Under the pieces are notes generated by a model. The model was not told the DNA's origin. It searched no databases and saw nothing but the letters and a program-made list of their open reading frames with translations. A DNA stretch of 60,625 nt, counting the filler, from Hausera hauseri (lineage: Eukaryota): NCBI GenBank assembly GCA_046269625.1. It is 12 parts of 12 records of this genome, joined end to end, with 100 filler letters (N's around TTAATTAATTAA, not from the genome) between each part and the next. Parts side by side here need not be neighbours in the genome. Positions count along the whole stretch, not along the records: positions 52,539 to 60,625 come from JBJURY010784312.1; 11 more parts are not named here. One strand, given 5' to 3'. Positions 1 through 60,625 of the stretch are shown in pieces (position 1 is the first letter of the stretch; every line of letters starts with the position of its first letter). The translations under genes were made by a program, and so were the position numbers.

Positions 1-1
1 T

Positions 2-364
2 GAGTCAGTTCTACTTCATTAAGGGAGGGAGCACTTTGTCGAAGAAGATTGTATCTTCCAACAAAACTCCGCTCCGGCACACAGGTCCAGAAACACCCTG
101 AAATGGATTAGGGCCAATTTCCCCAATTTTATCTTTCCTCAAGATTACCCCCCTCTGATATCAACTCAATGGACTTTTTAATCTTGAGCATTCTGTAGTC
201 GAAGGACTGCGCCGAAGCTTACAAGTCAGTTGCCTCTCTGAAGAGGTCACTGCAGCGAGAATGGGCCGCTCTTCCTTTGGTCACGATCAACAAGGCGATC
301 GACAACTTACCAAAGAGGCTGAAGCTATGAATTATGCCAGAGGCGGACATTTACAGCAAAATGA
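2..364 (+). pseudogene. Tc1/mariner-superfamily (maT/DD37D-like) transposase, C-terminal half, decayed
   Basis: Manual translation gives EHFVEEDCIFQQNSAPAHRSRNTLKWIRANFPNFI..DINSMDF..AIDNLPKRLKL..RGGH, matching the FQQDSAPAH / SPDLNPLDY / KGGHFE motifs. Contains stops and frameshifts. Confidence 0.85.
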
Positions 365-451
365 CTGTTCTGGACTTTAGTTAATTATTTATTGACATTT
401 GTTGTAATCGTTTACAAGTTATTGAATAAAAATTTTTTGTTTGAAAAAAAC

Positions 452-1235
452 GACTTCTCGATTAATTTTCACGTCTTCGGGGACGAACACTAGAGGGGTT
501 TTGGCACTGTGTACGATTCCTTCTTAGACCATGACTCCTTTTGGCTTTTGGGTCCGTTCGATGGCACTGCCTTGTAGAGGAGGTGTTGGAACCAAAATCC
601 TGTCATTTTGGTGGTTGTAGTTTTGTTCAACGGTGAAAATCTTCTCGTTTGAAAAAAGGTCCTCTGGTGGTGTCCATTTGCGAATCGGCGTTTTAGCCTT
701 TTACATCTCGCGACTCTTGTGGCCTTTGCCTGGTAATCGAGAAGCTGTGCTTCTTGTTCCTTGTACGCTTTTCGTTTAAGCTCCTTCTTGAGAATTTTTT
801 GAACCGATGATCGAGCGATTCTGAGCCTCAGAATAAGCTTTTTTTCGACGTGCTTGTTCTGGTGTATGGGTTCCGGTCGACGATTTTTTTAATCTTTCTG
901 CGGTTGGCTGGAGTGCTCGCAGTCTTCGAGCGACCACGTCGAGAACGTTCCTCATTACTGCCAGTCTATTAAAATCATTTGATGACATGGCGAACTGTCG
1001 ATTCGGGTACATTGAGTATTCGCGAAATATCTGACTTCCTCCTGCCAGATTTAAAAAGCGCTACTATTGTTTTTTGCTTGCCGGACACTTGAAAAACTAA
1101 AAATCGAGATGAGACGTAAACAGTATAATGAAACTGAAGATAAGAGGAACAAAATAAACAAAAAAATTAAATTTAACATAATTTAAAGAAATTCTGACTC
1201 TTAACAAAAATCACAAGAATTTTTCGGCCACCCTG
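452..1235 (-). mobile_element. maT/DD37D-like transposon 5' half: TIR plus N-terminal transposase
   Basis: Minus strand reads TA|CAGGGTGGCCGAAAAATTC (TIR ends at 1235, TA at 1236-1237), then IFRILNVPESTVRHVIK..FSNEKIFTVEQNYNHQNDRI..KGVMV..KTPLVFVPEDVKINREV. Confidence 0.85.
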
Positions 1236-2023
1236 TATTTCGATGAATTATAAGCGCAATTGTAAAATCGTTACGTAATGTTATTTATGCAGAGTGGAAC
1301 AGAAGTATCGATTTTACAAATTTTGGTTATTACAAACAAAATTATAATTTAATAAACTGGTGATGAACTTAGAACAATTTTACAAAGCAAAAGAGCGCCC
1401 CATGTTAATCAATAATTGCCAATTTCTGATCTGCGTGTCACGGGTGTTTCTTGGCTAATATACAGGATATGACTTTTAAATTACATTCTGTCATTTATAG
1501 TGTTAGATGTGAAAAGGAACACTCCTAAACTGCGCTAAATCAAATTGACTTAAAGTTTTCCACAGCGTTCATAGGGATTTATTAAAAATATGGCAAAAAA
1601 TTGTATGTTGTAATTCACTTAATCAACAGAAAATTTAAATTTAGAAACTTCAATATTTTTAATATTTACTATAGTATCGGCCAAATCATTTACGGCACCA
1701 CGTTACGAAAAGCCCATTAGCTTTTAAGATGATTCTGTAGCCTCAGGACTAATTTTACACGAGATACTAGCTTACTTCTAACAAACGAACAGTTCTAACT
1801 GTAACAAGGTTTTTATAACAAATAGTCAGGAAGACGTCAAAAATATTAGATGATTGCAAAATTTCATGCCGGATTTTCATAGTTGGCGAAAACAGTGACA
1901 CATCGCGGTGCTGTTTTGTTTATTGCTATATTATATATATCGATAGATAGGTTATAACATCGTCAGACATTTTAATGTCAGAAGCTGTTAATTGAAGTCG
2001 ATTAGTGAGTGAAAATTTTCAAA

Positions 2024-2272
2024 ATGGAGAACACAAAATTACATTTTCGCTATATTATGCTATACGAGTATCGGAAAGTGTTGGAACAGCAACAAAAACA
2101 TTCGGGACGTTTATTTGGACCGTGCTTCTCCTCTCAGAACAGTTAAAAAGTGGTTTGGCAGATTTTGCAATGGTGATTTTAACCTGGATGATCAACCCCA
2201 TTCTGGGCGGCCTTCTGACATTGATGATGATGTTGTGCTAGCCGTTATGAAAAATAACCGAAGAATTATAAC
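2024..2272 (+). pseudogene. mariner transposase N-terminal HTH fragment
   Basis: MENTKLHFRYIMLYEYRK..RTVKKWFGRFCNGDFNLDDQPHSGRPSDIDDD, the mariner WFxRF-GDFxLxD-SGRP motif. Frameshifted and truncated. Confidence 0.85.
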
Positions 2273-2355
2273 AATATAATGCTGGTTAATGATATGAATA
2301 GTCATTTCGCGAACGACGTCAAAATAACGCTGCTCCAACCGAGGTAGGCCAGCCA

Positions 2356-2705
2356 TGTTAGAGTTGAGATATGGAACAAAACTCGGAGTCTAGGAAACAT
2401 CATTTATTTCAACATCACGCTGTACCTCAAAACGTAGTTCTGCTTCATCGAGTTGGTGATTTGACATTCTGAGGATTTCGTCGGATTGCTTTGTTGCCAT
2501 CTAGTCTAAAGAAAAAGTTTACAACGTTTATTTGATATTTAGAAACAAATTTTTAGTTCATATAATTTTATTTTGATTTTTTTCTTGGCGTTAATTTAAC
2601 GGAAACGCCCTTTTTATAAAATTTAAAAATGTGCTTTACGAAAGTTAATAATTAATATACAATTTAAATTTTATCAATCAAGATTCCTCTTAACATCCTC
2701 CCTCC
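2356..2705 (-). repeat. Probable 3' LTR (~2356-2695) and polypurine tract (2696-2705) of the adjacent Gypsy element
   Basis: Minus strand reads GGAGGGAGGA followed by TGTTAAGAG directly after the integrase. Candidate other end TGTTAGAG at 2356 (plus strand), an imperfect inverted repeat. Left boundary uncertain. Confidence 0.55.
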
Positions 2706-4028
2706 AAGGCGAATGCCTGAACCTAATATTTCTAGCGTATCATTTATAGTTTTCGGAACTTTTGTGAATTGCTTTGAATTTATGTCCGTCTGCTGGTTAC
2801 ATTTCCGCAGCCATTCTATATTTCTGATTAACGTCGTACCATTATCCCTTTCTAACGTATAAGTTCTGTCGTGGCGTTTCTCTATTCAGTGAATTTTCCC
2901 AACAGTCTCGACGTGAAGTTGGTGGGGCGTGTACCATTCTTTACTTACCTTCCTGCCAAAGACAACTTCTTTTGGGCTTACCCCAATTGCACTTTCACGG
3001 ACTAGAAGAACCCAGTTGCTTTTCCGGCCATCTGACAGCGTAGCGCCTATGCATTCCCTTATTGTTCTGAACTGCCTCTCGACCATTACATTTGCTGAGT
3101 AATGGTAAGGACTTGAAAACCGGAGCGTCATGTTGTGTGTCTTGGCAAACGTTTTCATGCTTTTTGAAGTAAATGTCTTCCCGCAGTCAAGGTATACTAT
3201 TCGGGGAGCACCAAATTTCAGGATCCATTTCTTTTCTAGTACTTCTAACGTTGTGGCCTCATCCTGCTTAGCGACGGCTGTTAGTGATACGTATTTCCTG
3301 AAATGATCCACGATCGCTAGTATATGTCTGATTTCTAAATGGTGGGTCGAAAGGCTCACAGAAGTCCAAATATGCCTTCCGTCTTTTGTGCAATAATAGG
3401 TGCCTTCGTCTTTGAGGTTAACGTTTTCATTATCTGGCAGCTCTTGCATCTTTGTATCACTGCTTCGAACGCTGTGGTGAAACTACCCATATCAAAAGTG
3501 TCTTTCAGTTATCTGTACGTCTTCTTGCCCCCCGAGTGACACAAAGACTTGTGCATCTCTTAGATAAACTTTTCTCTTCGCTTGTTGGGTATCCATATTT
3601 TACCTTCGAGTGTGACAAACCGGTTGTCCTTTATTTTGTAGTTGGTATCCCTGCCATCGGCAATGTCTTCTTTGATACGGTGTATTTCGTCATAGTTCGT
3701 TCGCCAGATGAAGTCGCCTAGATTTGAGAGTACATACGAGACTTGCTTTTATTTTCCCTTTCTTCTCATCCTCGTGAGTCAACTTGCATTGGACGCATTC
3801 GCTACATTCGTTCCTTGACATTGTATCCGCATTTCCGTGGAGTATGCCTTTCCTATACTCCATCTTGATATCCAGATTGCTCAGGAAGTTAATCCACATC
3901 TGAAATTGTGGGGTGATTGCCTTCTTCGTTCTCAGCTTAAAGGTAATGGCTTTGTGGTCGGTTCGGAGTGTAAATCGTCTGCCGTACAGGTAGTGTTTGA
4001 AATGTTGGCAAAAGTAATATATTGCCAG
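2706..4028 (-). pseudogene. Ty3/Gypsy pol remnant (RNase H end, integrase zinc-binding region and core)
   Basis: WINFLSNLDIKMEYRKGILHGNADTMSR; ILAIVDHFRKYV; WILKFGAPRIVYLDCGKTF; SPYHYSANVMVERQFRTI. Confidence 0.9.
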
Positions 4029-4128
4029 NNNNNNNNNNNNNNNNNNNNNNNNNNNNNNNNNNNNNNNNNNNNTTAATTAATTAANNNNNNNNNNNNNNNN
4101 NNNNNNNNNNNNNNNNNNNNNNNNNNNN
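4029..4128. other. Artificial contig-joining linker (first of 11)
   Basis: N-run with central TTAATTAATTAA (stops in all six frames). Identical linkers at 11701-11800, 16194-16293, 20315-20414, 24871-24970, 29070-29169, 33209-33308, 39368-39467, 44094-44193, 48208-48307, 52439-52538. Separate 10-N gap at 18498-18507. Confidence 0.99.
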
Positions 4129-4226
4129 TGTTATATCAAATTTTGCTTCCTTAGGGCTTAAAAATCCATGGAAAAAATGACCAATTTGAACTTTGGATCG
4201 ATATTAATCGATTACTAATCGACAAA

Positions 4227-4990
4227 TTTAAATTCTAACTATACATTCATATCCTACATCATGTTTGTGTTCGAATGCACCCGGACACATGTACCAATCA
4301 TCCATATTGGATTTATCGGAAATTCGATATTATTGATTTTTGCACACATGCACACGTTTTTGCACTGCACACCATATATCTATGTGCATCTCGATGTGCT
4401 CTATCCACCGGCACTTGACTCCGATCAATTCCATCACTCCTATTCTGCACAATAACCAAAATGTGAAAAGTGAAAAAGTGCCCTGGCAACCGTATCGAAG
4501 TGCACATCGCACTCGAATAGTGCACTGATCCAAAGTGCATCATGTACTGCACCCGCCAGTATATGTGCCATATTGATATTATTGATTTAAAATTTATAGC
4601 GGAAATGCCTGTGGTGGTTCTGCCCCACTTGCGAATTATTCGAAAACCAATAAACCGATTTAAATTCTAACTGCTCATTTACATAGCCAGTCATGTGTGC
4701 TACCGATTGCACTCGGTGCCGAGTGCTAATCATCGATTTTAGATTTATCGGAAATCCGATATTATTGATTTTTGCACACTTGCACATGTGCTGCACACTT
4801 ACCCAGTGCACCAATCGATGCATCTCTATGTGCTCTATCGATTAGCACAAAGTGTAGATCGATTTGATCAATAGTACAATGTGCAGCTATCGATTTGTGA
4901 AAAGTGCAAAAATGTGCATATCAACGGTGTCGCTAGGCACTTTTTGGATCGATAGTATACCGGGTGCACTATCGATTGGCACATGTGCAA
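4227..4990 (+). repeat. Diverged direct repeat, ~430-bp period, rich in TGCAC/GTGCA
   Basis: TTTAAATTCTAACT..GATTTATCGGAAAT(T/C)CGATATTATTGATTTTTGCACAC occurs from ~4227 and again from ~4659. Confidence 0.75.
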
Positions 4991-6404
4991 CATCGATTCG
5001 CACCCTCCCCCGAGGGTGGAGCAGAACCGCCATATTCACACTGCTCATTTGATGTCGCAATTCCATTTTTGAGTCGTCTCTTTCAACGAAACAATTTTAA
5101 TTTTACCTTCGTCATTGAAAGACCGAGTGTCACTGGACCATTTTCCTTCTCGATCTAACGTTTTTTGTAATTTGAGGCTTTTCTTATAAAGTGTATGTAG
5201 TTGCAAATTTCGATTTTCTGGAAAATTGTTCGATTTCGAATTATTCGATTCTAAAACACTCGGTTTTGGTTCATTAATTCGTTGACAACAAATTGCACAT
5301 AATTATCAAAATTGGCTTGCTTTTGATTTTATTTCCGTCAGCTCTCTGGCGCAGTTGTCGTTTGCTAATCGAATGTGCTACTCTAAATTGAAGCGGGTGT
5401 TTTTATTTTTGATTACATTTGTATCACCAGAAACGTTTTCCAATTGCAGTTTCAGGTGTTGTTATCATGGAAAGCAGACGTAATTTTGATAGCATATGAA
5501 AATGAAATGAAGAATAAAAAACAAACGAATTAATAATTTTATTCAAATAAAACATTTGTATCTATTCATAACCATCAAACTATTTATTCACTTCTTATTG
5601 ACCTTCATTTGTTTTGGTTTCTTCAATTTATATATTACAAAAGCAGCAATACACACTGAATATGTAGTAACAGCGCACGAAATTTATTTTAAATTATATT
5701 CGTGTTATCAAAATAACTACAATTACCATGAAACGTCCTCTTTTTGTGTATGTATTATAATATTTCCTCCACCCTGTAAACATATCATCTGGATAATGAT
5801 CGCATGACATTATGACAATAAATGAATAACATAAATTACGTTATGATACAACAAATGTATGTCAATGATTATATTTGATTACTAGTGTATTATATAGTCA
5901 TTATAGCTTCAACTTTGCTTTTGTTGCCATGATATCTTACACTGCTTTAATTTTCCCATATAGTTTATTTCATGAATACACACAAACAACCATAAATAAT
6001 AATGATTTTTAAACTACCTCCGAGCCGTACTGTGGTGATTTACGCTTTGACGGGCCTCCTAAATGTCTAGGGCTAACATGTGAATGCTTCTCAGGGGAAG
6101 CTTACATTTTAAAGTCGTGGGATGGTTGAGTAAACACGGCTTGGGGTTATATGGAGGTTGACAAATGACAAGTGGAGTGAGGGGAGTCGTCGAGCACGTC
6201 TGTGGGAGGTAGAGAAATTTACCATGGAGGCACATTGAGCGGTAATCATGTGTTGATAACACTGATAGCTCTGTCAAGTTAAGTTTCCTGGAAGCAGGGG
6301 CTGTTAAATATCCCTGCTTAAGTTGTAAACGCTGACAAACAAGAAGTGGTGTGGAACAATTTGTATTCATTGATTGATGCGGTTGGCTGAAAAGCATTTA
6401 TGGA

Positions 6405-6739
6405 AGGACACTACGTCAGAGTCAGACAAACCAGTTTTAAGAAGTTTTAAGAAAGGCTACACTCTGGCATAAACGGAAGAATTGTTTACTGTGTCTCATA
6501 TAAATGTGACGAATCCGATAATTTGTGTGCTCAAATATTACAGTGGTGAAGAACTTTTAGGTTCGTTTTACAAAGAAGAGCTCCAAAAAGTGGGAGACAA
6601 ACAAGTTTACAGAATAGAAAGCATCGTACGAGAAAGGCAAACGACAGGCGGTAAAGAATATTTAGTGAAATGTTTAAGTTATAATTCTTCATTCAACAGT
6701 TGGATTTCAGGGAAACACAAATTGAGATATAAAGACTAG
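6405..6739 (+). pseudogene. Maverick integrase C-terminus with chromodomain
   Basis: FKKGY..TEELFTV..GEELLGSFYKEELQKV..YRIESIVRER..KEYLVKCLSYNSSFNSWI. Confidence 0.88.
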
Positions 6740-6799
6740 CCATGGCCGAAGAAGCCGCTCCCATCAATGAAAAAATATAAAGAAGACCCGTAACATATT

Positions 6800-6985
6800 G
6801 GTTTGGTTACCTTGTTCCTCATGTAGAAGTTTTGTTTATTTTGCAACTTTTGGCGATATATACCGTCATCGGTGTGTCTCTTTTCAATCTGACTACATGC
6901 AACGACCAGGAAAACAAGTTGTGGATAGTTTTACTGTGTAGTTCTCTCGGTTATCTCTTGACTAACCCAAAAACAAGCTCATGAC
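6800..6985 (+). pseudogene. Small two-helix membrane protein typical of Mavericks
   Basis: EVLFILQLLAIYTVIGVSLFNLTTCNDQENKLWIVLLCSSLGYLLTNPK, lying between the integrase and the minor capsid gene. Confidence 0.6.
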
Positions 6986-6989
6986 AATA

Positions 6990-7480
6990 ATGAGTTTATT
7001 ACGTGACACCTTTATGAAAATGTTTACCGATAATAGACCCGAGCACTTTTACGCGAAAGTACCACAGACCACAGACTTGAATTCAATACAAAGTGGGTTT
7101 GGCAGAGAATCCATTCCCAAACAGTTACTTTAACGTCTTAGAGAACAAAGTGTGGTTACGTTACCTTCCGCACAACACCAAGACATCGTTTGAAATTACA
7201 CTAAGGCACAGACTCTACAAGTCGCCCTCCAATCATTTTGACGAATTGAACAGAAGTTTAGCTCATGAGCAAAAGGAGGTGAATCGGTCCCTTTGAAAAT
7301 TCATTACCGCAAATCGCAGAAAACTACCTTACTGGAAAGATTCGAGTTGGGGGCGGATGTTATCATCAGCGCCAAGCTGAAAAATATATTGGGACTGTCA
7401 AAAACACACATAACAGACAAGGACCCTTTTCAACTGGGTAAGGCGCAAGACAATTTGGACAGCAACATTCCGATTTGCAA
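6990..7480 (+). pseudogene. Maverick minor capsid (penton-like) protein, truncated and frameshifted
   Basis: YVT..MKMFTDNRPEHFYAKVPQTTDLN..VGLAE..FPNSYFNV resembles the penton N-terminus; gene position fits. Confidence 0.65.
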
Positions 7481-7487
7481 TAAAAGA

Positions 7488-7736
7488 ATGGTTAAACACA
7501 CTCCTTTACATCGAAGCGCCAAAGTTTACGAAGACTTTTACACCAGTCAAGCAGGAGACGGAATTCCCGTTTTTGTTGGCTGCAGAAGTCAAAGCGGTAG
7601 AGGCATCGGTAGTTTCTTTAGCGAGTTGGGTCGAATGATACTGCCATGGTTAAAGACAGGCGGCAAAGCTTTAATCAGGGAAGGCATCGGGATTGGCTTG
7701 CAAGTGGCCCAGGATGTGTTAACCGGCAGAAACGTT
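7488..7736 (+). pseudogene. Maverick QxGxG amphipathic virion protein ('cupiennin-like'), N-terminal part
   Basis: YEDFYTSQAGDGIPVFVGCRSQSGRGIGSFFSELGRMILPWLKTGGKALIREG..QDVLTGRNV. Confidence 0.7.
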
Positions 7737-7739
7737 GGG

Positions 7740-8885
7740 GAATACTTTGTAATATCAGGAAGCGGTGAAGAGTATCTAGATTTGTTTAATACTTTTGTAC
7801 ACGTGAGAGCCAGAGTCGCTTTGGCCGATGGCGACAATTTACCCGATAGTGCTGAAGTGGCCCCAGTCAAGAATTATCTCCACAGTTTATTTTCGCAAGT
7901 GGATGTCGCCCTGAATGATACGTTAATCATGCCAAGCGAAAACACTTGTCCTTACAGATGTTACCTCGAGTCCGTTTTAAATTACGGGCGGGAAGCCAAA
8001 AGGGGTCACCTGATGGCAGCCCTGAACTACAACAGCGTGCCAAAATTTTTCAATGAAGCTAAAGCTGATTCTAATGCTGGCCTGAAAACGCATCATGACT
8101 AGGCCGTGGGTAGTCGAGAAGTGAATATGATGGGAAAGTTACACTGCGACATTTTCACCCAAGACCATTACATGCTGAATGGAGTGGACATACAGATCAA
8201 ACTCACCCCTTCTAAAGACTCGTTCAACCTCATAGCCGACGATCCGAATCTCGGTTATAAATCAGTTATAACGTGCGCCGTCCTGGTGGTCAGGAAAGCC
8301 AAATTAAATCCGGCCATTTCTCTGGCCCATGAAAAAGTCTTGACTTAAGTGAATGCGAAATATCCCATCAAATGAGTCGTGATAAATACATTGTCCATAC
8401 ACAGAGGAATGTTGTCGCACATTCAAAATAATCTTTTTCTCAGTCAAACGCCAACGTGCATCGTGATCCGGATAGTACATTCCTCGGCTTTTAATGGCAC
8501 CTACAGAAATAACCTGTTCAACTTTCAACATTTCAGTTTGATGTTCTTGAACGTCACCATCGATGTGAGGATGGCCATGGGAAAGCCATTAATGGTAGAT
8601 TTTGAGCCATTACGCTTGAGCCTTTTTTGGAACCAATCTAGCCATGGGTCTGATCGGTAAGGATGCCGGCTGCGATATCGACAACAACAGTTTCAAAGAC
8701 GGTTATGCTCTCTACACATTCGATCTAAGTTCCAGCCTTTTTGACGGAGACTAGTTTGAACTCGCGAAAAACGGACTTCTTTTTCGCCATGACGCCCAGC
8801 CCCTTACAAGTCATGGTGTATGCCTAACAAGACTCTATCATTGAAATTTCCAAAACCAGACAAGTGTTACTAGACTGTGGCTTAA
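7740..8885 (+). pseudogene. Maverick major capsid protein (double jelly-roll), decayed
   Basis: FVISGSGEEYLDLFNT..APVKNYLHSLFSQVDVALND..PYRCYLESVLNYG..GKLHCDIFTQDHYMLNGVDIQIKL..AFNGTYRNNLFNFQHF..GYALYTFDL..IIEISKTRQVLLD. Confidence 0.9.
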
Positions 8886-8894
8886 CAAAAAAAG

Positions 8895-9304
8895 ATGGAC
8901 ACTCGACAGATACAAACAATTTTAAAATCTTACATTTTCGTCAGCCGACATCCCGTCATAGTTGTGCCCAGAGACATGTTACCCAAACGCATCGACCCAA
9001 CAGAACCGTGGCCTTTGTCATAAATATGGATCCCAGCGACCTACCCGGTACGCATTGGGTAGCCGTGTACTATGATGGCATCGGCACATTTCACTATTTT
9101 GATTCCTTTGGACTTCCACCGCTGCATGTCGACATTGACGATTTCATTAAACGTAACTTTAAAAGAGAATTCATCTACAATGAGCGAGTCTTACAATATG
9201 TGTTTAGTAAAGCTTGTGGACTCTACGTCATTTATTTCATCCTCATCAAAGCCAGAGTGGGTTCCATGCGATGCATCATCATGTGTTTTTCCTCAATGAG
9301 ATAA
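8895..9304 (+). pseudogene. Adenain-type cysteine protease of Maverick
   Basis: INMDPSDLPGTHWVAVY..YFDSFGLPP..LQYVFSKACGLYVIYF (catalytic H, D, Q, C present). Frameshift near the start. Confidence 0.9.
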
Positions 9305-9467
9305 CACATCCAACCTTGGTTGCAGAGAAACCACACAAGTATAAATATCTATAACGTCACACATTGGGCATAAACCAGGTATAACGGTATATAAATGAGT
9401 TGCACACACCCAGAGGGTCTGTTCTATTTTCAAAAAATGTTTATGCCGAATTGATCATGACGTCTAC

Positions 9468-9710
9468 ATGACCGGCGATGCCGCGTTGGCGAAACCAATA
9501 GGTCCAGCCCAGCTAATTACAGTTTCTTCATATCGAAACAGAGTGTTGGTTCATATTAGAAGATACTTTGGCGAAAGCGACAAAAAATTCCCGACGAAAA
9601 CTGGAATCTTGCTCTCATACGAAGAATTTGAACAGCTTGTCGCCTCACAAAGTCATGTTTTATCCACCATCAAATACCTAACGGTGGTTCCTAAAGACGT
9701 GCCGGAATGA
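9468..9710 (+). CDS. PC4/Sub1-like ssDNA-binding protein
   Basis: ITVSSYRNRVLVHIRRYF..FPTKTGILLSYEEFEQL matches the PC4 pattern VTVxxFxGxxxxxIRxY..PxKKGIxL..W. Confidence 0.8.
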   Translation: MTGDAALAKPIGPAQLITVSSYRNRVLVHIRRYFGESDKKFPTKTGILLSYEEFEQLVASQSHVLSTIKYLTVVPKDVPE

Positions 9711-9734
9711 TACCCATTAAAAGACACAACCACC

Positions 9735-10046
9735 ATGCAATCCGACCCTCTGCTGAACCTTGTGACGTTTATTGACACTGAACCATTACAGAACTTTTTA
9801 TCATTTTATGACAAATCCATGCAAAGTGCTCCTATACAGACATTTTCACCCGTATACGACGAGTCGGCGCAAAACTCACCACCAAACGGTTGTTTCCAGA
9901 ACTGTGTATTTGATCAGCCAGCGCACACACTTGAACAGTTACCAAGGCCCCACGACGATGCCGCGATGGGAGTCGAACCTTTGCAGAAGCCGATAAAGAA
10001 AGTATGCAGAAAACTGAAATACGAAAAACTTTGTAAACATTTGTAA
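9735..10046 (+). CDS. Hypothetical Maverick accessory protein (103 aa)
   Basis: Intact ATG-TAA ORF, co-oriented directly after PC4. No recognised motif. Confidence 0.4.
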   Translation: MQSDPLLNLVTFIDTEPLQNFLSFYDKSMQSAPIQTFSPVYDESAQNSPPNGCFQNCVFDQPAHTLEQLPRPHDDAAMGVEPLQKPIKKVCRKLKYEKLCKHL

Positions 10047-10765
10047 CGAAAATGAACATTGTATATTAAATCGGCATTTTGTCGTATTTAAAGTGTGTGT
10101 GTGCGTGTGCGCGTGCGCCTGGTAAACATTACAAGCAATAATCAGTCCAACTACACTTTACATACGAACTCTAGTAGAACCAACTTCCTGTATGTTTGTT
10201 CATTCGGATCCGTTTCCACCCCCCCCCCCCAGAGGATGATGACTGGGAAAGTGACCCAGAGACCGGGAGGACGACCGGGCAGAATGTGATGGAGACCACA
10301 TGTCGGCCGGGAGCTGCCAGACCGAGGAGCAGTTGGACCAAGGCCACCTTCCTCTGATCACTCATCTTGTTGACAACAACGACCAGGTACTCCACCATCA
10401 CACCTTACCCTAATTACGTCATCAAAAGAATGCTAATGATGAAAAAATAATAAACTCGCATACGAATGAATAAGAAGAATCCCGCCACCCTTCCATCAAT
10501 CTTATGAAGACTATCCTTAACAGAAAATACACTAGTCACATGACGATGACCCGCAGACGGCCTACAGACGGCCCCACATCAAACACATAATTAAAAAACA
10601 AAAATAATAAAGAGTTGTCTGCCCCTTAAAAAATTTCTAAAACAGTTATCTCCCCCTTACCCCGATGTCCTCCCCCACATGGGGGAGGGGATATTTCCAT
10701 CTTTACGGTATATCGCCCCCAATTATCCTCCCCCAGAAATGATAATCGTTTCCCCCTCATATACT

Positions 10766-10996
10766 GCTCTGGTCGCTATTGAAAAGAGCCTGAAAAAAGT
10801 CTGGAATGATCTGGAATGTGGCATGACAGAACCACAGGATATATACGTATTCTCTGATTCTCAGTCAGCCCTAACAGCTATTGAAAGCTGGAACACTAAC
10901 TCTAAGGATGATGCTGAACAAGTTATAATTATAGCCAATAAGATCCAGCAAGAATATGGTATCGCAGTGACCATGCAGTGGATACCTGGACACTGA
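10766..10996 (+). pseudogene. Non-LTR retrotransposon RNase H fragment
   Basis: IYVFSDSQSALTAIES..VTMQWIPGH. Confidence 0.8.
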
Positions 10997-11254
10997 AATA
11001 ACTACCTAAATTTCCCACCATACACAACTGCCTATATACTGACACATAGCAACTCAGAAGAAGATCAAAATACTTCAGATTAACATCAACTGCCAAGAGC
11101 ACGTAGCTCGCAGCAACAGGGGATCCACCACCACCACCGATGTCTTTCTCAGTGTCCAAGATTCGCACTCATACATTAGTATGGGTTGGATATAAACACT
11201 GCTTAACTCTTTTTTTCAACCGATGACAGATCTGTTGTACATAAAAACATGTGT

Positions 11255-11560
11255 AGTAGGCTATCCTTCTTAAACAGGTGTTTATGAAGGTCTGCAGTTT
11301 CTTTGAGATCTTCGTTGTCATTTTCCACGTTTGTGCTCCATACAGCAGGACTGCTTTCGCGTTACTGTTGGTTTGGTTTTAACTTTTAATTCTTTGAATA
11401 TCCATATGTTCTTCAATAATGCAAATGCTTGTATGGCTCTTCCTATTCTTGATTTTAAGTAGTCTTCTGTGCTCCCTCACCCCCACCCCCTCCTCTATCA
11501 ATTATGCTGCCCAGATAAGTAAATGATTTTATATCTTCCAACATTCTGCCTCTCAGTGTA
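11255..11560 (-). pseudogene. RTE-like LINE reverse transcriptase C-terminal fragment
   Basis: LEDIKSFTYLGSII..KSRIGRAIQAFALLKNIW..LLYGAQTWKM..KLQTFINTCLRRI. Confidence 0.8.
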
Positions 11561-11564
11561 ATTC

Positions 11565-11700
11565 GGGTTGCTGGTGATCACGGCAAAGGCGCCACTAGCC
11601 TCTCTGACCGTTTTTCCACATGCGCGAGCTGTGAATGTCCATGCGAACCGATGATGGCGAATAACTGAGCCGTCTGTGTAAATGACAGAATTTTCTTCAG
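11565..11700 (-). pseudogene. Non-LTR retrotransposon RNase H N-terminal fragment
   Basis: SVIYTDGSVIRHHRFAWTFTARACGKTVREASGAFAVITS (YTDGS motif). Confidence 0.7.
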
Positions 11701-12205
11701 NNNNNNNNNNNNNNNNNNNNNNNNNNNNNNNNNNNNNNNNNNNNTTAATTAATTAANNNNNNNNNNNNNNNNNNNNNNNNNNNNNNNNNNNNNNNNNNNN
11801 TTGACAGTTGTGAATATCTATTATGCAATAATAATGAACAATATTAATATGTTAAAATATGTGTTTGTTATTGTTATTGTGCTTACAATGTAGTAACACA
11901 GTCTGAAATGTTTAATAAGCACCTTCTAACATATAAGTGAACAGAATTCTCTTATTTGGTAAGAAACTGGAAAGTTTAGTCTCTTTTTTGACCTTTAGTT
12001 AATAAATAATAAACATTTAGTAATAGGTTATTAATTCATCTGTAAATAATTTATAAATTATCCATAAACTCTAAGCCATCTATAAGGGGACCCTTGTAAA
12101 ATGGTACCTTTTTTAAAATAAGAAGATTACAAGTGTTTGAACATGAATGACTGGTTAAATGTAAACACCTTAACAAAACTGGAGATTTGTGTAAAAGGAT
12201 GTTGA

Positions 12206-12282
12206 ACAAAAACTTGGCCCCTCTATCAGCATTGTGGCCCCTTGATGGCCCCTCACTCAGGAAAATCCTAGATCCACCACTG
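12206..12282 (-). mobile_element. End of a hAT-type MITE
   Basis: Minus strand CAGTGGTGGATCTAGGATTTT followed by repeated AGGGGCCA. Second end not found. Confidence 0.4.
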
Positions 12283-12936
12283 CTGTAAACCAGCTGGATT
12301 TCTGTGTAAGACCCCTGTCTGTCCCACCACTCTGTCTCAGTGCTGCAGATCAAAGCTGGAGACTGAAACTAACGGTGACGTCATCACGCAGCGCTGGAAC
12401 CAAGACAACACAATCTGTGTTTCCTGTCTGACCCAGATGGCTCAGAACAGCTTAGTGCCATTGATTATTTCCATTTCCATTCTGCAGTCCTGTCGGACCA
12501 CTAAACCTGTTCTGCTGTGTTTAGAGTCCACTGTCCTGGATCCATCCTCCATCCCCTCCCCTCATTCCCTTCATCTCAGCATCTCTTCTTTTCACATTCA
12601 TTCCTACTTCAATCTGCCTCCTAATCCATTCCTTTTTCACGTTCCAGCTGGGGGGTCCTAAGCAGGCTCAGGAAAAGCATCTTTCCTGAAGACCATGTCC
12701 CACTCTGAGTCTTCTCCTCAAGCCTCCTTTGATGTACCTCCCCAGACACCTTGTTGTTCATCCCTTCACCCTTTGTCCCCTTCCCTCATCCCTACTTCCC
12801 TTCAACCCCTTTCTTCAATAAAATATTTAAACTCATACCTTGGTGTGGTCCTTGCTAGTGAAATGGTTATTTTAGAGAAAGTAAAACCTTTTCATTTTGA
12901 CACATTAATCATACTGGTGTCTCCTTTGTCTTACAG

Positions 12937-13334
12937 GTGTGGATATCCTCCATCGACTGGGGCTTACAGATCAAAGCAGCACAGACAGTCCCCAGGAGAG
13001 GACAGCCTTGCCTCAAACCACTTACACCAATGTTCCCCCGCGTCTGAATGCTCCAGTTCCTGGATATGGAGTGTCATTAGACACGAACTCCATTTATGAG
13101 ATTCCAGCAAGCAGTCTGTTCCATTCAGAGTTTGGAGTTGAGTTTTCTTTTGTGATTAGCCTGAGCTCCTGGCGAGCCAACAATGCTTTTGTTTTTAGTG
13201 TTAAAGATGGCAGGGACAGACTGCGTTTTGGCATTCAGCTGCTGCCACGAAAGGTAGTAGTCTACACTGCAGAGAAGTCCTCCAGCTACTTCACCCACAA
13301 CTGGGAGGATGGACAGCAGCATGCTTTTGCTGTT
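12937..13334 (+). CDS. Exon of a clade C fibrillar collagen (type XXIV/XXVII-like), N-terminal TSPN/LamG domain, truncated
   Basis: Splice acceptor ctcctttgtcttacAG at 12935-12936, then VDILHRLGL..FSFVISLSSWRANNAFVFSVKDGRDRLRFGIQLLPRKVVVY..DGQQHAFAV, resembling COL24A1/COL27A1 (DILxxLGL, SHRVNxAFLF, LQLGxQxLP). Confidence 0.85.
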
Positions 13335-13504
13335 TAGTTAGACGTGAGATGCGTTGTGTGTTGCGTGTTTTGTCTTTGTAGTAGTAGATGCTGTATATCG
13401 TCTTTTTGATGACGTAATTTTCTTTAGTTATGTATAGTAAGGGACTGTGGTGGTGACGTGTCTTTGTATTGGTAGCGTGTTTGGTGTTGTGGGTAGTGGG
13501 TCAT

Positions 13505-14040
13505 GAAAGGGGCATATTTTGCTGTTAAGGGTATGTTTCTCAAGAATGCGAACGGTGGGTAGGTCGTGTTCTTCGTGTTTAGGGGAATGTAAGTGGGTAT
13601 TTTCTATTAAGGGCGTGTTTCTTATGGTTGCGGGCGTGGTTTAGGTCGTGTTTAGAGGCACGTAAGTGGGTATTTTCTGTTAAGAGCATGTTTCTCTAGG
13701 ATGCGGGAGTGGTTTCAGGGTCTTCTTCGTGTCTAGGGACAGGGCAGGGCATATTTTTGTGGTCAAAGTCAAGCAGAAGAGCACGGAATGGGAGTCATGT
13801 GATGTCAGAAGGTGAAGTCAAGATGGTGGTTGTATGGCCCACGTGGGCAAAGTAAAGCGGAACAGGGCGGAACAGGAAGTGAGGTCATGTGACAACAGAA
13901 GGTAAAGTCAGAGGACAGAGTTAGACAGAAGCAAGATGGCGATTGCGTGGTCTACATGGGCAAAGTGAAGCAGAACAGGGTGGAACAGGAAGCGGGGTCA
14001 TGTGACAGCAGAAGGTGAAGTCAAGATGGCCACTGAAGTG
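13505..14040 (+). repeat. Two sets of degenerate tandem repeats (~85 bp and ~100 bp units)
   Basis: AAGTGGGTATTTTCT(A/G)TTAAG..TGTTTC and GTCATGTGA..CAGAAGGT(G/A)AAGTCA each recur about three times. Confidence 0.75.
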
Positions 14041-14137
14041 TACTGGAGTAGATAATGTGTAGTTGGCATAATTGTAACAACACACATTTTTATTATATTC
14101 ACAAAGAACATTACATACAACACATGACATGTTTTTA

Positions 14138-14950
14138 TTACAACTTTATTCGAGAAAGCATACAATATGTTAACCTATGGGAAAACCGTTCAAGTGGTAA
14201 ATATAAAAAACTTGATGATGGAATAGCTTCCATGCTGTATTTGGTATTTGGCCTATTGTGATGTGCAAAACTAAGTGGATCATCTTGTTCTAATGTCCTA
14301 ACGAAATCTTCAAAGTCTTTTCTATTGTTGATGAGTGTCAGTGTGTCTAGTACTGTAGCATTGTTTGACAACACGTGATAAAATCTAAGTTTCCCTGTCT
14401 CCCTGTGTCTTAGTATAAAGTAATGGCTATAGTTGAGCTTAAACCTACATGTCTGGTGTTTTAAAATATTGTCTAAAAGGCAGCTCCAGTCCAAACGGTG
14501 GTTAGTGTTTGGTCTGTGGAAATAAGTGTATGTGGAAATGTACTTGCCAATGTTTCTGTGAGTTTTAATTGCTGCCCAATTATCCCTATAAACAACTTTG
14601 AGATCGTCGTGCAACTCGGCTAACGTCTCATAATCGGAAACTTTCTTTGGTTTCTTGGAAGGATCGGCCTGTTCCTCCGCTAATTTATGTTTTTTACCTT
14701 CACTCCATTCCTTCTCTTAAGTTGTGCTTGAACATCAGAAGGAGCTGGTCTAGTGGTGGCGGTATGGTCCTTTTGAATATGGGCCTTCAATGTGTCAAAG
14801 GGCCCGTATAGACGCCCACAAATCTCACATGCAATGGGGCATCAACCGTGTGCCATTTCAGAGTGTCGCCATAAACTATCGAGTCTTCCAAAGACCCGGT
14901 TGCAGACAGAGCATTCATGTCTTGCTCTCTGTGAAATAGAACAGAAATCA
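14138..14950 (-). pseudogene. N-terminal region of Maverick protein-primed PolB with two C2H2 zinc fingers
   Basis: HECSVCNRVFGRLDSLWRHSEMAH and ACEICGRLYGPFDTLKAHIQKDH, then VYRDNWAAIKTH..FKLNYSHYFILRHRETGKLRFYH..RPNTKY. Truncated before the exonuclease. Confidence 0.7.
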
Positions 14951-15469
14951 TGCGTTTTAATATTTGACTTACACACCGACTACACTGTGGAAAGAAACAT
15001 TGTTAATCATATGACTTTTTACCTAACATATATGAAACAATTAACCACCAGCCACATTTTAAGCTAAACATTTCAGTACCAAACATTAACCATCCACACT
15101 ATTAGTAAGCCTGTTAATTTTAAGTAACTCTTTTCCACTACTACTAGATGGTAAGCATGTAACACTAAGACGCTTAACTAGCATGACTACTAGATATAAC
15201 TTTTTCACTGCTGCTAGTACATTACAACCAGCGCCTCCATGTACAGTCTCACTATGTCGATGAAGTACAAAAGTACGTGCAAACCCTTTTTGCAAATACT
15301 GCAGACATTGGTCCATAGAAGAAAAATACACGGGTTCATTATTAGCGGTATAACTAACATACAATTGCTGTGTGGAAAGAAAATTTTAACCCACAAAATA
15401 AAACATGTACAACAACCACTTCTGTTATACAGCTGTCACCGGACACATAATGATGATGATGGTCCAACT

Positions 15470-15790
15470 CCCCTCTAATGATAATAAAACATGATGTTTT
15501 CCATCACTACATGTTGCTGTTCCAATACCCTAACAATGCTAACAGGCCAGTGCTTACCAACCAAGCCACTACATGTTACCATCATGATGATGCTTTCCAT
15601 CCGACCTTAACATGATTATCAAGACCCAAATACATGTTCCCATACATGTTGATGATAAAACAACACCCAAGACCCCTAACAGACCACTACATGTTGATGG
15701 TTAACAAGACCCAAGCCACTACATGATAATAAAACCCTTAACTATAGTATAGACCTGTTGCTCAGAGTACATGATGATGAAAAAACTACA
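15470..15790 (+). repeat. Degenerate short tandem repeats (CACTACATGTTG / CATGATGAT)
   Basis: The motif recurs several times before the element end. Confidence 0.65.
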
Positions 15791-16293
15791 CAGAGGTAAA
15801 GAACCCCTTTAAGGAGACAGCACATCTTTGGTTACTAGAGCCTCATAAGCATGTCAGAGTCCCCATCACCCCTAGCTAACTAAACATAAAAAAAACATAA
15901 CTTTGCCGGTTCTTGGGTTTCTATTGCACCGACGGGTCCTTCGTTTGCAACAAGGTGTCCCTGGGTTTTCATTGCCTCGACAGATCCGTGGGTTGCGATT
16001 GTTGAAACGTTTTCCATCTGTAACAACCAATATGGATATGTTGTAATTATTTGATTAAAACCGAACATCAAATCAGACACAACTAAATAATATCAAGTAC
16101 AATTAATTAAAAACCCCGATCGCAAACAGACATAGCTAAAGCGTAATGATTAACAGTGAAAACCGAACATGAAATAAAACATGTTAAATCAAGNNNNNNN
16201 NNNNNNNNNNNNNNNNNNNNNNNNNNNNNNNNNNNNNTTAATTAATTAANNNNNNNNNNNNNNNNNNNNNNNNNNNNNNNNNNNNNNNNNNNN

Positions 16294-17235
16294 CCCCTTT
16301 CGAGCATAAATATAATATTGTCCTTGAGTATCTGCAATGTCACTCTAGTATATCTGAGCATTGCCGCCCATGACACTACCGGTGCAGCAAAATGTACGGG
16401 GTCCAGCTTGTGATTTTCTTTCGTAAATTTTCTGTGAATCATCAATCGCAAACATATTGATTGAAATTGATTTGATTTTCTCAAATTTCTCAATGTCATG
16501 AAATGATTGTGGAAAGCTGATACATGAGAAACCATAGTCATGCTGAAGATCCCTTTCCGCATGTATATTTATGAGTTTTGATAAAATTGCATATTTAAAA
16601 AAATTGATCACAGCTTTTTATTGTCAATCCAATTAGGCAGCTTAATATAAGAACTTCCTCTCCATGGGGAATACTTATTTATCCAAATGATTAAATTGTT
16701 GTTCACCGAAAGTGTCGAACTGCTGTTCTTTTTTCTTGATTTTCTTCTGCTTCATGTATAAGGTTTAGAACTCATTTTCCTAAAATGCACAATTATTTTG
16801 TTCTAAAAGTGGTTTTTGTTTTAAATGCTCTTTTGCTTCCTCACCATCTATGTCCGCATATATGGCTCTAACATTAAATTAGCTTTGATAGACTTCAACT
16901 CCCTCAGATTATCTTCCAAAATTCCGATCGATTCATTAAAAATGGAATCAAGAACATCCTGCAATGTATTTTGTCCTGTTGCAGGTAGTACAAATTTTCG
17001 CATTATACATTTAAAAGCAACGCCAACTTGATGACTGTCTTCCTTGCTTAAATCGTCCGGCCAAAGTGACAGTATGGTGCTTTCGACCTTCTCCAGTTTG
17101 TACTACTGCACTTGTTGATTGTCCATTGTCATTATTTTGTCAGAATAATTTCTCCGTCATCTCCAGTGCCTCCTTTTGATTATAAAAAATCACTTTTTTC
17201 TTCTCTTAACAGAAATCGGACAGGTGGCGTCCATG
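16294..17235 (-). pseudogene. Maverick pPolB remnant with large internal deletions
   Basis: NKYSPWRGSSYIKLPNWIDNKKAVIN..FKYAILS..ISFP..IEKFEK..ISINMF joined to NHKLDPVHF..SWAAMLRYT..MLERG. Homologous to contig K. Confidence 0.85.
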
Positions 17236-19083
17236 CTGCTTGAAAAATTCTGAATAAGAAACTCCCGAGACAATTTCATAGAATGGACATATGTAATAAT
17301 TGGGGTGATAAAATGAAACTCCGCAATATTTTTCCATTGTTCTGTGACAACTCTGTTAATTGTCACTGCAGAAGTCCAGTATTTGTAAAGTTGACATTTA
17401 TAAAAAGTATTATAAAAAATAAAAATTGCTTAAAGCAAAATTTACATTTGATATTGTTTTTGAAGAGAAATCAATCTATTTTAAGGTCACATTTATAGAT
17501 AATGTTTAATATGCATGTATGTATGAGTGTATCAAAAAATGATGTTATTTTATTTTTTGCATGTGCAGTAATTAAATCTTGTGTCCATTAAAAATTTTCG
17601 ATGTTTTAGAGGGTTTAGATCCTCTGCTTCAAAAAAAGAGGTTCGCAAAAATATATAAGGCAGTGTTTGTCATTATTCTGTCTTTTTACAACGCTCAAAA
17701 ATGAATACTCAAATGCTCGAAGAATTGATTGTCTCAGCAGCGTAAATTTTCAAGAGAAGCAGTGCAGTAGACAATGTAGAAGGAAACTCAAAAGGCAAAT
17801 CCAATAAAGAAATTGCTATCAGAAAAGCGCGCGAAGATATTGCACTGAAAGTGGGATTCGGATGACAAATAATTGTCGGACACTAGTTCAACAATAGTCA
17901 AAAGGAAGGCTGTAAGATGAACGTTTCAGAAAAAACAAACTGTACCGGAGGAGAAGCAGGATAATGAGCAGTCAATGGCTATCAGAAAGCCATTAGTCGC
18001 AGATATGGGTAAGCCTAGAGATACAAAGCGTCGACTAAAGCAATTGGCGAAAGCCTTAGAAGATTGGAACAATACGCAGGAGCGTATTGTCATTACAGAT
18101 AAAATGAAAAATCAATGCAAAAGGAATATGACCGACGCAATATAAGTCTAATAAACCTGAAGCTGAAAGCCGGAGCAACAGTCGAAACAATACAGTTGCA
18201 CGATCCAAAGGATCCCGAACTCCGTGTGAATCTCGATATGAGATGGAAAATTCAGCCAAAGCCAAAGCCAACGGAAAATTCGGAAGAGATCCGGCAATTA
18301 AAGCAACCGTTAGCTGAAGCTTAGGAACAGCTCGAAGAAAGGGAAATTTATACAAAGGGACCAAAGTTCAAAGTTGAAGCCGCAATGCTGTATTTAACAG
18401 CAGCGATAGATAGTAGCAACTTCAAAGAGTGATATATTTGCGTAAGAGCGAGGAAACAATATACAGTTGTCCTTCTATTGGTTGAACATACACAAAANNN
18501 NNNNNNNCACAAAATAGTACATATACTAGGTTGCGACTTAAAATTAAAATTTTGATTTATTCGTGGCAATCCCCGCCATTTGTTTCTCTTTCATGAGAAA
18601 AAGATTCCGTAAAAATTTCACCTCCATTGAACAGTATTTAAAGGTCGCTACCGCTTATCAAAATTTTAGATACTGGCATGTTACAATTGCATTGCCTTTC
18701 GTCGTATGTACTGCGCAATTGTCAAAACTATGGTTGATTGCGTGACATTTATTGTCATTCATCAATAGTTCATGTTCTTGCATTATCATGTGTGCTTGAG
18801 ATGTACAGCAATTCATTTTGCCTTGGATTGTAAGATATTGTCTGAGTATGTGTCAACATGTCATTTCTAGCCTGTTTGTAGAACCAGGCTAGAATTGACA
18901 TGTGAACACATTCAGATTCTACAAGACTGTAATGCATTTCAGGTGTGTGTTCTGTATATAAGCGCCTAAACTATACTTCACATATACAGAACATCAGATA
19001 ATACATTACTAAGAATTGATTATTGATCTATTACTTGCTATAAAACAGTAGTTTCTAAATATGATGAATTGCGGTGAAAATAT

Positions 19084-20314
19084 ATGTATTAGAAAACAAA
19101 CAGAATTATGGTTGATTGGGCAAATGTCATGCTGTCAGATTGCGACTAAGCTACCATCTAAGAGGGAAGTTATGGCGTTGTCTTATACTACAAGTGCGGA
19201 AAACAAACCATTATAGAAGCTAGTAATTCAGCAACGAACGGCGTATTGGAAGTATGGGCAAAAGTTCGAATTCCAACAAGACATAAAACAGATGTTGTAA
19301 ATAAAGTAGAAGGCATGCTCAGGGAATGGAAGTTAAAGAAAAATAAGGAAAACACTGCCGAACATTCTAAGGCTTTACAGCAGAAAGCGAATGAATAAAA
19401 AGATGGGTTGGAAAATCTGTTCGACGTTTCACACGCCAAAGCAGTAGAAATTATCAAAATACAAGAGGATAAGGATTTTCTGGTAGCTCAGTATGAGAAA
19501 GGACAACGAGGAAAATGGGAAATGTTGACCTAACACTGGCAAAAAAGGAAGCAGCATCACAAAAGAGCAAAAAATTTTAAAACAAGATGCATACAGGAAG
19601 AAAACTATCAGATCCCGGCAAGAAGTAGTTCATCTTGCATCTTCTTAAGAGGACGAAAAAACATATGCCACTGTTGGTCCTGCAGACAATACAAGTACTG
19701 ATGGAAAAGTGTCGACTTCTGATTTAGACATTGCTTTAAAGCGAGGAAGGAAGAACATAATAGACAAAACATTGTCAGTTAGTCTCGATGTTGCAAAAAT
19801 CAGCGATAGAAAAGCGGCCATTGTGCTAATTCCAACAATTCAGCAGCTAAATCATGATGCTTCAGAGTACAATGTGAATCCTACCAGTATTCGAAGGATC
19901 CGCAGAAAGTTTCGTTGCAGTACAGATCAGGCTTTGAAAACAAACTTCAAGGCTTCAGTTGCTCTAACCTTTCACTGGGATGGCAAAATGCTGGAGGATA
20001 TTGTGGAAAGAAGAACTGTAGACAGTCGTCCTATTCTGATATCTGGTGAAGGCATAGATCAGCTGCTCGCAGTCCCGAAACTCTCTACTGGTAAATGAGA
20101 AGCAATAGCGTATACAATGTATGGCATAACAGCAGATTGGAATATTTGCGACAATGTGAAATGCGTGTTTTATACAACAATAGTAAATACTGGAATAAGA
20201 AATAGGGCTTGTGTTCTGCTAGAACAGAAAATGGATAAAGATATGATTTGGTTAGCCTGTCTCCAAGTTGTTGTCACTTGATTCTTCAGCAGGACCAGAT
20301 ATTTTACTTTTCAA
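19084..20314 (+). pseudogene. DDE transposase remnant, probably hAT-related (hATm-like)
   Basis: KLPSKREVM..VWAKVRIPT..LENLFDVSH..EDKDFLVAQ..ISDRKAA..TFHWDGKMLED..QLLAVPKL..NTGIRNRACVLLEQK..WLAC. The superfamily name is from memory. Confidence 0.7.
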
Positions 20315-20414
20315 NNNNNNNNNNNNNNNNNNNNNNNNNNNNNNNNNNNNNNNNNNNNTTAATTAATTAANNNNNNNNNNNNNNNNNNNNNNNNNNNNNN
20401 NNNNNNNNNNNNNN

Positions 20415-20804
20415 AAGTGCCCGGATCGGCATCGACGAGCTCTTTCAACTGTTTAATGAAATCCATTTTTCGCTTTTGGCACACGGAACGATCGTGCTTC
20501 TTGCGGAGAGATGTTGCCGATCCATCTTGTTCCTATTCGGCAGTTCTGAATTTTGCCTGAACTCGATAGACGGTCGATTTAGGAATCTTCGTGAATTCGA
20601 TGATTTCATTTGGCGTGTGGCCCACGCGACTGCAGGTGATGGTAGTGTCACGACGCTCTTGTTCAACCGACATTTTCAACTTTGGTTCTACAATTGCACA
20701 TAATACAGCATGCCACAATTATACGTACAGTATGAAGATTCATTCTTTGATAATTAGGGAGCAGTGCAAGTTTAAAATAAATCTCAATCTAAACGGACCC
20801 CCTG
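20415..20804 (-). mobile_element. maT/Tc1-like transposon 5' end: TIR plus HTH region
   Basis: Minus strand TA|CAGGGGGTCCGTTTAGATTGAG (TIR ends at 20804), then MSVEQERRDTTITCSRVGHTPNEIIEFTKIPKSTVYRV. Confidence 0.75.
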
Positions 20805-21680
20805 TATATTATCCGTTTTCAATTTTTAGGTTTGACGTTTTCGAATGAATGGACAATGGTCGACTATTACTATTGAGATGTCTCATATTAATTATAACAG
20901 AATAGCAAACGATGATTATGTATATCAACATAACTGATATCATTTATATTCATTTGTTATCTGCTGTTAGTAAGAGTAAGTTGACAAAGTTTAATGCATT
21001 GTCGAATTACTACATAAGCTGTGGAATTCACTAACTGGGTTACGGCATAAATGCTCAAAGAATATTTTATTCAGATATTTGCGATATTCAATTTTTATAC
21101 ATAACGCTGGTCTAGTGGTGGTCCGATTTCATTTGGATTGCCCCTTTCTAAACCACGATATTAGTTTGAATTATTGATTGTCCAGTGATTTCGGTAATAT
21201 CTGAATGGAGCACGGTGAAAAACGTCCTAAAATTTTAAGAAAACTATTTGGGAAAAGTCGAAATTACATACATTCTTATCGGAAGTCATCAGCATATTGT
21301 AGTTGTAATAAAATGGTAATAAATCAATCCAATATTAAATAGATTTATCATCTTATTTAAAATTGTTTGGAATTAATTTTTATAATATGTTGGTTAAAGA
21401 AAAAAAGTAATATACGAAAATAATTTTTAATGTGATATTTGGTGTTAGTTGAAATTGTTTATAACAAAAGTCAAGGGAAAAGTAAAAGCGAGACAATTTT
21501 AATCATTATTAATATTAAAAATTCTTTCAATGTTTTATTTTTCAATAGTCTTTAAATTGTGGTAGTAGAAATGTTCCAGTTGCGTTATTCTGATTAAGTT
21601 CTGGCATACTGCACTATCTATATCCGCAATTCTTCCCCAGTGAAAATCAATCAATATTCTATGATCAAAGTCCGAATCAC

Positions 21681-21890
21681 CTAAGCAAACATGTCAAATC
21701 TAACAGTATGCTAACTGTGGTGCCCACCGTGCATTTTGGCCCCTTGGCCCATTTTGACGGGGTACAGCCGGGTGCGACGTTCCCCGCCCCAGCCAATAGT
21801 GCTTTCAGACGGGACTCAGTTTTCCTTCGTTGGAGAATTTTGCCGTCGGACAGCATTTCCAGATTTAGCATATTTGTCAAATTGCAATTC
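21681..21890 (-). CDS. Probable host exon of an unidentified gene
   Basis: GC-richer open island in AT-rich DNA (KALLAGAGNVAPGCTPSKWAKGPKCTVGTTVSILLDLTCLL) ending at a TTAG|GTGATT donor. Acceptor uncertain. Confidence 0.5.
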
Positions 21891-23399
21891 TACCAGTCTT
21901 TAAAAACTGAATCAATTTAAAATAGTCGAACTATTTGTTTTATTTGCCGTTTTATTATTATACAGCATAAATCAGCGACAACAGTGTATCTGAAGAATCT
22001 TTGATTATTTTTTTGAACGTCATGATAAAAGATCATTGTAGGTTGTATACATACCGAAATAATTTGTGTATATTTTGCATAATTACGTAAAAGAATAGAG
22101 TAGTATTGCCAGAATATAAATCCATTAGAAACATACTTTTCTAAGCCATTTTATTTATCTGTAAGATTTTCTGAAAAAGTTTTTCTTTCCGTTTAATATC
22201 CAAAATTGATTCTCATAGTATTCCGTGAAGATTACGTTTTTTTTCTTTCGACATTAAAATAAGCAAAATTTTCATTAACAAATCTGTTCATGATAAATAA
22301 TGAAATCATAAGACACATTAAAAACAACTATCAGTTTACTTTTCAGCCGTAATTTATATCTATATGCATTCACAAAAATCATTTTCTTTATCATACAATA
22401 ATAATAAAACAACTGTAATAGTCATTATCACTTATATGACAACAACAATTACGTGTATGTATATATCACCTATCAAATTCGGGAATCAAGTCAAAAAAAT
22501 TTTTTTAAGTCTAAAAATCAACGGGATTTATCGATTAAAACAAACTTCGTTTCTTAGAAAATAACGAGAACAATGGATCGAACACAAAAATATACGATAG
22601 GGTTTGTTTTTATTCATTAGCGTAAGGTCACGATAATTTCGGATTGATCACTGGGCGTTTGTTCGCTGGGTATTACGATTGATGGCATAAACGATGTTGG
22701 TGCGATGACGTAATTTCGCGGAGCGATATTCGTTTGAAGAGTTCATAAAATTGGCGATGCCGCATATATTTGCGGCTGGGAAACATACGGTAGCCGATAA
22801 CTGTAATTTATTAAAAATTTCGTAGTGTTTAACAATCCCGTCTGGCAAATATTTGATAAGGATGCTTGAATGAAGTTCAAGTGAGATGTTGGAACTGTTT
22901 GTTTTGCCAAATTTGGTATAACGGTAGCTATTCGGTTGTTGACTTGATAAAATCTCGTCACTGGTATTGTATATACAGAAATCGGTAAATTTCCCGGACT
23001 TCGATTAACCTTGCCAGATAGACAGAATGAATTCTGTACAAAATTCGGTGTCGAATACATTACTCCAGTCGCAGATATGTTGCATGTTGGCAAAGGCGTT
23101 TTAAATTATAAATCTTTTGATTTTGAATAATTCCGTATGTTTCGTTTGCCTTAAAGCTATAATTTCAATCGATTTAATAAGATTCATGATTTTTGGTTAC
23201 TGCCAAATATTAAATTGGCACATGCAGCCCATGGAAAGCTTCTCAACTTTTCTAAGCATGTGTAAACTTTACCGTGTTTGTAAATTAATGATAAATATCC
23301 ACAATCAGAAGACTATCCGAAAGATTGAAATTACGATAAAATGTCAACTGTAAAAAACCAAAATGTCTAAAATCAATTAAAATCAATTTATTTCAGTTT

Positions 23400-24870
23400 T
23401 CAAGGCAGAAAATTGGGGCCTGCCTGTGTCCGACGCGCCGGTAGCGGAACACCTGGCCGTGCCCAATTGAATGGGCCGGAGGGCGACGATCGGTTCGGGC
23501 ACCACATCACCCCCCTTCGTGACAAAGATGAAACTATAAAGAATAAAAGATAGAGACAAAAAGTCGCAAAACGAAGGGTGTCAGCTGAGCTTAGTGTGAA
23601 TAAGACATTGGGTACCTTCGACTGATTTTTCCCTTCTATAATTGCTGAATGTGACTCTGTGTGTTGTGTTTGTGCGATGTTTTTGTTTGCAGAGATTGAG
23701 GTTGGGGAAAAAATTGTTAGATTTTGGTGTAGGTGTTGTGTCGTGCGAAAATCCGTAGGAATAAAGAGAAGAAGAGGATGAAGAAGGGAGAGTGATTGTT
23801 GAAGACGGATGTTTAAAGGCATTGAAAAGTACTAGAAGAAGGAGTGATGAAAGGTGTAGTGGCGGATAAAGGAAGAGAAGAAAAGGTTGGAGTATAGATT
23901 GGAGTTGTGCTGAGTGAAACAGTGGAAGAGGAAGATGATATAGAAGGAGTGGTAGGAATAGAAGTCGAAAGTGTAGAAAGTGATGGAGCAAGACTAGGCG
24001 CAGAAGTGGAAGGTGGAAATGGTGTAGCAATAGATATAGTGATAGCAGGGGGTGAAGGAGTAAGAAAAGAGGTTTACGTGTCGGTTGGTAAGGTGTCGTC
24101 GACAAAGAAAGTGGGCTTTAGGTTGGTAATGTGTACTGTGAGGTCTTTGCCGTCTTTACAAATAATGGCGTTGTGTGAGTGTAGCTGTATCAGTTTATAG
24201 GGCCCCAGGTACCGCGTCTGTAAACCACAGGGCGCTTGATTCTTCAGCCATACGAATTTCGCCGAATACAAATCTTCGGGTAAATATGCTTTGTCTTTGT
24301 AAAATATCCTGCAGAACGAATCTTTGCTGACCTCGACGAAGAAGTTTTGCGCCGCCCGTATCGCCTCATCCTTGGGAGTGTCGTCTAGGGCGGTTAGTTA
24401 GAATAATGATCGGGCAGGTGCTCCGAATAAAGCTTCAGTAGGTGAATATCCTGTAGAAGTGGACGGAGTGTTCCGCCAGCCGAGCAGAACGAACGGAAGA
24501 AGATTCGTCCAGCTAGTGTTGGACTCTACGAGAATTCTTAGTGACGTTTTCAGTGTTCGGTGGAAACGTTCTAGAAGGCCATTCGATTGGGAGTGATGAG
24601 GCGTAGTATGAATGTGGCGGATTCCCAATCGATTAACAAGGGATTTGAAGAGGTTGTATTCAAACTGTGGACCCTGGTCCGTGATGATGAAGCGAGGTGG
24701 TCCAAATCTGCTAATCCATGTACGAATGAAAACGTCAGCTATAGTGTCGGTGTTTGTGCTCTGCAGAGTGATGGCTTCTGGCCATCGCGAGGAACGGTCC
24801 ATCATGGTGAGGATGAATTGATGTCCGTTGTCTGGAGGAAGAGGGCCAACGATGTCGATATGCACGGATT
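23400..24870 (-). mobile_element. Ty3/Gypsy (CsRN1/Kabuki-like) 3' end: integrase, low-complexity tail, PPT and start of 3' LTR
   Basis: HIDIVGPLP..DRSSRWPEA..WISRFGPP..TDQGPQF..SNGLLERFHRTLK; GPY motif (YLGPYK); PPT GAAGGGGGGTGA followed by TGTGG starting at 23506. Confidence 0.9.
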
Positions 24871-24970
24871 NNNNNNNNNNNNNNNNNNNNNNNNNNNNNN
24901 NNNNNNNNNNNNNNTTAATTAATTAANNNNNNNNNNNNNNNNNNNNNNNNNNNNNNNNNNNNNNNNNNNN

Positions 24971-25930
24971 GGGAATGACACAACATCTCCAAGATACGAA
25001 GATGAAACCATATTAGATTACGTGGATGAATGTAACCGTTATGTTGAGCCGAAATCATTTGCACCTGTTTTTCCAATGATTATTGATAACGGTAGTGGAT
25101 GGTATCAGAATATGTGTTCAAATATAGTCCACTCGATGTCATAGCAAATTTTCGAAAATTATTGGATTACTAAGTACCTACGAAGATGATACCTTGGTAT
25201 AGGAACTCTTCAAGAAAAATACTGCAATCTGATAAAATCTTATTTATTTCAGTGGGATTCATAAAAATTCTATCAACGAAAAAACTAGAAATACCCGAAT
25301 TACCAGTCGATGTATGGGCTGATAATTATCGAGAAAAAATATTAAATTCATTGGTGAATAATGATAAATCATGTGTAGAAAGTTATGAAGATCACTGTAC
25401 TAATACTGAGACAAAGTTTATTGTGTCTGTGAATGTAGATTTCTTTAGACACTTCTGTAGTGCCTGGGATGTGGTCGCACTGGATGGGTTAGTGAATCGG
25501 TGAGGCGATTTTCCCCACGCAACAACAAACACCGAATAATATTGCTAATCAGTATACCAATCAATTCGTAAGCCTCGCCAGTGTAAAATTCAGGATTCAG
25601 AAATCGTACTTGGTGGAACTTTCAGAATATCAAATGAGCGTTATTTGAGTCATTCTACTGTTCGAAAAATATTTGATCTGGTGGTGAAAGTATTTTTTGA
25701 CAATGTGATCATTACACAATCATACAGCAATCGAAAACTGAAGCAATCAATAATAGACCGAAAGAAAAGAGCGAAGAATTTAAGAGAAATAGCAAAACAG
25801 AATAGGGTAAATTTCAGAGATCAAATATAAACAAAGCAACATCAAACGTCAACGAGAAGATAGATCACTCAACAATACAATTTTGTATCACTCCGATGAA
25901 CAACAGAAAAAGAAACAATGTAAGTTTTAA
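24971..25930 (+). pseudogene. Decayed intronless coding region of unknown, possibly viral, origin
   Basis: Successive co-oriented ORF pieces (25186-25503, 25645-25830) ending in a basic tail. No motif recognised. Confidence 0.35.
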
Positions 25931-27514
25931 CTGATTTTTCATGCCGATGAACGTATCCCCAATTTTTACAATTTAGTACGATTTTGGTATTAATTTGGAA
26001 TAAAACTTTTATTATTAAGGGATAGTGAGTCATTTAAAGCCTTTCATGTGAATTATATAATTGATAAGTTTAATGGGTTAGAAAGGAAGTTTGGGTTTTC
26101 TCAACCCTAAACTTATACTATAAAAAGATACTCAGAATAGTCTAGGGTAAGCTGTTCCCAAGACTCGACTCTTTATTTAGTCTTAAAAGCAGCCTGTGGG
26201 GTCTGCTTTATCAATTACTTTGGTGTATGTGTAAGTAACGATCACTAGGAGGTACACTAGTGTCGTATCCCCTTAGTTATGAGATTTTATACAACCGCCT
26301 TATGGGCGGAATACCAAAAGGAGGGCCCTAAGTTTAATATGCTTTATTTACTCTTATAATAAATGTATGAAAAAGGTCTACTATAAATGTATATTTACAA
26401 AAGAACAATAAAAATAACACTTACAGTTATTATAATACATAGAATCTTCGATGAAAGAACAAATAAATAAGTCTGTATATCAGTTCAATCAATTTCAAGT
26501 TCTATTATATGACAGTTTTCACACACGTATATATACTATTTATGCATGTCATGACTGTGAAAGGGAAATAAATGGGAATTTGCCAACACATAAAATAATT
26601 ACATGGAAATAAGCAGATGATTTTCAAGACAAAAATAAATATGTCAGTCATTAACATAAATTCTAGTTAGTATTTTCAGAACAAAAATAAATATGTCGGT
26701 CATTCTGATTGATTGTAATATCAAATAGGCCTGTAACTTGGTTATTGGGTATCAACATATGTACCTAAGTAACCGCAGATTATGTGCTGATTATTAGATG
26801 AATATTTTTATTTTATTAGGCCATCCTGAAAGTATTATAAATCGAATATGAAAGGAATATTAGGTTTAGAAAAGGAACGAAAATTTTATCAAAATTCAAA
26901 ATATCTAAACATAATGGGAGGGGAGACTTGAAGAAGTTCAAAAAGCTGAAACATTTTAATACTCCAATTGCGTAATTTTGACATCGTTGGCAAATTTTTT
27001 ATGAGCATTATATTTCGTATGTATCTGACTATTTTTTTATAAAAAAAGTCGTGTGTGACAGTACGATATGTTCCCTTGTAAGTTCAAAATGCAGAAATTT
27101 AAATACGATAAACCATATATAAATGTCATGGAAGCAATATGCGAACCATCCCAAGCAAATTATAATAAACTTTTTCCTAATGCTTTAAAATACATAGGAG
27201 AGAAAAGACGTCATTGTCAGTCACAAATTGTTATGAAAATTATCTATTCAGCTATAAAATGTTGTGTTTATTAATAATATGAAAAATAGTTTTGACAGCA
27301 AAGTTAAATTACAGTGAGAAGGAATTGCAAAGGATATTAATGTGTAAATTCAATTCAAAGTTAATTCAATAATCAGCCAACACAAAGTCAGAAAATTCAG
27401 AAAAGAAGTGAAAAAAGGTTCATTACCGGAGTGAACGAAGATAAATTCGTATATAAACTTTTATAATAAATCTCTTATGAATAATTCTATATTACAATCA
27501 TCAAGTGAGGTTGA

Positions 27515-29069
27515 GGTCGGGATGGTAGAGACGCGATATACCAACATTGCGACCAACGCTTAAGAGACTTCTTCGAAAAGAAATTGATGCACAAAGAATT
27601 CCAGAAAGGTAAAAACGTGGTAACCTTTATTGGAAAATGCGAGAGATACTTCGACTTCATAAAGATGTGAAGACGGACCGAGAAACCGCGGTTCTGTGCC
27701 TGTTGGAGAAAGAAGCTCAAGAGGAATACAATCTGGTGAGCTAGAAGGTGAAAGGGTACCAAAACCGGTTGATAAAAGCCTTCTGAAAACTCACAACGCT
27801 GTGTGAAGATATGCATAAAGCCTTGAATTACTTAATGAGGGGGGCAGAACCAGATACCTACTTCAACAAAATCAAACAGCTGGTGAAGGACATCCTTAGC
27901 CACGAAATAACACCGAAAGCTCTAACAGAGGAATTGATGATCCACTGTTGTGACAGTCTGCAGATGAGAAAGGAATTCTACCACACTGACAAAAAAAAGA
28001 AGAACAAATCAAAGTGAAAATACAGAAAGTTCACGAAGTGGCAACAAAGACGGAAAAGATAAACACAGTCTGTGAATACATTAGAGAGAGTCGACGGAAT
28101 TACCGGTATGTGGCGGTGCACAAATTTGACAAAACAAGGCAAGAAAGGTGGAATTTCAAACTGCACAATACGCAGGCAAACAATATATTGAAATGCTAGT
28201 TTTGTCAGAAAGACGTGCATACAAGCAGGACATGCAACCTCAAACAAGCACCAAGATATTTTGGTTATAGAAAAGAAAGTCACATTAACAGGAATTACCC
28301 GGAAAGGACACCCATAATATGCTATAAACATATAAGACGGAACTGCATAAACATAAAATGCAGTAGATGTCACAATAGAGGTCACAGGGAAGAAGCATAC
28401 AATACAAAATTGGGCAAGAGCAGAAGAGAGCAAAATACGTATACCTACAATTTCAAAAGTGCGGGGTATGGTCAGAAAAGAAATGGAGAGAGGGTGAACA
28501 GCAGGCACGCAGATGTTGCAAATGTTTATAAATACTATGAAGAATCCATGACAGAGTCGACAAACCCAAAAGGTAGAGTCTCGACAAAAGTGGAGCCAGT
28601 CGGAGCATTATATTAAACAACTCCAAAGACTCCCAAAATATTTAAAGGAATGGACAAGATATTGAAGAAATGGAGGAAAGAACAGAGGAAAATGTACGGA
28701 GGTTCATAAAAAGGGAAACGTTTTGGGACAGAAACGAAGAAGTACGAGTTACAGAAAGTGAAAACCAGAGCCTCCATGAACAGAGAATTTTTCCCTGGAA
28801 GGATTGACGGAAGAGCAAATTAAGTACGATAAACTAGAGGGACGGTCAAGTATAAAAATAAATAGACAAGATAGATGGCAAGACTGCCTATTTGACACTG
28901 GGGCACGAATGAACGTGATGAGTAGGAAGATTTTTGAAAGATGGACAGATGCCCGGTTGTAGAAATTAGATATCATGCTACTTTAGGCAAATAGTAGCCC
29001 AATAGACTGCATGGGTGAACTGTCCGTAAATGGGGAACTCAAGGGTGTACAGAAGCGCGTAACTTTCAT
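27515..29069 (+). pseudogene. Ty3/Gypsy gag and protease remnant
   Basis: Zinc-knuckle remnants (CY..HIRRNC; KCSRCHNRGHREEA) and aspartic protease motif DCLFDTGARMNVMS near 28885-28925. Confidence 0.8.
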
Positions 29070-29376
29070 NNNNNNNNNNNNNNNNNNNNNNNNNNNNNNN
29101 NNNNNNNNNNNNNTTAATTAATTAANNNNNNNNNNNNNNNNNNNNNNNNNNNNNNNNNNNNNNNNNNNNAAATTCTGCAACATCGTTGTCCTCTAAAAGA
29201 CATGTATGTAACTTTGAATTTTACCAAACTTTGAATTTTTTAAATTTCTGCTTGCGACGCCAATTCTTGTATTTGTCAAATTCAAAAAGTCGAAACTTTA
29301 TTTGGGATCACACATTTAATCAACTTATGTAATAAAGTTACTACAGTTTTACAAATAGTTTTTGGCTGGTGAGAAG

Positions 29377-29419
29377 ATTGAGTTCACTCGCGCAGGTTCG
29401 AATCCTGCTCGTGACACCA
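29377..29419 (+). other. 3' 43 nt of a type II (Ser/Leu-like) tRNA including CCA; probable extended primer-binding site
   Basis: Variable-arm stem GAG-TTCA-CTC, T-arm GCAGG-TTCGAAT-CCTGC, acceptor 3' strand and CCA at 29417-29419, then G and TGTTGT. No 5' half present. Confidence 0.75.
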
Positions 29420-30668
29420 GTGTTGTATTAAGGAACAATATTTATTTAAAAGACCAAAAACAATTTGAATGTTAAAACAAATATTCAACATTTATGTTTT
29501 CCGCATCAAGGATATTTTGGAGCGGAAACCTCGGTTATTCTTTCTTTGTCGGTCTTTGCTTATTTTCATTCCTGTTGTGATGGATAATTTGGTTATTTTG
29601 TCCAGGACATCTTCGTGTGACGCGATGAATCGTCGGATGGAGGATGAACTAATTCCGGTGCTAAGGTATTGCCGATTAATTGATCTCGGCATTATTGTAT
29701 AATTGTTTGCTTTAGTTGGTATTTCGTGGCCTTATTCTTTGGTTCGTTAGGAAGTCTGAGATTGCTTGATTCTCATGTTTCGGAGTTTAAAGCGTTCCGT
29801 GATGTATTTGAGCTTATGATATATTTCTTATCTAGTGGTCATAGTTTTTCTTCATGAGATATTGCGCAATCGATAGTTAGGAACGCGGTTGGTTCGGTAA
29901 TTATTATTAAGTCTAGTTTGTTTTTGAATTCCACGCCGGATAGTTCTAGAGTTTCTTCTCGTTTATGTAGTTGAGTTCGGTTGGGTCGTCGTTAAGTACC
30001 CTCGTAAATATTTTACAGTTGTTTTTCATTAAATAAATGGTAATGAATAAATCAGGAAAACGCGTAAACTTTTATTCATGAAAATTCGAATATTAAAACG
30101 GACCAGATTCTGAAGATTTATACAAATTATAACAGTATAGTCGTGGACCATTTTCAATTTCATTTCACATGCCACTCACAGTTCATTCCAATTCCTTGAA
30201 CTACAATTTAAAACCTTTCCATTCACCGACAATATTAGTGTATGGATCCGAAACGCATCTGTTGAGATGTTTCTTTTATCCGACTTTTATGTTAAATTTC
30301 TCATCATACTTTAAACAACTTAATGTTGGTTATTAATAAAATATTTTATACTGTGAATTTAGTTTAACAATGTTACTTAATATTTGATTAATGAAAATAA
30401 ATTTTTGATGGCTTTATTAATCCGTTTTGAAATGAACCTTTAAAATCTTAAGCGCCCGGACGTTTTAGTCATAGTATTCACATCATCAGTATCCTTGGAT
30501 TAACCTAAATGCATTCAATTTTTTAGTCTACATTTTTAGATACCTTGTACATGATGTTGAAGAGGATAATGAAGATATGAAATATGAAATATTTCCTTGG
30601 ATATTGGGTCCTTATTGGCGAAATAATATTTCCATTTTTTTCAAAAGAAAGACGAAATTTGGGGAAGG

Positions 30669-31040
30669 ATGAACTATAGAGCTATTGTCAGTAAAAAGTG
30701 TTGCGATGAACTTATTTCAATATTTCCCGACCATCACATTTGGCAACGAGAAAGGCCTGTTCATCACGGAGGGGCTGTAAGAAGTTATAAAAAGGATATT
30801 AAATTTTCAGTGCCTAAAAGCCCCAATGTTTCTCCTAAGACTTGTCCAAAATGTAATCCAGACAAGAATACTAGTCAAGTTAGCAATAGTCTTTACGATT
30901 CGGCTTTTGGTAGTCTGTGGGAATGTGACAGTGAAAGCGATAGTGATGAATCTAACGATATCTTGCTTTTACCGAAACAGACTATTAGACTCTATGACAC
31001 GTTCAAACTTTTGGAAGAAGAATCAGAATCCGAGTGGTGA
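30669..31040 (+). CDS. Hypothetical protein of probable Maverick/viral origin
   Basis: Intact 123-aa ORF with CxxC and acidic tail, followed by AATAAA, convergent with Maverick-type genes. Confidence 0.4.
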   Translation: MNYRAIVSKKCCDELISIFPDHHIWQRERPVHHGGAVRSYKKDIKFSVPKSPNVSPKTCPKCNPDKNTSQVSNSLYDSAFGSLWECDSESDSDESNDILLLPKQTIRLYDTFKLLEEESESEW

Positions 31041-31208
31041 ACCTGACAGACAAAAGGCATAAAATAAATCCTATTGAACACTACATAGTCCATGATTATT
31101 ATTGTTATAACCTACCCGTATTTATGGTTTTTGAACTATTCAACTGACCAATACTGCTAAACATGTCATGAATATTATTTACAGAAAGAAGGAAATACGG
31201 ACATATAT

Positions 31209-31700
31209 TCAATATTTGCATGAAACAGTCAATACAAAGCCGTAGACATTTTTTAAAGCACAATACGGTCCATGATCACAATACGGACATAAGATATTGT
31301 CAGGTACCATCGCCAGCGAGTTGTTCGATGTTGTTGAATACGTTGTCATTCGCAACTCGAAAAACTGTGAATGGAGTTGTGTAAACTTTTGTCCGCCAAT
31401 TTGATCTTTAATGTAAAACATTGTATTTTCAATGTCAAAACGATCACAAATGTGTCCCATAATACACGGCGCACAGAAAATTGAATTGCCTTCATACCAA
31501 TGAAGTTCATGACGATGTCGAAAGAGAATTCCATTTGTAAATTTTGCCTTTTCCGTCAGGTCTTTCCACACAATACCAGACTTGGATATGTACACAAGCG
31601 GTTCGAAAATGTTACAGATGTCTATAATGCATAACTCCTTTATTATATACCGGGCATTATCATCTTGGAAAGCTTCAATGTCTATAAATCCTGTCGCCAT
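31209..31700 (-). CDS. DEDD-like exonuclease-fold protein of the kind seen in arthropod Mavericks
   Basis: FIDIEAF..YIIKELCI..HELHWYEG..FYIK..CPYCDHGPYCALKNV. Confidence 0.65.
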   Translation of the reverse strand: MATGFIDIEAFQDDNARYIIKELCIIDICNIFEPLVYISKSGIVWKDLTEKAKFTNGILFRHRHELHWYEGNSIFCAPCIMGHICDRFDIENTMFYIKDQIGGQKFTQLHSQFFELRMTTYSTTSNNSLAMVPDNILCPYCDHGPYCALKNVYGFVLTVSCKY

Positions 31701-31776
31701 TACTTATCATTTACAAAATCATTTTTGTTTATAACACAAGGAAAACAACTAACTAATATTATTATTATCACAATCA

Positions 31777-32240
31777 TTAAACATAGGTGGTTTTGTCCAT
31801 ATCACAAAAGCCAAATTCTTTGCGTTCATTTCGTGTAGCTTCATTGACAAAATAATCCCCATTGTTCCGGTGACATTGCATGGAATTTCCTCTCTTCACA
31901 GCGAAGAAAACCGATTTGTGGGATTGCACTGCCTTTCGAAAAAGCATGTTTCCCCGGATTGGTTTTCCAGCAACACCTTAATTTCACCACAAAAGTCTGA
32001 ATTAATGACACCGCAGCCTACAACCGTCAGTTTGAGCCTTGTCAGTCCGCTTTTCGATAAAAGTTGGCCGTAGTAACCGGGTGGAATCGCCAATCGAATC
32101 CCAGTAGTTATGAATTTGATTGTGCTGTCCTAAATTGTCGTATTGACGTTGTAAAACACATCGTAGCCTGTACTGTTTGCTGTAACACGTCTCGGTACAA
32201 AGGCATTTTCGTCAGTTAAGATAATCTTTACATCATTCAT
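31777..32240 (-). pseudogene. dut: dUTPase (trimeric type), decayed
   Basis: Motif 1 STGYDV, motif 2 SKSGL, motif 3 GVINSDFCGEIKV, motif 5 remnant RKEFG, plus TTGIRLAIPPGYYGQL. One stop and a frameshift. Confidence 0.88.
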
Positions 32241-32424
32241 TATCATTATTCTTATACCAATATTAATATTACACGTATATTCATACTCGTTAATTGGGTT
32301 AATGAAAGAAGAAGAACGGTAAGACAAAACAACAACAACAACAACAACAATATTTATTGATAACTAAAATGTGCTTCAGCTACACGCCAAATCGGGATTT
32401 GATACCGGTTTTTTCCTTGTATCC

Positions 32425-33197
32425 CTACAATTCAATATTCAGTCGACGCTTTAAATTATGATCGGGTACATTAGACATTTCGCGACCAATAAAATCAAAC
32501 AATTTCGTTTTCTGAGCCGGTAAAACAACAAATTGCTGTTGCACGGTCGTTTCGTTCAACTTTAAATCCACGTTTAATTGATGCAGAGCATCAGAAAGTT
32601 TATCCAAATTTTGACTCGAAAGCCGTTTTACACGATAGCTGTACTTGGGTGGGCATAGAGACACGGGATCGTTCAATGAAATCAGTACGGGCGTTTACCG
32701 AAAATGCATTTCATACTTGCGAAAAATTCGTTTCGGTAAAAATATGTTTGGTGCGACGGATTTGATTTTCGTCTACGTATCCCAATCATTGCATTTTGCC
32801 TTTTTAACGTCGGTTTTGCTGCTGATGATTTCTGAGCAAGTTCCTTTTTCATTTCCAGACAATCGACATCATAGTCGCCTTGCAGTCACTTGCCATTAGA
32901 ATTATCACACGGTTTTTCTAATTATTGGACAGGTTCTGTTTTCGTTTCCAGAAATTTGACATTACAATTAACCTTTTTGTAGCCAAACAACCACGACCAA
33001 TCTGAACTTTCATGATTCTCACAACCACCATCATCATCGTTGAGTAGAATCGTTTTGTCGTCTTCCATGGCAGTATTGTCTGAATGAGCATAGGAATGGT
33101 ATTTATAGTTTGTTGTTGTTATACATAGTATATTATTTTGATTCACTAAAACATTTATGTAGTTTTTAATTTGATTAATAATCGGTTCATAGTCCAC
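32425..33197 (-). pseudogene. Two small hypothetical viral/Maverick-type ORFs
   Basis: Compact, intronless, co-oriented ORFs (32425-~32870 with stops; 32922-33197) upstream of the dUTPase. Confidence 0.35.
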
Positions 33198-33996
33198 TGT
33201 CCGAATACNNNNNNNNNNNNNNNNNNNNNNNNNNNNNNNNNNNNNNNNNNNNTTAATTAATTAANNNNNNNNNNNNNNNNNNNNNNNNNNNNNNNNNNNN
33301 NNNNNNNNAAAGTAATGAAAATTTGTAAAAGTTCAAAATTCCTAAACGTAGTTGGGGAGATATGAACAAATACAAAATGTTGTTACATTTAAAATCTTGA
33401 AATGCGTTATTTTGGCTTTCTTGACAAATGTTTTAATTAATATTATTAATCAGCATTATATTTTGCACTTTTCTCATTATTTGTTATAAAAACCCAGATT
33501 TACAATAAAATTTGTTTCCTTGTTAGAATATTTCTGAAACCACGACCGCTCAGCCAAGGACTCTGAGGATCTTCTGTATGGAGAAGTTATTATAATAACC
33601 GTCATTTATAATCGATATTGAAACGAATTTGTATCGAAATAGAACGTCCCGCGCGCTTGATAGAATTTTCAAGTCAAAAGCTGACGATGAAATACAGTTG
33701 AGTATACTCGCTAATCATGCCAAATCGAGGATCGATAAATTGCTCAATGAATTTTAATGCGTCATGGTGAGCGGCATTTGTAAACTCTCGATTTTCTATT
33801 TAAATTGTGTACTTAAACAAAATAAATTCGAATTTTAATTTTTGAATTTTTCCAAACACGTGTTTGTCAAATGGTGAAACCGTAAATTGTTCCATTTGAC
33901 TTTGTAAGAAAACCATGCACTCATATTGCAATTTTCCATATATTATTATTCAGCATTGCGATTGGATTATTTACATGAAAAGCCCTGATTAGTAGC

Positions 33997-34206
33997 ACAG
34001 GATCATTACAAAGTCCTGCAAGAAAATTTTTGCGCCAGAGTTCGGGTTTAGTGTGATTGTTATGTGATGGTGTGCTTTCATAATTTTATATTGTTCATTA
34101 TCTATATGCAAGGCAATAATATTAATGCACACCAACACATAAGTATCTCACACTAAATCTGAACTTTGGTGCAAAAATTCTGATGCTGAACTTTTAATCA
34201 TCTTGT
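33997..34206. repeat. Fold-back/MITE-like inverted repeat
   Basis: Arm 33997-34075 is an imperfect reverse complement of arm 34127-34206, with a ~50-bp AT-rich spacer. Confidence 0.75.
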
Positions 34207-34419
34207 AAAGTCTCTTCCCTTAGTTTTTTGTTTCTATATTTTATAAATCCATCATTCGTCTGTCTACTTTGCATCGTAATAGAAGAGAAAAGGCGGAAAC
34301 TTTCTATTTTAAATCACATTTTTAATAAAGATGTTATTAGCACTAATAGAGTTATATCAAACCTATTGCACAAAATCCTTCTTTTCTTTTATAACAAGGA
34401 AACGAATTTTACTGTAAAT

Positions 34420-35280
34420 TTTTATTACAGGGGATAAATTGGAATCGCAGAACTATATCACAAAATGATAACGAACGATTGTAAATTAGATATGGAAATC
34501 ATGAGGACAAAATGAGCTCTTATCTACGCTAACCCTGAATTAGCATCACAAATAATTCCTGAGGGAAGGAATTTTCGGTCGAGTTACCGGTGAGAGAAGA
34601 GACGTATCAATCAATGTAGAAGAAAAACTGCATACAAGAACTTCCCGTTATTTATCGGAATACTCCGCGGTTAGCCATGCCGCTTGAAGAGTATTATTAG
34701 ATAATGTGACCGAGCCAACGATCCTTAAGGAACGTAAGGCAAGTTTAGGAAAACCCATGTTTAGACGTAGCGAAACGGATTGGGTAAGTTTGCCAAATGG
34801 AGGCATTACCGCCGCTCCTATTAAGTTAACAGGAACTAACTTCGTAAAAGGAATAACAGACGATAAATTCCAAGACACCTCATCAAAAGGTATTTATAGA
34901 CCAAAAGAAATTGAAGCCTTTAGACAATTTGCTTTTCCGCGACAACGGACACGAATTAAATCGAGTCATGGCCTCCGTAGTAGATGATACTCAATACCAA
35001 TCCAAATTTGGAATCCTTGCTCGGAGTAAACCATTACCATCGAGTAACCACGGAAATACTTGAAAATTTTGGGAAGATTTTTAATTTTTGTACAGGCTGC
35101 ATCTGGATTTCTAGCGATATACTTAATCCAACTAATTAAGGCAGTCATCCCAGCAGTAATAAATGGATATGAAATATTTACGTTGACTGGATTTTCATGT
35201 AAAATTTTGACCTCGATTATCACACCCTTCGGAAAGTTTTTAAAGGCATATGAAGAAAGCAGATGGAAATCGGATGTAGA
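34420..35280 (+). pseudogene. Chuvirus-like glycoprotein, C-terminal half with TM region (copy H)
   Basis: IAELYHKMITNDCKLDMEIMRTK..PMFRRSETDWVSL..KGIYRPKEIEAFRQF..GRFLIFVQAASGFLAIYLIQLIKAVIPAVINGY. Confidence 0.8.
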
Positions 35281-35904
35281 ACGTCATGTTGGCTATCATA
35301 ATCGTAAACGAAAAGGAAGACCGATGTTTTTGTACAAGCGGAAGCTCACCAAACCTAAAACACGAAATAATTCGGATGATGACGAGCCGAAGGGAGGAGA
35401 AGCCCTTTTAAGAACGGACAGACATAAGATGTATTTCATCTTAAAGGCACCATCGCCTGTTACCCCCTTCCGCTCCAGTCTATGAAGACTGTGATAAGAG
35501 ATTAATGAGTTTGTATCAAACAGAAATCTATAAGAGAACGATTAGTCTAGAAGACCCTTATGAAGGGATGAAACAATATGGAATCTTATGGAAATTGTGC
35601 TATCGACAGTCTATAGACGAACCTAGAATTTTGTACTCCAAGAGAACCTCTAGAGACTAGAGCACTTGTCTGGGGAAATCAAAGATTACAGACTGTCCGG
35701 AATGTAGAACCACACACTAATAACCGAGAACCACTAATTAGTACTCATGAGTTAGAAGAGTCCAGCCTCCAAAACAACGAATTATACCCAAATGGAGAAT
35801 TAAGACAATTATCGGAAAACTTGGTGTCCTCTTCGGAAATCAGGATAAAACGGTCATAAAATATCGACAATCAGACGCCCGAAAGCTGAATCGAATTGTT
35901 TCAG

Positions 35905-36260
35905 AACAGTAATAGAAGGAAGACCCTTCGCCAAAATCACTATTGAAGATTGGAAAGTTTATGCTCTAATCGACACAGGCTCCGAAATGTCTTACATCAA
36001 AAATGACTCAATTCCTCAAACGTTAAGAGGACAGTTGTATCCACCATCAAAAAAAGATCCTGTAAGCACAGGAGCTTTCGGTCAAATGTTGAAACCGATG
36101 TTTAAATGGAACCCCGAAATTCGAATAGTTGGACAGTTTTTCCGTCACGAATTTGCAATTTGTAGTTCTAGGCTGCGACCTATTGAAAAAACTACCAAAT
36201 ATAGCAATAGATTTGCAAACTGGAAAACTAAGAGATTAGGCCAAATAAAGGCGTAAAAAC
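35905..36260 (+). pseudogene. Retropepsin aspartic protease (copy H)
   Basis: IEGRPFAKITIEDWKVYALIDTGSEMSYIK. Confidence 0.9.
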
Positions 36261-36699
36261 ACCTAAAGTCAGGAAATTTGGAGAAGTGTGGATCCCAGTA
36301 GACGAAAACATTCCAGCAATAACAGAAGTAATAATCTACGTGCAAATTCAACAAGATGACCAACCAGTATATTTTGAACCAAAGGAAGCGTTGAATCCGA
36401 TCAGAATAGCAAATAATGCACGGACCCTGGTCAAGTTACACGCTTATACTACTTTAGGAAATACTTATGGAGTATCGTCTATAACTATTGAAGAAAACCC
36501 TATAAATATGCTGAATTTCCACCTTATGTTGAAACCAAGTTTTCACTTGAATCTTATTGTCCATTCTATGAATTATGCCGTTATAAATTAATTATTGCCA
36601 AAGACGATGATGATATTGGTAGAGCTAGAGCTCTAAAACTGACTATTCCACTTAAAAAGCCCGGTTCAAACGAAGAAATAGATTATGAAGGTCAGAAGA

Positions 36700-37320
36700 T
36701 GCCGAAATGGTATCCTCCACCCCATTCACTGAGACCCGAGATAACAAGGGGTTGAACGAATGCTTAAAGCAGATATAATTAGGCCCAGCTATAGACCTTG
36801 GTACTCGCTAATCCTTATGTTTAAAAAGAAAGGTACTACAAAACATTGCTTTTGTATTGATTACAGAGCGCTGAATAATCTTATGATGAAAGATTCTTTC
36901 CCATTACCATCAGTAAAAGAAGCTCTAGATAGGCTTTCAGGAGCAATATGGTTTACTACTCTGGATTTACAATCCGGATATTGGCAAGTGGAAATTGAGG
37001 ATAAAGACCGCTATAAAACAGCGTTTAAGACGCACGATGGCGTTTATGAATTTAATGTTATGCCGTTTGGTATTACTACCGGACCAGCTATTTTTACAAG
37101 GATGATGAATAAAATGTTAATGGGACAAGACCACGCTTTAGCATACTTAGACGATGTAATGATAACATTCACGACAGAAGGATATTTAAAAGATATCGAG
37201 CACACATTAATGCGATTGGAACAAGCAAGGCTAAAATTAAACCCAAAGATATGCAAATTGGCTCAAAACGCAGTATTGTACCTTGGCCATATAGTTGGAG
37301 AATGAGGGTCGAAACCAGAC
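36700..37320 (+). pseudogene. Ty3/Gypsy reverse transcriptase (copy H)
   Basis: FCIDYRALN, KDSFPLP, FTTLDLQSGYWQV, KTAF, MPFG, YLDD (37144-37155), YLGH. Confidence 0.97.
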
Positions 37321-37329
37321 AAGCCGTTG

Positions 37330-37940
37330 TTGAACAAGATGTCAGATTGCATGAAGCTGCAAAATTAGAAAGAGCTAAGACACTGGCTAAGTTTATGTGA
37401 ATATTACGCCACTTATGTGCCAGACAACTCGAAAATAAATGCACCTTTATATCGTCTGCTTAAGAAAGGAATTAAATGGAAATGGACCGATGTCGAACAG
37501 AAAGCTTTCGACGAAATTAAGAAAGTCTTAACAAGCGAACCAGTTTTACGATACCCAGACTTTAACTTGTCATTTATAATCAAGACAGATGTCAGTAAGG
37601 AAGGTATCGGATATGAATTAGCTCAACAACGAGATGAAGAATTGGAACATCCAATTGCATATGAAGGACTTTACTTGAAGAAAGCCGAGAAGAATTATTC
37701 TGTTACGGAATTAGAAACTTTAGCCGTTAAAGAAGCACTTCAACATTTTAACGTTTGTGTATCGGCAGAAAATCATAATTGTGTCGGATCATAAAGCTGT
37801 CACGACTTTACCGGGACGAGCAAACAATCCCACATGCAGACTTGACAGATGGATTGAAGAATTCTTTAGATATAATATTGAATTTCAGTATAAGCCTGGA
37901 GACAAACAACTAGATGCGGATGCACTATCGAGATTAAAAA
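37330..37940 (+). pseudogene. RT connection and RNase H (copy H)
   Basis: PVLRYPDF..IKTDVSKEGIG..NYSVTELETLAV..SDHKAV..YKPGDKQLDADALSR. Confidence 0.95.
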
Positions 37941-38189
37941 CTAAGACAAGTGCAATTACGGTAATGAAGAAAGCTCAGCTTGATGAATTAATAGATCGCC
38001 AACGCGCTTTAACGTTGGACAAAGCAATGAAAATCTCAACCGAACAGAAAAGGGATAAAGTCATCCAGCAGATTATAGAATTTTCTAAAAGGGACACAAT
38101 ACGGAAGGGACGACAATTAAAGAAGCACCTACAGAGAGACGGACACAGATATTGTGTCTTGAATGATAAAGGCCGCGAAGGCATTTTAT

Positions 38190-38990
38190 ATTATGAACGA
38201 AAAGGAAGAAAACTGATAGTCATTCCAAAAGGCTTACGAACCGAAGTTTTAATGGCAGAACACGATTCATATTTAGCAGGGCATGCCATAGAAGAACACT
38301 GGAAAGAATATTGAATAAATACTTTTGGCCCAGCATCTATATTGATGTAAAGAATTGGGTAAGTGTTTGTGAAGTATGCGTAACCAAACAGAAGACAAAA
38401 ACTACATAGCAGAATTAAAACCAATCAACGTACCAGACAGACCCATGCAAGCCACGTCAATGGATATCGTAGGACCGCTACCCACGACCCACAAAAATAA
38501 TAAATATATCTTGACTTGTATTGATCGACAAACTCATTTTGTCGAGTTAGTAGAGCTAACCGATCAAAAGGCAGAAGCTGTGGTAAGAATAATTTGTTGA
38601 TATGGGCCCCCAGATCAAATACTGACAGATCGAGGAAGAAATTTTACAAGTGAACTATTTGAAAAGATTTCTAAAATATTTGAAATTGAACAGTTAGCTA
38701 CTACCGCATACCACCCTCAATGTAATGGAATGGTTGAGTCAATGAATGCAACTGTTATACGCATATTATCAACAGTAGTAGCCAAGGACTAAAAAGATTG
38801 GGATGAATCTTTAGAAAGAATTCAATTTGCCATTAATCTCACACAACATCCGGCAACAGGATTTACACAATTCTTCATGATGTATGGACGAGAAGCTGTG
38901 TTACCCACAGACTTAGGAATGACGCCATACACGACAAACCCCGAAAATTTAGAGCAAAACTTCGCAGAAGTGTTACAGACGTGACTACAG
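38190..38990 (+). pseudogene. Integrase (HHCC and DDE core; copy H)
   Basis: HDSYLAGH..CEVC..SMDIVGPLP..YILTCID..LTDRGRNFTS..TAYHPQCNGMVE..YGRE. Confidence 0.95.
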
Positions 38991-39467
38991 AAATATTGGT
39001 GTGAGGATATAATTGAGAACAGAAATTCTAAATTTAAATTAGAAACATTTTTAAATTTAAATTAAAAATTTGATTTAAAAGTAATATTAAAAGTCTGATT
39101 TAAATTTGGGAAATTTGTTTCCAAATAAATATCTTGAATTATAATAAAAATTTTCAACAACTGTTGTTCCTTTTCAATGAGCAATTACAAACGATCAAAT
39201 TCTGATTTAGCGGTTAGACCAGTGGGCGGGGATTTTCCAACCCTACCCAAGCTGGGCGACGAGGTGGACGGCGTGGATGCGAACGCGGCCAACAGTCCTA
39301 ATGTGTATGAAATGGTTTATTAAAGTCGATACAGTACAAGGCAGAAAGTTAAAAAAGTTCTGTAATTNNNNNNNNNNNNNNNNNNNNNNNNNNNNNNNNN
39401 NNNNNNNNNNNTTAATTAATTAANNNNNNNNNNNNNNNNNNNNNNNNNNNNNNNNNNNNNNNNNNNN

Positions 39468-40075
39468 AAAGTACAGGCGCCATATTGAATATGGCACTTC
39501 TGGTTTTCGGTATATGTTTTCGTAATACTATGGAACATCATCTTTTGGTTCCTCATTTTTGTTTCATAGAAATCGACCACTACTATTCCTGATTCTCTTC
39601 CTTTTCCCGTACCGTACTCACCTCCTTTACGATATCCGGTATGCATATCCAGTTTCCCAATTGCTACTTTATATACTCGAATTATTTTTCCTTGCTGAGC
39701 TTCTAGCTCCGTTCCATCCCATCTCAATCTTCCGGTTTCTTTTGCTTGTTTACACTGTTATCGATCTAAATCCATGGGGATTAATGGAGTCGTCGGTTTT
39801 ACTATCGACGAGTGTCCGTGCATGTTTCCGCAGTGGAAAATACTCTGCAACCGTTGCAGCATGCACTCTGTTCCATCTATTGCAATTAATTCACGCTGCT
39901 GATATAGAAAATACTTTTATCTATAGTTACTAACTGGTGAGGTCGGGCATCTTTGCATAATTCCAAATCCACCAAGGAATATCTTTGTTCAATTTTAAAC
40001 TAATCGCAGTCATATACTGTAATTGCACCGAGCTGTCTTATTAACATCATAAGTGTTATTAATTTGATCATCCAG
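39468..40075 (-). pseudogene. Chuvirus-like glycoprotein N-terminus with signal-like segment (copy I)
   Basis: WMIKLITLMMLIRQLGAITVYDCD*FKIEQRYSLVDLELCKDARPH..FHCG..GHSS..GKLDMHTGY..GGEYGTG..VVVDFYET. Confidence 0.8.
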
Positions 40076-43000
40076 TTTGATTCGTTATCTCGCGCTGCGT
40101 TAGCTGATGTTAGATTTCTTACCATATTTTCAATTCTAGAGGTCGGTCTGTTTCCATCTTCGTCGTCAAATAACTTGGACCAATTTATCTCTGGGTATTC
40201 TCTTAGCAGCTTTTCTGATCAATCCAATGGTCCTATTGAATTTATTTTCCTTTAGAGGGTTTTTTTGATTGCCAAGTACAATATTACTTTCCTTAATTCT
40301 TCGTTAATATTCTCTACCATAATTTTCTCGATTAAAACTTCGTCAGATAAGTTGTTTTCGTTCATTTTGAACCGAAATGTTCTCATTATCCTTGCAGCAT
40401 CATATATTGCTTTTTCCTGTTTATCTAGCATCTCGTTTCTCGGTCCTGAATAGTTCACTATTTTGATAATGTATTTCAGTAGCTCGTTTAACACTTCGCT
40501 ATCGGAGTTAATCGCGGGCATGGATAATTGCCTTAGTTCTCTTATCAGAGCTGCATTTTGGTCAATATCATCTCTTATTTTTCTCGGCTTTCCAACTGAT
40601 TGTTTCTGTTTCTGCGCAGTTCGTGTTGCTTCACCAATCGGTACTAAATTTTTATCGTATTGTTCCTTATCTTTCTCACTCTGGAGGTAGTCAAAATACA
40701 TGACGGGTCTCTGACTTCCATAATGTGTCCTACGCAATGTTCATCTCTCGCTTTCCTTATAGCCTTAACGTTTGTTTTTTCGTCGGTAATTATAGCCACT
40801 ATTCGATTTGTTTCTTCTGGAATAATTCCGACATCTATTAGTAGCTCAGGTTCGTCCAGGATTCGACCTCGGAAATACAATCGGTTTTACTTCTCTAACC
40901 GTTGTTATCGTTTTACATTCAATTTCTCTCTCTTCCATCCAATCGGCTGATATTTTTACCTTGATCGTCGTTTCGGTTTTTGTCTTTAAGAAATCAGTGT
41001 ATTTCTTTATTAATAGCCGGGGCACGGAGTTGTAGACGACATTTTCACTTGATAATTTAGTCAATGTAGGAATCAACTGCCTCAATATGGTTTCGGTCAT
41101 GCTAACGTTAATGTATTCTATTAATTCTCTCTCGGCTAGTGCGGGATTTAATAGCATTCCCGCATTAAATCGCTGGTCGATTGGAAAGGTATCCATTGGT
41201 TGAAGTTGGATGTGCGTCTTGTGATTTTGGTTGTACAAATTTTCTAAATAAGCATCCCATCCTGAGTCATTTGTATCATCCGGAAGTCCATAATCTAACA
41301 ACACTGTAGGCGCGCTTGGCGCATTTTCACGGATTTCGTTCAACCTCGGCTGTACTTCCTTCATCAAGTTAGTGCGAAATTCTACTCCGTTTCCACACGC
41401 AAGTTGTATCGCTTTTTAGTGTTGGTTCTAATTCCTCTGCAGGAAATAACCCTTTTCTTTCATAATTCGTTAATTCGGTCGTCACATCCGTTAACCACCT
41501 TTGTACGAATTCTCTTTTATTCGTTAACTCTGATTGCGTGATGTTATATTTATTCGTATAAGCCTCAAATTCTTTGCCTAATTCATCTAGCTTCGTAGCT
41601 CTTTGCTTTGTGCGAATTCGCAATTTTTTTATTTCTTTGACCTGAGTTGTCAATTGTCGTGTCTTGTCGTCATGTATTTCTGCCATTGTCGATAGTAGTG
41701 ATATTATTTCGTGCATTTCTTTTAGAGTTCTCGAATCGGGATCTATTTCTTCGATCAGTCTTTTTACGAATTTAGCTTCGTCGACTGTTAGGCGATGACC
41801 TTTGATTACATGTATTAATTCAGCGTGACAATTCTGGTCGGTATCTGATGCTCACTCAAAAGGACGATGTAGATATTTAAGTACTTCTTCTAATGCAATC
41901 CGATGATTTAGGCAAATATCCAACGTCGATAGATCACATATTGACATTTCATCTATGGGTCTCGTTACCAGATGTAGTATTCCTTCTATGCGAACGCCTT
42001 TTAGTTTCGTTGATAAGGAGGAGATCCTTTCCTGTTTCGCCTATAATTCAATTTCTTCTATCATGGTGTACAATTCTTCCGTGAGTTTGATTTCCTGATT
42101 TTCGTTCATAATTCTTAGTCTCAATAATGCATTAAATTCAACTCGAAGGTTTGCCTCTATTTTGTAAACATCTAGATTACGCAGTATCTCTTTTAGCTTT
42201 TGTTTTAGCTGTTGTTCATATTCTGAATACTTCCTTAGACGATATTTCGCAAAATCAACTAATCTGTCTAATAGTTAAATCCATTCTTTGAGTTTGTTAT
42301 CTATCATTGGTTTCTCATTTATTACATTTTTTAGTCGTTCGTAGGTGTCGTGTAATTTATCATCTGGACCTTTAATATAGCCCGTTACTTTCTTGACGTA
42401 GTTAATTTCCTTCTTGTATTTGACGAATTCTAAAATACATGTTTTCGTGATATTTTGTACTTCTTGATTTTCTACATACTTTATCTTATTCCTACATCTG
42501 TAGATTTTGGAGCGCCTTTTATCCTGTGAGGCTATGCGAATTCCTATATCCCCATATTCCTGTGGTGCGTTGAACGCAATCTAACACATTTCCATTATGA
42601 GAGGAATGTCTACAGGTTCTATGCCTAGTATTGAAAATTCGTTTTCATCCAATTTGTATATTGGTTTATTTTTGAGGTGATAGATTACTGCGATCTCTAT
42701 TTCTACCATTAACCTTTCTAAATTCCGTTTTGTTCGCTTCTGCTTCAGATCCGTCTCTAGAATCCTTAATATTCCTTAGGCAGTCGCCACTTTATTCTTA
42801 ATTTCTAACTCCTGATTATATCATGTGTCGGTGAAGTTGATTCCGTATTTTATCCATAGATCCTATTTTTTCTTCCATTCATCAATCGACTTCTCCATAA
42901 TTCCGTACGTTTGCTCTGGTTCTTTCTTTTTGTTAACATCTTCCTCAAGGTATTGTTTGAATTCTTTGTACATTCTTTCGGCGAATTGCTGTTCTTTTCC

Positions 43001-43300
43001 TGACACATCTACTTGAGTTTTTATACGCCTTAATTCGTCCAGATTGTGACTTATCGTCTCCGTATCTGTTGGTGCGATCCTAATTTTCCAGATTTTTCTG
43101 ATCCTCCACACCTTTCCGTCTGACCTTTTAAGTCGTTCCGTGCCATCAGTCTTACCTTCGCTATCGGGTAATGGACATATCTCATTTATCTCACTGTTCG
43201 CGTCTCCTACTGTTACGCTTGTAGGAGACGTTCTTCTGCCAAGTTTTCAGATTCAGCGTCCAAGTCTACACTGGGTGATACTACTGCTATTTCGACTTCG
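40076..43300 (-). pseudogene. Unknown helical/coiled-coil domain X (copy I)
   Basis: ORF pieces 42863-43111, 41369-41716, 40846-41367, 40644-40880 and 40252-40737 each match copy L (e.g. QRFNAGMLLNP / QRFNVGMLLDP; EELRKVILYLAIK / EELRKVLLYLAIK). Confidence 0.8.
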
Positions 43301-43360
43301 TTCACCTCTTTTGTCTGCGCGAGCTTCTCAGGCACATTTTTCTTGCGAACCATGTTATTA

Positions 43361-43861
43361 TTACCATGTTATTATTATCATTACATCCAAATCTGACGGA
43401 ACTGATTTTTCTGCGGCTCTACGTTCAGTGTCATCCTTTTCCTTGGCCATATTCAAAATTCGCAGTGTACTAATGTAGCTATTTCCTAACTTTTTCAAAG
43501 CAAACGCAAACTGGGTGACTGATTCGCCCTTCTGTTGCGTCCTATTTTGATATACCATCAACTTTTGCTGTGGAGTTACGGTTGGCAGTAATTTCCTATT
43601 TAATTCTCCTACTAATGACGACCAATCTCTCTTTTCTTCGTCCGTCAACTCGGCGTAGGCATCTGCGGCCAAATTCGTCAAATAAAGCGATAATCGTCTA
43701 ATCATCTGACGAGGTTTTAACCCTATGCCTTCGGCGTGAAGTTTATATGTTTTCAAAAATTCATTTAATCCTTCCGGATCACCGTCGTATGCCGGTAAAT
43801 TTAATGATTTGTATGTGAAAATGTCCAGTTTCTGTCTGGCTGTAGTATTATCAGCTGCCAT
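43361..43861 (-). pseudogene. gag: Retrotransposon Gag capsid domain (copy I)
   Basis: LPAYDGDP..LSLYLTNLAADAY..DWSSLVGEL..RTQQKGESVTQFAFALKKL (MHR-like QxxxExVxxF). Confidence 0.88.
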
Positions 43862-44193
43862 TTTATTTGTATTTGCGTCTGTTCTGTTTTCTACTTTACG
43901 TCGGTCGGAACTTTAAAATTTACTTCTTGATCTTGGTCTAATAAACCTGTTAAATTTTCTCGTGACTCGGATAATGTGCGCTTTTCGTCTGAATTTGTTC
44001 ATACTATACTACTGGTTCATCTTATGTTTAAATTTTCCTTACCGTTTAGGTTTAAATGTTCTGATCTACTATGCTTCTCAATATTTGAGTTTCNNNNNNN
44101 NNNNNNNNNNNNNNNNNNNNNNNNNNNNNNNNNNNNNTTAATTAATTAANNNNNNNNNNNNNNNNNNNNNNNNNNNNNNNNNNNNNNNNNNNN

Positions 44194-44900
44194 AACGAAC
44201 GAACACTATAATATAGAATACTCCAGTCTAGAACCATCAAGGATCTGTGTACCAGGTGATGATCGACAAATATTATTGACTTTGCAACTACTATCCACAT
44301 GTCCCAATATATTCTGCATAAGTAATACTAATTTTGACACCCTTGATGCACCATTACGCGCATCTTATGATGGTATACAACTCCCCGAGCATATTAAAAC
44401 AGTTCGATTCAGCCCTATACATATTTCATTTCATGTCCATGACCATCATTCGATGGTGACACCGCCAATTGTTTTCCGATCACAAAAACATCTCTCAAGT
44501 GCGATAATCTCAGACTACAATACCTCTATTGGTTACAGATAATACGCCGACCGAATGCACCGTCTCTCAGACAAAAAACAGTAGCGTTGTGCCATATAAC
44601 AACTGAGGAACATTCCCTTAAAAAACCTCAGATAACAACCAAGAAAGACGGAGTACTATCAGCTAAAATCAAATTACCAGACACAACAGAAAAATAAGCC
44701 ATGAATCATTGCTACTAATAACTATTATACCCACTCTTCTCATTATGATTATATCAATACTTACGTTGACCCTATGTATCAGAAGACGCCGACAGATTAA
44801 AAAATACACCACTCGCACCAAATACGAATTGGAAATGACCGAAGACCTCACAGGATGATTCTACCATTGAGTATATTAGTTTGAGGTATACTAAATTCAT
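44194..44900 (+). pseudogene. Type I membrane protein, paralog 1 (partial)
   Basis: DDRQILLTLQLLSTCPNIF..PEHIKTVRFSPI; C-terminal TM LLLITIIPTLLIMIISILTLTLCI followed by RRRR. Confidence 0.6.
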
Positions 44901-45299
44901 TAACACAACTAACTCTAAGTCCTCAGAAAATAGCCATAAACCTATCAAATCAGGTATTACCAGATACATTTTTAGATTTTATGAAATTTCTAAAAAGAAA
45001 TCCAAAGACAGAACCATGAGATATTCAAGAAATTGTACAAGGAAACCTTTTCATTCAGTATAACCATACAAAAAGATGCCTACTTATAAAATCTTCCCCT
45101 GAGAATAAAACAAACAATGACAGACCTATAAAAGAAGAGTGGGGAATACTGACACTCTATGGAAAATAAAAAGTAATGTGTACACCTACGTCCACTCACA
45201 AAGAAAACTGTTCTAAGTTACCCCGGGATCTACCTATTCAGTACAAATACATACATCAAAAAGTAAGAACTTACCAATCACAAAAATCGGGCAATTAAA

Positions 45300-46624
45300 A
45301 CAATGATACCCACAGAACAGAAGAGAGTTACGCTATCTTTGACGGATAATTCACCCGAACAAAAGGAGCAAACTAATATCGACAGATTATTCTTAGAAGA
45401 AAGAATATTTATAGGTCAACCTGATTATAAGAAGCAATGCTTACCAGTTGAATGGGATAGAAAAATACCGAAAAGGCAGAATAATGCAAATAACCGCTCA
45501 ATATGCCAATATATCCATTAGCAATAATAACATCCACTACTCCAGAGAACATAATCAATCAACTTATATATTTGCACGACCAGATCAGAAACATTCACTA
45601 ATATTTGCTGTTTCGATTTCTAAATGGTATATGGCGATCCACGTTAACTGAAATCGATAGGAAGGCACCAACAATTCCATGCACCCCCTATATTGTAGAT
45701 AATAAACGAATAAAAACAAAAATATTTAACGAAAACGAAATTTTAGTGGTTGTGCCTCAAATCCGTAGAGCCCATTACGCCCTATCGTGCGCCGCGAAAC
45801 GTTATAATGAAGAAGTTTATACTTTGGAGGTCACAAGTCCTCGACCTCCAATATCATGTTCAAAACACGATAATCGACAAATACTTCTTACACTACAATT
45901 ACAACCATCCTGCCCAAATACCTTTCGTTTAAGTAGTTTTCGCTACTCTGTACACAACAAAATCCCGTATCTAATAGCAGGATTAAGACAAACTCCAGAA
46001 CAAATCAAAACAATTCCATTCAAACCATTGGACATTTACCTTCAAGTGAGATCCGACCGTGTAATGTTTAGCTTGCCAAATCCTGACTTTATCGTCACAC
46101 TGGAAAATGCTAACGACGCCTGTTTTCTAGTTACTAGTACTTACGTTGAATGCACACAATTGATATCTTGTTATCCTTATTTAGCCCATATTCAGTTACC
46201 TTATTATGACCCGTTATGAAAACCAAAAACGGTCGCGCTGTTAGAAGTCACTACACTGAAAAATGGAGTAAATTCTTTGTTCAGATTTCCCACACTCAAT
46301 GAAATAATGAAAAGAGGAAAATTTATTTTTAGAATATGTACCAATTCTCCTAAAGATAATAAAATGCTGAGCATCATATCATCGTCAGTTCAACCAATAC
46401 AACAATTTCAAATAGATTATAATTTATTTCTGATAATCGTAATAGCAGTACCCATCAGCGTTATACTTATCATAGCAACAATCATTGCTACATGCGTATA
46501 TAAACATAAACACAAGAAAAAGAATATACTCCGTCATAAACCAACACTTGAGAAGAGATCATTTGAAATTCCTCTAACTAATTTAAAATATGACTTTAAA
46601 ATTTACGGTGGTTGTCAATCATGA
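45300..46624 (+). pseudogene. Type I membrane protein, paralog 2
   Basis: DNRQILLTLQLQPSCPNTF..PEQIKTIPFKPL; TM LFLIIVIAVPISVILIIATIIATCVY followed by KHKHKKK. Confidence 0.65.
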
Positions 46625-46692
46625 AGGAGGAAGACTATTACACTTATGTCGAAACCCACTAGGAACAAATTCTACCAAAGGCGGAACGTTAG

Positions 46693-47400
46693 ATGTTAGG
46701 ATGTACTGATGAACCAGCTGACCCAATAGACTATACAACAGTAAATAACGCTGGAACAACTCCATTAATGCTAGCAGTAGCATCAGGAAACGAAGAAAGA
46801 GCTAGAGAAGCTATAACTCAATTAGGCGATGAAGCAGCTGAAACGCTAAAATTCCAAGATACAAATGGCAACACCATCATCCATTTAGCCATTATGAGCG
46901 AATGTCATGATTTCTTTACACTCATGCTCATTCAGTCACAAGCACCATTGCACAGACCCAACGTAAATGAGGACATTCCCTTACTACTCGCTATACGTCA
47001 TGGTCGACATAACCTTGCAATACTAATATTCGATTATGCCTAGGACAATAAAGTATTTCAAGCCATTTTCCAACCACAATTACGCAGTACACCATTACAT
47101 CATGCAATATTATTCAAACAATTTCTCTTATTGGAAACCTTCCTAAATAGGAAATTCGGCAACGGAACATACCTATTTGACGTAAACTACGCCCATGACT
47201 CGTATGAGGAAACTCATAACTGCTCTTTTGACTAGAACCTATGGGGCAGTCTCCGTCCTGATGCAACGACCCGATATCCACCCAGAAACTCACTTATCGA
47301 AATATAATAATCAATGACATTCTGATACGTGACCCAATGATTAGCTCCTTCGAACGAGAACGCTTGTTAGCCATTATGCGTCGTGAAATTGTAATATAAA
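46693..47400 (+). pseudogene. Ankyrin-repeat protein, intronless
   Basis: GTTPLMLAVASGN, GNTIIHLAI, EDIPLLLAIRHGR and, after a stop, STPLHHAI. Confidence 0.85.
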
Positions 47401-47679
47401 CAATTTGACATTTTGCGAACTCTTATCTGCGTGTATATTTTAGTATGACTATTTATTTCAGTATATTGTTATCATCTTTATTCTTAATCACTGACGTTCC
47501 TTATCTCGCACAACTACTGACACTCTTTATCTTAGCCATTGTATATAACTCATGATTACTATAGTACCGCATGTTATTATTTATGTAATTTATATTCGAT
47601 TAATGTAAATAAACTTTTGTTATTTTGTATTAAGACTGAAAAGGGAACCCCATATTGATTCACAACTTTTTGTGACGCA

Positions 47680-48207
47680 TTGGCGTCTTACCTAATTGTA
47701 GACCAATGTTATCATACTTTTTCCAATCAAACAGCTATCCCAAGTAACCTAAAGTCTAAGAAACTCCAACTCTATCCCAGACAAATGTGTATACAGCAAG
47801 CATCAACCAATATCTCCAATTCACTATCCAAATTGATTCTCACCGACAAGCCACAAAAATTCGATATCATTGCTATTCACCTCACCAATGGCAAAGTAGA
47901 TGTCAATATCAACTATAATGATCTTATATTTGACATTAATCACGAACTACTTGATAACTCTAGTGTAATTACTATCCCTCCTGTGGAATTATTATCTTTT
48001 ACAATTTCCTCTTTAACCAACTGTATATATGCTGTGGAAGTAATCCAACCAAAATTTAAATACACCCACAATGAGGACTTTAACCAATCAATACATATAT
48101 TCAAACCGCTCTCATCAATAAACGAATACATTTCAGTATCAGAAGGATTATGCCTATCAGATTTAGAACCCCTATTCATCTTCGTATCTTATAACCACGT
48201 CACCACT
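47680..48207 (+). CDS. Hypothetical protein, truncated by contig end
   Basis: About 175 open codons with composition similar to the neighbouring genes. Confidence 0.4.
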
Positions 48208-48350
48208 NNNNNNNNNNNNNNNNNNNNNNNNNNNNNNNNNNNNNNNNNNNNTTAATTAATTAANNNNNNNNNNNNNNNNNNNNNNNNNNNNNNNNNNNNN
48301 NNNNNNNAGTTTTTTAATTGTACGCCTCAAAATAATTGGTTGATTTTTAG

Positions 48351-48689
48351 ATGTTCAAACGTTACAGCGAATGTTTGGCTCAAAGCCACGAGCCGGAAAA
48401 TTGCCACAGTATTATGAAGAAGTACTTTGGCCATCTATACAACAGGGTTCAGTATTATATATGCCCTATATGTGAGGTAGTGTGCCAATCCAAATATGAA
48501 GACTTTTACAATGTCCATAAACAGCACTTGATTTCCTTCATCGAGTCGAAAAAACAAATATTCAGTGCAAATATGCCAATAACGACTTTCGTGCCAAAGG
48601 AAAATCAAAGATGCAGTTCATATGTGTATTACACATGTGTAGTACACAATCCTCAGAATGGCCACAATACCATGAGGAGCTATTATTGA
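48351..48689 (+). CDS. Hypothetical Cys/His-rich Maverick accessory protein
   Basis: ORF with CPICEVVC..H motif just upstream of pPolB. Confidence 0.4.
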   Translation: MFKRYSECLAQSHEPENCHSIMKKYFGHLYNRVQYYICPICEVVCQSKYEDFYNVHKQHLISFIESKKQIFSANMPITTFVPKENQRCSSYVYYTCVVHNPQNGHNTMRSYY

Positions 48690-48783
48690 CACATTCAATA
48701 GGATCATATATTATATCTGCCCAGGATGTGAGGCTGTATGTGATGGAGAATAGATATACTTTTATGATGATCACAAACATCAT

Positions 48784-51700
48784 TTGACTGACTTTACATC
48801 AAAGTCAAAGAAGGTCATATTTAATGAGCAGAATCCTGCTTTGGCAGAACAGCCAGTTGTACAGCTCGCTTTAGCAGCAAAGCCCGATAAAGGACTAAAA
48901 CGCATATCAGAAGTAGCAGCAGATGCTCCATCAAAAAGCCAAAAACAGCGATCAGTCGATGTAGCTGCACTGAAGAGCAAAATGTGGCGATATTTCATAG
49001 CAGCAGTGGGGCAGATATCGCTCCATGAATTCCTGGAATAATCAAAGAAGGAGGCAGCAGGAATTCTCCTGGACAACTTGTTGGAGCTAAAGGCCCTTAA
49101 GGTGAACTTCAAATTGGAAGTCACCTTCACCAATGTCAAAGGAGAGCTGTCTAGTAGAGCCTTCAAGATAAAGAAAAGGCCACTATTGAAATCCTTTAAC
49201 ATTAAGGATTTCATTACAGAGGATTATGTAAGGCTCATCGGCGAAGCTGAAGAAAGCCAGGACAAGAAGAGCGGCTGGACTTTAGCAATAATAAAGGGGT
49301 TACTTGTGCATGTGCTCAAGTATTCTCTCATAAGAGGCAGCTCCTACATACCGCTTCCTGAATGGATAGTTAAAAATGGCATGCATCAATGTCCATAATG
49401 AGGACAGCATGTGCTTCATGTATTCTATTTTGTCAAAACTGGTCCAGAATCAACATAGTGCTTCCCGAATTTGGATATATGACAAAGTGCAGCACACATA
49501 CGACTTCAGGTGTATTTGATTTCCGCCAAGCCTAGATGAAGTCGTGAAATTTGAAAGCGTGAACATCTCCATGAACGTCTTCGGATTGGAGGAGGACAAA
49601 TTTTATCCCTTACATGTGTGCAAGGAGGAATTGCAGGATCATAGGGATCTGCTCCTGCTAGACGATGGAGAAACGAGGCATTTCATCTGGATCAAGAATT
49701 TTGAGCGCCTTGTAGGATCCCAAATATCCAAGCATAAATCAAAGCTGGAAATATGCAAAAGATGCTTTACCCATTTCAGTGGAGACACAGCCGCAGAAAA
49801 GCTGGAGGAGCACATAACCTACTGAAATACAAACTATTGCATCCGAGCAGAATTCCCCAAGGAGGATTACCTGGAATTCAAGGAGTTCGAGAAAATGCAG
49901 AAGGTGCCGATTATAATATATTGTGACTTTAAGGTCATCCTCAGTCCAGTTCACAGCTGCAGCTCTAATCCACAGCAAAGCAGTACTACAGCATACCAGT
50001 ACTATGAGTTATCATCCTACTGCATGTATGCCAAAGGACTGGACAAAGAACCCTACTTATACAGGGGTGTAAATGCAGCAGCACATTTTATGCAGCGTCT
50101 GGAACAGTATTCCCACAAACTTGAAGACATGTTGCAGCAGCATAAGGGCTACATGGTGATGTCGCAGCAAGAAAAATGTGAATAACACAAAGAATCAACA
50201 TACTACTTATGCAGAAAGCCATTCACATGGGGCAATCACAAAGTCAGAGATCATTGCCATTTTACAGGCATATACCGAGGCGTAGCGTACAACAATTGCA
50301 ACTTACGCTGCAAGACATATACATATGTTCCTGTGGTATTCCGTAATCTTAGTGGATACGATTCCCACTTCATTGTTCAAGAAATGGGTAATATTGAGGG
50401 GAACATTGATGTGATTCCAAATAGTGAGGAGAAGTACATCACATTCACGAAGCATGTCGGCCGCATCAGATTTCGCTTCATTGATAGCTTCCGCTTCATG
50501 AGCTTGTCACTGAACAGCCTCGTGAAGAACATTCCAGGTGATGAGCTCAAGGAGACGAAGAGATTCTTCCCTATGACTATATAACGTCATGGAAAGCACT
50601 AAATGAAGATGCTGACTATGAGCACGCCCAAAGAGTATTGCATACCTTCCAGTGTAGGACAATAGGGGATTACAGTGATATCTATTTCCTCACAGATGTG
50701 CTGTTGCTTACTGATGTTTTCGAAAGCTTCCAGGATCTGACCATTAAGAACCACAAGTTAGATCCAGCTCATTTCTTTACAGGTCCAGGAATGAGTTGGG
50801 CAGCTATGCTGCGCTATACCGGCATAAGGCTCCAGATCTTGAAAGATTTCAGTGTGGTCCTCATGATTGAGAGAGGCATCAGGGGTGGAATATGCCAGGC
50901 CATTCACAGTTACAGTGAGGTCAGCAACAAATACATGGCAGATTATGATCCATCTAAGGAATCCTCATATATATCATACCTGAATGCCAACAATCTGTAT
51001 GGATAGGCAATGAACAACCCATTGACGTATGATAACTTTCAATGGGTTGGGCAGCCGCAAGTTCTGGATATTGAAGGTATAGATCCAATGGAGATATGGG
51101 CTGCATACTGGAGGTGGACGTGGAATAGCCACATGGCATCCACACAAGGCATGAGCAGCTGCCTTTTCTCCCGGAGAACAATAGGCCACCAAATGGTAAG
51201 CATAAGAAGCTGCTCTGTCACCTCGAAAACAGGGAGACGTATGTAGCCCACTTCATAAATCTCCAACAAACCATCCAAAATGGACCCCTAATCATCAGGA
51301 TTCATCGGACCCTGCAGTTCAACTAGTCCGAATGGCTGAATCCATACATAGACCTCAATACCCAGTTGATGGCCAATGCCAAGAACGAGTTTGGAAAGGT
51401 CCAATTAAAGCTGTATAACAACTCGACTTTGGCAAAGCTATGGAGAACATCCGGAACCGGATAAACATCGAGCTGGTATGTGACTGGAAGAGGGCAAAGA
51501 AACTCATCGCTATGCCCAACTTCCACAGTACATAATCTACACGGAGAACCTGGTGAGCATCCACTGCTCAATACATCACTTGATTTCAACAAGCCTATAT
51601 ATGTGGGTATGTCTATATTGGATTTATCCAAGACCTTGATGTATGTATTTCACTAGAAGTTATGGTCCCCACATTCAAGGAGCTGCAGCTAATGTACATG

Positions 51701-52160
51701 GACACGGACAGTTTCATATACTACATCCAAACAGGTGATGTCTTTGAAAAGTTTACAAAATTGGCGCAGTATATGGATACCTCAGACTATCCGAAGGATC
51801 ATCCAAATTACTCAACCGTCAACAAGAAGGTCCTCGGGAAGTTTAAAGACAGAGTGAATGGGAAGATCATCACCCGTTTCGTTGAGTTGAGATCAAAAAT
51901 GTACGCCATCGATGTAAGTGGTCATGTAAAGAAGTGAGCTAAGGAAGTTCAAAGGGCCACATTAGCTAAAGACATAGGCTTTGTAAATTTTGAGAGAGTG
52001 TTGCGGAAACAAACTCACATCGTCAGCGAGATGAAGAGGATCCAGTCCCGGGAACATCAGATATCTACTATGAAAGAAAAGTCTCGATTGGTTCCATGAC
52101 AAAAGGCACATTTTTGAAGACGGAATCCACACACTACCTCATAGACATGTGGCATTGTAA
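48784..52160 (+). pseudogene. Maverick protein-primed family B DNA polymerase, near full length, decayed
   Basis: RGSSYIPLP; ExoI IIYCDF; RDHCHFTGIYRG..NNCNL insert; ExoII NLSGYDSHF; FIDSFRFM; ExoIII TDVLLLTDVFE; ERGIRGG; motif A YLNANNLYG; motif B KLYNNS; motif C YMDTDS; LGKFKD; LRSKMYA. Confidence 0.96.
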
Positions 52161-52538
52161 ATATTTTTATTCATTGTTATTCTTTGTTTAATAAATGTTG
52201 TATAGAAATATCGTGTTGTCTTCTTGATTAAGTAATGTGGAATATAGGATAAGGCCAAGTAAAACTAAGTAACTATTATATAGGTTAAGACCAACTAATT
52301 TCATAACACATTTATTTAGTAACAATATTACTTTGACATAACGCTAAGCACTTTTTTTAAGCACAATGTGAACTATGTTCACGATAAATACATGTAATGT
52401 TCTTTTGTATAGTTACCAATTTGTTACATTCATATTCANNNNNNNNNNNNNNNNNNNNNNNNNNNNNNNNNNNNNNNNNNNNTTAATTAATTAANNNNNN
52501 NNNNNNNNNNNNNNNNNNNNNNNNNNNNNNNNNNNNNN

Positions 52539-53324
52539 CGTTTTGTAGCGATCTTCCTCCTCTATCTCTACTTGCCAATATCCAGATTGTAAATCGAGCG
52601 TGGTAAACCATTTAGCTCCCGAAAGTGTGTCTAAAGCTTCCTTTACTCATGGTAACGGAAAAGAGTCCTTCATCATGAGTGTATTTAATGCTCAATAGTC
52701 GATACAAAATCGGTGCTTATTGGTGCCTTTTTTCTTAACCATGGGTATAGGAGAATACCAAGATCTGTAGCTTGGCCTTATTATGTCGGCCTTTAACATT
52801 GGTTCAACCTCTTTGGTTATCTCTGGCCTTAATGAGTGTGGCAGAGGATACCATTTCGGCATCTTTTGATCCTCTAGATCTATTTTATCGTTGAAACCGG
52901 GCTTTTTCTTAAGTGGAATCGTTAGTCTTAAAGTTTTGGCTCGGCCAATATTTTCTTCATCTCTCGCGATGATCGAGCTATAGCGACAAAGTAATTCGTA
53001 GAATCGACAGTATGATTCTGGTGAAAATGTAATCTCCACATGGGGTGGAAATTCGAAGCCTTTATACGGTTTCTCCTCGATCGCAATTGATGGCACTCTA
53101 TACGTGTGTCCTAGAGTGGTATTGGCGTACAGTTTGGTTGGAGTGAGCGCATTCCTCGCTATTCTGATTGGCACGCGGCCTGTTAATACTATTGTCAAAA
53201 CATTGCTGAGCACGAGGTTTGGATCGAGCAATTCCTTTGGTTCAAAATATATTGGCTGATCGTCATCCTGATGTATCTGATCATGTATTAGAATTTCTGT
53301 TCTAGATGGTATGGTTTCATCCAC
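52539..53324 (-). pseudogene. PR-RT linker and reverse transcriptase N-terminus (copy L)
   Basis: PKWYPLP..MLKADIIRPS..SPIPMVKKK..RFCIDY..KDSFPLP..FTTLDLQSGYWQV. Confidence 0.95.
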
Positions 53325-53399
53325 TGGAATCCATAATTCTCCAAATTTTCTGTCTTTAGTGGTTTTAACTCGTTTATTGGGCCAAGTTCTATCAACTTG

Positions 53400-53735
53400 C
53401 CTGCACTGAAATCGATTGCTATATTAAGTAGTTGTCTCAATAAGTCACACCCTAACACTACATCATCCGTTAGTTGCTCCATTACTGAAAATTCATGATG
53501 GAAGAATTGTCCCATTATGTAAATTTCTGGTTTCCAACGGAATTTACTTTCCGATGATTGTCCGAAAGCTCCAATGTTTCCTGGATCAGTCGTGGGAGGT
53601 GGATATAATTGTTCCCGTAGGAATTGTGGTATCGAATCACATTTTATCAGTGATATTTCAGACCCTGTATCTATTAGTGCGAAAACTTCCTAACATTCCA
53701 ATTGCATTTTTGCTAAGGGCCTGCCTTCAATTACT
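53400..53735 (-). pseudogene. Retropepsin aspartic protease (copy L)
   Basis: IEGRPLAKMQLEC*EVFALIDTGSEISLIK..DVVLGCDLL. Confidence 0.92.
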
Positions 53736-54399
53736 GTTCCGTAATAACTTAGTGCTGTTTTTGAGTGTCGTATCGTAGACACTTTGTAGCCGTTTATGGT
53801 AACTTCAGTGGTTCCACCTGGCTGCTCGATTACTTGTCTTAACTGTCCAATTGTGTATAGTTCGTTATTCGTGCCATTTGCATTTTCTACTCCTTGGCTT
53901 CTAACTGGCGGCTGAACATCTTGGTTTCGGAGATTGCGTGTCTCACAACTTCTGGTAAATATTGACTGCATTTGGTTTGGTCTAGGTACTCTAGGTGAAT
54001 ATATTATACCGTGATAATCGATCGCGAGGCGACGATGTGGGGCAGACGTTCTTTCCGTTTCGTGGATCTTACGCAATATCCCATAGCGTTTTGCTTCTTC
54101 GTAAGGATCCTCTAAGTTGAACGGTTTCCGATAAACGTCTGCCTGATACGAGCTCATTGATTGTTTCTCTCAATCTTCATATATATGTGCCGTTGGCTGC
54201 AGTATTGGTAATGGCAGTTTCATAACAGAGTAGTTTTTGTGCCTACTTGGCCTAGAGATTACATGTCCTTCCCTAGGCTGGTCATCGTCAAAAATTATTT
54301 CTTCTTGTCTTGCTATCTATGAATTTTTGCCTGTAATCGAATATGCATCTTTTACGTTTTCGATTATGGTAGCCAACATGTCGTTCCACAAGGTTTTCC

Positions 54400-56245
54400 A
54401 TTTACTCTCTTCATAAGCTTTTAAAAATTTGTCGAAGGGCGTAATAATAGCTGTTAAAATCTTGCACGAAAATCCTGTCATGGTGAATATCTCATATCCA
54501 TTTATGATTCCTTGAATTATGGCTTTTATTAGTTGAACTAAAAAGTGTATCGCTAAAAAACCTGACGCGGCCTGCCCGAATATCAGAAATCTTCCCCAAA
54601 TTTTGTATAAAATTTCTCTAGTTACCTTCCTGTAATAGCCAACACCGAGTAATGACTCCCATTTCGCCTGGTAGCGCGAGTCCCCTAGTATCGTATGCAT
54701 CGCTCTGTTTAATTCATATGGACGCTGGCGGGAAAAGCCAGAAATTGTCTAAACGCCTCTACTTCTTTTGGTCGGTAAATACCCTTAGTGGCTGTATCTT
54801 GAAACTTATCATCGGTTATTCCTTTTATCAGGTTTGTACACGTCAGTTTGGTAGGTGGTACGATAATACCGCCGTTCGGTAAACTTACCCAGTCGGTTTC
54901 GCTACGTCTAAACATCGGCTCTCCTAAGCTGGTTTTACAGTCTCTTAAAATTGTCGGTTGAGTGGTATTTGTCAACAACACTCTGGTAATTGGTGTTACT
55001 AATCTCGGTACGTCTTTATATATATCACTGGAAGCTCTTGTATACACCTTTTCGCTTCACATTAATCGGTACGTCTTTCCTCTCGCACTCATACGTCAAT
55101 AAAACCCCTCCTGTTACTCGTCCAAAAACACCTTCCTTCATCGGAATTATTGGCGATGCCAACTCACGATTGGCGTATATTAGAGCTAGTTTAGTTCTCA
55201 TGATTTCCAAATCTAACTTGCAGTCGTTTGTTATCATCTTGTGGCATAACTCGGCTATTTCGGCTTGTCCTTTATAGTAAAAATAGTCGCCTCTGTTCTT
55301 CAAATAGTCTTCAATCCGGATGTCTTGAGTCTCGAGTTTGAACGTTCTGGTGTTTATTTTTGTTTCGGCTGCGAAAAATGCTTCATAATTGGTGGCATTC
55401 ATTACAACGTCGCATCTGCTGAGCATAGCCTTCTTTACAAATTTTAATCCATGAGTATCAGAAATCAGTATCGTAAGTGTGGACTGCTCGGCTATATCAT
55501 CTCGTGTTTTAGAGTTAGTTTCCGTGCTACTTATATATCGTTTCCCTGTCGTCTCATTGAATTTAAGTTCTTTGATTCTGATAAAATTGCAATCAGTCTT
55601 GGCTGGGGTTCCAAATTACCACGGAACTTAGAAGCGGGCATGTGTCATCCTAAACGTGACACTTGTGGTTCTTGGTGTAGAGTTTAGTAACGCTATGAAA
55701 CATCACTTTCTGTATACGTATTTCAGTTTCGTAGAAATCCACTATTACGATGTTCGACTCTAATCCCTTTCCAGTACCGTATTCCGCACCGTAACAATGT
55801 CCGGTATGCATATCCAGTCTTCCTGCTGCTAATTCATAAACTCGAATTATTTTCCCTTGCTGCATTTCCATTTCCATACCGTCCCATTTTATTCCCCCCG
55901 TCTCTCTAGCTTGCTTACAATGCTGTCGCTCTAAATTCATCGGAATCATTAGGGTTGTTGGCTTGATTATTGATGAGTGTCCATGTACCAGTCCACAGTG
56001 GAAAATGTTGCGAGATCGCCGAAACATACATTCTACTCCGTCCAGGTAACTAGTTCGCGTTGTTGATTTAACACAACTTTTCTCTTTTGTTTCTAATCTG
56101 TGGGGCCTCGCATCTTCGCACATGTCCAAGTCCATTAACGAATATTTTTGGCCAAGTCTAAATTTGTCGCAATTATATACTGTGACTGCACCCATTTGTT
56201 TGATTAACGTCATCAAGGTCAAAAGTTTGATTAGCCAGTTTGATT
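54400..56245 (-). pseudogene. env: Chuvirus-like (class III-type) envelope glycoprotein, complete but disrupted (copy L)
   Basis: Signal-like WLIKLLTLMTLIKQMGA, then VYNC..YSLMDLDMC..FHCGLVHGHSSI..AGRLDMHTGHCYGAEY..NDCKLD..GGVLLTYEC..TPITRVL..GIYRPKEVEAFRQFLAFP..TM. The cysteine and motif order matches chuvirus G as I recall it. Confidence 0.82.
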
Positions 56246-59200
56246 AATTTCCTCTCCTATTTCCAGTTACGTTTCATAGCACATCTTCAAATCTATTGCC
56301 ATTTGAGAAGAATTTACTTTGATATTCTTCTTCTTTCCTTAATAACTTCGACCAGTTCACCTCCCGGGGTAGTTTTCTGGCAGCCTTCCTTGCCAAGCTA
56401 GTAGCCTTGTTGAATTCAATTTCCCGGTTTGGGTTAGTTTTGATTGCCAGATATAGTAATACTTTTCTTAATTCTTCTATGGTATTTTCCGTCATAATTC
56501 TATCAATCACCATCTCATCGCTTAAGATACTTCTGGATAATTTACACCGTAAGTTTCTCATGGCTTTGGCTGCATTAAATATAATCCTCTCTTTCTCATC
56601 TAATATATCACCGTCGAGATTAGAGTGGTTTACTGTTTGTATCAAATCCTTCATCAATTCGTTCAGTTCCTCATTATCCGCACTGAAAGTTGGTATAGAC
56701 ATCTGCCTCAACTCCTTAATTAGGTCTCCATTATAGTCGATTTCTTTTCGTATATTCCGTGATCTGCCGACAGGGCGCTTCTTTTTGTTACCGCAGGTAT
56801 ACTGCCGTCTTTTGGTACTAAATTTCTATCGTATTGTTCATTATCTTCGTCTGTCTGCAGGTACTCGAAATATACTGTTGCATCTCGTACTCCTATTATT
56901 CGTCCTACCTGCTTTTCTGCTTTAGCCTTCCTTATAGCCTCTTCCTTTGTTTGGTTTCTAGCGGTAGTTACCACTAATCGGTTTACCTCACCTGGGATAA
57001 TTCCGACTTCTGTTAATAATTCTGACTCATCTAGGATCATTCGTCTGAAATAAAGTCTATAACTCAGCTCATGGGCGTATCCATTAGCCTTTATCTACAG
57101 CAATACATCCTTTACAAAGGAGCAGGTAGTGAACTGTTGCTCCTTTTCCACCATCCAGTCTGATACTATCTTTACTGGGATTATTTCCTCCGCCTTCGTC
57201 TTTAAGATTTTAGCATATTCCTTAAGTAAGAGCTTAGGTACCGTATTAGAAATTGTGCCTTCGCTAGCTAATTTAGTTAAAGTGGGAACTAGACGTCTTA
57301 GTTGATTTTCAGTGAGGTTCATTTTAATTAATTGAATTAATTCTTTCTCGGTTTGTACCGGATCCAGGAGCATTCCTACGTTGAACCTTTGTTTTGGAGA
57401 ATATACCTCCGTTTTATCCGATCGTATTGGAGTTTTTGGATTCTCGGTAATTATTGAGTCAAAATATGCATCCAAATCTGGTTCGTTTTTATCGTCTGGC
57501 AATTGATAATCCCTTGACAGTGCATCGGTTGGCCTGTCCACACTTGCGGTCCATGTAGTTTTCCTGAGTTCTTGTAGTTTTTGTTGCATTTGGACCATTT
57601 TCGTCGTTCGGAAACATCGTCCATTAGCGGACGTTTGGTGGAGCAGTGTTAACAACAAACATAATTCTTCGGGTGAAATGAACCCCTTTTCTTGATATTT
57701 CTTTAGTTCCGACGTGACATTTCTTTGCCATCTTTGAACAAATTGTGACTTGTCAGCCTTTTCTGTTTCTGTAAGGGCGTATTTGTTTTTATAGGCTTTG
57801 CGTTCTCTAGCTAATTCATCTAATTTTATCGCTCTCTGTTTGGTATTAATGCAAGTTTCTTCGACTTGCTGTATTTATACCAACAATTGTCTTAGTTTCT
57901 CGTCACTAATTTCTGCCATTTCCGCCATCAGTAGTGCTAATTCGTACGTCTTGTTAATACTGTTTGAATCTGGATCTTTCGCATCTAATAACTTTTTTAC
58001 AAATTTGATCTCTTCAAAATTGAGGTGGCGGTCGTTCTTTATTTTAATCAGTTCGGTGTGAAGTCTGCTCCGTTCCATCTCTCCATTTTTGGGGACGATG
58101 TAAGAAGTGAACCCCTCTTCAACGACTGATCGGTCTTCGGGACAACAGTCTAAGGTTTCAAGATCTCGGATCGAAATTTCTTCGATAGGTTTGGCTGCAA
58201 GTATCGTATTCCTTTTAAGCGTACATCTCTCAGTCGCGGATAGAAATCACAAGTCGCATTTCGTTTCCGTACGAAATTTGTTTCTACGATCATCATATAT
58301 TTATCATCTAATATCATCATTTCTTGTTTCTTCTCCATAAAGTTCAATTGGCATAATGCCTCAAATTGAGTTCGGATGTCAATTTCTGCTCTTATTGTAT
58401 CTAGATTTCGAGCGTCTTCTTCTAACAGTTTCTTTACCGTAGGTTCGCTCTCCGGAAATTCGCTCTTTCGATTGTTAATCAGTTTACTCAACCTGGTTAT
58501 TACTTTGGTCCATTCGTTCAGTTGATTAGCGATTTCTGGCTTTGCCAATATTGCTTTATCTAACGTTTTGTAAGCGTCTTTTAGCTTATCATCCGGACCT
58601 TTAATGAAATGTATGATCCGGTAGACATAATCAAACTTGTCCTTGTACTTATCAAACTCGAGGATGCAAGCCATAATTATTTTGTGTGTTTCCTCGTTAT
58701 TGGTTTACATAATTCTATACTTTAGACCATATATCTGAGACCGTTTTTCGGTTTCGATCCTAATACGATTTTCCAAACTTGTATATTGCTTTGATGCCGT
58801 CGAAGCGACCTTTATCATTTCCATCAAGGGTGGAGTATCTATGGAATCTATGTCCAACATCCCTAGGTCATTTGCATCTCGTTCATTCATGACACGCTCC
58901 AAATTACGTACGGCTCTTTTCAATTTCGGGTTGGCTTCTAATGTAATTAATAGCGACTAAGCTTAATTGATTTTAGCTTCAATGTCTCGAGTAATTTTAT
59001 CCCACGTCTCTGGGAATTTTGTCTTGCTTTTGCTGCATCGTTCTAGTTCGTGTTTCCACTGAGTTAGTGTTTCCTTTGGCACTTCTTCGGGCTGATCTAA
59101 GTCTATAGCTTCGCTTAGTTTCCTTTCATTATATAATTTCATCTTTTTGTATAATCTTTCTATAAACTGCTGCTCCTTAGCGGAAATATCCACTTGTTCA

Positions 59201-60040
59201 CTCATTACCTTGAGTTTTTCTACGTTCTGTTGAACTGCCTCTGGGTTTAGACAGTCGGTTCTCATCCTTTTTTATTCATTGGCATTTTTCCACGAGCGTC
59301 TGATTTTCCACTTTTTAGGATCGAGTTTCTCTTCTTGTTCTATTTCCTCTTCACTAGTAGGTAAGGGACATATGTCGTTTATCTCATTTATAGATTTAGC
59401 TAGCTCATCCATTTCGCTTGGCGTAACTAAATTAATTTCCGGAACGTTCAAGACGCATTTGGTGTCGCTTTCTAGCGCGATTTTGCTTTCTCTCTTTGTG
59501 CTTTACTTCTCCTGAGTCATAGGGGATTTCGAACGATCCTTGCGTTTTCGTCTCAATGATGGGCTACGGCCTCTATTCTTGGTAATTTTAAGTATAAGTG
59601 GTTCCAGAAGTTCTTCTTTTTCGTCGGCCTCAGCCTCCTTGGTTACTTTTTTATAGTATACTCGGGTTCTACATCTAAATCTACTTCATCCGGGGTCTCA
59701 GGTTTTCCTGTTTCGTCCGACTGCTTGCTTGTCAAAGGAATGTTCTTTTTCCGTGTCATATCAGTAAGGCTTGGTGGAGCGATGGAGTGTTCATATTCCG
59801 TTTCAGGTTCACGCAAGTCATGGTAAACTTCTAATAATCGTAATTTGTGTTCGTACTCGTTTTTAGCCACTAAAACTTTGGGGTCCTTAGTATCGGGCTG
59901 GGCCTTTAAGAAGCATCGTAAATCATGTATCTCGATGATCATACCCGTGTCTCTACGGACACCGTAGATTGCTTCTAAATATTTGTTTTTAATTACACTA
60001 ATTTTACTAGGTTCGACAAACGAAACATTTTGCGGGTTTG
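56246..60040 (-). pseudogene. Unknown helical/coiled-coil domain X, ~1,250 codons (copy L)
   Basis: Chain of co-oriented K/E/L-rich ORF pieces from 59942 down to 56274, homologous to copy I. Confidence 0.8.
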
Positions 60041-60041
60041 G

Positions 60042-60430
60042 ACAGGATCGCGCTATGTTAAATTCGTGTCCACATGTATAACAAATTAGATTACCGTTTT
60101 TTCCGATTCTCTGCCGGCCATCTTCATTTTGTGGGGATTTCGATCTACTCGGATTTCTATTGTAGCCTTGCTACGATGGGGCTTGTTTACAGTCCACATA
60201 CTGGCGGTTATCGTAATTCCGGCTATTATTCTGACGATTAAAATTTTTGGAGCCCTCTAGGCGCCTATCTGTATGATAGTTTGATTTACTAGAGGAACTA
60301 TTACGACTATTATCGAAATTCTAATTACTGTATCGATCGTTTTTGCTATCATAATTCTTGTTTCGATCCCCATAATTCCTGTTAAATCGTCTATCATGAC
60401 TTTATAGATATTTTACGACAGATTGTTTTG
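60042..60430 (-). pseudogene. gag: Gag C-terminus: R/N/S-rich region and zinc knuckle (copy L)
   Basis: CYTCGHEFNIARSC at 60042-60083 (CX2CX4HX4C spacing with H replaced by N), preceded by an RNYDR-type low-complexity stretch. Confidence 0.8.
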
Positions 60431-60625
60431 GGTCGTCTGGATATCGGAAGACAAAAACAGCGACTAAATAAGTATCGAGATGCTCTTGTGAATATGGCTA
60501 AGGCCATGAGTAATGCAGCAAAGAAACGAGCTCTGAAAAATTACTTTCCCGTGGAAAAAATAAAATGGAAAAGAGGGAAAAAGAAAATCGAAAACCAACA
60601 ACAATATTATGCATCGCCAGAAATT

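Follow-up and report, generated by a model that had tools for sequence, protein, structure and literature searches.

The window, a stretch of 60,625 nucleotides composed of 12 short contigs with N spacers between them, holds three decayed copies of one repeated Ty3/gypsy-type retroelement family in which a viral fusion glycoprotein (Env) lies between gag and pol. Judging from the alignment of these copies and from intact relatives, the ancestor probably encoded a single Gag-X-Env-Pol polyprotein, some 3,500 aa long or longer, X being the long region between the Gag zinc knuckle and Env. The family is a divergent addition to the known Burro-like kind of element, and the layout itself has already been published.

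Three decayed copies of one element

The copies, termed L, H and I, are pseudogenes, all three dead, and the whole element is found in no single one of them; copy L is without the capsid domain, which copy I retains. Their features, including the protease (PR), reverse transcriptase (RT), RNase H (RH) and integrase (IN) of Pol, are as follows.

52539-60625, minus strand: copy L, decayed retroelement, no single full element
33309-39367, plus strand: copy H, decayed retroelement, no single full element
34321..39000, plus strand: element part of copy H, comprising the C-terminal half of Env, tail, spacer, PR, RT, RH and IN (Pfam, tblastn)
39468-44093, minus strand: copy I, decayed retroelement, no single full element
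39468..43912, minus strand: element part of copy I, comprising a capsid-like domain, X and the N-terminal part of Env (tblastn, blastn)
43439-43897, minus strand: capsid-like domain, copy I (tblastn, P0032 residues 9-160, E = 1.4e-13)
60090..60430, minus strand: Arg/Asn/Ser-rich nucleocapsid-like part of Gag, copy L (tblastn with P0032, translation)
60042..60083, minus strand: degenerate Gag zinc knuckle, copy L (translation; end of the P0032 match)
56250..60041, minus strand: region X, copy L, about 1,280 codons, mostly Glu/Lys/Leu-rich (alignment to I)
56966..57355, minus strand: helical and ubiquitin/SUMO-like module inside X (profile of relatives, hhalign)
56310..56750, minus strand: all-helical domain directly before Env, at the position of the Bcl-2-like domain of Burro (alignment to I, models)
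54420..56243, minus strand: Env, class III fusion glycoprotein (HSV gB-type, chuvirus/mononegavirus-like), broken by frame changes (PF24664)
about 56175-56243, minus strand: predicted internal signal peptide of Env (hydropathy)
54503-54559, minus strand: predicted transmembrane helix of Env, single (hydropathy)
53750..54419, minus strand: cytoplasmic tail of Env and spacer, copy L (translation, alignment to H)
53390..53720, minus strand: aspartic protease with DTG motif at 53671, copy L (Pfam RVP, E = 1.2e-4; tblastn)
53050..53380, minus strand: PR-RT linker, copy L, at the position of the dUTPase-like domain of Burro (aligns with the same segment of relatives)
52539..52900, minus strand: N-terminal part of RT, copy L, cut by the contig end (alignment to H; tblastn)

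Copies L and H are 71% identical over 2,572 aligned bases, and L and I are 66% identical in the best blastn block, over 1,405 bases, or about 62% in a looser alignment. In one public run, which is possibly not independent of the source of the window and in which the depth of pieces on L is not a copy number, 15,450 contig pieces align to L, cover all 30 of its bins and are mostly less than 95% identical to it, so the family is both repeated and diverse. Pfam and tblastn confirm the order given in the original prediction, namely Gag knuckle, X, glycoprotein, spacer, PR and RT, and copy H does extend it through RH and IN, with Pfam matches to RVT_1, RNase H and the integrase core (E = 6.5e-12).

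No direct repeat of at least 40 bases was found in H plus I, in L, or in the loci L001 and L002 of two intact relatives, and no LTR pair, PBS or flanks were found in copies L, H and I, these contigs being too short or too truncated to contain both ends. The terminal 200 bases of L (60430-60625) look unrelated to gag and, in the public run, belong to a bin of far greater depth; they are probably another repeat that truncates the element.

Gag

The capsid domain and the CCHC knuckle region of Gag are both present in the family but on different copies, I and L respectively, and the knuckle region of copy I has apparently been deleted. The zinc knuckle originally claimed for L gains from a tblastn match between residues 279-439 of P0032, an intact relative, and L 60398-60039 (E = 9.6e-6), but it is degenerate. 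Pfam called neither this knuckle, for which no zf-CCHC match was returned, nor the capsid-like domain of I.

Region X and its domains

Region X of copy L carries three frame changes. In the in-frame blocks, X of L and X of I are 35-58% identical at the amino acid level, with pS of 0.66-0.90 and pN of 0.26-0.37. Nothing significant was found in Pfam with X of L. A profile built from nine segments of seven intact relatives matches L at 57355-56966 with iE = 5.4e-7 and I with iE = 3.8e-5, and hhalign gives this match a probability of 89.7%, as against less than 1% for control blocks; a shorter profile of the module scored only 0.16 and 0.0013. The corresponding segments of the relatives match the Pfam ubiquitin and Rad60-SLD families (P0034, E = 4.4e-5 and 0.0015), and it is indirectly, by way of these Pfam-matching domains, that the segments in L and I are called ubiquitin-like. 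On this profile evidence, X holds a ubiquitin-like module common to the intact relatives. The description of X as an unknown domain therefore no longer applies to the module, but it still fits most of X, which has no match in the intact relatives. When blocks of X were searched with phmmer against the proteins collected here, the only match, a weak one, was at the same module. The block at 58153-58704 has no relative among JGI metagenome contigs, two blocks of X gave only sub-0.9 leads in the ESM Atlas, and a crude coiled-coil score was negative in two blocks. The scanned pieces of L, which end short of the region 3' of IN, gave no match to Smc-like, MATH, BIR or ankyrin domains.

The helical domain directly before Env is 46-47% identical between L and I, and its models (pLDDT 48 and 52) have seven helices. 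With the second model, for which segments of the relatives were included in the alignment, five Bcl-2-family chains appear among 50 rows at Z of 4.8-5.5, no higher than the unrelated rows that top the same listing. Other fold searches of the domain gave no significant match, and neither did HMM and hhalign tests of the L domain for Bcl-2. Relatives have weak Pfam Bcl-2 matches at the same position (P0004, E = 0.00096; P0002, 0.055; P0005, 0.2). It is possible that the predicted domain is Bcl-2-like.

Env, tail and spacer

Four pieces of L, from 56243 to 54320, match PF24664 (Monjiviricetes_fusion, profile length 653) in profile order, at profile positions 8-181 (E = 5.5e-12), 260-390 (2.6e-6), 410-496 (0.0043) and 522-601 (9.9e-15), and the C-terminal part of the same glycoprotein is matched by Pfam in copy H. 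Between copies, pS and pN of Env are 0.72 and 0.19 in one comparison and 0.83 and 0.29 in another. A profile of Env matched no solved structure below E = 0.19. A word-seeded protein search with the N-terminal part of Env returned nothing, although a full HMMER search did find relatives.

In all 14 relatives examined, Env is preceded by a hydrophobic stretch (15-residue hydropathy 1.5-2.9) whose end lies immediately upstream of a conserved A/G-Y/F-D-C motif. The stretch is present in both L and I and is weaker in L, in which it is only weakly hydrophobic (1.33). The transmembrane segment of Env is found in 13 of these 14 relatives, the remaining one being cut short.

At the join of tail and spacer, copy H has a PSAP motif (35466-35490, plus strand) and copy L a similar Pro-rich motif (54175-54200, minus strand); the relative P0007 also has PSAP at this join. 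We take these motifs to resemble a budding late domain.

Pol

The order PR-RT-RH-IN in copy H is that of Ty3/gypsy elements (Metaviridae), and the best RT matches of the family are Ty3/gypsy-type polyproteins. The RT sequences of L and H are 84% identical at the amino acid level in the last block, with pS of 0.87 and pN of 0.07. No Pfam match was found for the PR-RT linker of L. Contigs A (2886-4076, minus strand) and E (24074-24922, minus strand) of the window contain pieces of RNase H and integrase genes from further gypsy-type elements that are more distant.

Intact relatives

The relatives are polyproteins from public metagenome assemblies, taken as gene predictions, two of which were checked on DNA. 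A full HMMER search with the X-Env junction returned 25 matches, and among the 13 that were scanned PF24664 is present in every one, protease in six, RT and IN on the same chain in three, and a knuckle before Env in two; a cluster member 4,844 aa long likewise combines Env with RT and IN. A search with the PR-RT linker and the start of RT returned 37 matches, four of which have Env as well as RT, three of them with the knuckle too. These four chains are the best matches covering at least 87% of the query. The intact chains with knuckle, Env and RT are P0032 (3,865 aa), P0033 (3,700 aa) and P0034 (4,057 aa). On DNA, L001, the locus of P0033, reads as 3,703 codons in a single frame without a stop, and L002 likewise as at least 3,426 codons, Env through IN included.

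The intact relatives are collinear with L, H and I, in the order capsid-like domain, knuckles, module, Env, PR, linker, RT, RH and IN, and are distant from the family, being 28-37% identical in Env (compared with L) and 41-45% identical in RT-RH. The nine best RT-RH matches form one well-supported clade that includes seven of the eight env-carrying chains. Copy H falls outside the env-carrying clade in both the RT-RH and the IN trees, although joining it to the clade is not rejected (p-AU of 0.53 for RT-RH and 0.17 for IN, in trees that left out 11 long, short or near-duplicate rows). In an incomplete mixture-model tree, H is among the long branches.

Some relatives have additional genes or segments. 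A match to an RNase T-like exonuclease is found in a separate downstream ORF in both L001 (12085-13473, E = 0.0011) and L002 (10617-12107, E = 1.4e-5), and L001 has a further ORF of 222 codons without a match; the region matching the exonuclease ORF is missing from the window. Two more hydrophobic segments follow the integrase in P0006, P0009, P0027, P0032, P0033 and P0034, as in a second membrane protein, and several relatives have two to seven protease-like repeats.

Frame changes and the single polyprotein

The junction peptides quoted in the original prediction are present in our translations, and in I or H sense codons do stand opposite the four junction stops that it named in L. Its picture of L as broken by these stops only was incomplete, since about nine frame changes had been omitted, near 59645, 58250, 56820, 55610, 55057, 54735, 54392, 54294 and 53375. 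Within a few bases of at least four of these nine, length differences are seen in other copies (best 12 of 24 rows). The statement that the tail continues in frame into the spacer likewise holds for L but not for H, which shifts frame there (about 35457 in H, 54207 in L).

Comparison of copies that are 62-71% alike reveals purifying selection in all three of X, env and pol, a pattern that out-of-frame pairings do not have. At the break near L 59645, which 535 pieces of the public run cross, all eight of the longest listed pieces are gapped relative to L, so this break is not the state of the family. On the same grounds we reject programmed -1 frameshifting on the A-rich stretch that precedes the stop at 59643-59645. 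Because X, env and pol are under selection, the break after the knuckle is unshared and intact relatives exist as single chains, an ancestral polyprotein in one frame is likely; the landmarks sum to about 3,500 aa, in agreement with the proposed chain of well over 3,000 aa in which env precedes pol. That proposal is tempered by a stop in X common to L and I and by the frame change in H, and the distance of the relatives also counts against it.

The stop in X (L 58957-58959; about 42790 in I) would, if real, leave the order of domains unchanged while splitting Gag-X1 from X2-Env-Pol, with readthrough or re-initiation setting the ratio of Gag to Env-Pol. Two copies only some 62% alike have a stop at the aligned place and each keeps a Met about 20 codons beyond it. 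Moreover, a single polyprotein needs some route to an excess of Gag over Pol, as follows from general knowledge of retroelements. We nevertheless regard a genuine stop as unlikely, because the two stops are different codons, another stop lies two codons upstream in L, coincidence by chance is roughly estimated at 0.06-0.26, and the intact relatives are free of stops from Gag to Env. A frameshift in the Env tail, with Gag-X-Env as one frame and Pol as a second, is how copy H now reads, its Env frame ending at a stop (35483-35485) and its spacer continuing in another frame; the available text of PMC13524379, moreover, writes of GAG-ENV-POL 'ORFs' without stating that they are fused. This arrangement we consider quite improbable for the ancestor, given that L keeps one frame through the join, that H has many other private lesions, and that Env, RT and IN lie on one chain in nine relatives (P0006, P0009, P0020, P0027, P0031-P0034 and L002).

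That an ordinary gag-pol retrotransposon received the glycoprotein as a nested insertion, whether of a viral fossil or of another element, or that the arrangement is an assembly chimera, could be suspected from the short contigs and repeat-rich source, and in arthropods chuvirus-like glycoprotein fossils are often found among LTR fragments, according to the part of PMC10084718 used here. However, Env has the identical position in three diverged copies with homology spanning both joins, it is under purifying selection, contig pieces of the public run span the X/Env join, and the order is common to distant relatives. These sequence comparisons largely refute an insertion or chimera, which would now be very surprising.

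Proposed topology and processing

The stretch before Env and the transmembrane segment of Env fit, in terms of sequence, an internal signal peptide followed by one stop-transfer helix, an arrangement that would keep Gag-X as well as Pol cytosolic. Translation of Gag-X would start in the cytosol, the hydrophobic stretch would act as the internal signal peptide, host signal peptidase would free the N-terminus of Env, and the ectodomain would enter the ER lumen until the single transmembrane helix stopped transfer and returned the tail, spacer and Pol to the cytosol. Gag-X and Pol, both cytosolic, would each stay tied to the membrane until cut by the protease of the element itself, and Pol would be carried to budding particles by the Env tail instead of by fusion to Gag. 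A single polyprotein needs a means of making more Gag than Pol, and splicing and the aligned stop in X are candidates for it. The ubiquitin-like and possible Bcl-2-like domains may act on the ubiquitin and cell-death pathways of the host, a role proposed for the cargo domains of Burro in the portion of PMC6431247 considered here.

Other contigs of the window

Contigs B (7269-10046, plus strand) and K (48780-51937, plus strand) have frames that we take to resemble Polinton/adintovirus genes, presumably for a capsid, a cysteine protease and a PC4-like protein, together with pieces of a protein-primed DNA polymerase. In contig J (44194-48207, plus strand), a repeated ectodomain-like unit is followed along broken frames by a transmembrane segment and, after it, by ankyrin repeats (E = 2e-12); tblastn gave no link between this contig and the C-termini of the relatives at E = 0.01. 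Contig C (12909-13337, plus strand) has a collagen-like frame with no Pfam or PDB match, which resembles, as we read it, a collagen XXIV/XXVII N-terminal domain of the vertebrate type. If that reading is true, the source may mix two organisms.

Comparison with known elements

The layout with env upstream of pol, which the original prediction could match to no described family, was in fact published in 2019 for Burro/GYPSM1 of planarians, in which env lies in frame between gag and pol (Arkhipova and Yushenova, PMC6431247, in the part of that paper used here). The family is laid out like Burro, and is set beside it by this published description rather than by sequence. Burro/GYPSM1 are giant gypsy-like LTR elements; common to them and the family are many copies, a CCHC knuckle in Gag, an extended cargo region that includes a ubiquitin/SUMO-like domain upstream of Env, a helical domain at the Bcl-2 position (its Bcl-2 identity being only possible in the family), a mononegavirus-like Env between gag and pol (here PF24664 between X and PR), and PR, a linker at the dUTPase-like position, RT, RH and IN. 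Burro/GYPSM1 polyproteins are longer, 4,873-5,140 aa against the 3,500 aa or more estimated here, and Burro/GYPSM1 elements exceed 30 kb and feature Smc-like, MATH, BIR and ankyrin domains, the last three of which were not found in the parts present here. Also different are the unmatched majority of X and the decay of every copy in the window. As a bolder and rather doubtful suggestion, the family may be a deeply branching sister to the Burro-type elements, possibly of a non-planarian host, with a genuine X stop whose readthrough sets the ratio of Gag to Env-Pol and with the other 900 or so residues of X forming a selected cargo domain.

Elements with GAG-ENV-POL order and a gB-type env are reported from several clades in Nematoda, Bryozoa and Platyhelminthes by Chary and Hayashi (PMC13524379, which cites Sacco 2022). 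These HSV/gB-type errantiviruses share with the family a Ty3/gypsy pol and a gB-type env upstream of pol, and by eye only, domain I-II of the L Env resembles the Schmidtea rows of supplement 2. The text of that paper considered here states neither a single frame nor the cargo domains. A chuvirus-type glycoprotein has also been captured by the mosquito LTR element Anakin, which is a BEL/Pao element, in contrast to the Ty3/gypsy-type best RT matches here (PMC7642597, PMC10084718 and PMC13524379, each as far as drawn on here); the same part of PMC10084718 describes no clear gypsy capture of chuvirus-like glycoproteins in arthropods.

Also comparable are the intact metagenome polyproteins (P0032, P0033/L001, P0034 and L002), which share the one collinear chain, the Env with an internal signal and the ubiquitin-like module. 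They are only 28-37% identical in Env and 43-45% in RT-RH, and several of them have extra protease copies, ankyrin or C2H2 domains, or a second membrane protein downstream of IN, while L001 and L002 have the exonuclease ORF, none of these features being visible in the copies here. For the processing of a giant membrane-spanning polyprotein and the balance of Gag and Pol, the active planarian elements are better suited than these dead fragments. The family extends a rare, already published architecture by one divergent lineage and shows that ubiquitin-like cargo and an internal-signal Env persist between elements whose Env sequences are only about 30% alike.

Follow-up and report, generated by a model that had tools for sequence, protein, structure and literature searches.

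The glycoprotein-like stretch in copy A described below is very probably the broken env gene of a highly repeated Ty3/Gypsy element with the order gag, insert, glycoprotein (G), protease (PR) and reverse transcriptase (RT), the whole likely having formed one polyprotein of the Burro type. We infer a single frame from gag to integrase (IN) rather than read it, since no copy in the window is intact. The window, the whole 60,625-nucleotide stretch of Hausera hauseri DNA analysed here, consists of twelve short separate contigs with N spacers in between, and the copies of the element in it (A, B and C) carry the following parts.

52539-60625, minus strand: contig of copy A, which carries the flagged G
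60018-60320, minus strand: A, N/R/S-rich Gag linker and degenerate CCHC-type zinc knuckle (nucleocapsid), from tblastn
57191-60017, minus strand: A, ORF-X, about 950 charged codons with stops and frame changes, from long, mostly open frames
56963-57190, minus strand: A, likely ubiquitin-like module with one stop inside, from hhalign profile comparison
56331-56660, minus strand: A, helical domain where the Bcl-2-like module of relatives sits, from a model; candidate identity
54320-56243, minus strand: A, chuvirus-G-like class III glycoprotein in four frame pieces, from PF24664, fold, cysteines and hydropathy
53816-54319, minus strand: A, linker from G tail to protease in a frame common to both, stops inside, from frames
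53369-53815, minus strand: A, aspartic protease, from PF00077 (E 1.2e-4) and tblastn with P0026
52539-52853, minus strand: A, RT start truncated by the contig end, from PF00078 (E 2e-5)
33309-39367, plus strand: contig of copy B, a sister copy of A's element
34378-35320, plus strand: B, C-terminal half of G, from PF24664 (E 1.4e-9) and 70% DNA identity to A
35849-38999, plus strand: B, PR, RT, RNase H (RH) and integrase (H2C2 and core) in Gypsy order, broken
39468-44093, minus strand: contig of copy C, a further diverged copy of A's element
39470-40086, minus strand: C, N-terminal part of G in frame with upstream sequence, 65–73% amino-acid identity to A
40087-43368, minus strand: C, ORF-X including ubiquitin-like and Bcl-2-position segments, from frames and profile comparisons
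43484-43852, minus strand: C, Gag capsid domain, from tblastn (P0001 Gag, E 5e-13; P0006 Gag, E 1e-8)

G lies downstream of gag and upstream of pol. Copy A reads, in order, Gag linker and degenerate knuckle, ORF-X of about 950 codons, G, linker, PR and RT, and copy C supplies the Gag capsid upstream of ORF-X. Copies B and C share 66–70% DNA identity with A over blocks of 0.9–1.4 kb (A vs B, 68–70%), and the RT start of A is 82–90% identical in amino acids to that of B. Contig A stops within RT, with PR, FCIDY and LDLQSGYWQV present and YLDD, RH and IN absent; the full RT-RH-IN sits in contig B, with the C-terminal half of G directly ahead of PR. The linkage of G to Gypsy pol is thus drawn from two copies, A and B, taken together. 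In A, one frame serves both the last part of the insert and the beginning of G; in C this junction lies within a single open frame, an ORF at 40218-40003 running from ORF-X into the signal-like segment of G. The tail of G in A is likewise in frame with the linker and PR that follow it. None of the three copies in the window is intact, and all are dead.

The zinc knuckle of A (60101-60018) was recovered by tblastn with residues 191-218 of P0001, the zf-CCHC of that protein (E 0.008), while the Pfam scan made no zf-CCHC call on it; likewise, no Gag family was called by Pfam on the capsid piece of C. The capsid part of A's Gag falls outside contig A, whose final 240 bases (60386-60625) hold an unrelated small plus-strand frame, implying that the gag capsid part of A was replaced or cut. 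ORF-X of A gave no family in the Pfam scan at E≤0.01 and has no counterpart in the intact relatives searched against the window; its amino-acid identity between A and C was 39–51% in the compared pieces, with synonymous differences (pS) saturated. A repeat search of the window found no long direct repeat, the contigs ending inside the element, and neither an LTR nor ankyrin or post-integrase cargo could be traced to copies A, B and C.

The four frame pieces of A's G (minus strand, 56243-55653, 55615-55028, 55056-54712 and 54748-54320) are separated by breaks near 55.63, 55.04 and 54.73 kb. A preliminary description of this DNA had listed a series of chuvirus G motifs, and these were found in the stated order on the minus strand from 56243 to 54320, distributed over the four pieces. 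All four matched PF24664 (Monjiviricetes_fusion) at consecutive positions of its 653 (8–181, 260–390, 410–496 and 522–601; E 5.5e-12, 2.6e-6, 4.3e-3 and 9.9e-15), the middle two falling below the curated cut-off when taken alone. Hydrophobic peaks stand on either side of G, at about 56234 and 54559, 558 codons apart; they correspond to an internal signal-like segment (~56243-56180) and a transmembrane segment (~54560-54440) followed by a tail. Of the 14 cysteine columns conserved across 15 aligned intact relatives, A retains 12 and leaves two unfilled.

The fold of G is of class III, the class of herpes gB, baculovirus GP64 and Thogoto glycoprotein. A model of the stretch 56825-55653 had a mean pLDDT of 65, higher within the G part, and its N-terminal third of G matched, among the matches listed, only those three proteins, with a best E against class III structures of only 4e-3. 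The model of an intact relative, P0003, matched gB at E 3.5e-9, with 105 PDB matches at E≤0.001, and by VIA at Z 9.3 (259 residues, rmsd 6.4); among predicted viral structures, it matched those of Tacheng tick virus 4 and of chu-like glycoproteins (E 4e-31, 15–21% identity). Both models thus put class III proteins first, strongly for P0003 and weakly for the fragment from the window itself, and together with the profile match over the whole length of G they support the earlier proposal that A's G is a chuvirus-G-like class III fusogen, with fusion activity putative. It differs from chuvirus G in its low identity and in its setting, within a retroelement polyprotein and downstream of an internal signal-like segment. 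No match was found for the G piece in a PDB sequence search, for the first G piece among longer proteins in a word-seeded protein search (0/92 candidates), or in IMG/VR scans.

Intact relatives of the element carry G inside a single chain. A phmmer search of 1.8 billion representative proteins with the G piece gave 25 matches, all on the G part, of which eight were at least 1,130 aa with G internal; the window piece was 22–33% identical to G proteins carried by retroelements. PF24664 was present in 14/14 scanned relatives, and G, RT, RH and IN occurred in one chain in three of these 14 and in 4/7 matches of a second protein search. Relatives' DNA holds single open frames of 3,703 codons (L002) and 3,426 codons (L001), and P0029, with a frame the size of that in L002, comprises CCHC, G, PR, RT, RH and IN. 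Hydrophobic peaks ~555–575 residues apart flank G in all nine scanned relatives with a whole G. The summed score of the window pieces was 396 bits with a profile built from 15 G proteins embedded in polyproteins and ~140 bits with PF24664, a difference that speaks for descent inside a retroelement lineage; in the G tree the window sequence was placed among polyprotein-embedded G proteins, unstarred.

Several relatives carry further parts. An extra membrane protein ends the polyprotein of L001 and L002 (hydropathy done for P0029), and both have a separate downstream RNase T-type exonuclease gene (L001 10617-12107 and L002 12085-13473; PF00929 E 1e-5 and 1e-3). In P0026, P0002, P0004 and P0028 the region between G and RT contains ankyrin repeats, C2H2 fingers and several protease-like domains in tandem, as many as seven of them in P0026. 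One intact G-PR-RT-RH-IN polyprotein, P0008, is filed at NCBI under a Flavobacteriaceae metagenome bin and is probably a mis-binned eukaryotic contig.

G was under past purifying selection. Between copies, pN was 0.15 and pS 0.77 in G (333 codons), as compared with 0.14 and 0.76 in PR-RT (311 codons), and pN in the insert (ORF-X) was 0.29 (547 codons); codons were picked via local protein alignment, which biases these values toward conserved parts. With pN low and synonymous sites saturated (pS 0.76–0.85), G was constrained before its decay as firmly as the enzymes. In one public run (X1; one study), which may be related to the source of the window, each of the 30 bins was covered by a total of 15,451 contig pieces, of which 12,674 were <95% alike, indicating a large, diverged repeat family, and records 4 and 5 of this run bridge the ORF-X/G junction. 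There was no RNA run among the listed runs with element sequence.

Ahead of G, intact relatives gave weak Bcl-2 matches just upstream (P0003, P0028, P0001 and P0004; E 1e-3, 1.5e-3, 0.055 and 0.2) and weak ubiquitin matches (P0001, E 0.03; P0029, E 0.018). Profile comparison makes a ubiquitin-like module in A likely: a two-copy profile of the piece aligned by hhalign with the stretches of eight relatives at E 0.0028 (score 19.6, above 40/40 shuffles), a modest match for a piece chosen by eye. In hmmsearch over the window the ubiquitin-like match had top rank at an iE of 0.11, not significant, and the piece of A had no match in Pfam or among PDB sequences. For the piece at the Bcl-2 position, the hhalign score lay within the shuffled range (3/40 shuffles higher); the hmmsearch match was again not significant, the top-ranked match falling at the expected place in C for both modules. 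Two of the seven control profiles in the hhalign comparisons, X6 and X7, each held one out-of-frame row. The Bcl-2-position piece of A is helical in the model (pLDDT about 50–65), and in a VIA comparison the window model aligned with BAK1 over 111 residues (Z 5.2) amid generic helical matches, none with Z≥8. Bcl-2 proteins were not in the best 50 VIA matches of a relative's model, which holds only part of the module, and the Atlas at 0.9 gave no match for the piece.

The preliminary description had RT, RH and IN as plainly Ty3/Gypsy; the type stands, but the full set lies in contig B and not in the flagged contig A. The order PR-RT-RH-IN was seen in copy B, where pol matched PF00077, PF00078, PF17919, PF17917, PF17921 and PF00665, and A shows PR and then the RT start. 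The best solved structure for the RT-RH of B was Ty3 RT (4OL8, E 7e-59), with further solved matches of caulimovirus type at 2e-42 and retroviral at ≤9e-22, and its named neighbours among the matches listed in the RT search were gypsy and 17.6-type proteins. Pfam scans of window pieces and relatives found only Gypsy-type matches and none of the families that we take, by name, to be Pao-type. As the trees hold no BEL/Pao reference, the exclusion of BEL/Pao rests on family profiles and nearest matches, and on sequence grounds these comparisons support a pol of Ty3/Gypsy rather than BEL/Pao type. PF24664 occurred in 0/120 of the best of 493 RT-search matches, a search whose limit of ≤2,000 aa excludes most G polyproteins.

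Whether copy B descends from the same lineage as the intact elements bears on an alternative, in which a Gypsy element unrelated to Burro independently came to carry a related class III env upstream of pol, possibly in separate frames. In the pol tree (IQ-TREE, 37 rows selected from 85), seven G-carrying polyproteins and P0036 formed a clade (100/99); copy B was a long branch outside any starred group, and in FastTree runs it stood on a long branch beside unrelated rows. This position of B apart from its close relatives in free trees would suit such a separate origin, as would the lack of a counterpart to ORF-X in those relatives and the report that GAG-ENV-POL elements, in the accessible part of that source, are not one clade (Chary and Hayashi, eLife, PMC13524379). 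Also outside the eight-member clade is P0019, an intact G-carrying polyprotein. Against this, the top three of 85 rows by Pol identity to B belong to the clade, and a tree forcing B into it was not rejected (p-AU 0.52, scoring 0.8 log units higher), the composition of the group having been adjusted after a tree was seen; moreover, G falls, if unstarred, among polyprotein-embedded G proteins, and a likely ubiquitin-like module sits at the same position. Identity to the nearest relatives is about 30% in G and 45% in Pol. Given the G profile score, the long unsupported branch of B and the forced tree that was not rejected, kinship of copy B to the close-relative clade is likely, and the separate origin unlikely.

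Two further explanations concern how G came to lie beside pol. The preliminary description suggested an independent env acquisition and possibly an infectious lineage, and the direct and recent uptake of a chuvirus G gene into a Gypsy element would agree with the PF24664 match of the window G and with the best viral structural matches of the intact relative, which are chuvirus and chu-like G. The difference between 396 and ~140 bits nevertheless favours descent within retroelements over such a capture, and the relative is only ~15–21% identical to viral G, as against 22–33% between the window piece and retroelement G; three copies with synonymous saturation all have G in place, and every copy is broken, so that recent capture giving a new infectious lineage appears very improbable. 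Chuvirus G fossils often adjoin Gypsy fragments without clear capture, as far as the available text of one report goes (Dezordi et al. 2023, PMC10084718), and G might on that precedent be a chuvirus-derived endogenous fragment lying by chance in a dead Gypsy element, or an assembly chimera. This is contradicted by the collinear copies, as three diverged copies have the same junctions, further copies in run X1 bridge the ORF-X/G junction and intact relatives have the fusion in one frame; we regard it as scarcely credible.

The window also contains remains of other kinds. Decayed pieces at 48308-52438 and 7269-9301 resemble Polinton/adintovirus genes; among them are presumably a protein-primed DNA polymerase B, judging by its motifs (the one polymerase piece that was scanned had no Pfam match), and an adenovirus-type protease (PF00770, E 0.004). 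A broken single-pass membrane protein followed by ankyrin repeats lies at 45602-47043 (PF12796, E 2e-12); its contig, 44194-48207, was considered as the 3′ end of the element and rejected, having no match to the C-termini or downstream genes of relatives. Decayed Gypsy RNase H/integrase fragments of other families occur at 2889-4028 and 24425-24865. A laminin-G-like exon at 12909-13334 (Atlas 0.85–0.87, a lead only, with no Atlas match at 0.9) adjoins a very highly repeated stretch at 13.3–14.6 kb and presumably resembles vertebrate collagen XXIV/XXVII. Run X1 holds part of this exon at a depth of 3, with 3 differences in 219 bases.

The known hosts of the Burro-type layout are flatworms. A more far-reaching version, which we hold to be rather improbable, is that the element belongs to a separate, deeply split group of Gypsy elements that have env inside the polyprotein and a 950-residue cargo of their own, and that this group is massively amplified in a host outside the flatworms, possibly a chordate. 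The chordate idea arises because run X1, which has the element family, also holds the contig of the laminin-G-like exon at low depth, but shared presence in a run does not place the element in the genome of that exon. Were it true, Burro-type enveloped elements with a class III fusogen would extend far beyond their known hosts.

For the Burro-type polyprotein that we favour, a route of expression may be proposed from the anatomy of the element and general knowledge of membrane polyproteins. Gag and the insert would be synthesised in the cytosol; the hydrophobic segment ahead of G would act as an internal signal, sending the ectodomain into the ER, and the second hydrophobic segment would serve as a stop-transfer anchor, so that PR-RT-RH-IN would fold in the cytosol on the G tail. 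The chain would be cut by signal peptidase and by the element's own protease, with Gag and Pol staying on the G-bearing membrane. Budded particles bearing the class III trimer would fuse with adjacent cells within one animal and in this way reach germ or stem cells. Cell death might be dampened by the ubiquitin-like and Bcl-2-like modules, and the signal segment left on the Bcl-2-like module might anchor it as the tail does in cellular Bcl-2. In the three copies in the window this mechanism is inoperable.

The combination of Gypsy pol and chuvirus-like G, presented beforehand as a surprise, and the env-in-polyprotein layout are already published, to judge from the available portions of PMC13524379 and PMC6431247. 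With that claim in print and the copies dead, what they add is one data point on the phylogeny of env and the range of its hosts. The element enlarges the sample of a rare arrangement in which the envelope protein lies inside the Gag-Pol chain, and suggests that this arrangement persists in a lineage distant from the intact relatives, where G was constrained like the enzymes. Such constraint supports fusogens as long-term working parts of retroelements rather than recent viral debris.

Among known systems, Burro elements of planarians carry an env that lies between gag and pol and shares their frame (Arkhipova and Yushenova 2019, PMC6431247, which cites Grohme 2018 and Jurka 2007 on Burro/GYPSM1 giant gypsy-like LTR elements). 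As far as that text is available, they resemble the window element in the position of env, a CCHC Gag, many copies and the existence of decayed copies, and have a ubiquitin-like and then a BCL2-like module before env, for which the window offers a modest ubiquitin-like match and a Bcl-2-like candidate only. One gag-env-pol frame is a Burro feature, read in L001 and L002, whereas the window copies only share frames at junctions. The Burro env is mononegavirus fusion-protein-like, as is the window G, Burro having been compared by description only; within what is available of PMC6431247 it is likened to baculovirus/paramyxovirus-type proteins, while the fold of the window G is class III. The window element further differs from Burro as described there in its ~950-codon insert, and no MATH, BIR, ankyrin or dUTPase was seen in its short contigs.

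Comparable in glycoprotein type are the 114 arthropod gypsy elements with an Anakin-type glycoprotein, found via Anakin baits, and the GAG-ENV-POL gypsy elements of Nematoda, Bryozoa and Platyhelminthes, including six Schmidtea elements, that PMC13524379 reports in its accessible part, the main text of which does not contain the words polyprotein, Bcl-2 or ubiquitin. Its Ty3/gypsy ‘errantiviruses’ with HSV/gB-type env combine, like the window element, Gypsy pol with a class III Chuviridae-like glycoprotein; they are intact whereas the window element is decayed, and the likeness is by description, not by sequence. Anakin itself denotes mosquito BEL/Pao elements with a chuvirus glycoprotein (Dezordi et al. 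2020, PMC7642597). On the available description, Anakin and the window element share the glycoprotein family and an LTR retroelement as carrier, but the pol of Anakin is of BEL/Pao type, whereas that of the window element is of Gypsy type, with G placed before it.

Follow-up and report, generated by a model that had tools for sequence, protein, structure and literature searches.

A predicted internal signal sequence ahead of a gB-type Env between Gag and Pol in broken Ty3/gypsy copies of Hausera hauseri

Element copies in the window

The window, the whole stretch of 60,625 nucleotides (filler included) analysed from Hausera hauseri assembly GCA_046269625.1, consists of twelve separate segments joined by N spacers. 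Segments H (plus strand), I and L (both minus strand) harbour copies of one Ty3/gypsy element, which share 66-70% identity. Stops and frame changes break all three, and the element copies in the window are dead. Window segments terminate inside gag and RT. The layout read in L is gag, a region X, a helical domain, a signal sequence, env, a transmembrane helix (TM), protease (PR) and reverse transcriptase (RT), and the order within the segments places env between gag and pol in both L and I. The element belongs to a high-copy family, as 15,450 contigs of run X1 were placed on L at a likeness of at least 80%, covering 30 of 30 bins. Since run X1 is made of contigs, its joints are uninformative on splicing.

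At the Gag end, the translation of L contains a degenerate zinc knuckle, C-x2-C-x4-N-x4-C (60042-60083, minus strand), and copy I possesses a capsid-like region (43481-43810, minus strand) detected by tblastn with the related metagenome locus L004 (E 1.8e-11). Region X is a long stretch of L between Gag and the helical domain (56739-59642, minus strand), which shows third-position bias and has no Pfam name. Downstream of env, L encodes an aspartic protease (53390-53794, minus strand) with LIDTG at 53677-53663, in the frame shared with the TM, followed by the start of RT (52539-52905, minus strand), truncated by the segment edge. Copy H (34378-38915, plus strand) carries the C-terminus of Env, the TM, PR, RT, RNase H and integrase (IN), in that pol order, without the signal region. 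A PSAP motif is present in H, in the linker between the Env tail and PR near 35457, and in the related protein P0007, and PPFY is present in L004; neither occurs in the frame of L. We take these motifs to resemble budding late domains.

The broken copies retain traces of coding. From the helical block to the signal block the frame is kept in both L and I (spacings of 111 and 99 nt), and from the TM to PR both L and H finish in the frame in which they start, with no shared frame change. Third codon positions hold an excess of the differences in each of the 8 L/I blocks and each of the 9 L/H blocks, both junction regions included. Therefore, X and the enzymes were once coding, as were the two junction regions.

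Other features were found elsewhere in the window. Segment B shows a weak, below cut-off match to an adenovirus-type protease (8828-9304, plus strand, E 0.0043), which is possibly part of a Polinton-like element. Segment C contains a cluster of direct repeats of 70-130 nt (13515-14029), and integrase cores of other retroelements lie in segment A (2886-3482) and segment E (24398-24922).

Relatives with open frames

A phmmer search with the junction of L as query, its stops read as X, against 1.84 billion representatives returned 25 matches, with 22-33% identity over the start of env. Four of the 25 lack the region and were excluded. The hydrophobic segment ahead of env lies at least 100 residues into the ORF in 12 of the 25 matches, while nine begin at or near it. 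These proteins (P0002-P0028) are called proteins and were considered without their DNA. Pfam detected a zinc knuckle and env within one ORF in P0002 and P0003, and env, RT and integrase within one ORF in P0006, P0009, P0020 and P0027. P0009, a full Env-Pol polyprotein, is filed in a bacterial genome bin and probably comes from a misbinned eukaryotic contig. Among the called proteins, P0004 and P0018 terminate shortly after the Env TM, and P0005, P0006, P0011 and P0027 start 130-210 residues before Env, which may reflect breaks, gene-calling or regulation.

Motif scans checked by tblastn identified relatives in two of eight metagenome loci (L002 and L004) and in none of four genome loci. L004:97-11205 is a single stop-free frame of 3,703 codons running from Gag to past integrase, which encodes two zinc knuckles, env, two proteases, RT, RNase H and integrase. 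L002:2-10279 is likewise stop-free (3,426 codons), is open at its 5' end and has the same layout from X on. No LTR pair was found within L002 or L004. The RT of H is 40-45% identical to that of six relatives, so the relatives are layout analogues and not close kin. A word-index protein search with the env piece or the helical-domain alignment as query gave no match, the Atlas search gave no usable match for L and only leads below 0.9 for P0005, and no relative was found among the viral contigs scanned.

Several polyproteins carry tandem aspartic protease domains, with 2-5 motifs each (P0003, P0006, P0011, P0027, L002 and L004). A second, downstream ORF with a match to RNase T-type exonucleases is present in L002 (10617-12104, E 1.4e-5) and in L004 (12085-13470, E 1.1e-3).

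Env ectodomain and its transmembrane helix

The ectodomain of Env in L (54590-56186, minus strand) is interrupted by stops and frame changes, and was recognised by Pfam PF24664 on two pieces and by tblastn to L004. In the frame 56243-55650, residues 7-180 align to positions 8-181 of the 653 positions of the profile (E 5.5e-12), with 44.9 bits against a cut-off of 27. Judged from this profile match, the Env is of the gB/Monjiviricetes type. The ectodomain is whole in ten relatives, and each of these has 14 Cys.

Hydrophobicity was assessed with the Kyte-Doolittle scale and with an insertion scale whose values are approximate. The preliminary description had placed a TM near 54510-54590, and we found it at 54503-54589 (minus strand), a predicted stop-transfer helix. 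It is followed by a second, weaker hydrophobic segment (54434-54490, minus strand), which we interpret as a helix that probably lies on the membrane surface. On the approximate scale, each of the ten relatives whose ectodomain is whole shows a single strong TM, a weaker segment after it and no other strong window before PR. In L and H, the second segment scores near the TM on this scale (3.0 vs 2.6 and 3.3 vs 1.7), and these close scores are the main residual doubt on the topology.

The hydrophobic segment at the start of Env

The predicted Env signal sequence of L occupies 56187-56243 (minus strand), with its core at 56234-56202 and a predicted cut between 56187 and 56186. The stop-to-stop frame 56243-55650 on the minus strand starts with SNWLIKLLTLMTLIKQMGA, followed across the cut by VTVYNC, and the matching segment in I is NWMIKLITLMMLIRQLGA, followed by ITVYDC. 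The core thus ends in QMGA/VTVYNC in L and QLGA/ITVYDC in I, and the hydrophobic segment with a small-residue end that had been noted earlier is real, as read in the translations of both copies.

The same description had placed the segment mid-frame, which is true of I and not of L. In L, two in-frame stops (56246-56244 and 56276-56274) separate the helical domain from the signal sequence (56244-56276, minus strand), whereas the counterpart in I is stop-free for 48 residues before the core, within a stop-free stretch across the junction at 40003-40215 (minus strand). The absence of a Met ahead of the core holds for L, where Mets are present inside and after it. In I, by contrast, Met is the first core residue (40071), and a further Met lies 18 codons earlier.

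Taken alone, the hydrophobic run in L is modest. Among 2000 shuffles of the 197-aa frame, 334 match it anywhere and 39 match it within the first 30 residues. The case for a signal is strong because the segment is conserved in the relatives, and does not come from the run in L by itself. The core is short, about 11-13 residues, and is followed in 22 of 23 relatives by a conserved small-x-small site. At the position six residues ahead of the first Cys, all but one of the 23 relatives have a small residue, as L and I do; at the two positions flanking this one, a small residue is found in 6 and 2 of 23. At position -3 of the predicted cut L has Met, as does none of the 23 relatives. An alternative possible cut site three residues before the Cys is present in 22 of 23 relatives and absent from L and I.

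The helical domain ahead of Env

The domain that precedes the signal sequence in L (56277-56738, minus strand) is helical, and is Bcl-2-like in relatives. Four of the six members of alignment A1 match Pfam Bcl-2 (best E 3.7e-5). For a model of the L002 domain (pLDDT 70), the 40 Foldseek matches listed are only Bcl-2 family chains, with E of at least 0.09, and the best 24 VIA matches are all of the Bcl-2 family (best Z 9.4, rmsd 3.0, 110 aligned). By these matches, the upstream domain has a Bcl-2 fold in several relatives.

Support for a Bcl-2-like identity of the domain in L is weak. Pfam Bcl-2 gave no match on L alone, and the helical domain of L by itself had no meaningful match in PDB or Pfam. 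A model of the L domain, built with the A1 relatives, reached pLDDT 46 and Z 4.6-5.4, and all 12 rows with at least 100 aligned residues were of the Bcl-2 family. With a six-relative profile, 11 of 1000 shuffles reached the score of L and 6 of 1000 that of I; a four-relative profile matched neither L nor I, and for L alone the profile-profile probability was 0.9% and pairwise z was at most 2.0. Proteins of the Bcl-2 family are normally tail-anchored.

Expression of Env with Gag and Pol

One polyprotein may give equimolar Gag:Env:Pol, as the preliminary description had proposed for an unregulated frame. Past Gag, L switches to another frame at an A_AAA_AAG run that a stop directly follows (59643-59652, minus strand); this may be decay or a -1 shift site. 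A -1 ribosomal shift at this point would gate X-Env-Pol and yield an excess of Gag, so that output would not be equimolar, and it would be compatible with an internal signal. L and I both switch frame between the same two aligned blocks, which would suit such a shift. Nonetheless, RNA folding downstream is no better than in shuffles (-6.4 vs a mean of -7.5, and -8.2 vs -8.9), I has no alignment at the site, two further such heptamers lie near other breaks in L, and copies in run X1 differ in length near it. Moreover, L004, P0002, P0003 and P0007 are open from Gag to Env. We consider a gating shift unlikely.

Env could also, or mainly, be made from its own start, by an internal ATG or a spliced RNA, with the open upstream frame giving a minor full-length product. 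The Met at the start of the core in I and the nine short matches that begin at or near the signal would agree with this. However, L has no Met before the core, and nine of the 14 relatives with long upstream sequence have none in the 15 residues that precede it. A Met there in the other five is about what the Met frequency would give by our estimate, and it has no fixed position. A pyrimidine-rich splice acceptor was not found in the 330 nt upstream in any of four DNAs (L, I, L002 and L004), where the best candidates hold 9-10 pyrimidines of 18 against a background mean of 7-8. The preliminary description had named a conserved independent ATG or a splice acceptor as what would make env its own transcript; no ATG is conserved among these relatives, and the acceptor signal is absent in 4 of 4 DNAs. 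Separate expression of Env is improbable.

Membrane topology

Our preferred reading, to which we give a probability of roughly three in four, is that the segment is the internal signal of a gB-type Env between Gag and Pol, and that this Ty3/gypsy element, when intact, would make one membrane-threaded polyprotein. An internal signal with two crossings is likely because of the single frames of the relatives, the lack of a conserved Met or acceptor, the conserved small-residue site and the one strong TM, while cleavage by signal peptidase itself is a prediction from the sequence. Gag-X would be made in the cytosol, and the hydrophobic core would open translocation. Signal peptidase is predicted to cut after the small residue, the ectodomain would fold in the ER lumen, and the Env TM would halt transfer. 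PR-RT-IN would then emerge in the cytosol, tethered to the tail of Env, from which the protease of the element itself would free them, and the signal stub left behind would serve the upstream domain as its C-terminal anchor. The arrangement proposed earlier, with Gag-X cytosolic, the ectodomain luminal and PR-RT-IN cytosolic, is supported as a predicted topology and fits all discriminating tests.

With a fixed threshold rule, only five of the 12 proteins yielded both Env segments, and in those five every knuckle, PR, RT and integrase motif follows an even number of crossings. In the other seven, at least one known segment escaped the rule or the protein stopped early; the TM was missed in 3 of 12, which is why PR was placed in the lumen there. 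Extra hydrophobic segments between the Env TM and RT occur in 2 of the 12 and are paired in both (L002, and P0027, where they are 36 residues apart). Glycosylation sequons are not enriched in the parts predicted to be luminal (28 of 237 Asn vs 90 of 787, p 0.91).

With the same topology, the segment could be an uncleaved signal-anchor, or be cut slowly, so that Env would stay tied to the upstream domain until a protease acts. Cleavage does not follow from the internal position alone, the -3 residue of L is unusual, and the available text of PMC13524379 gives two flanking TM domains for some gB-type ectodomains. We nevertheless give this little credence, against the short core and the small-x-small site of the relatives. 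That the second hydrophobic segment also crosses the membrane, leaving the in-frame PR luminal and Pol to another product, is very improbable, despite its near-equal score in L, given that the TM outscores it in all ten relatives, that it holds a central K/R and that the extra cassettes come in pairs.

Extra in-frame pairs of a signal-like segment and a TM are present at L002:4754-5320, L002:9044-10030, L004:10009-10930 and residues 2094-2143 of P0027. They sit between proteases or past integrase, and the parts they enclose have no Pfam name.

More speculatively, and with doubt on our part, each luminal module might be an in-frame signal-plus-anchor pair (three in L002), so that the enzymes return to the cytosol, and the Env signal might also tail-anchor a captured Bcl-2-like protein, which would keep the host cell alive at the ER during particle formation.

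The internal-signal reading offers a testable account of an in-frame env between gag and pol, by two crossings and the signal peptidase of the host, a route like that of plus-strand RNA viruses. If the topology is true, Pol would be tethered at the budding membrane. As the window copies are dead, the value of this account rests with the intact relatives.

Comparison with known systems

Elements that carry env in frame between gag and pol, preceded by a Bcl-2-like domain, are already in the literature. The processing route, an internal signal cut by signal peptidase, appears not to be described in the literature searched, the accessible text of which holds no explicit statement on a signal peptide or signal peptidase in retrotransposon polyproteins; Sacco 2022, Grohme 2018, figures or supplements may contain one.

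The accessible text of PMC6431247 describes Burro/GYPSM1 as giant gypsy-like elements of more than 25 kb in a planarian host, with decayed copies of the Burro type in a related species. In it, Burro has env in frame between BCL2 and PR, called the first such case, and this env resembles mononegavirus fusion proteins; signal peptide and topology are not discussed there. Similar to Burro as described in that text, the intact element would have env in frame between a putative Bcl-2-like motif and PR in one polyprotein, whereas the window copies are broken. A single giant ORF as in Burro is seen only in the relatives, while the window copies keep frame across both env junctions. Unlike in Burro, the Bcl-2 identity is weak in L. 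Burro-type ankyrin, BIR, MATH, ubiquitin-like and dUTPase-like domains had no Pfam match in L, I and H frames of at least 150 aa. Among the relatives, P0027 possesses ankyrin and L004 has a weak ubiquitin match.

Endogenous retroviruses of nematodes reportedly carry a continuous gag-env-pro-pol frame. In the same retroviruses (Sacco et al. 2022, as cited in the accessible text of PMC13524379) ENV stands before POL, and the window element is likened to them by this partial description and not by sequence. GAG-ENV-POL errantiviruses with HSV/gB-type env are reported, in the accessible text of PMC13524379, from Nematoda, Bryozoa and Platyhelminthes, with ectodomains flanked by a signal and a TM or by two TMs. 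As far as that text goes, they share with our element the gene order, the env type and an ectodomain that has a signal or a TM before it and a TM after it; they are intact with LTRs, whereas the window copies are broken and stop short of their ends. The terms polyprotein and signal peptidase are absent from the main text of PMC13524379. Glycoproteins of this type also occur near gypsy fragments in the accessible text of PMC10084718.

Membership of the flaviviruses or alphaviruses, as plus-strand RNA viruses with RdRp and a class II fusogen, was rejected, given that RT and integrase are present and the env matches PF24664. The resemblance to their polyproteins drawn in the preliminary description stands for the layout, which works alike, and not for descent. 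Unlike hepatitis C virus and flaviviruses, with which it shares no homology, the window element is reverse-transcribing and has a fusogen of the class III type. Similar to core-E1 of hepatitis C virus and C-prM of flaviviruses, as outlined in the sources available, its upstream cytosolic protein would end in the signal peptide of the next glycoprotein; in core-E1 and C-prM, as given in those sources, the upstream protein stays anchored by this peptide after the signal peptidase cut.

Follow-up and report, generated by a model that had tools for sequence, protein, structure and literature searches.

A gypsy-like retrotransposon in the Hausera hauseri assembly GCA_046269625.1 has a degenerate zinc knuckle and, further on, a gB-type envelope gene (Env); the two are separated by a coding region of about 1,250–1,260 codons, as measured in the copy that we call L. 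What this region (X) is made of, and what it did for the element that carried it, are the questions that the locus raises. We analyzed X within a window, the whole stretch of 60,625 nucleotides under study, which consists of 12 separate contigs with N spacers between them. Because the contigs are joined only by these spacers, neighborhood is valid only within a single contig, and we counted adjacency only there.

Organization of the element and its copies

One element family accounts for three of the contigs: L (52539-60625, minus strand), I (39468-44093, minus strand), and H (33309-39367, plus strand), all of which terminate inside the element. Read along the minus strand, copy L runs from an R/N/S/D-rich stretch through the knuckle, X, a hydrophobic segment, a gB-type Env, a second hydrophobic segment, a linker, a protease, and a spacer to the start of reverse transcriptase (RT). 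Its features, followed by the two other copies, are given below.

60042..60083, minus strand: degenerate zinc knuckle (C-x2-C-x4-N-x4-C), nucleocapsid-like, after the R/N/S/D-rich stretch
59400..60040, minus strand: N-terminal part of X, about 100 ordered-looking residues and then a charged, proline-rich linker, with a frame change near 59650
58115..59388, minus strand: first helix-rich block of X, about 420 residues, the least conserved part, with stops and a frame change near 58200
57200..58060, minus strand: middle block of X, predicted helical bundles, 46–48% identical to copy I
56955..57190, minus strand: candidate ubiquitin-like domain of about 80 residues, with one stop in L and partly deleted in I
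56277..56950, minus strand: C-terminal part of X, a short conserved strand-containing stretch and then a predicted three-helix bundle before Env
56178..56234, minus strand: hydrophobic segment where X meets Env, 19 residues with a mean hydropathy of 1.48
54520..56177, minus strand: gB-type (class III) envelope glycoprotein, broken, with a C-terminal transmembrane segment near 54560
53800..54390, minus strand: conserved Env-protease linker, in the same frame as Env and protease in L, with no Pfam match
53426..53794, minus strand: retroviral-type aspartic protease (Pfam RVP, E 4e-06)
52539..53387, minus strand: protease-RT spacer (about 160 residues) and start of RT, cut by the contig end, 70% and 82% identical to copy H
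39468-44093, minus strand: copy I, with a capsid-like piece, an apparent internal deletion, X from 43195, and the start of Env
34420-39010, plus strand: element part of copy H, with the C-terminal half of Env, protease, RT, RNase H, and integrase in gypsy order, heavily broken

Env matched the Pfam family PF24664 (Monjiviricetes_fusion) on three pieces (E 5.5e-12, 2.6e-06, and 7.9e-14), and the second hydrophobic segment, near 54560, has a hydropathy of 1.96. A gB-type env lies upstream of pol in both copies that span this part of the element: PF24664 precedes RVP in L, and the C-terminal half of Env precedes RT in H. After the protease region that it shares with L, copy H carries matches to RVT_1 (E 5e-29), RT_RNaseH (E 0.008), and rve (E 8e-12). 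L and H together have the order protease, RT, RNase H, integrase by which Ty3/gypsy LTR retrotransposons are recognized. The hydrophobic segment at 56178..56234 is likely, from its sequence, an internal signal sequence. No canonical CCHC knuckle was found in contigs H, I, or L; the pattern at 60042..60083, without the canonical histidine, is the only knuckle-like one, and we take it as the putative nucleocapsid. The capsid-like piece of copy I is so labeled by a motif, and it had no match in Pfam or PDB. At 43195-43400 (minus strand) copy I passes almost straight from this piece into X, without the knuckle and about 200 residues that L has, an apparent internal deletion judging from the sequence.

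Two further segments of the element are conserved. The Env-protease segment, about 190 residues that belong to no family (L 53800-54390, minus strand; H 35375-35850, plus strand), is 52% identical between the two copies with a pN/pS of 0.30. The protease-RT spacer (52900-53387, minus strand) is as conserved as Env (70%) and had no Pfam family or PDB match.

The element is a high-copy family. In public run X1, 15,451 of 15.5 million contigs map on copy L at 80% identity or more; they cover 30 of 30 bins of that copy, X included, and some bridge X and Env. We read these contigs as evidence of high copy number and not of independent occurrence, because X1 may be the window's own source.

Elsewhere in the window, contig J (44194-48207, plus strand) contains decayed coding sequence in strand-rich frames, together with ankyrin repeats (Pfam, E 2e-12) and a membrane-like stretch that matches DAG1 weakly (E 2e-4); this sequence could be the cargo of another mobile element. 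Polinton/adintovirus-like fragments occur in contig B (7269-9304, plus strand; weak adenovirus-type protease, E 0.004), contig K (48308-52438, plus strand; protein-primed polymerase B, E 2.5e-5), and contig D, which is related to K. Contigs A (2886-4028, minus strand) and E (24398-24868, minus strand) contain pieces of integrase and RNase H from other families of gypsy type. A short frame in contig C (12909-13334, plus strand), which had no Pfam match, presumably resembles the N-terminal domain of chordate fibrillar collagen, so that the window may include contigs from more than one organism; short direct repeats stand beside it (13573-14029).

Past purifying selection on X and the probable polyprotein frame

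A first-pass annotation of this DNA had described X, from its sequence, as conserved coding sequence between the nucleocapsid and Env, marked by nine motifs in the same order in L and I. Comparison of the two copies bears this out. Each copy holds eight of the nine motifs as first written, one occurrence apiece and in matching order along the minus strand. The remaining motif, YF(E/D)YLQ..YD.NLVP, is present in both only with a longer spacer. With tblastx, I chains to L in order from 59388 to 55638, and one weak match of 22 codons lies further upstream; the first ~215 codons of X (60040-59400) are essentially outside the coverage of copy I. Across the 942 codons of X that could be aligned, L and I have an amino-acid identity of 0.44, with identities of 0.61, 0.71, and 0.39 at codon positions 1, 2, and 3. 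The corresponding pN is 0.33 and pS 0.83, with synonymous sites saturated, giving a pN/pS of 0.40 (bootstrap 0.36–0.43). All four sub-windows of X have this codon-position pattern, with pN/pS between 0.33 and 0.49, and in the only one of the four that allowed its computation dN/dS is 0.19. The ratio is not near 1, the outcome that the first-pass annotation had named as refuting its reading.

As a neutral control we ran 20 simulations at the same overall nucleotide identity as that between L and I. In all 20, amino-acid identity was at most 0.34, versus 0.44 for X, and identity at position 2 exceeded that at position 3 by at most 0.08, versus 0.32 observed. Because the codon-position pattern lies so far outside this control, we conclude that X was under purifying selection while the L and I lineages diverged. 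X is less conserved (44%) than Env (64–71%) or RT (82%). A third relative, the unnamed protein P0001, matches the middle block at 39% identity (E 8e-13) and was the sole match among 1.84 billion representative proteins; it is a one-member cluster from a 2.2-kb contig. That X might be non-coding, neutrally decaying, or an assembly chimera is a reading that the broken state of both copies and the shortness of the contigs would suit, but the codon-position pattern set against the neutral control, the existence of P0001, the same X-Env junction in two independent contigs, and the bridging contigs of run X1 refute it.

Copies L, I, and H are dead, and no intact copy was seen among them. X in L is not open now, being interrupted by seven stops and three frame changes, with two further stops at the Env junction. 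These breaks are largely private to each copy. Where L changes frame near 58200 and near 56800, copy I reads on without a break, as L does at the frame changes of I, and I also stays open from X into Env. The first of L's three frame changes, near 59650, falls outside the coverage of copy I; run X1 contains an indel at 59645 in 10 contigs. A single stop, near 58958, is aligned in L and I. It is absent from 32 contigs of run X1, which make up 2164 of 2195 in depth, and we therefore regard the shared stop as coincidence. Programmed read-through or a true gene end at this position is ruled out, the other copies in the run being overwhelmingly unstopped. Env and protease share one frame in L. With no family-wide break common to the copies, the active element likely encoded a single Gag-X-Env-Pol polyprotein, a conclusion drawn from sequence.

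Just after the protease, a frame change is present in both L (53381-53393, minus strand) and H (36230-36241, plus strand), and an indel at 53372 occurs in 14 contigs of run X1. The changes in L and H are probably independent decay, though they may mark a programmed shift.

Sequence character and predicted fold of X

Searches for relatives of X returned little. No piece of X from L or I reached the Pfam cut-off, and profile searches of PDB sequences with X pieces gave nothing better than E 0.05. For the first helix-rich block, which is 33–52% identical between L and I, no PDB sequence matched better than E 0.68. A set of 5.8 billion entries yielded no relatives of the middle frame of X, the Env-protease region, or the Env N terminus, which counts as weak evidence. 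The middle block had no relative in ESM Atlas (best score 0.78), a homolog search of viral contigs was negative, and metagenome contigs gave no match for X or Env. The first-pass annotation had named a clear match to a known gag extension or host gene as refuting its reading, and no clear match to either emerged in Pfam, PDB, or, for the middle block, the 1.84 billion proteins.

Below the Pfam cut-off, faint matches appeared to IFT57 (E 0.008), the syntaxin-6 N-terminal domain (E 0.011), and TACC (E 0.024). Such matches to host helical proteins are what one might hope to see if X derived from a single gene taken from the host, encoding a helical rod or tethering-complex protein and kept in frame. 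They are not the same in L and I, however, and 44% identity between saturated copies implies that relatives of such a gene should exist, whereas only the one unnamed protein among 1.84 billion was found, and this for the middle block. We consider capture of a single host gene very improbable.

Structure prediction described X mainly as helices. An AF2 model of the middle 499 residues was of low confidence (mean pLDDT 49.6), with residues 60–230 mostly at 55–82. With VIA-align the middle block matched generic three-helix structures and nothing else (best Z 8.7, rmsd 2.5, 61 aligned), and the model, a weak one, had no Foldseek match in PDB or BFVD at E<=0.001. The C-terminal part of X is 46–58% identical to I and has a frame change near 56800 in L. 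A model of the 170 residues before Env was a three-helix bundle, again of low confidence (mean pLDDT 46.3). Here the VIA-align matches were generic (best Z 8.9, rmsd 2.7, 85 aligned) and included helices of GAT, spectrin, and capsid spikes, and Foldseek found no match at E<=0.001. X contains no membrane segment (maximum hydropathy 0.93), no internal repeats by all-against-all blastp of four pieces, and no catalytic motif that we could see, most of it being predicted as long helical bundle. A heptad signal in the first helix-rich block is present in I (0 of 200 shuffles) and absent in L (59 of 200 shuffles); with the signal in I only, we do not claim a coiled-coil, Smc-like X. On these low-confidence models, X as predicted is a series of helical bundles that match no recognized family or fold, in keeping with its earlier description as helix-rich.

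The first-pass annotation had also held that X contains no recognizable motif. As far as families go this stands, the exception being a stretch at 57190-56955 that is weakly ubiquitin-like. The pattern was first spotted by eye, after the domain list of the planarian element Burro was known to us. A profile built from L and two pieces of I, run against 177,635 PDB sequences, gave five matches at E<=10, all of them ISG15 (E 1.1–1.4), and these align to both ubiquitin-like halves of ISG15. The AF2 model of the middle 499 residues has, at this place, the order strand, strand, short helix, strand, at low confidence. A single-sequence phmmer search and Pfam were blank for it. With a profile of 102 viral ubiquitins, I's piece ranked second of 1439 at 3.8 bits, below decoys (up to 7.5), and L's piece fell outside the top 12. 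On sequence profile and model we put the chance that this is a ubiquitin-like domain at slightly better than even. A search of the texts of papers found no gypsy LTR retrotransposon gag polyprotein with a ubiquitin-like domain.

An RNA-virus origin for X had also been suggested. Many mononegaviruses carry their N, P, and M genes upstream of G, with a summed length similar to that of X, and the Env of this element is of Monjiviricetes type; X could on this basis be an N-P-M block that entered the element along with the glycoprotein of a mononegavirus or chuvirus and was joined into one frame. Searches of Pfam, PDB, and BFVD lend this no support, the models used being weak: no Pfam viral N, P, or M family appeared at E<=10 or 0.5, and the middle block had no BFVD match at E<=0.001. 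Mononegaviral matrix proteins are strand-rich, whereas the Env-adjacent domain is predicted, in a low-confidence model, to be all-helical. The gB-type Env has been argued to be an ancient retroelement gene (Chary and Hayashi, PMC13524379). We regard capture of such a viral block as very improbable.

Possible role of X and comparison with known elements

Gypsy Gag can lack the membrane-targeting matrix domain of retroviruses, as PMC10309623 states for Cer1, and how capsid and envelope are joined in enveloped gypsy elements is therefore a question. Our working proposal, which we rate as having an even chance of being right, is that X was a cytosolic scaffold within a Gag-X-Env-Pol polyprotein, built of predicted helical bundles and perhaps a ubiquitin-like module, and that it tied Gag to the membrane through the internal signal of Env. 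X would have been translated within one polyprotein and, because it precedes the first hydrophobic segment, would have lain with Gag on the cytosolic side. Judging from hydropathy and general membrane-protein topology, Env would be threaded into the lumen by the hydrophobic segment after X, serving as an internal signal, and the chain would cross back at the second membrane segment, near 54560, so that protease and RT lie in the cytosol. The signal anchor would thereby hold X at the membrane, and Gag would stay attached until cleavage by the protease. Linking a matrix-less capsid to the Env-bearing membrane would be the simplest task for so long a helical X, and the candidate ubiquitin-like module might engage host ubiquitin-binding or budding factors. 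What we observed in this connection is the order of the parts, past purifying selection, high-copy presence, the absence of a shared break, and the lack of a membrane segment in X. A bolder form of the proposal, in which X is a covalent matrix substitute, a helical rod of about 1,250 residues plus a ubiquitin-like module, that keeps a matrix-less gypsy capsid at the membrane by way of Env's signal anchor and recruits budding machinery, in an enveloped lineage separate from Burro, strikes us as unlikely.

Alternatively, X may be a set of host-modulating accessory domains, released by the protease to act on ubiquitin, apoptosis, or antiviral pathways and without a structural role in the particle. 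In Burro/GYPSM1, the same slot holds Smc-like, MATH, SUMO-like, BCL2-like, BIR, and ankyrin domains, the BCL2-like one directly before env (PMC6431247), and the succession in X of a candidate ubiquitin-like stretch and a small helical domain before Env recalls Burro's SUMO-like and then BCL2-like domains. Against this, BIR, MATH, ankyrin, and BCL2 are unmatched in any X piece. For BIR, MATH, and ankyrin, Pfam found nothing in any piece of L or I, though it did find the ankyrins of the unrelated contig J; for BCL2, the 50 top fold matches to the domain before Env include no such protein, though the weak model of this domain leaves BCL2 compatible with the result. The length of the predicted helical bundle and the absence of a visible catalytic motif also sit poorly with accessory functions. 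We think this reading somewhat unlikely, and continue with the cytosolic scaffold.

The closest layout known to us from the literature is that of Burro/GYPSM1 itself. These planarian elements are giant gypsy-like elements of 25–30 kb, present in thousands of copies, with a polyprotein of 4,873–5,140 residues in which Gag and knuckles are followed by cargo, then by an env that is in frame and matches the glycoproteins of mononegaviruses, and finally by protease, a dUTPase-like domain, and RT (PMC6431247). Their cargo places thousands of residues between Gag and env, and the premise that so large an insert after the nucleocapsid has no precedent among gypsy elements is wrong (PMC6431247). The present element shares with Burro a knuckle, a long cargo between knuckle and env (~1,260 codons here), a mononegavirus-type env that is probably in frame, a protease, a conserved spacer, RT, and a high copy number; toward the end of its cargo it may also share a SUMO/ubiquitin-like module, for which X has a weak candidate. 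The present element is smaller, at about 3,700 residues (estimated from L and H), and has one degenerate knuckle versus two or three in Burro. Burro's BIR, MATH, and ankyrin domains were not found in X, nor was there a BCL2 match with the weak pre-Env model. Where Burro has its dUTPase-like domain, between protease and RT, the present element has a conserved spacer of 160 residues with no Pfam or PDB match. Because BIR, MATH, and ankyrin were not found, and counterparts of the BCL2, SUMO-like, and dUTPase-like domains are candidates at most, we do not class the element as a member of Burro. X is a lineage-specific sequence filling a Burro-type cargo slot, in a layout already published and with the cargo compared by domain description.

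Errantiviruses of the order GAG-ENV-POL with an HSV/gB-type ENV have been reported from Nematoda, Bryozoa, and Platyhelminthes, in a search that restricted the gaps between ORFs (PMC13524379). The present element resembles them in its gypsy pol and in a gB-type env placed between gag and pol; the accessible part of that report does not describe what the GAG-ENV interval contains. The [FY]HCG motif of the present Env, compared by eye and without an alignment, occurs in the part of its gB table available to us only in the planarian Smed_errantivirus_5 and _6, which are among the longest flatworm entries listed there.

CERV of the C. elegans element Cer1 is likewise an accessory, family-less protein of a gypsy element; it is encoded after pol, made from a spliced mRNA, and exports RNA, whereas X precedes Env inside a likely polyprotein (PMC10309623). 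If the cargo is the link, elements with the one-protein arrangement Gag-cargo-Env-Pol would give a simple answer to how capsid and envelope are joined, and X, which has no recognizable host domain except possibly a ubiquitin-like one, offers a test case.
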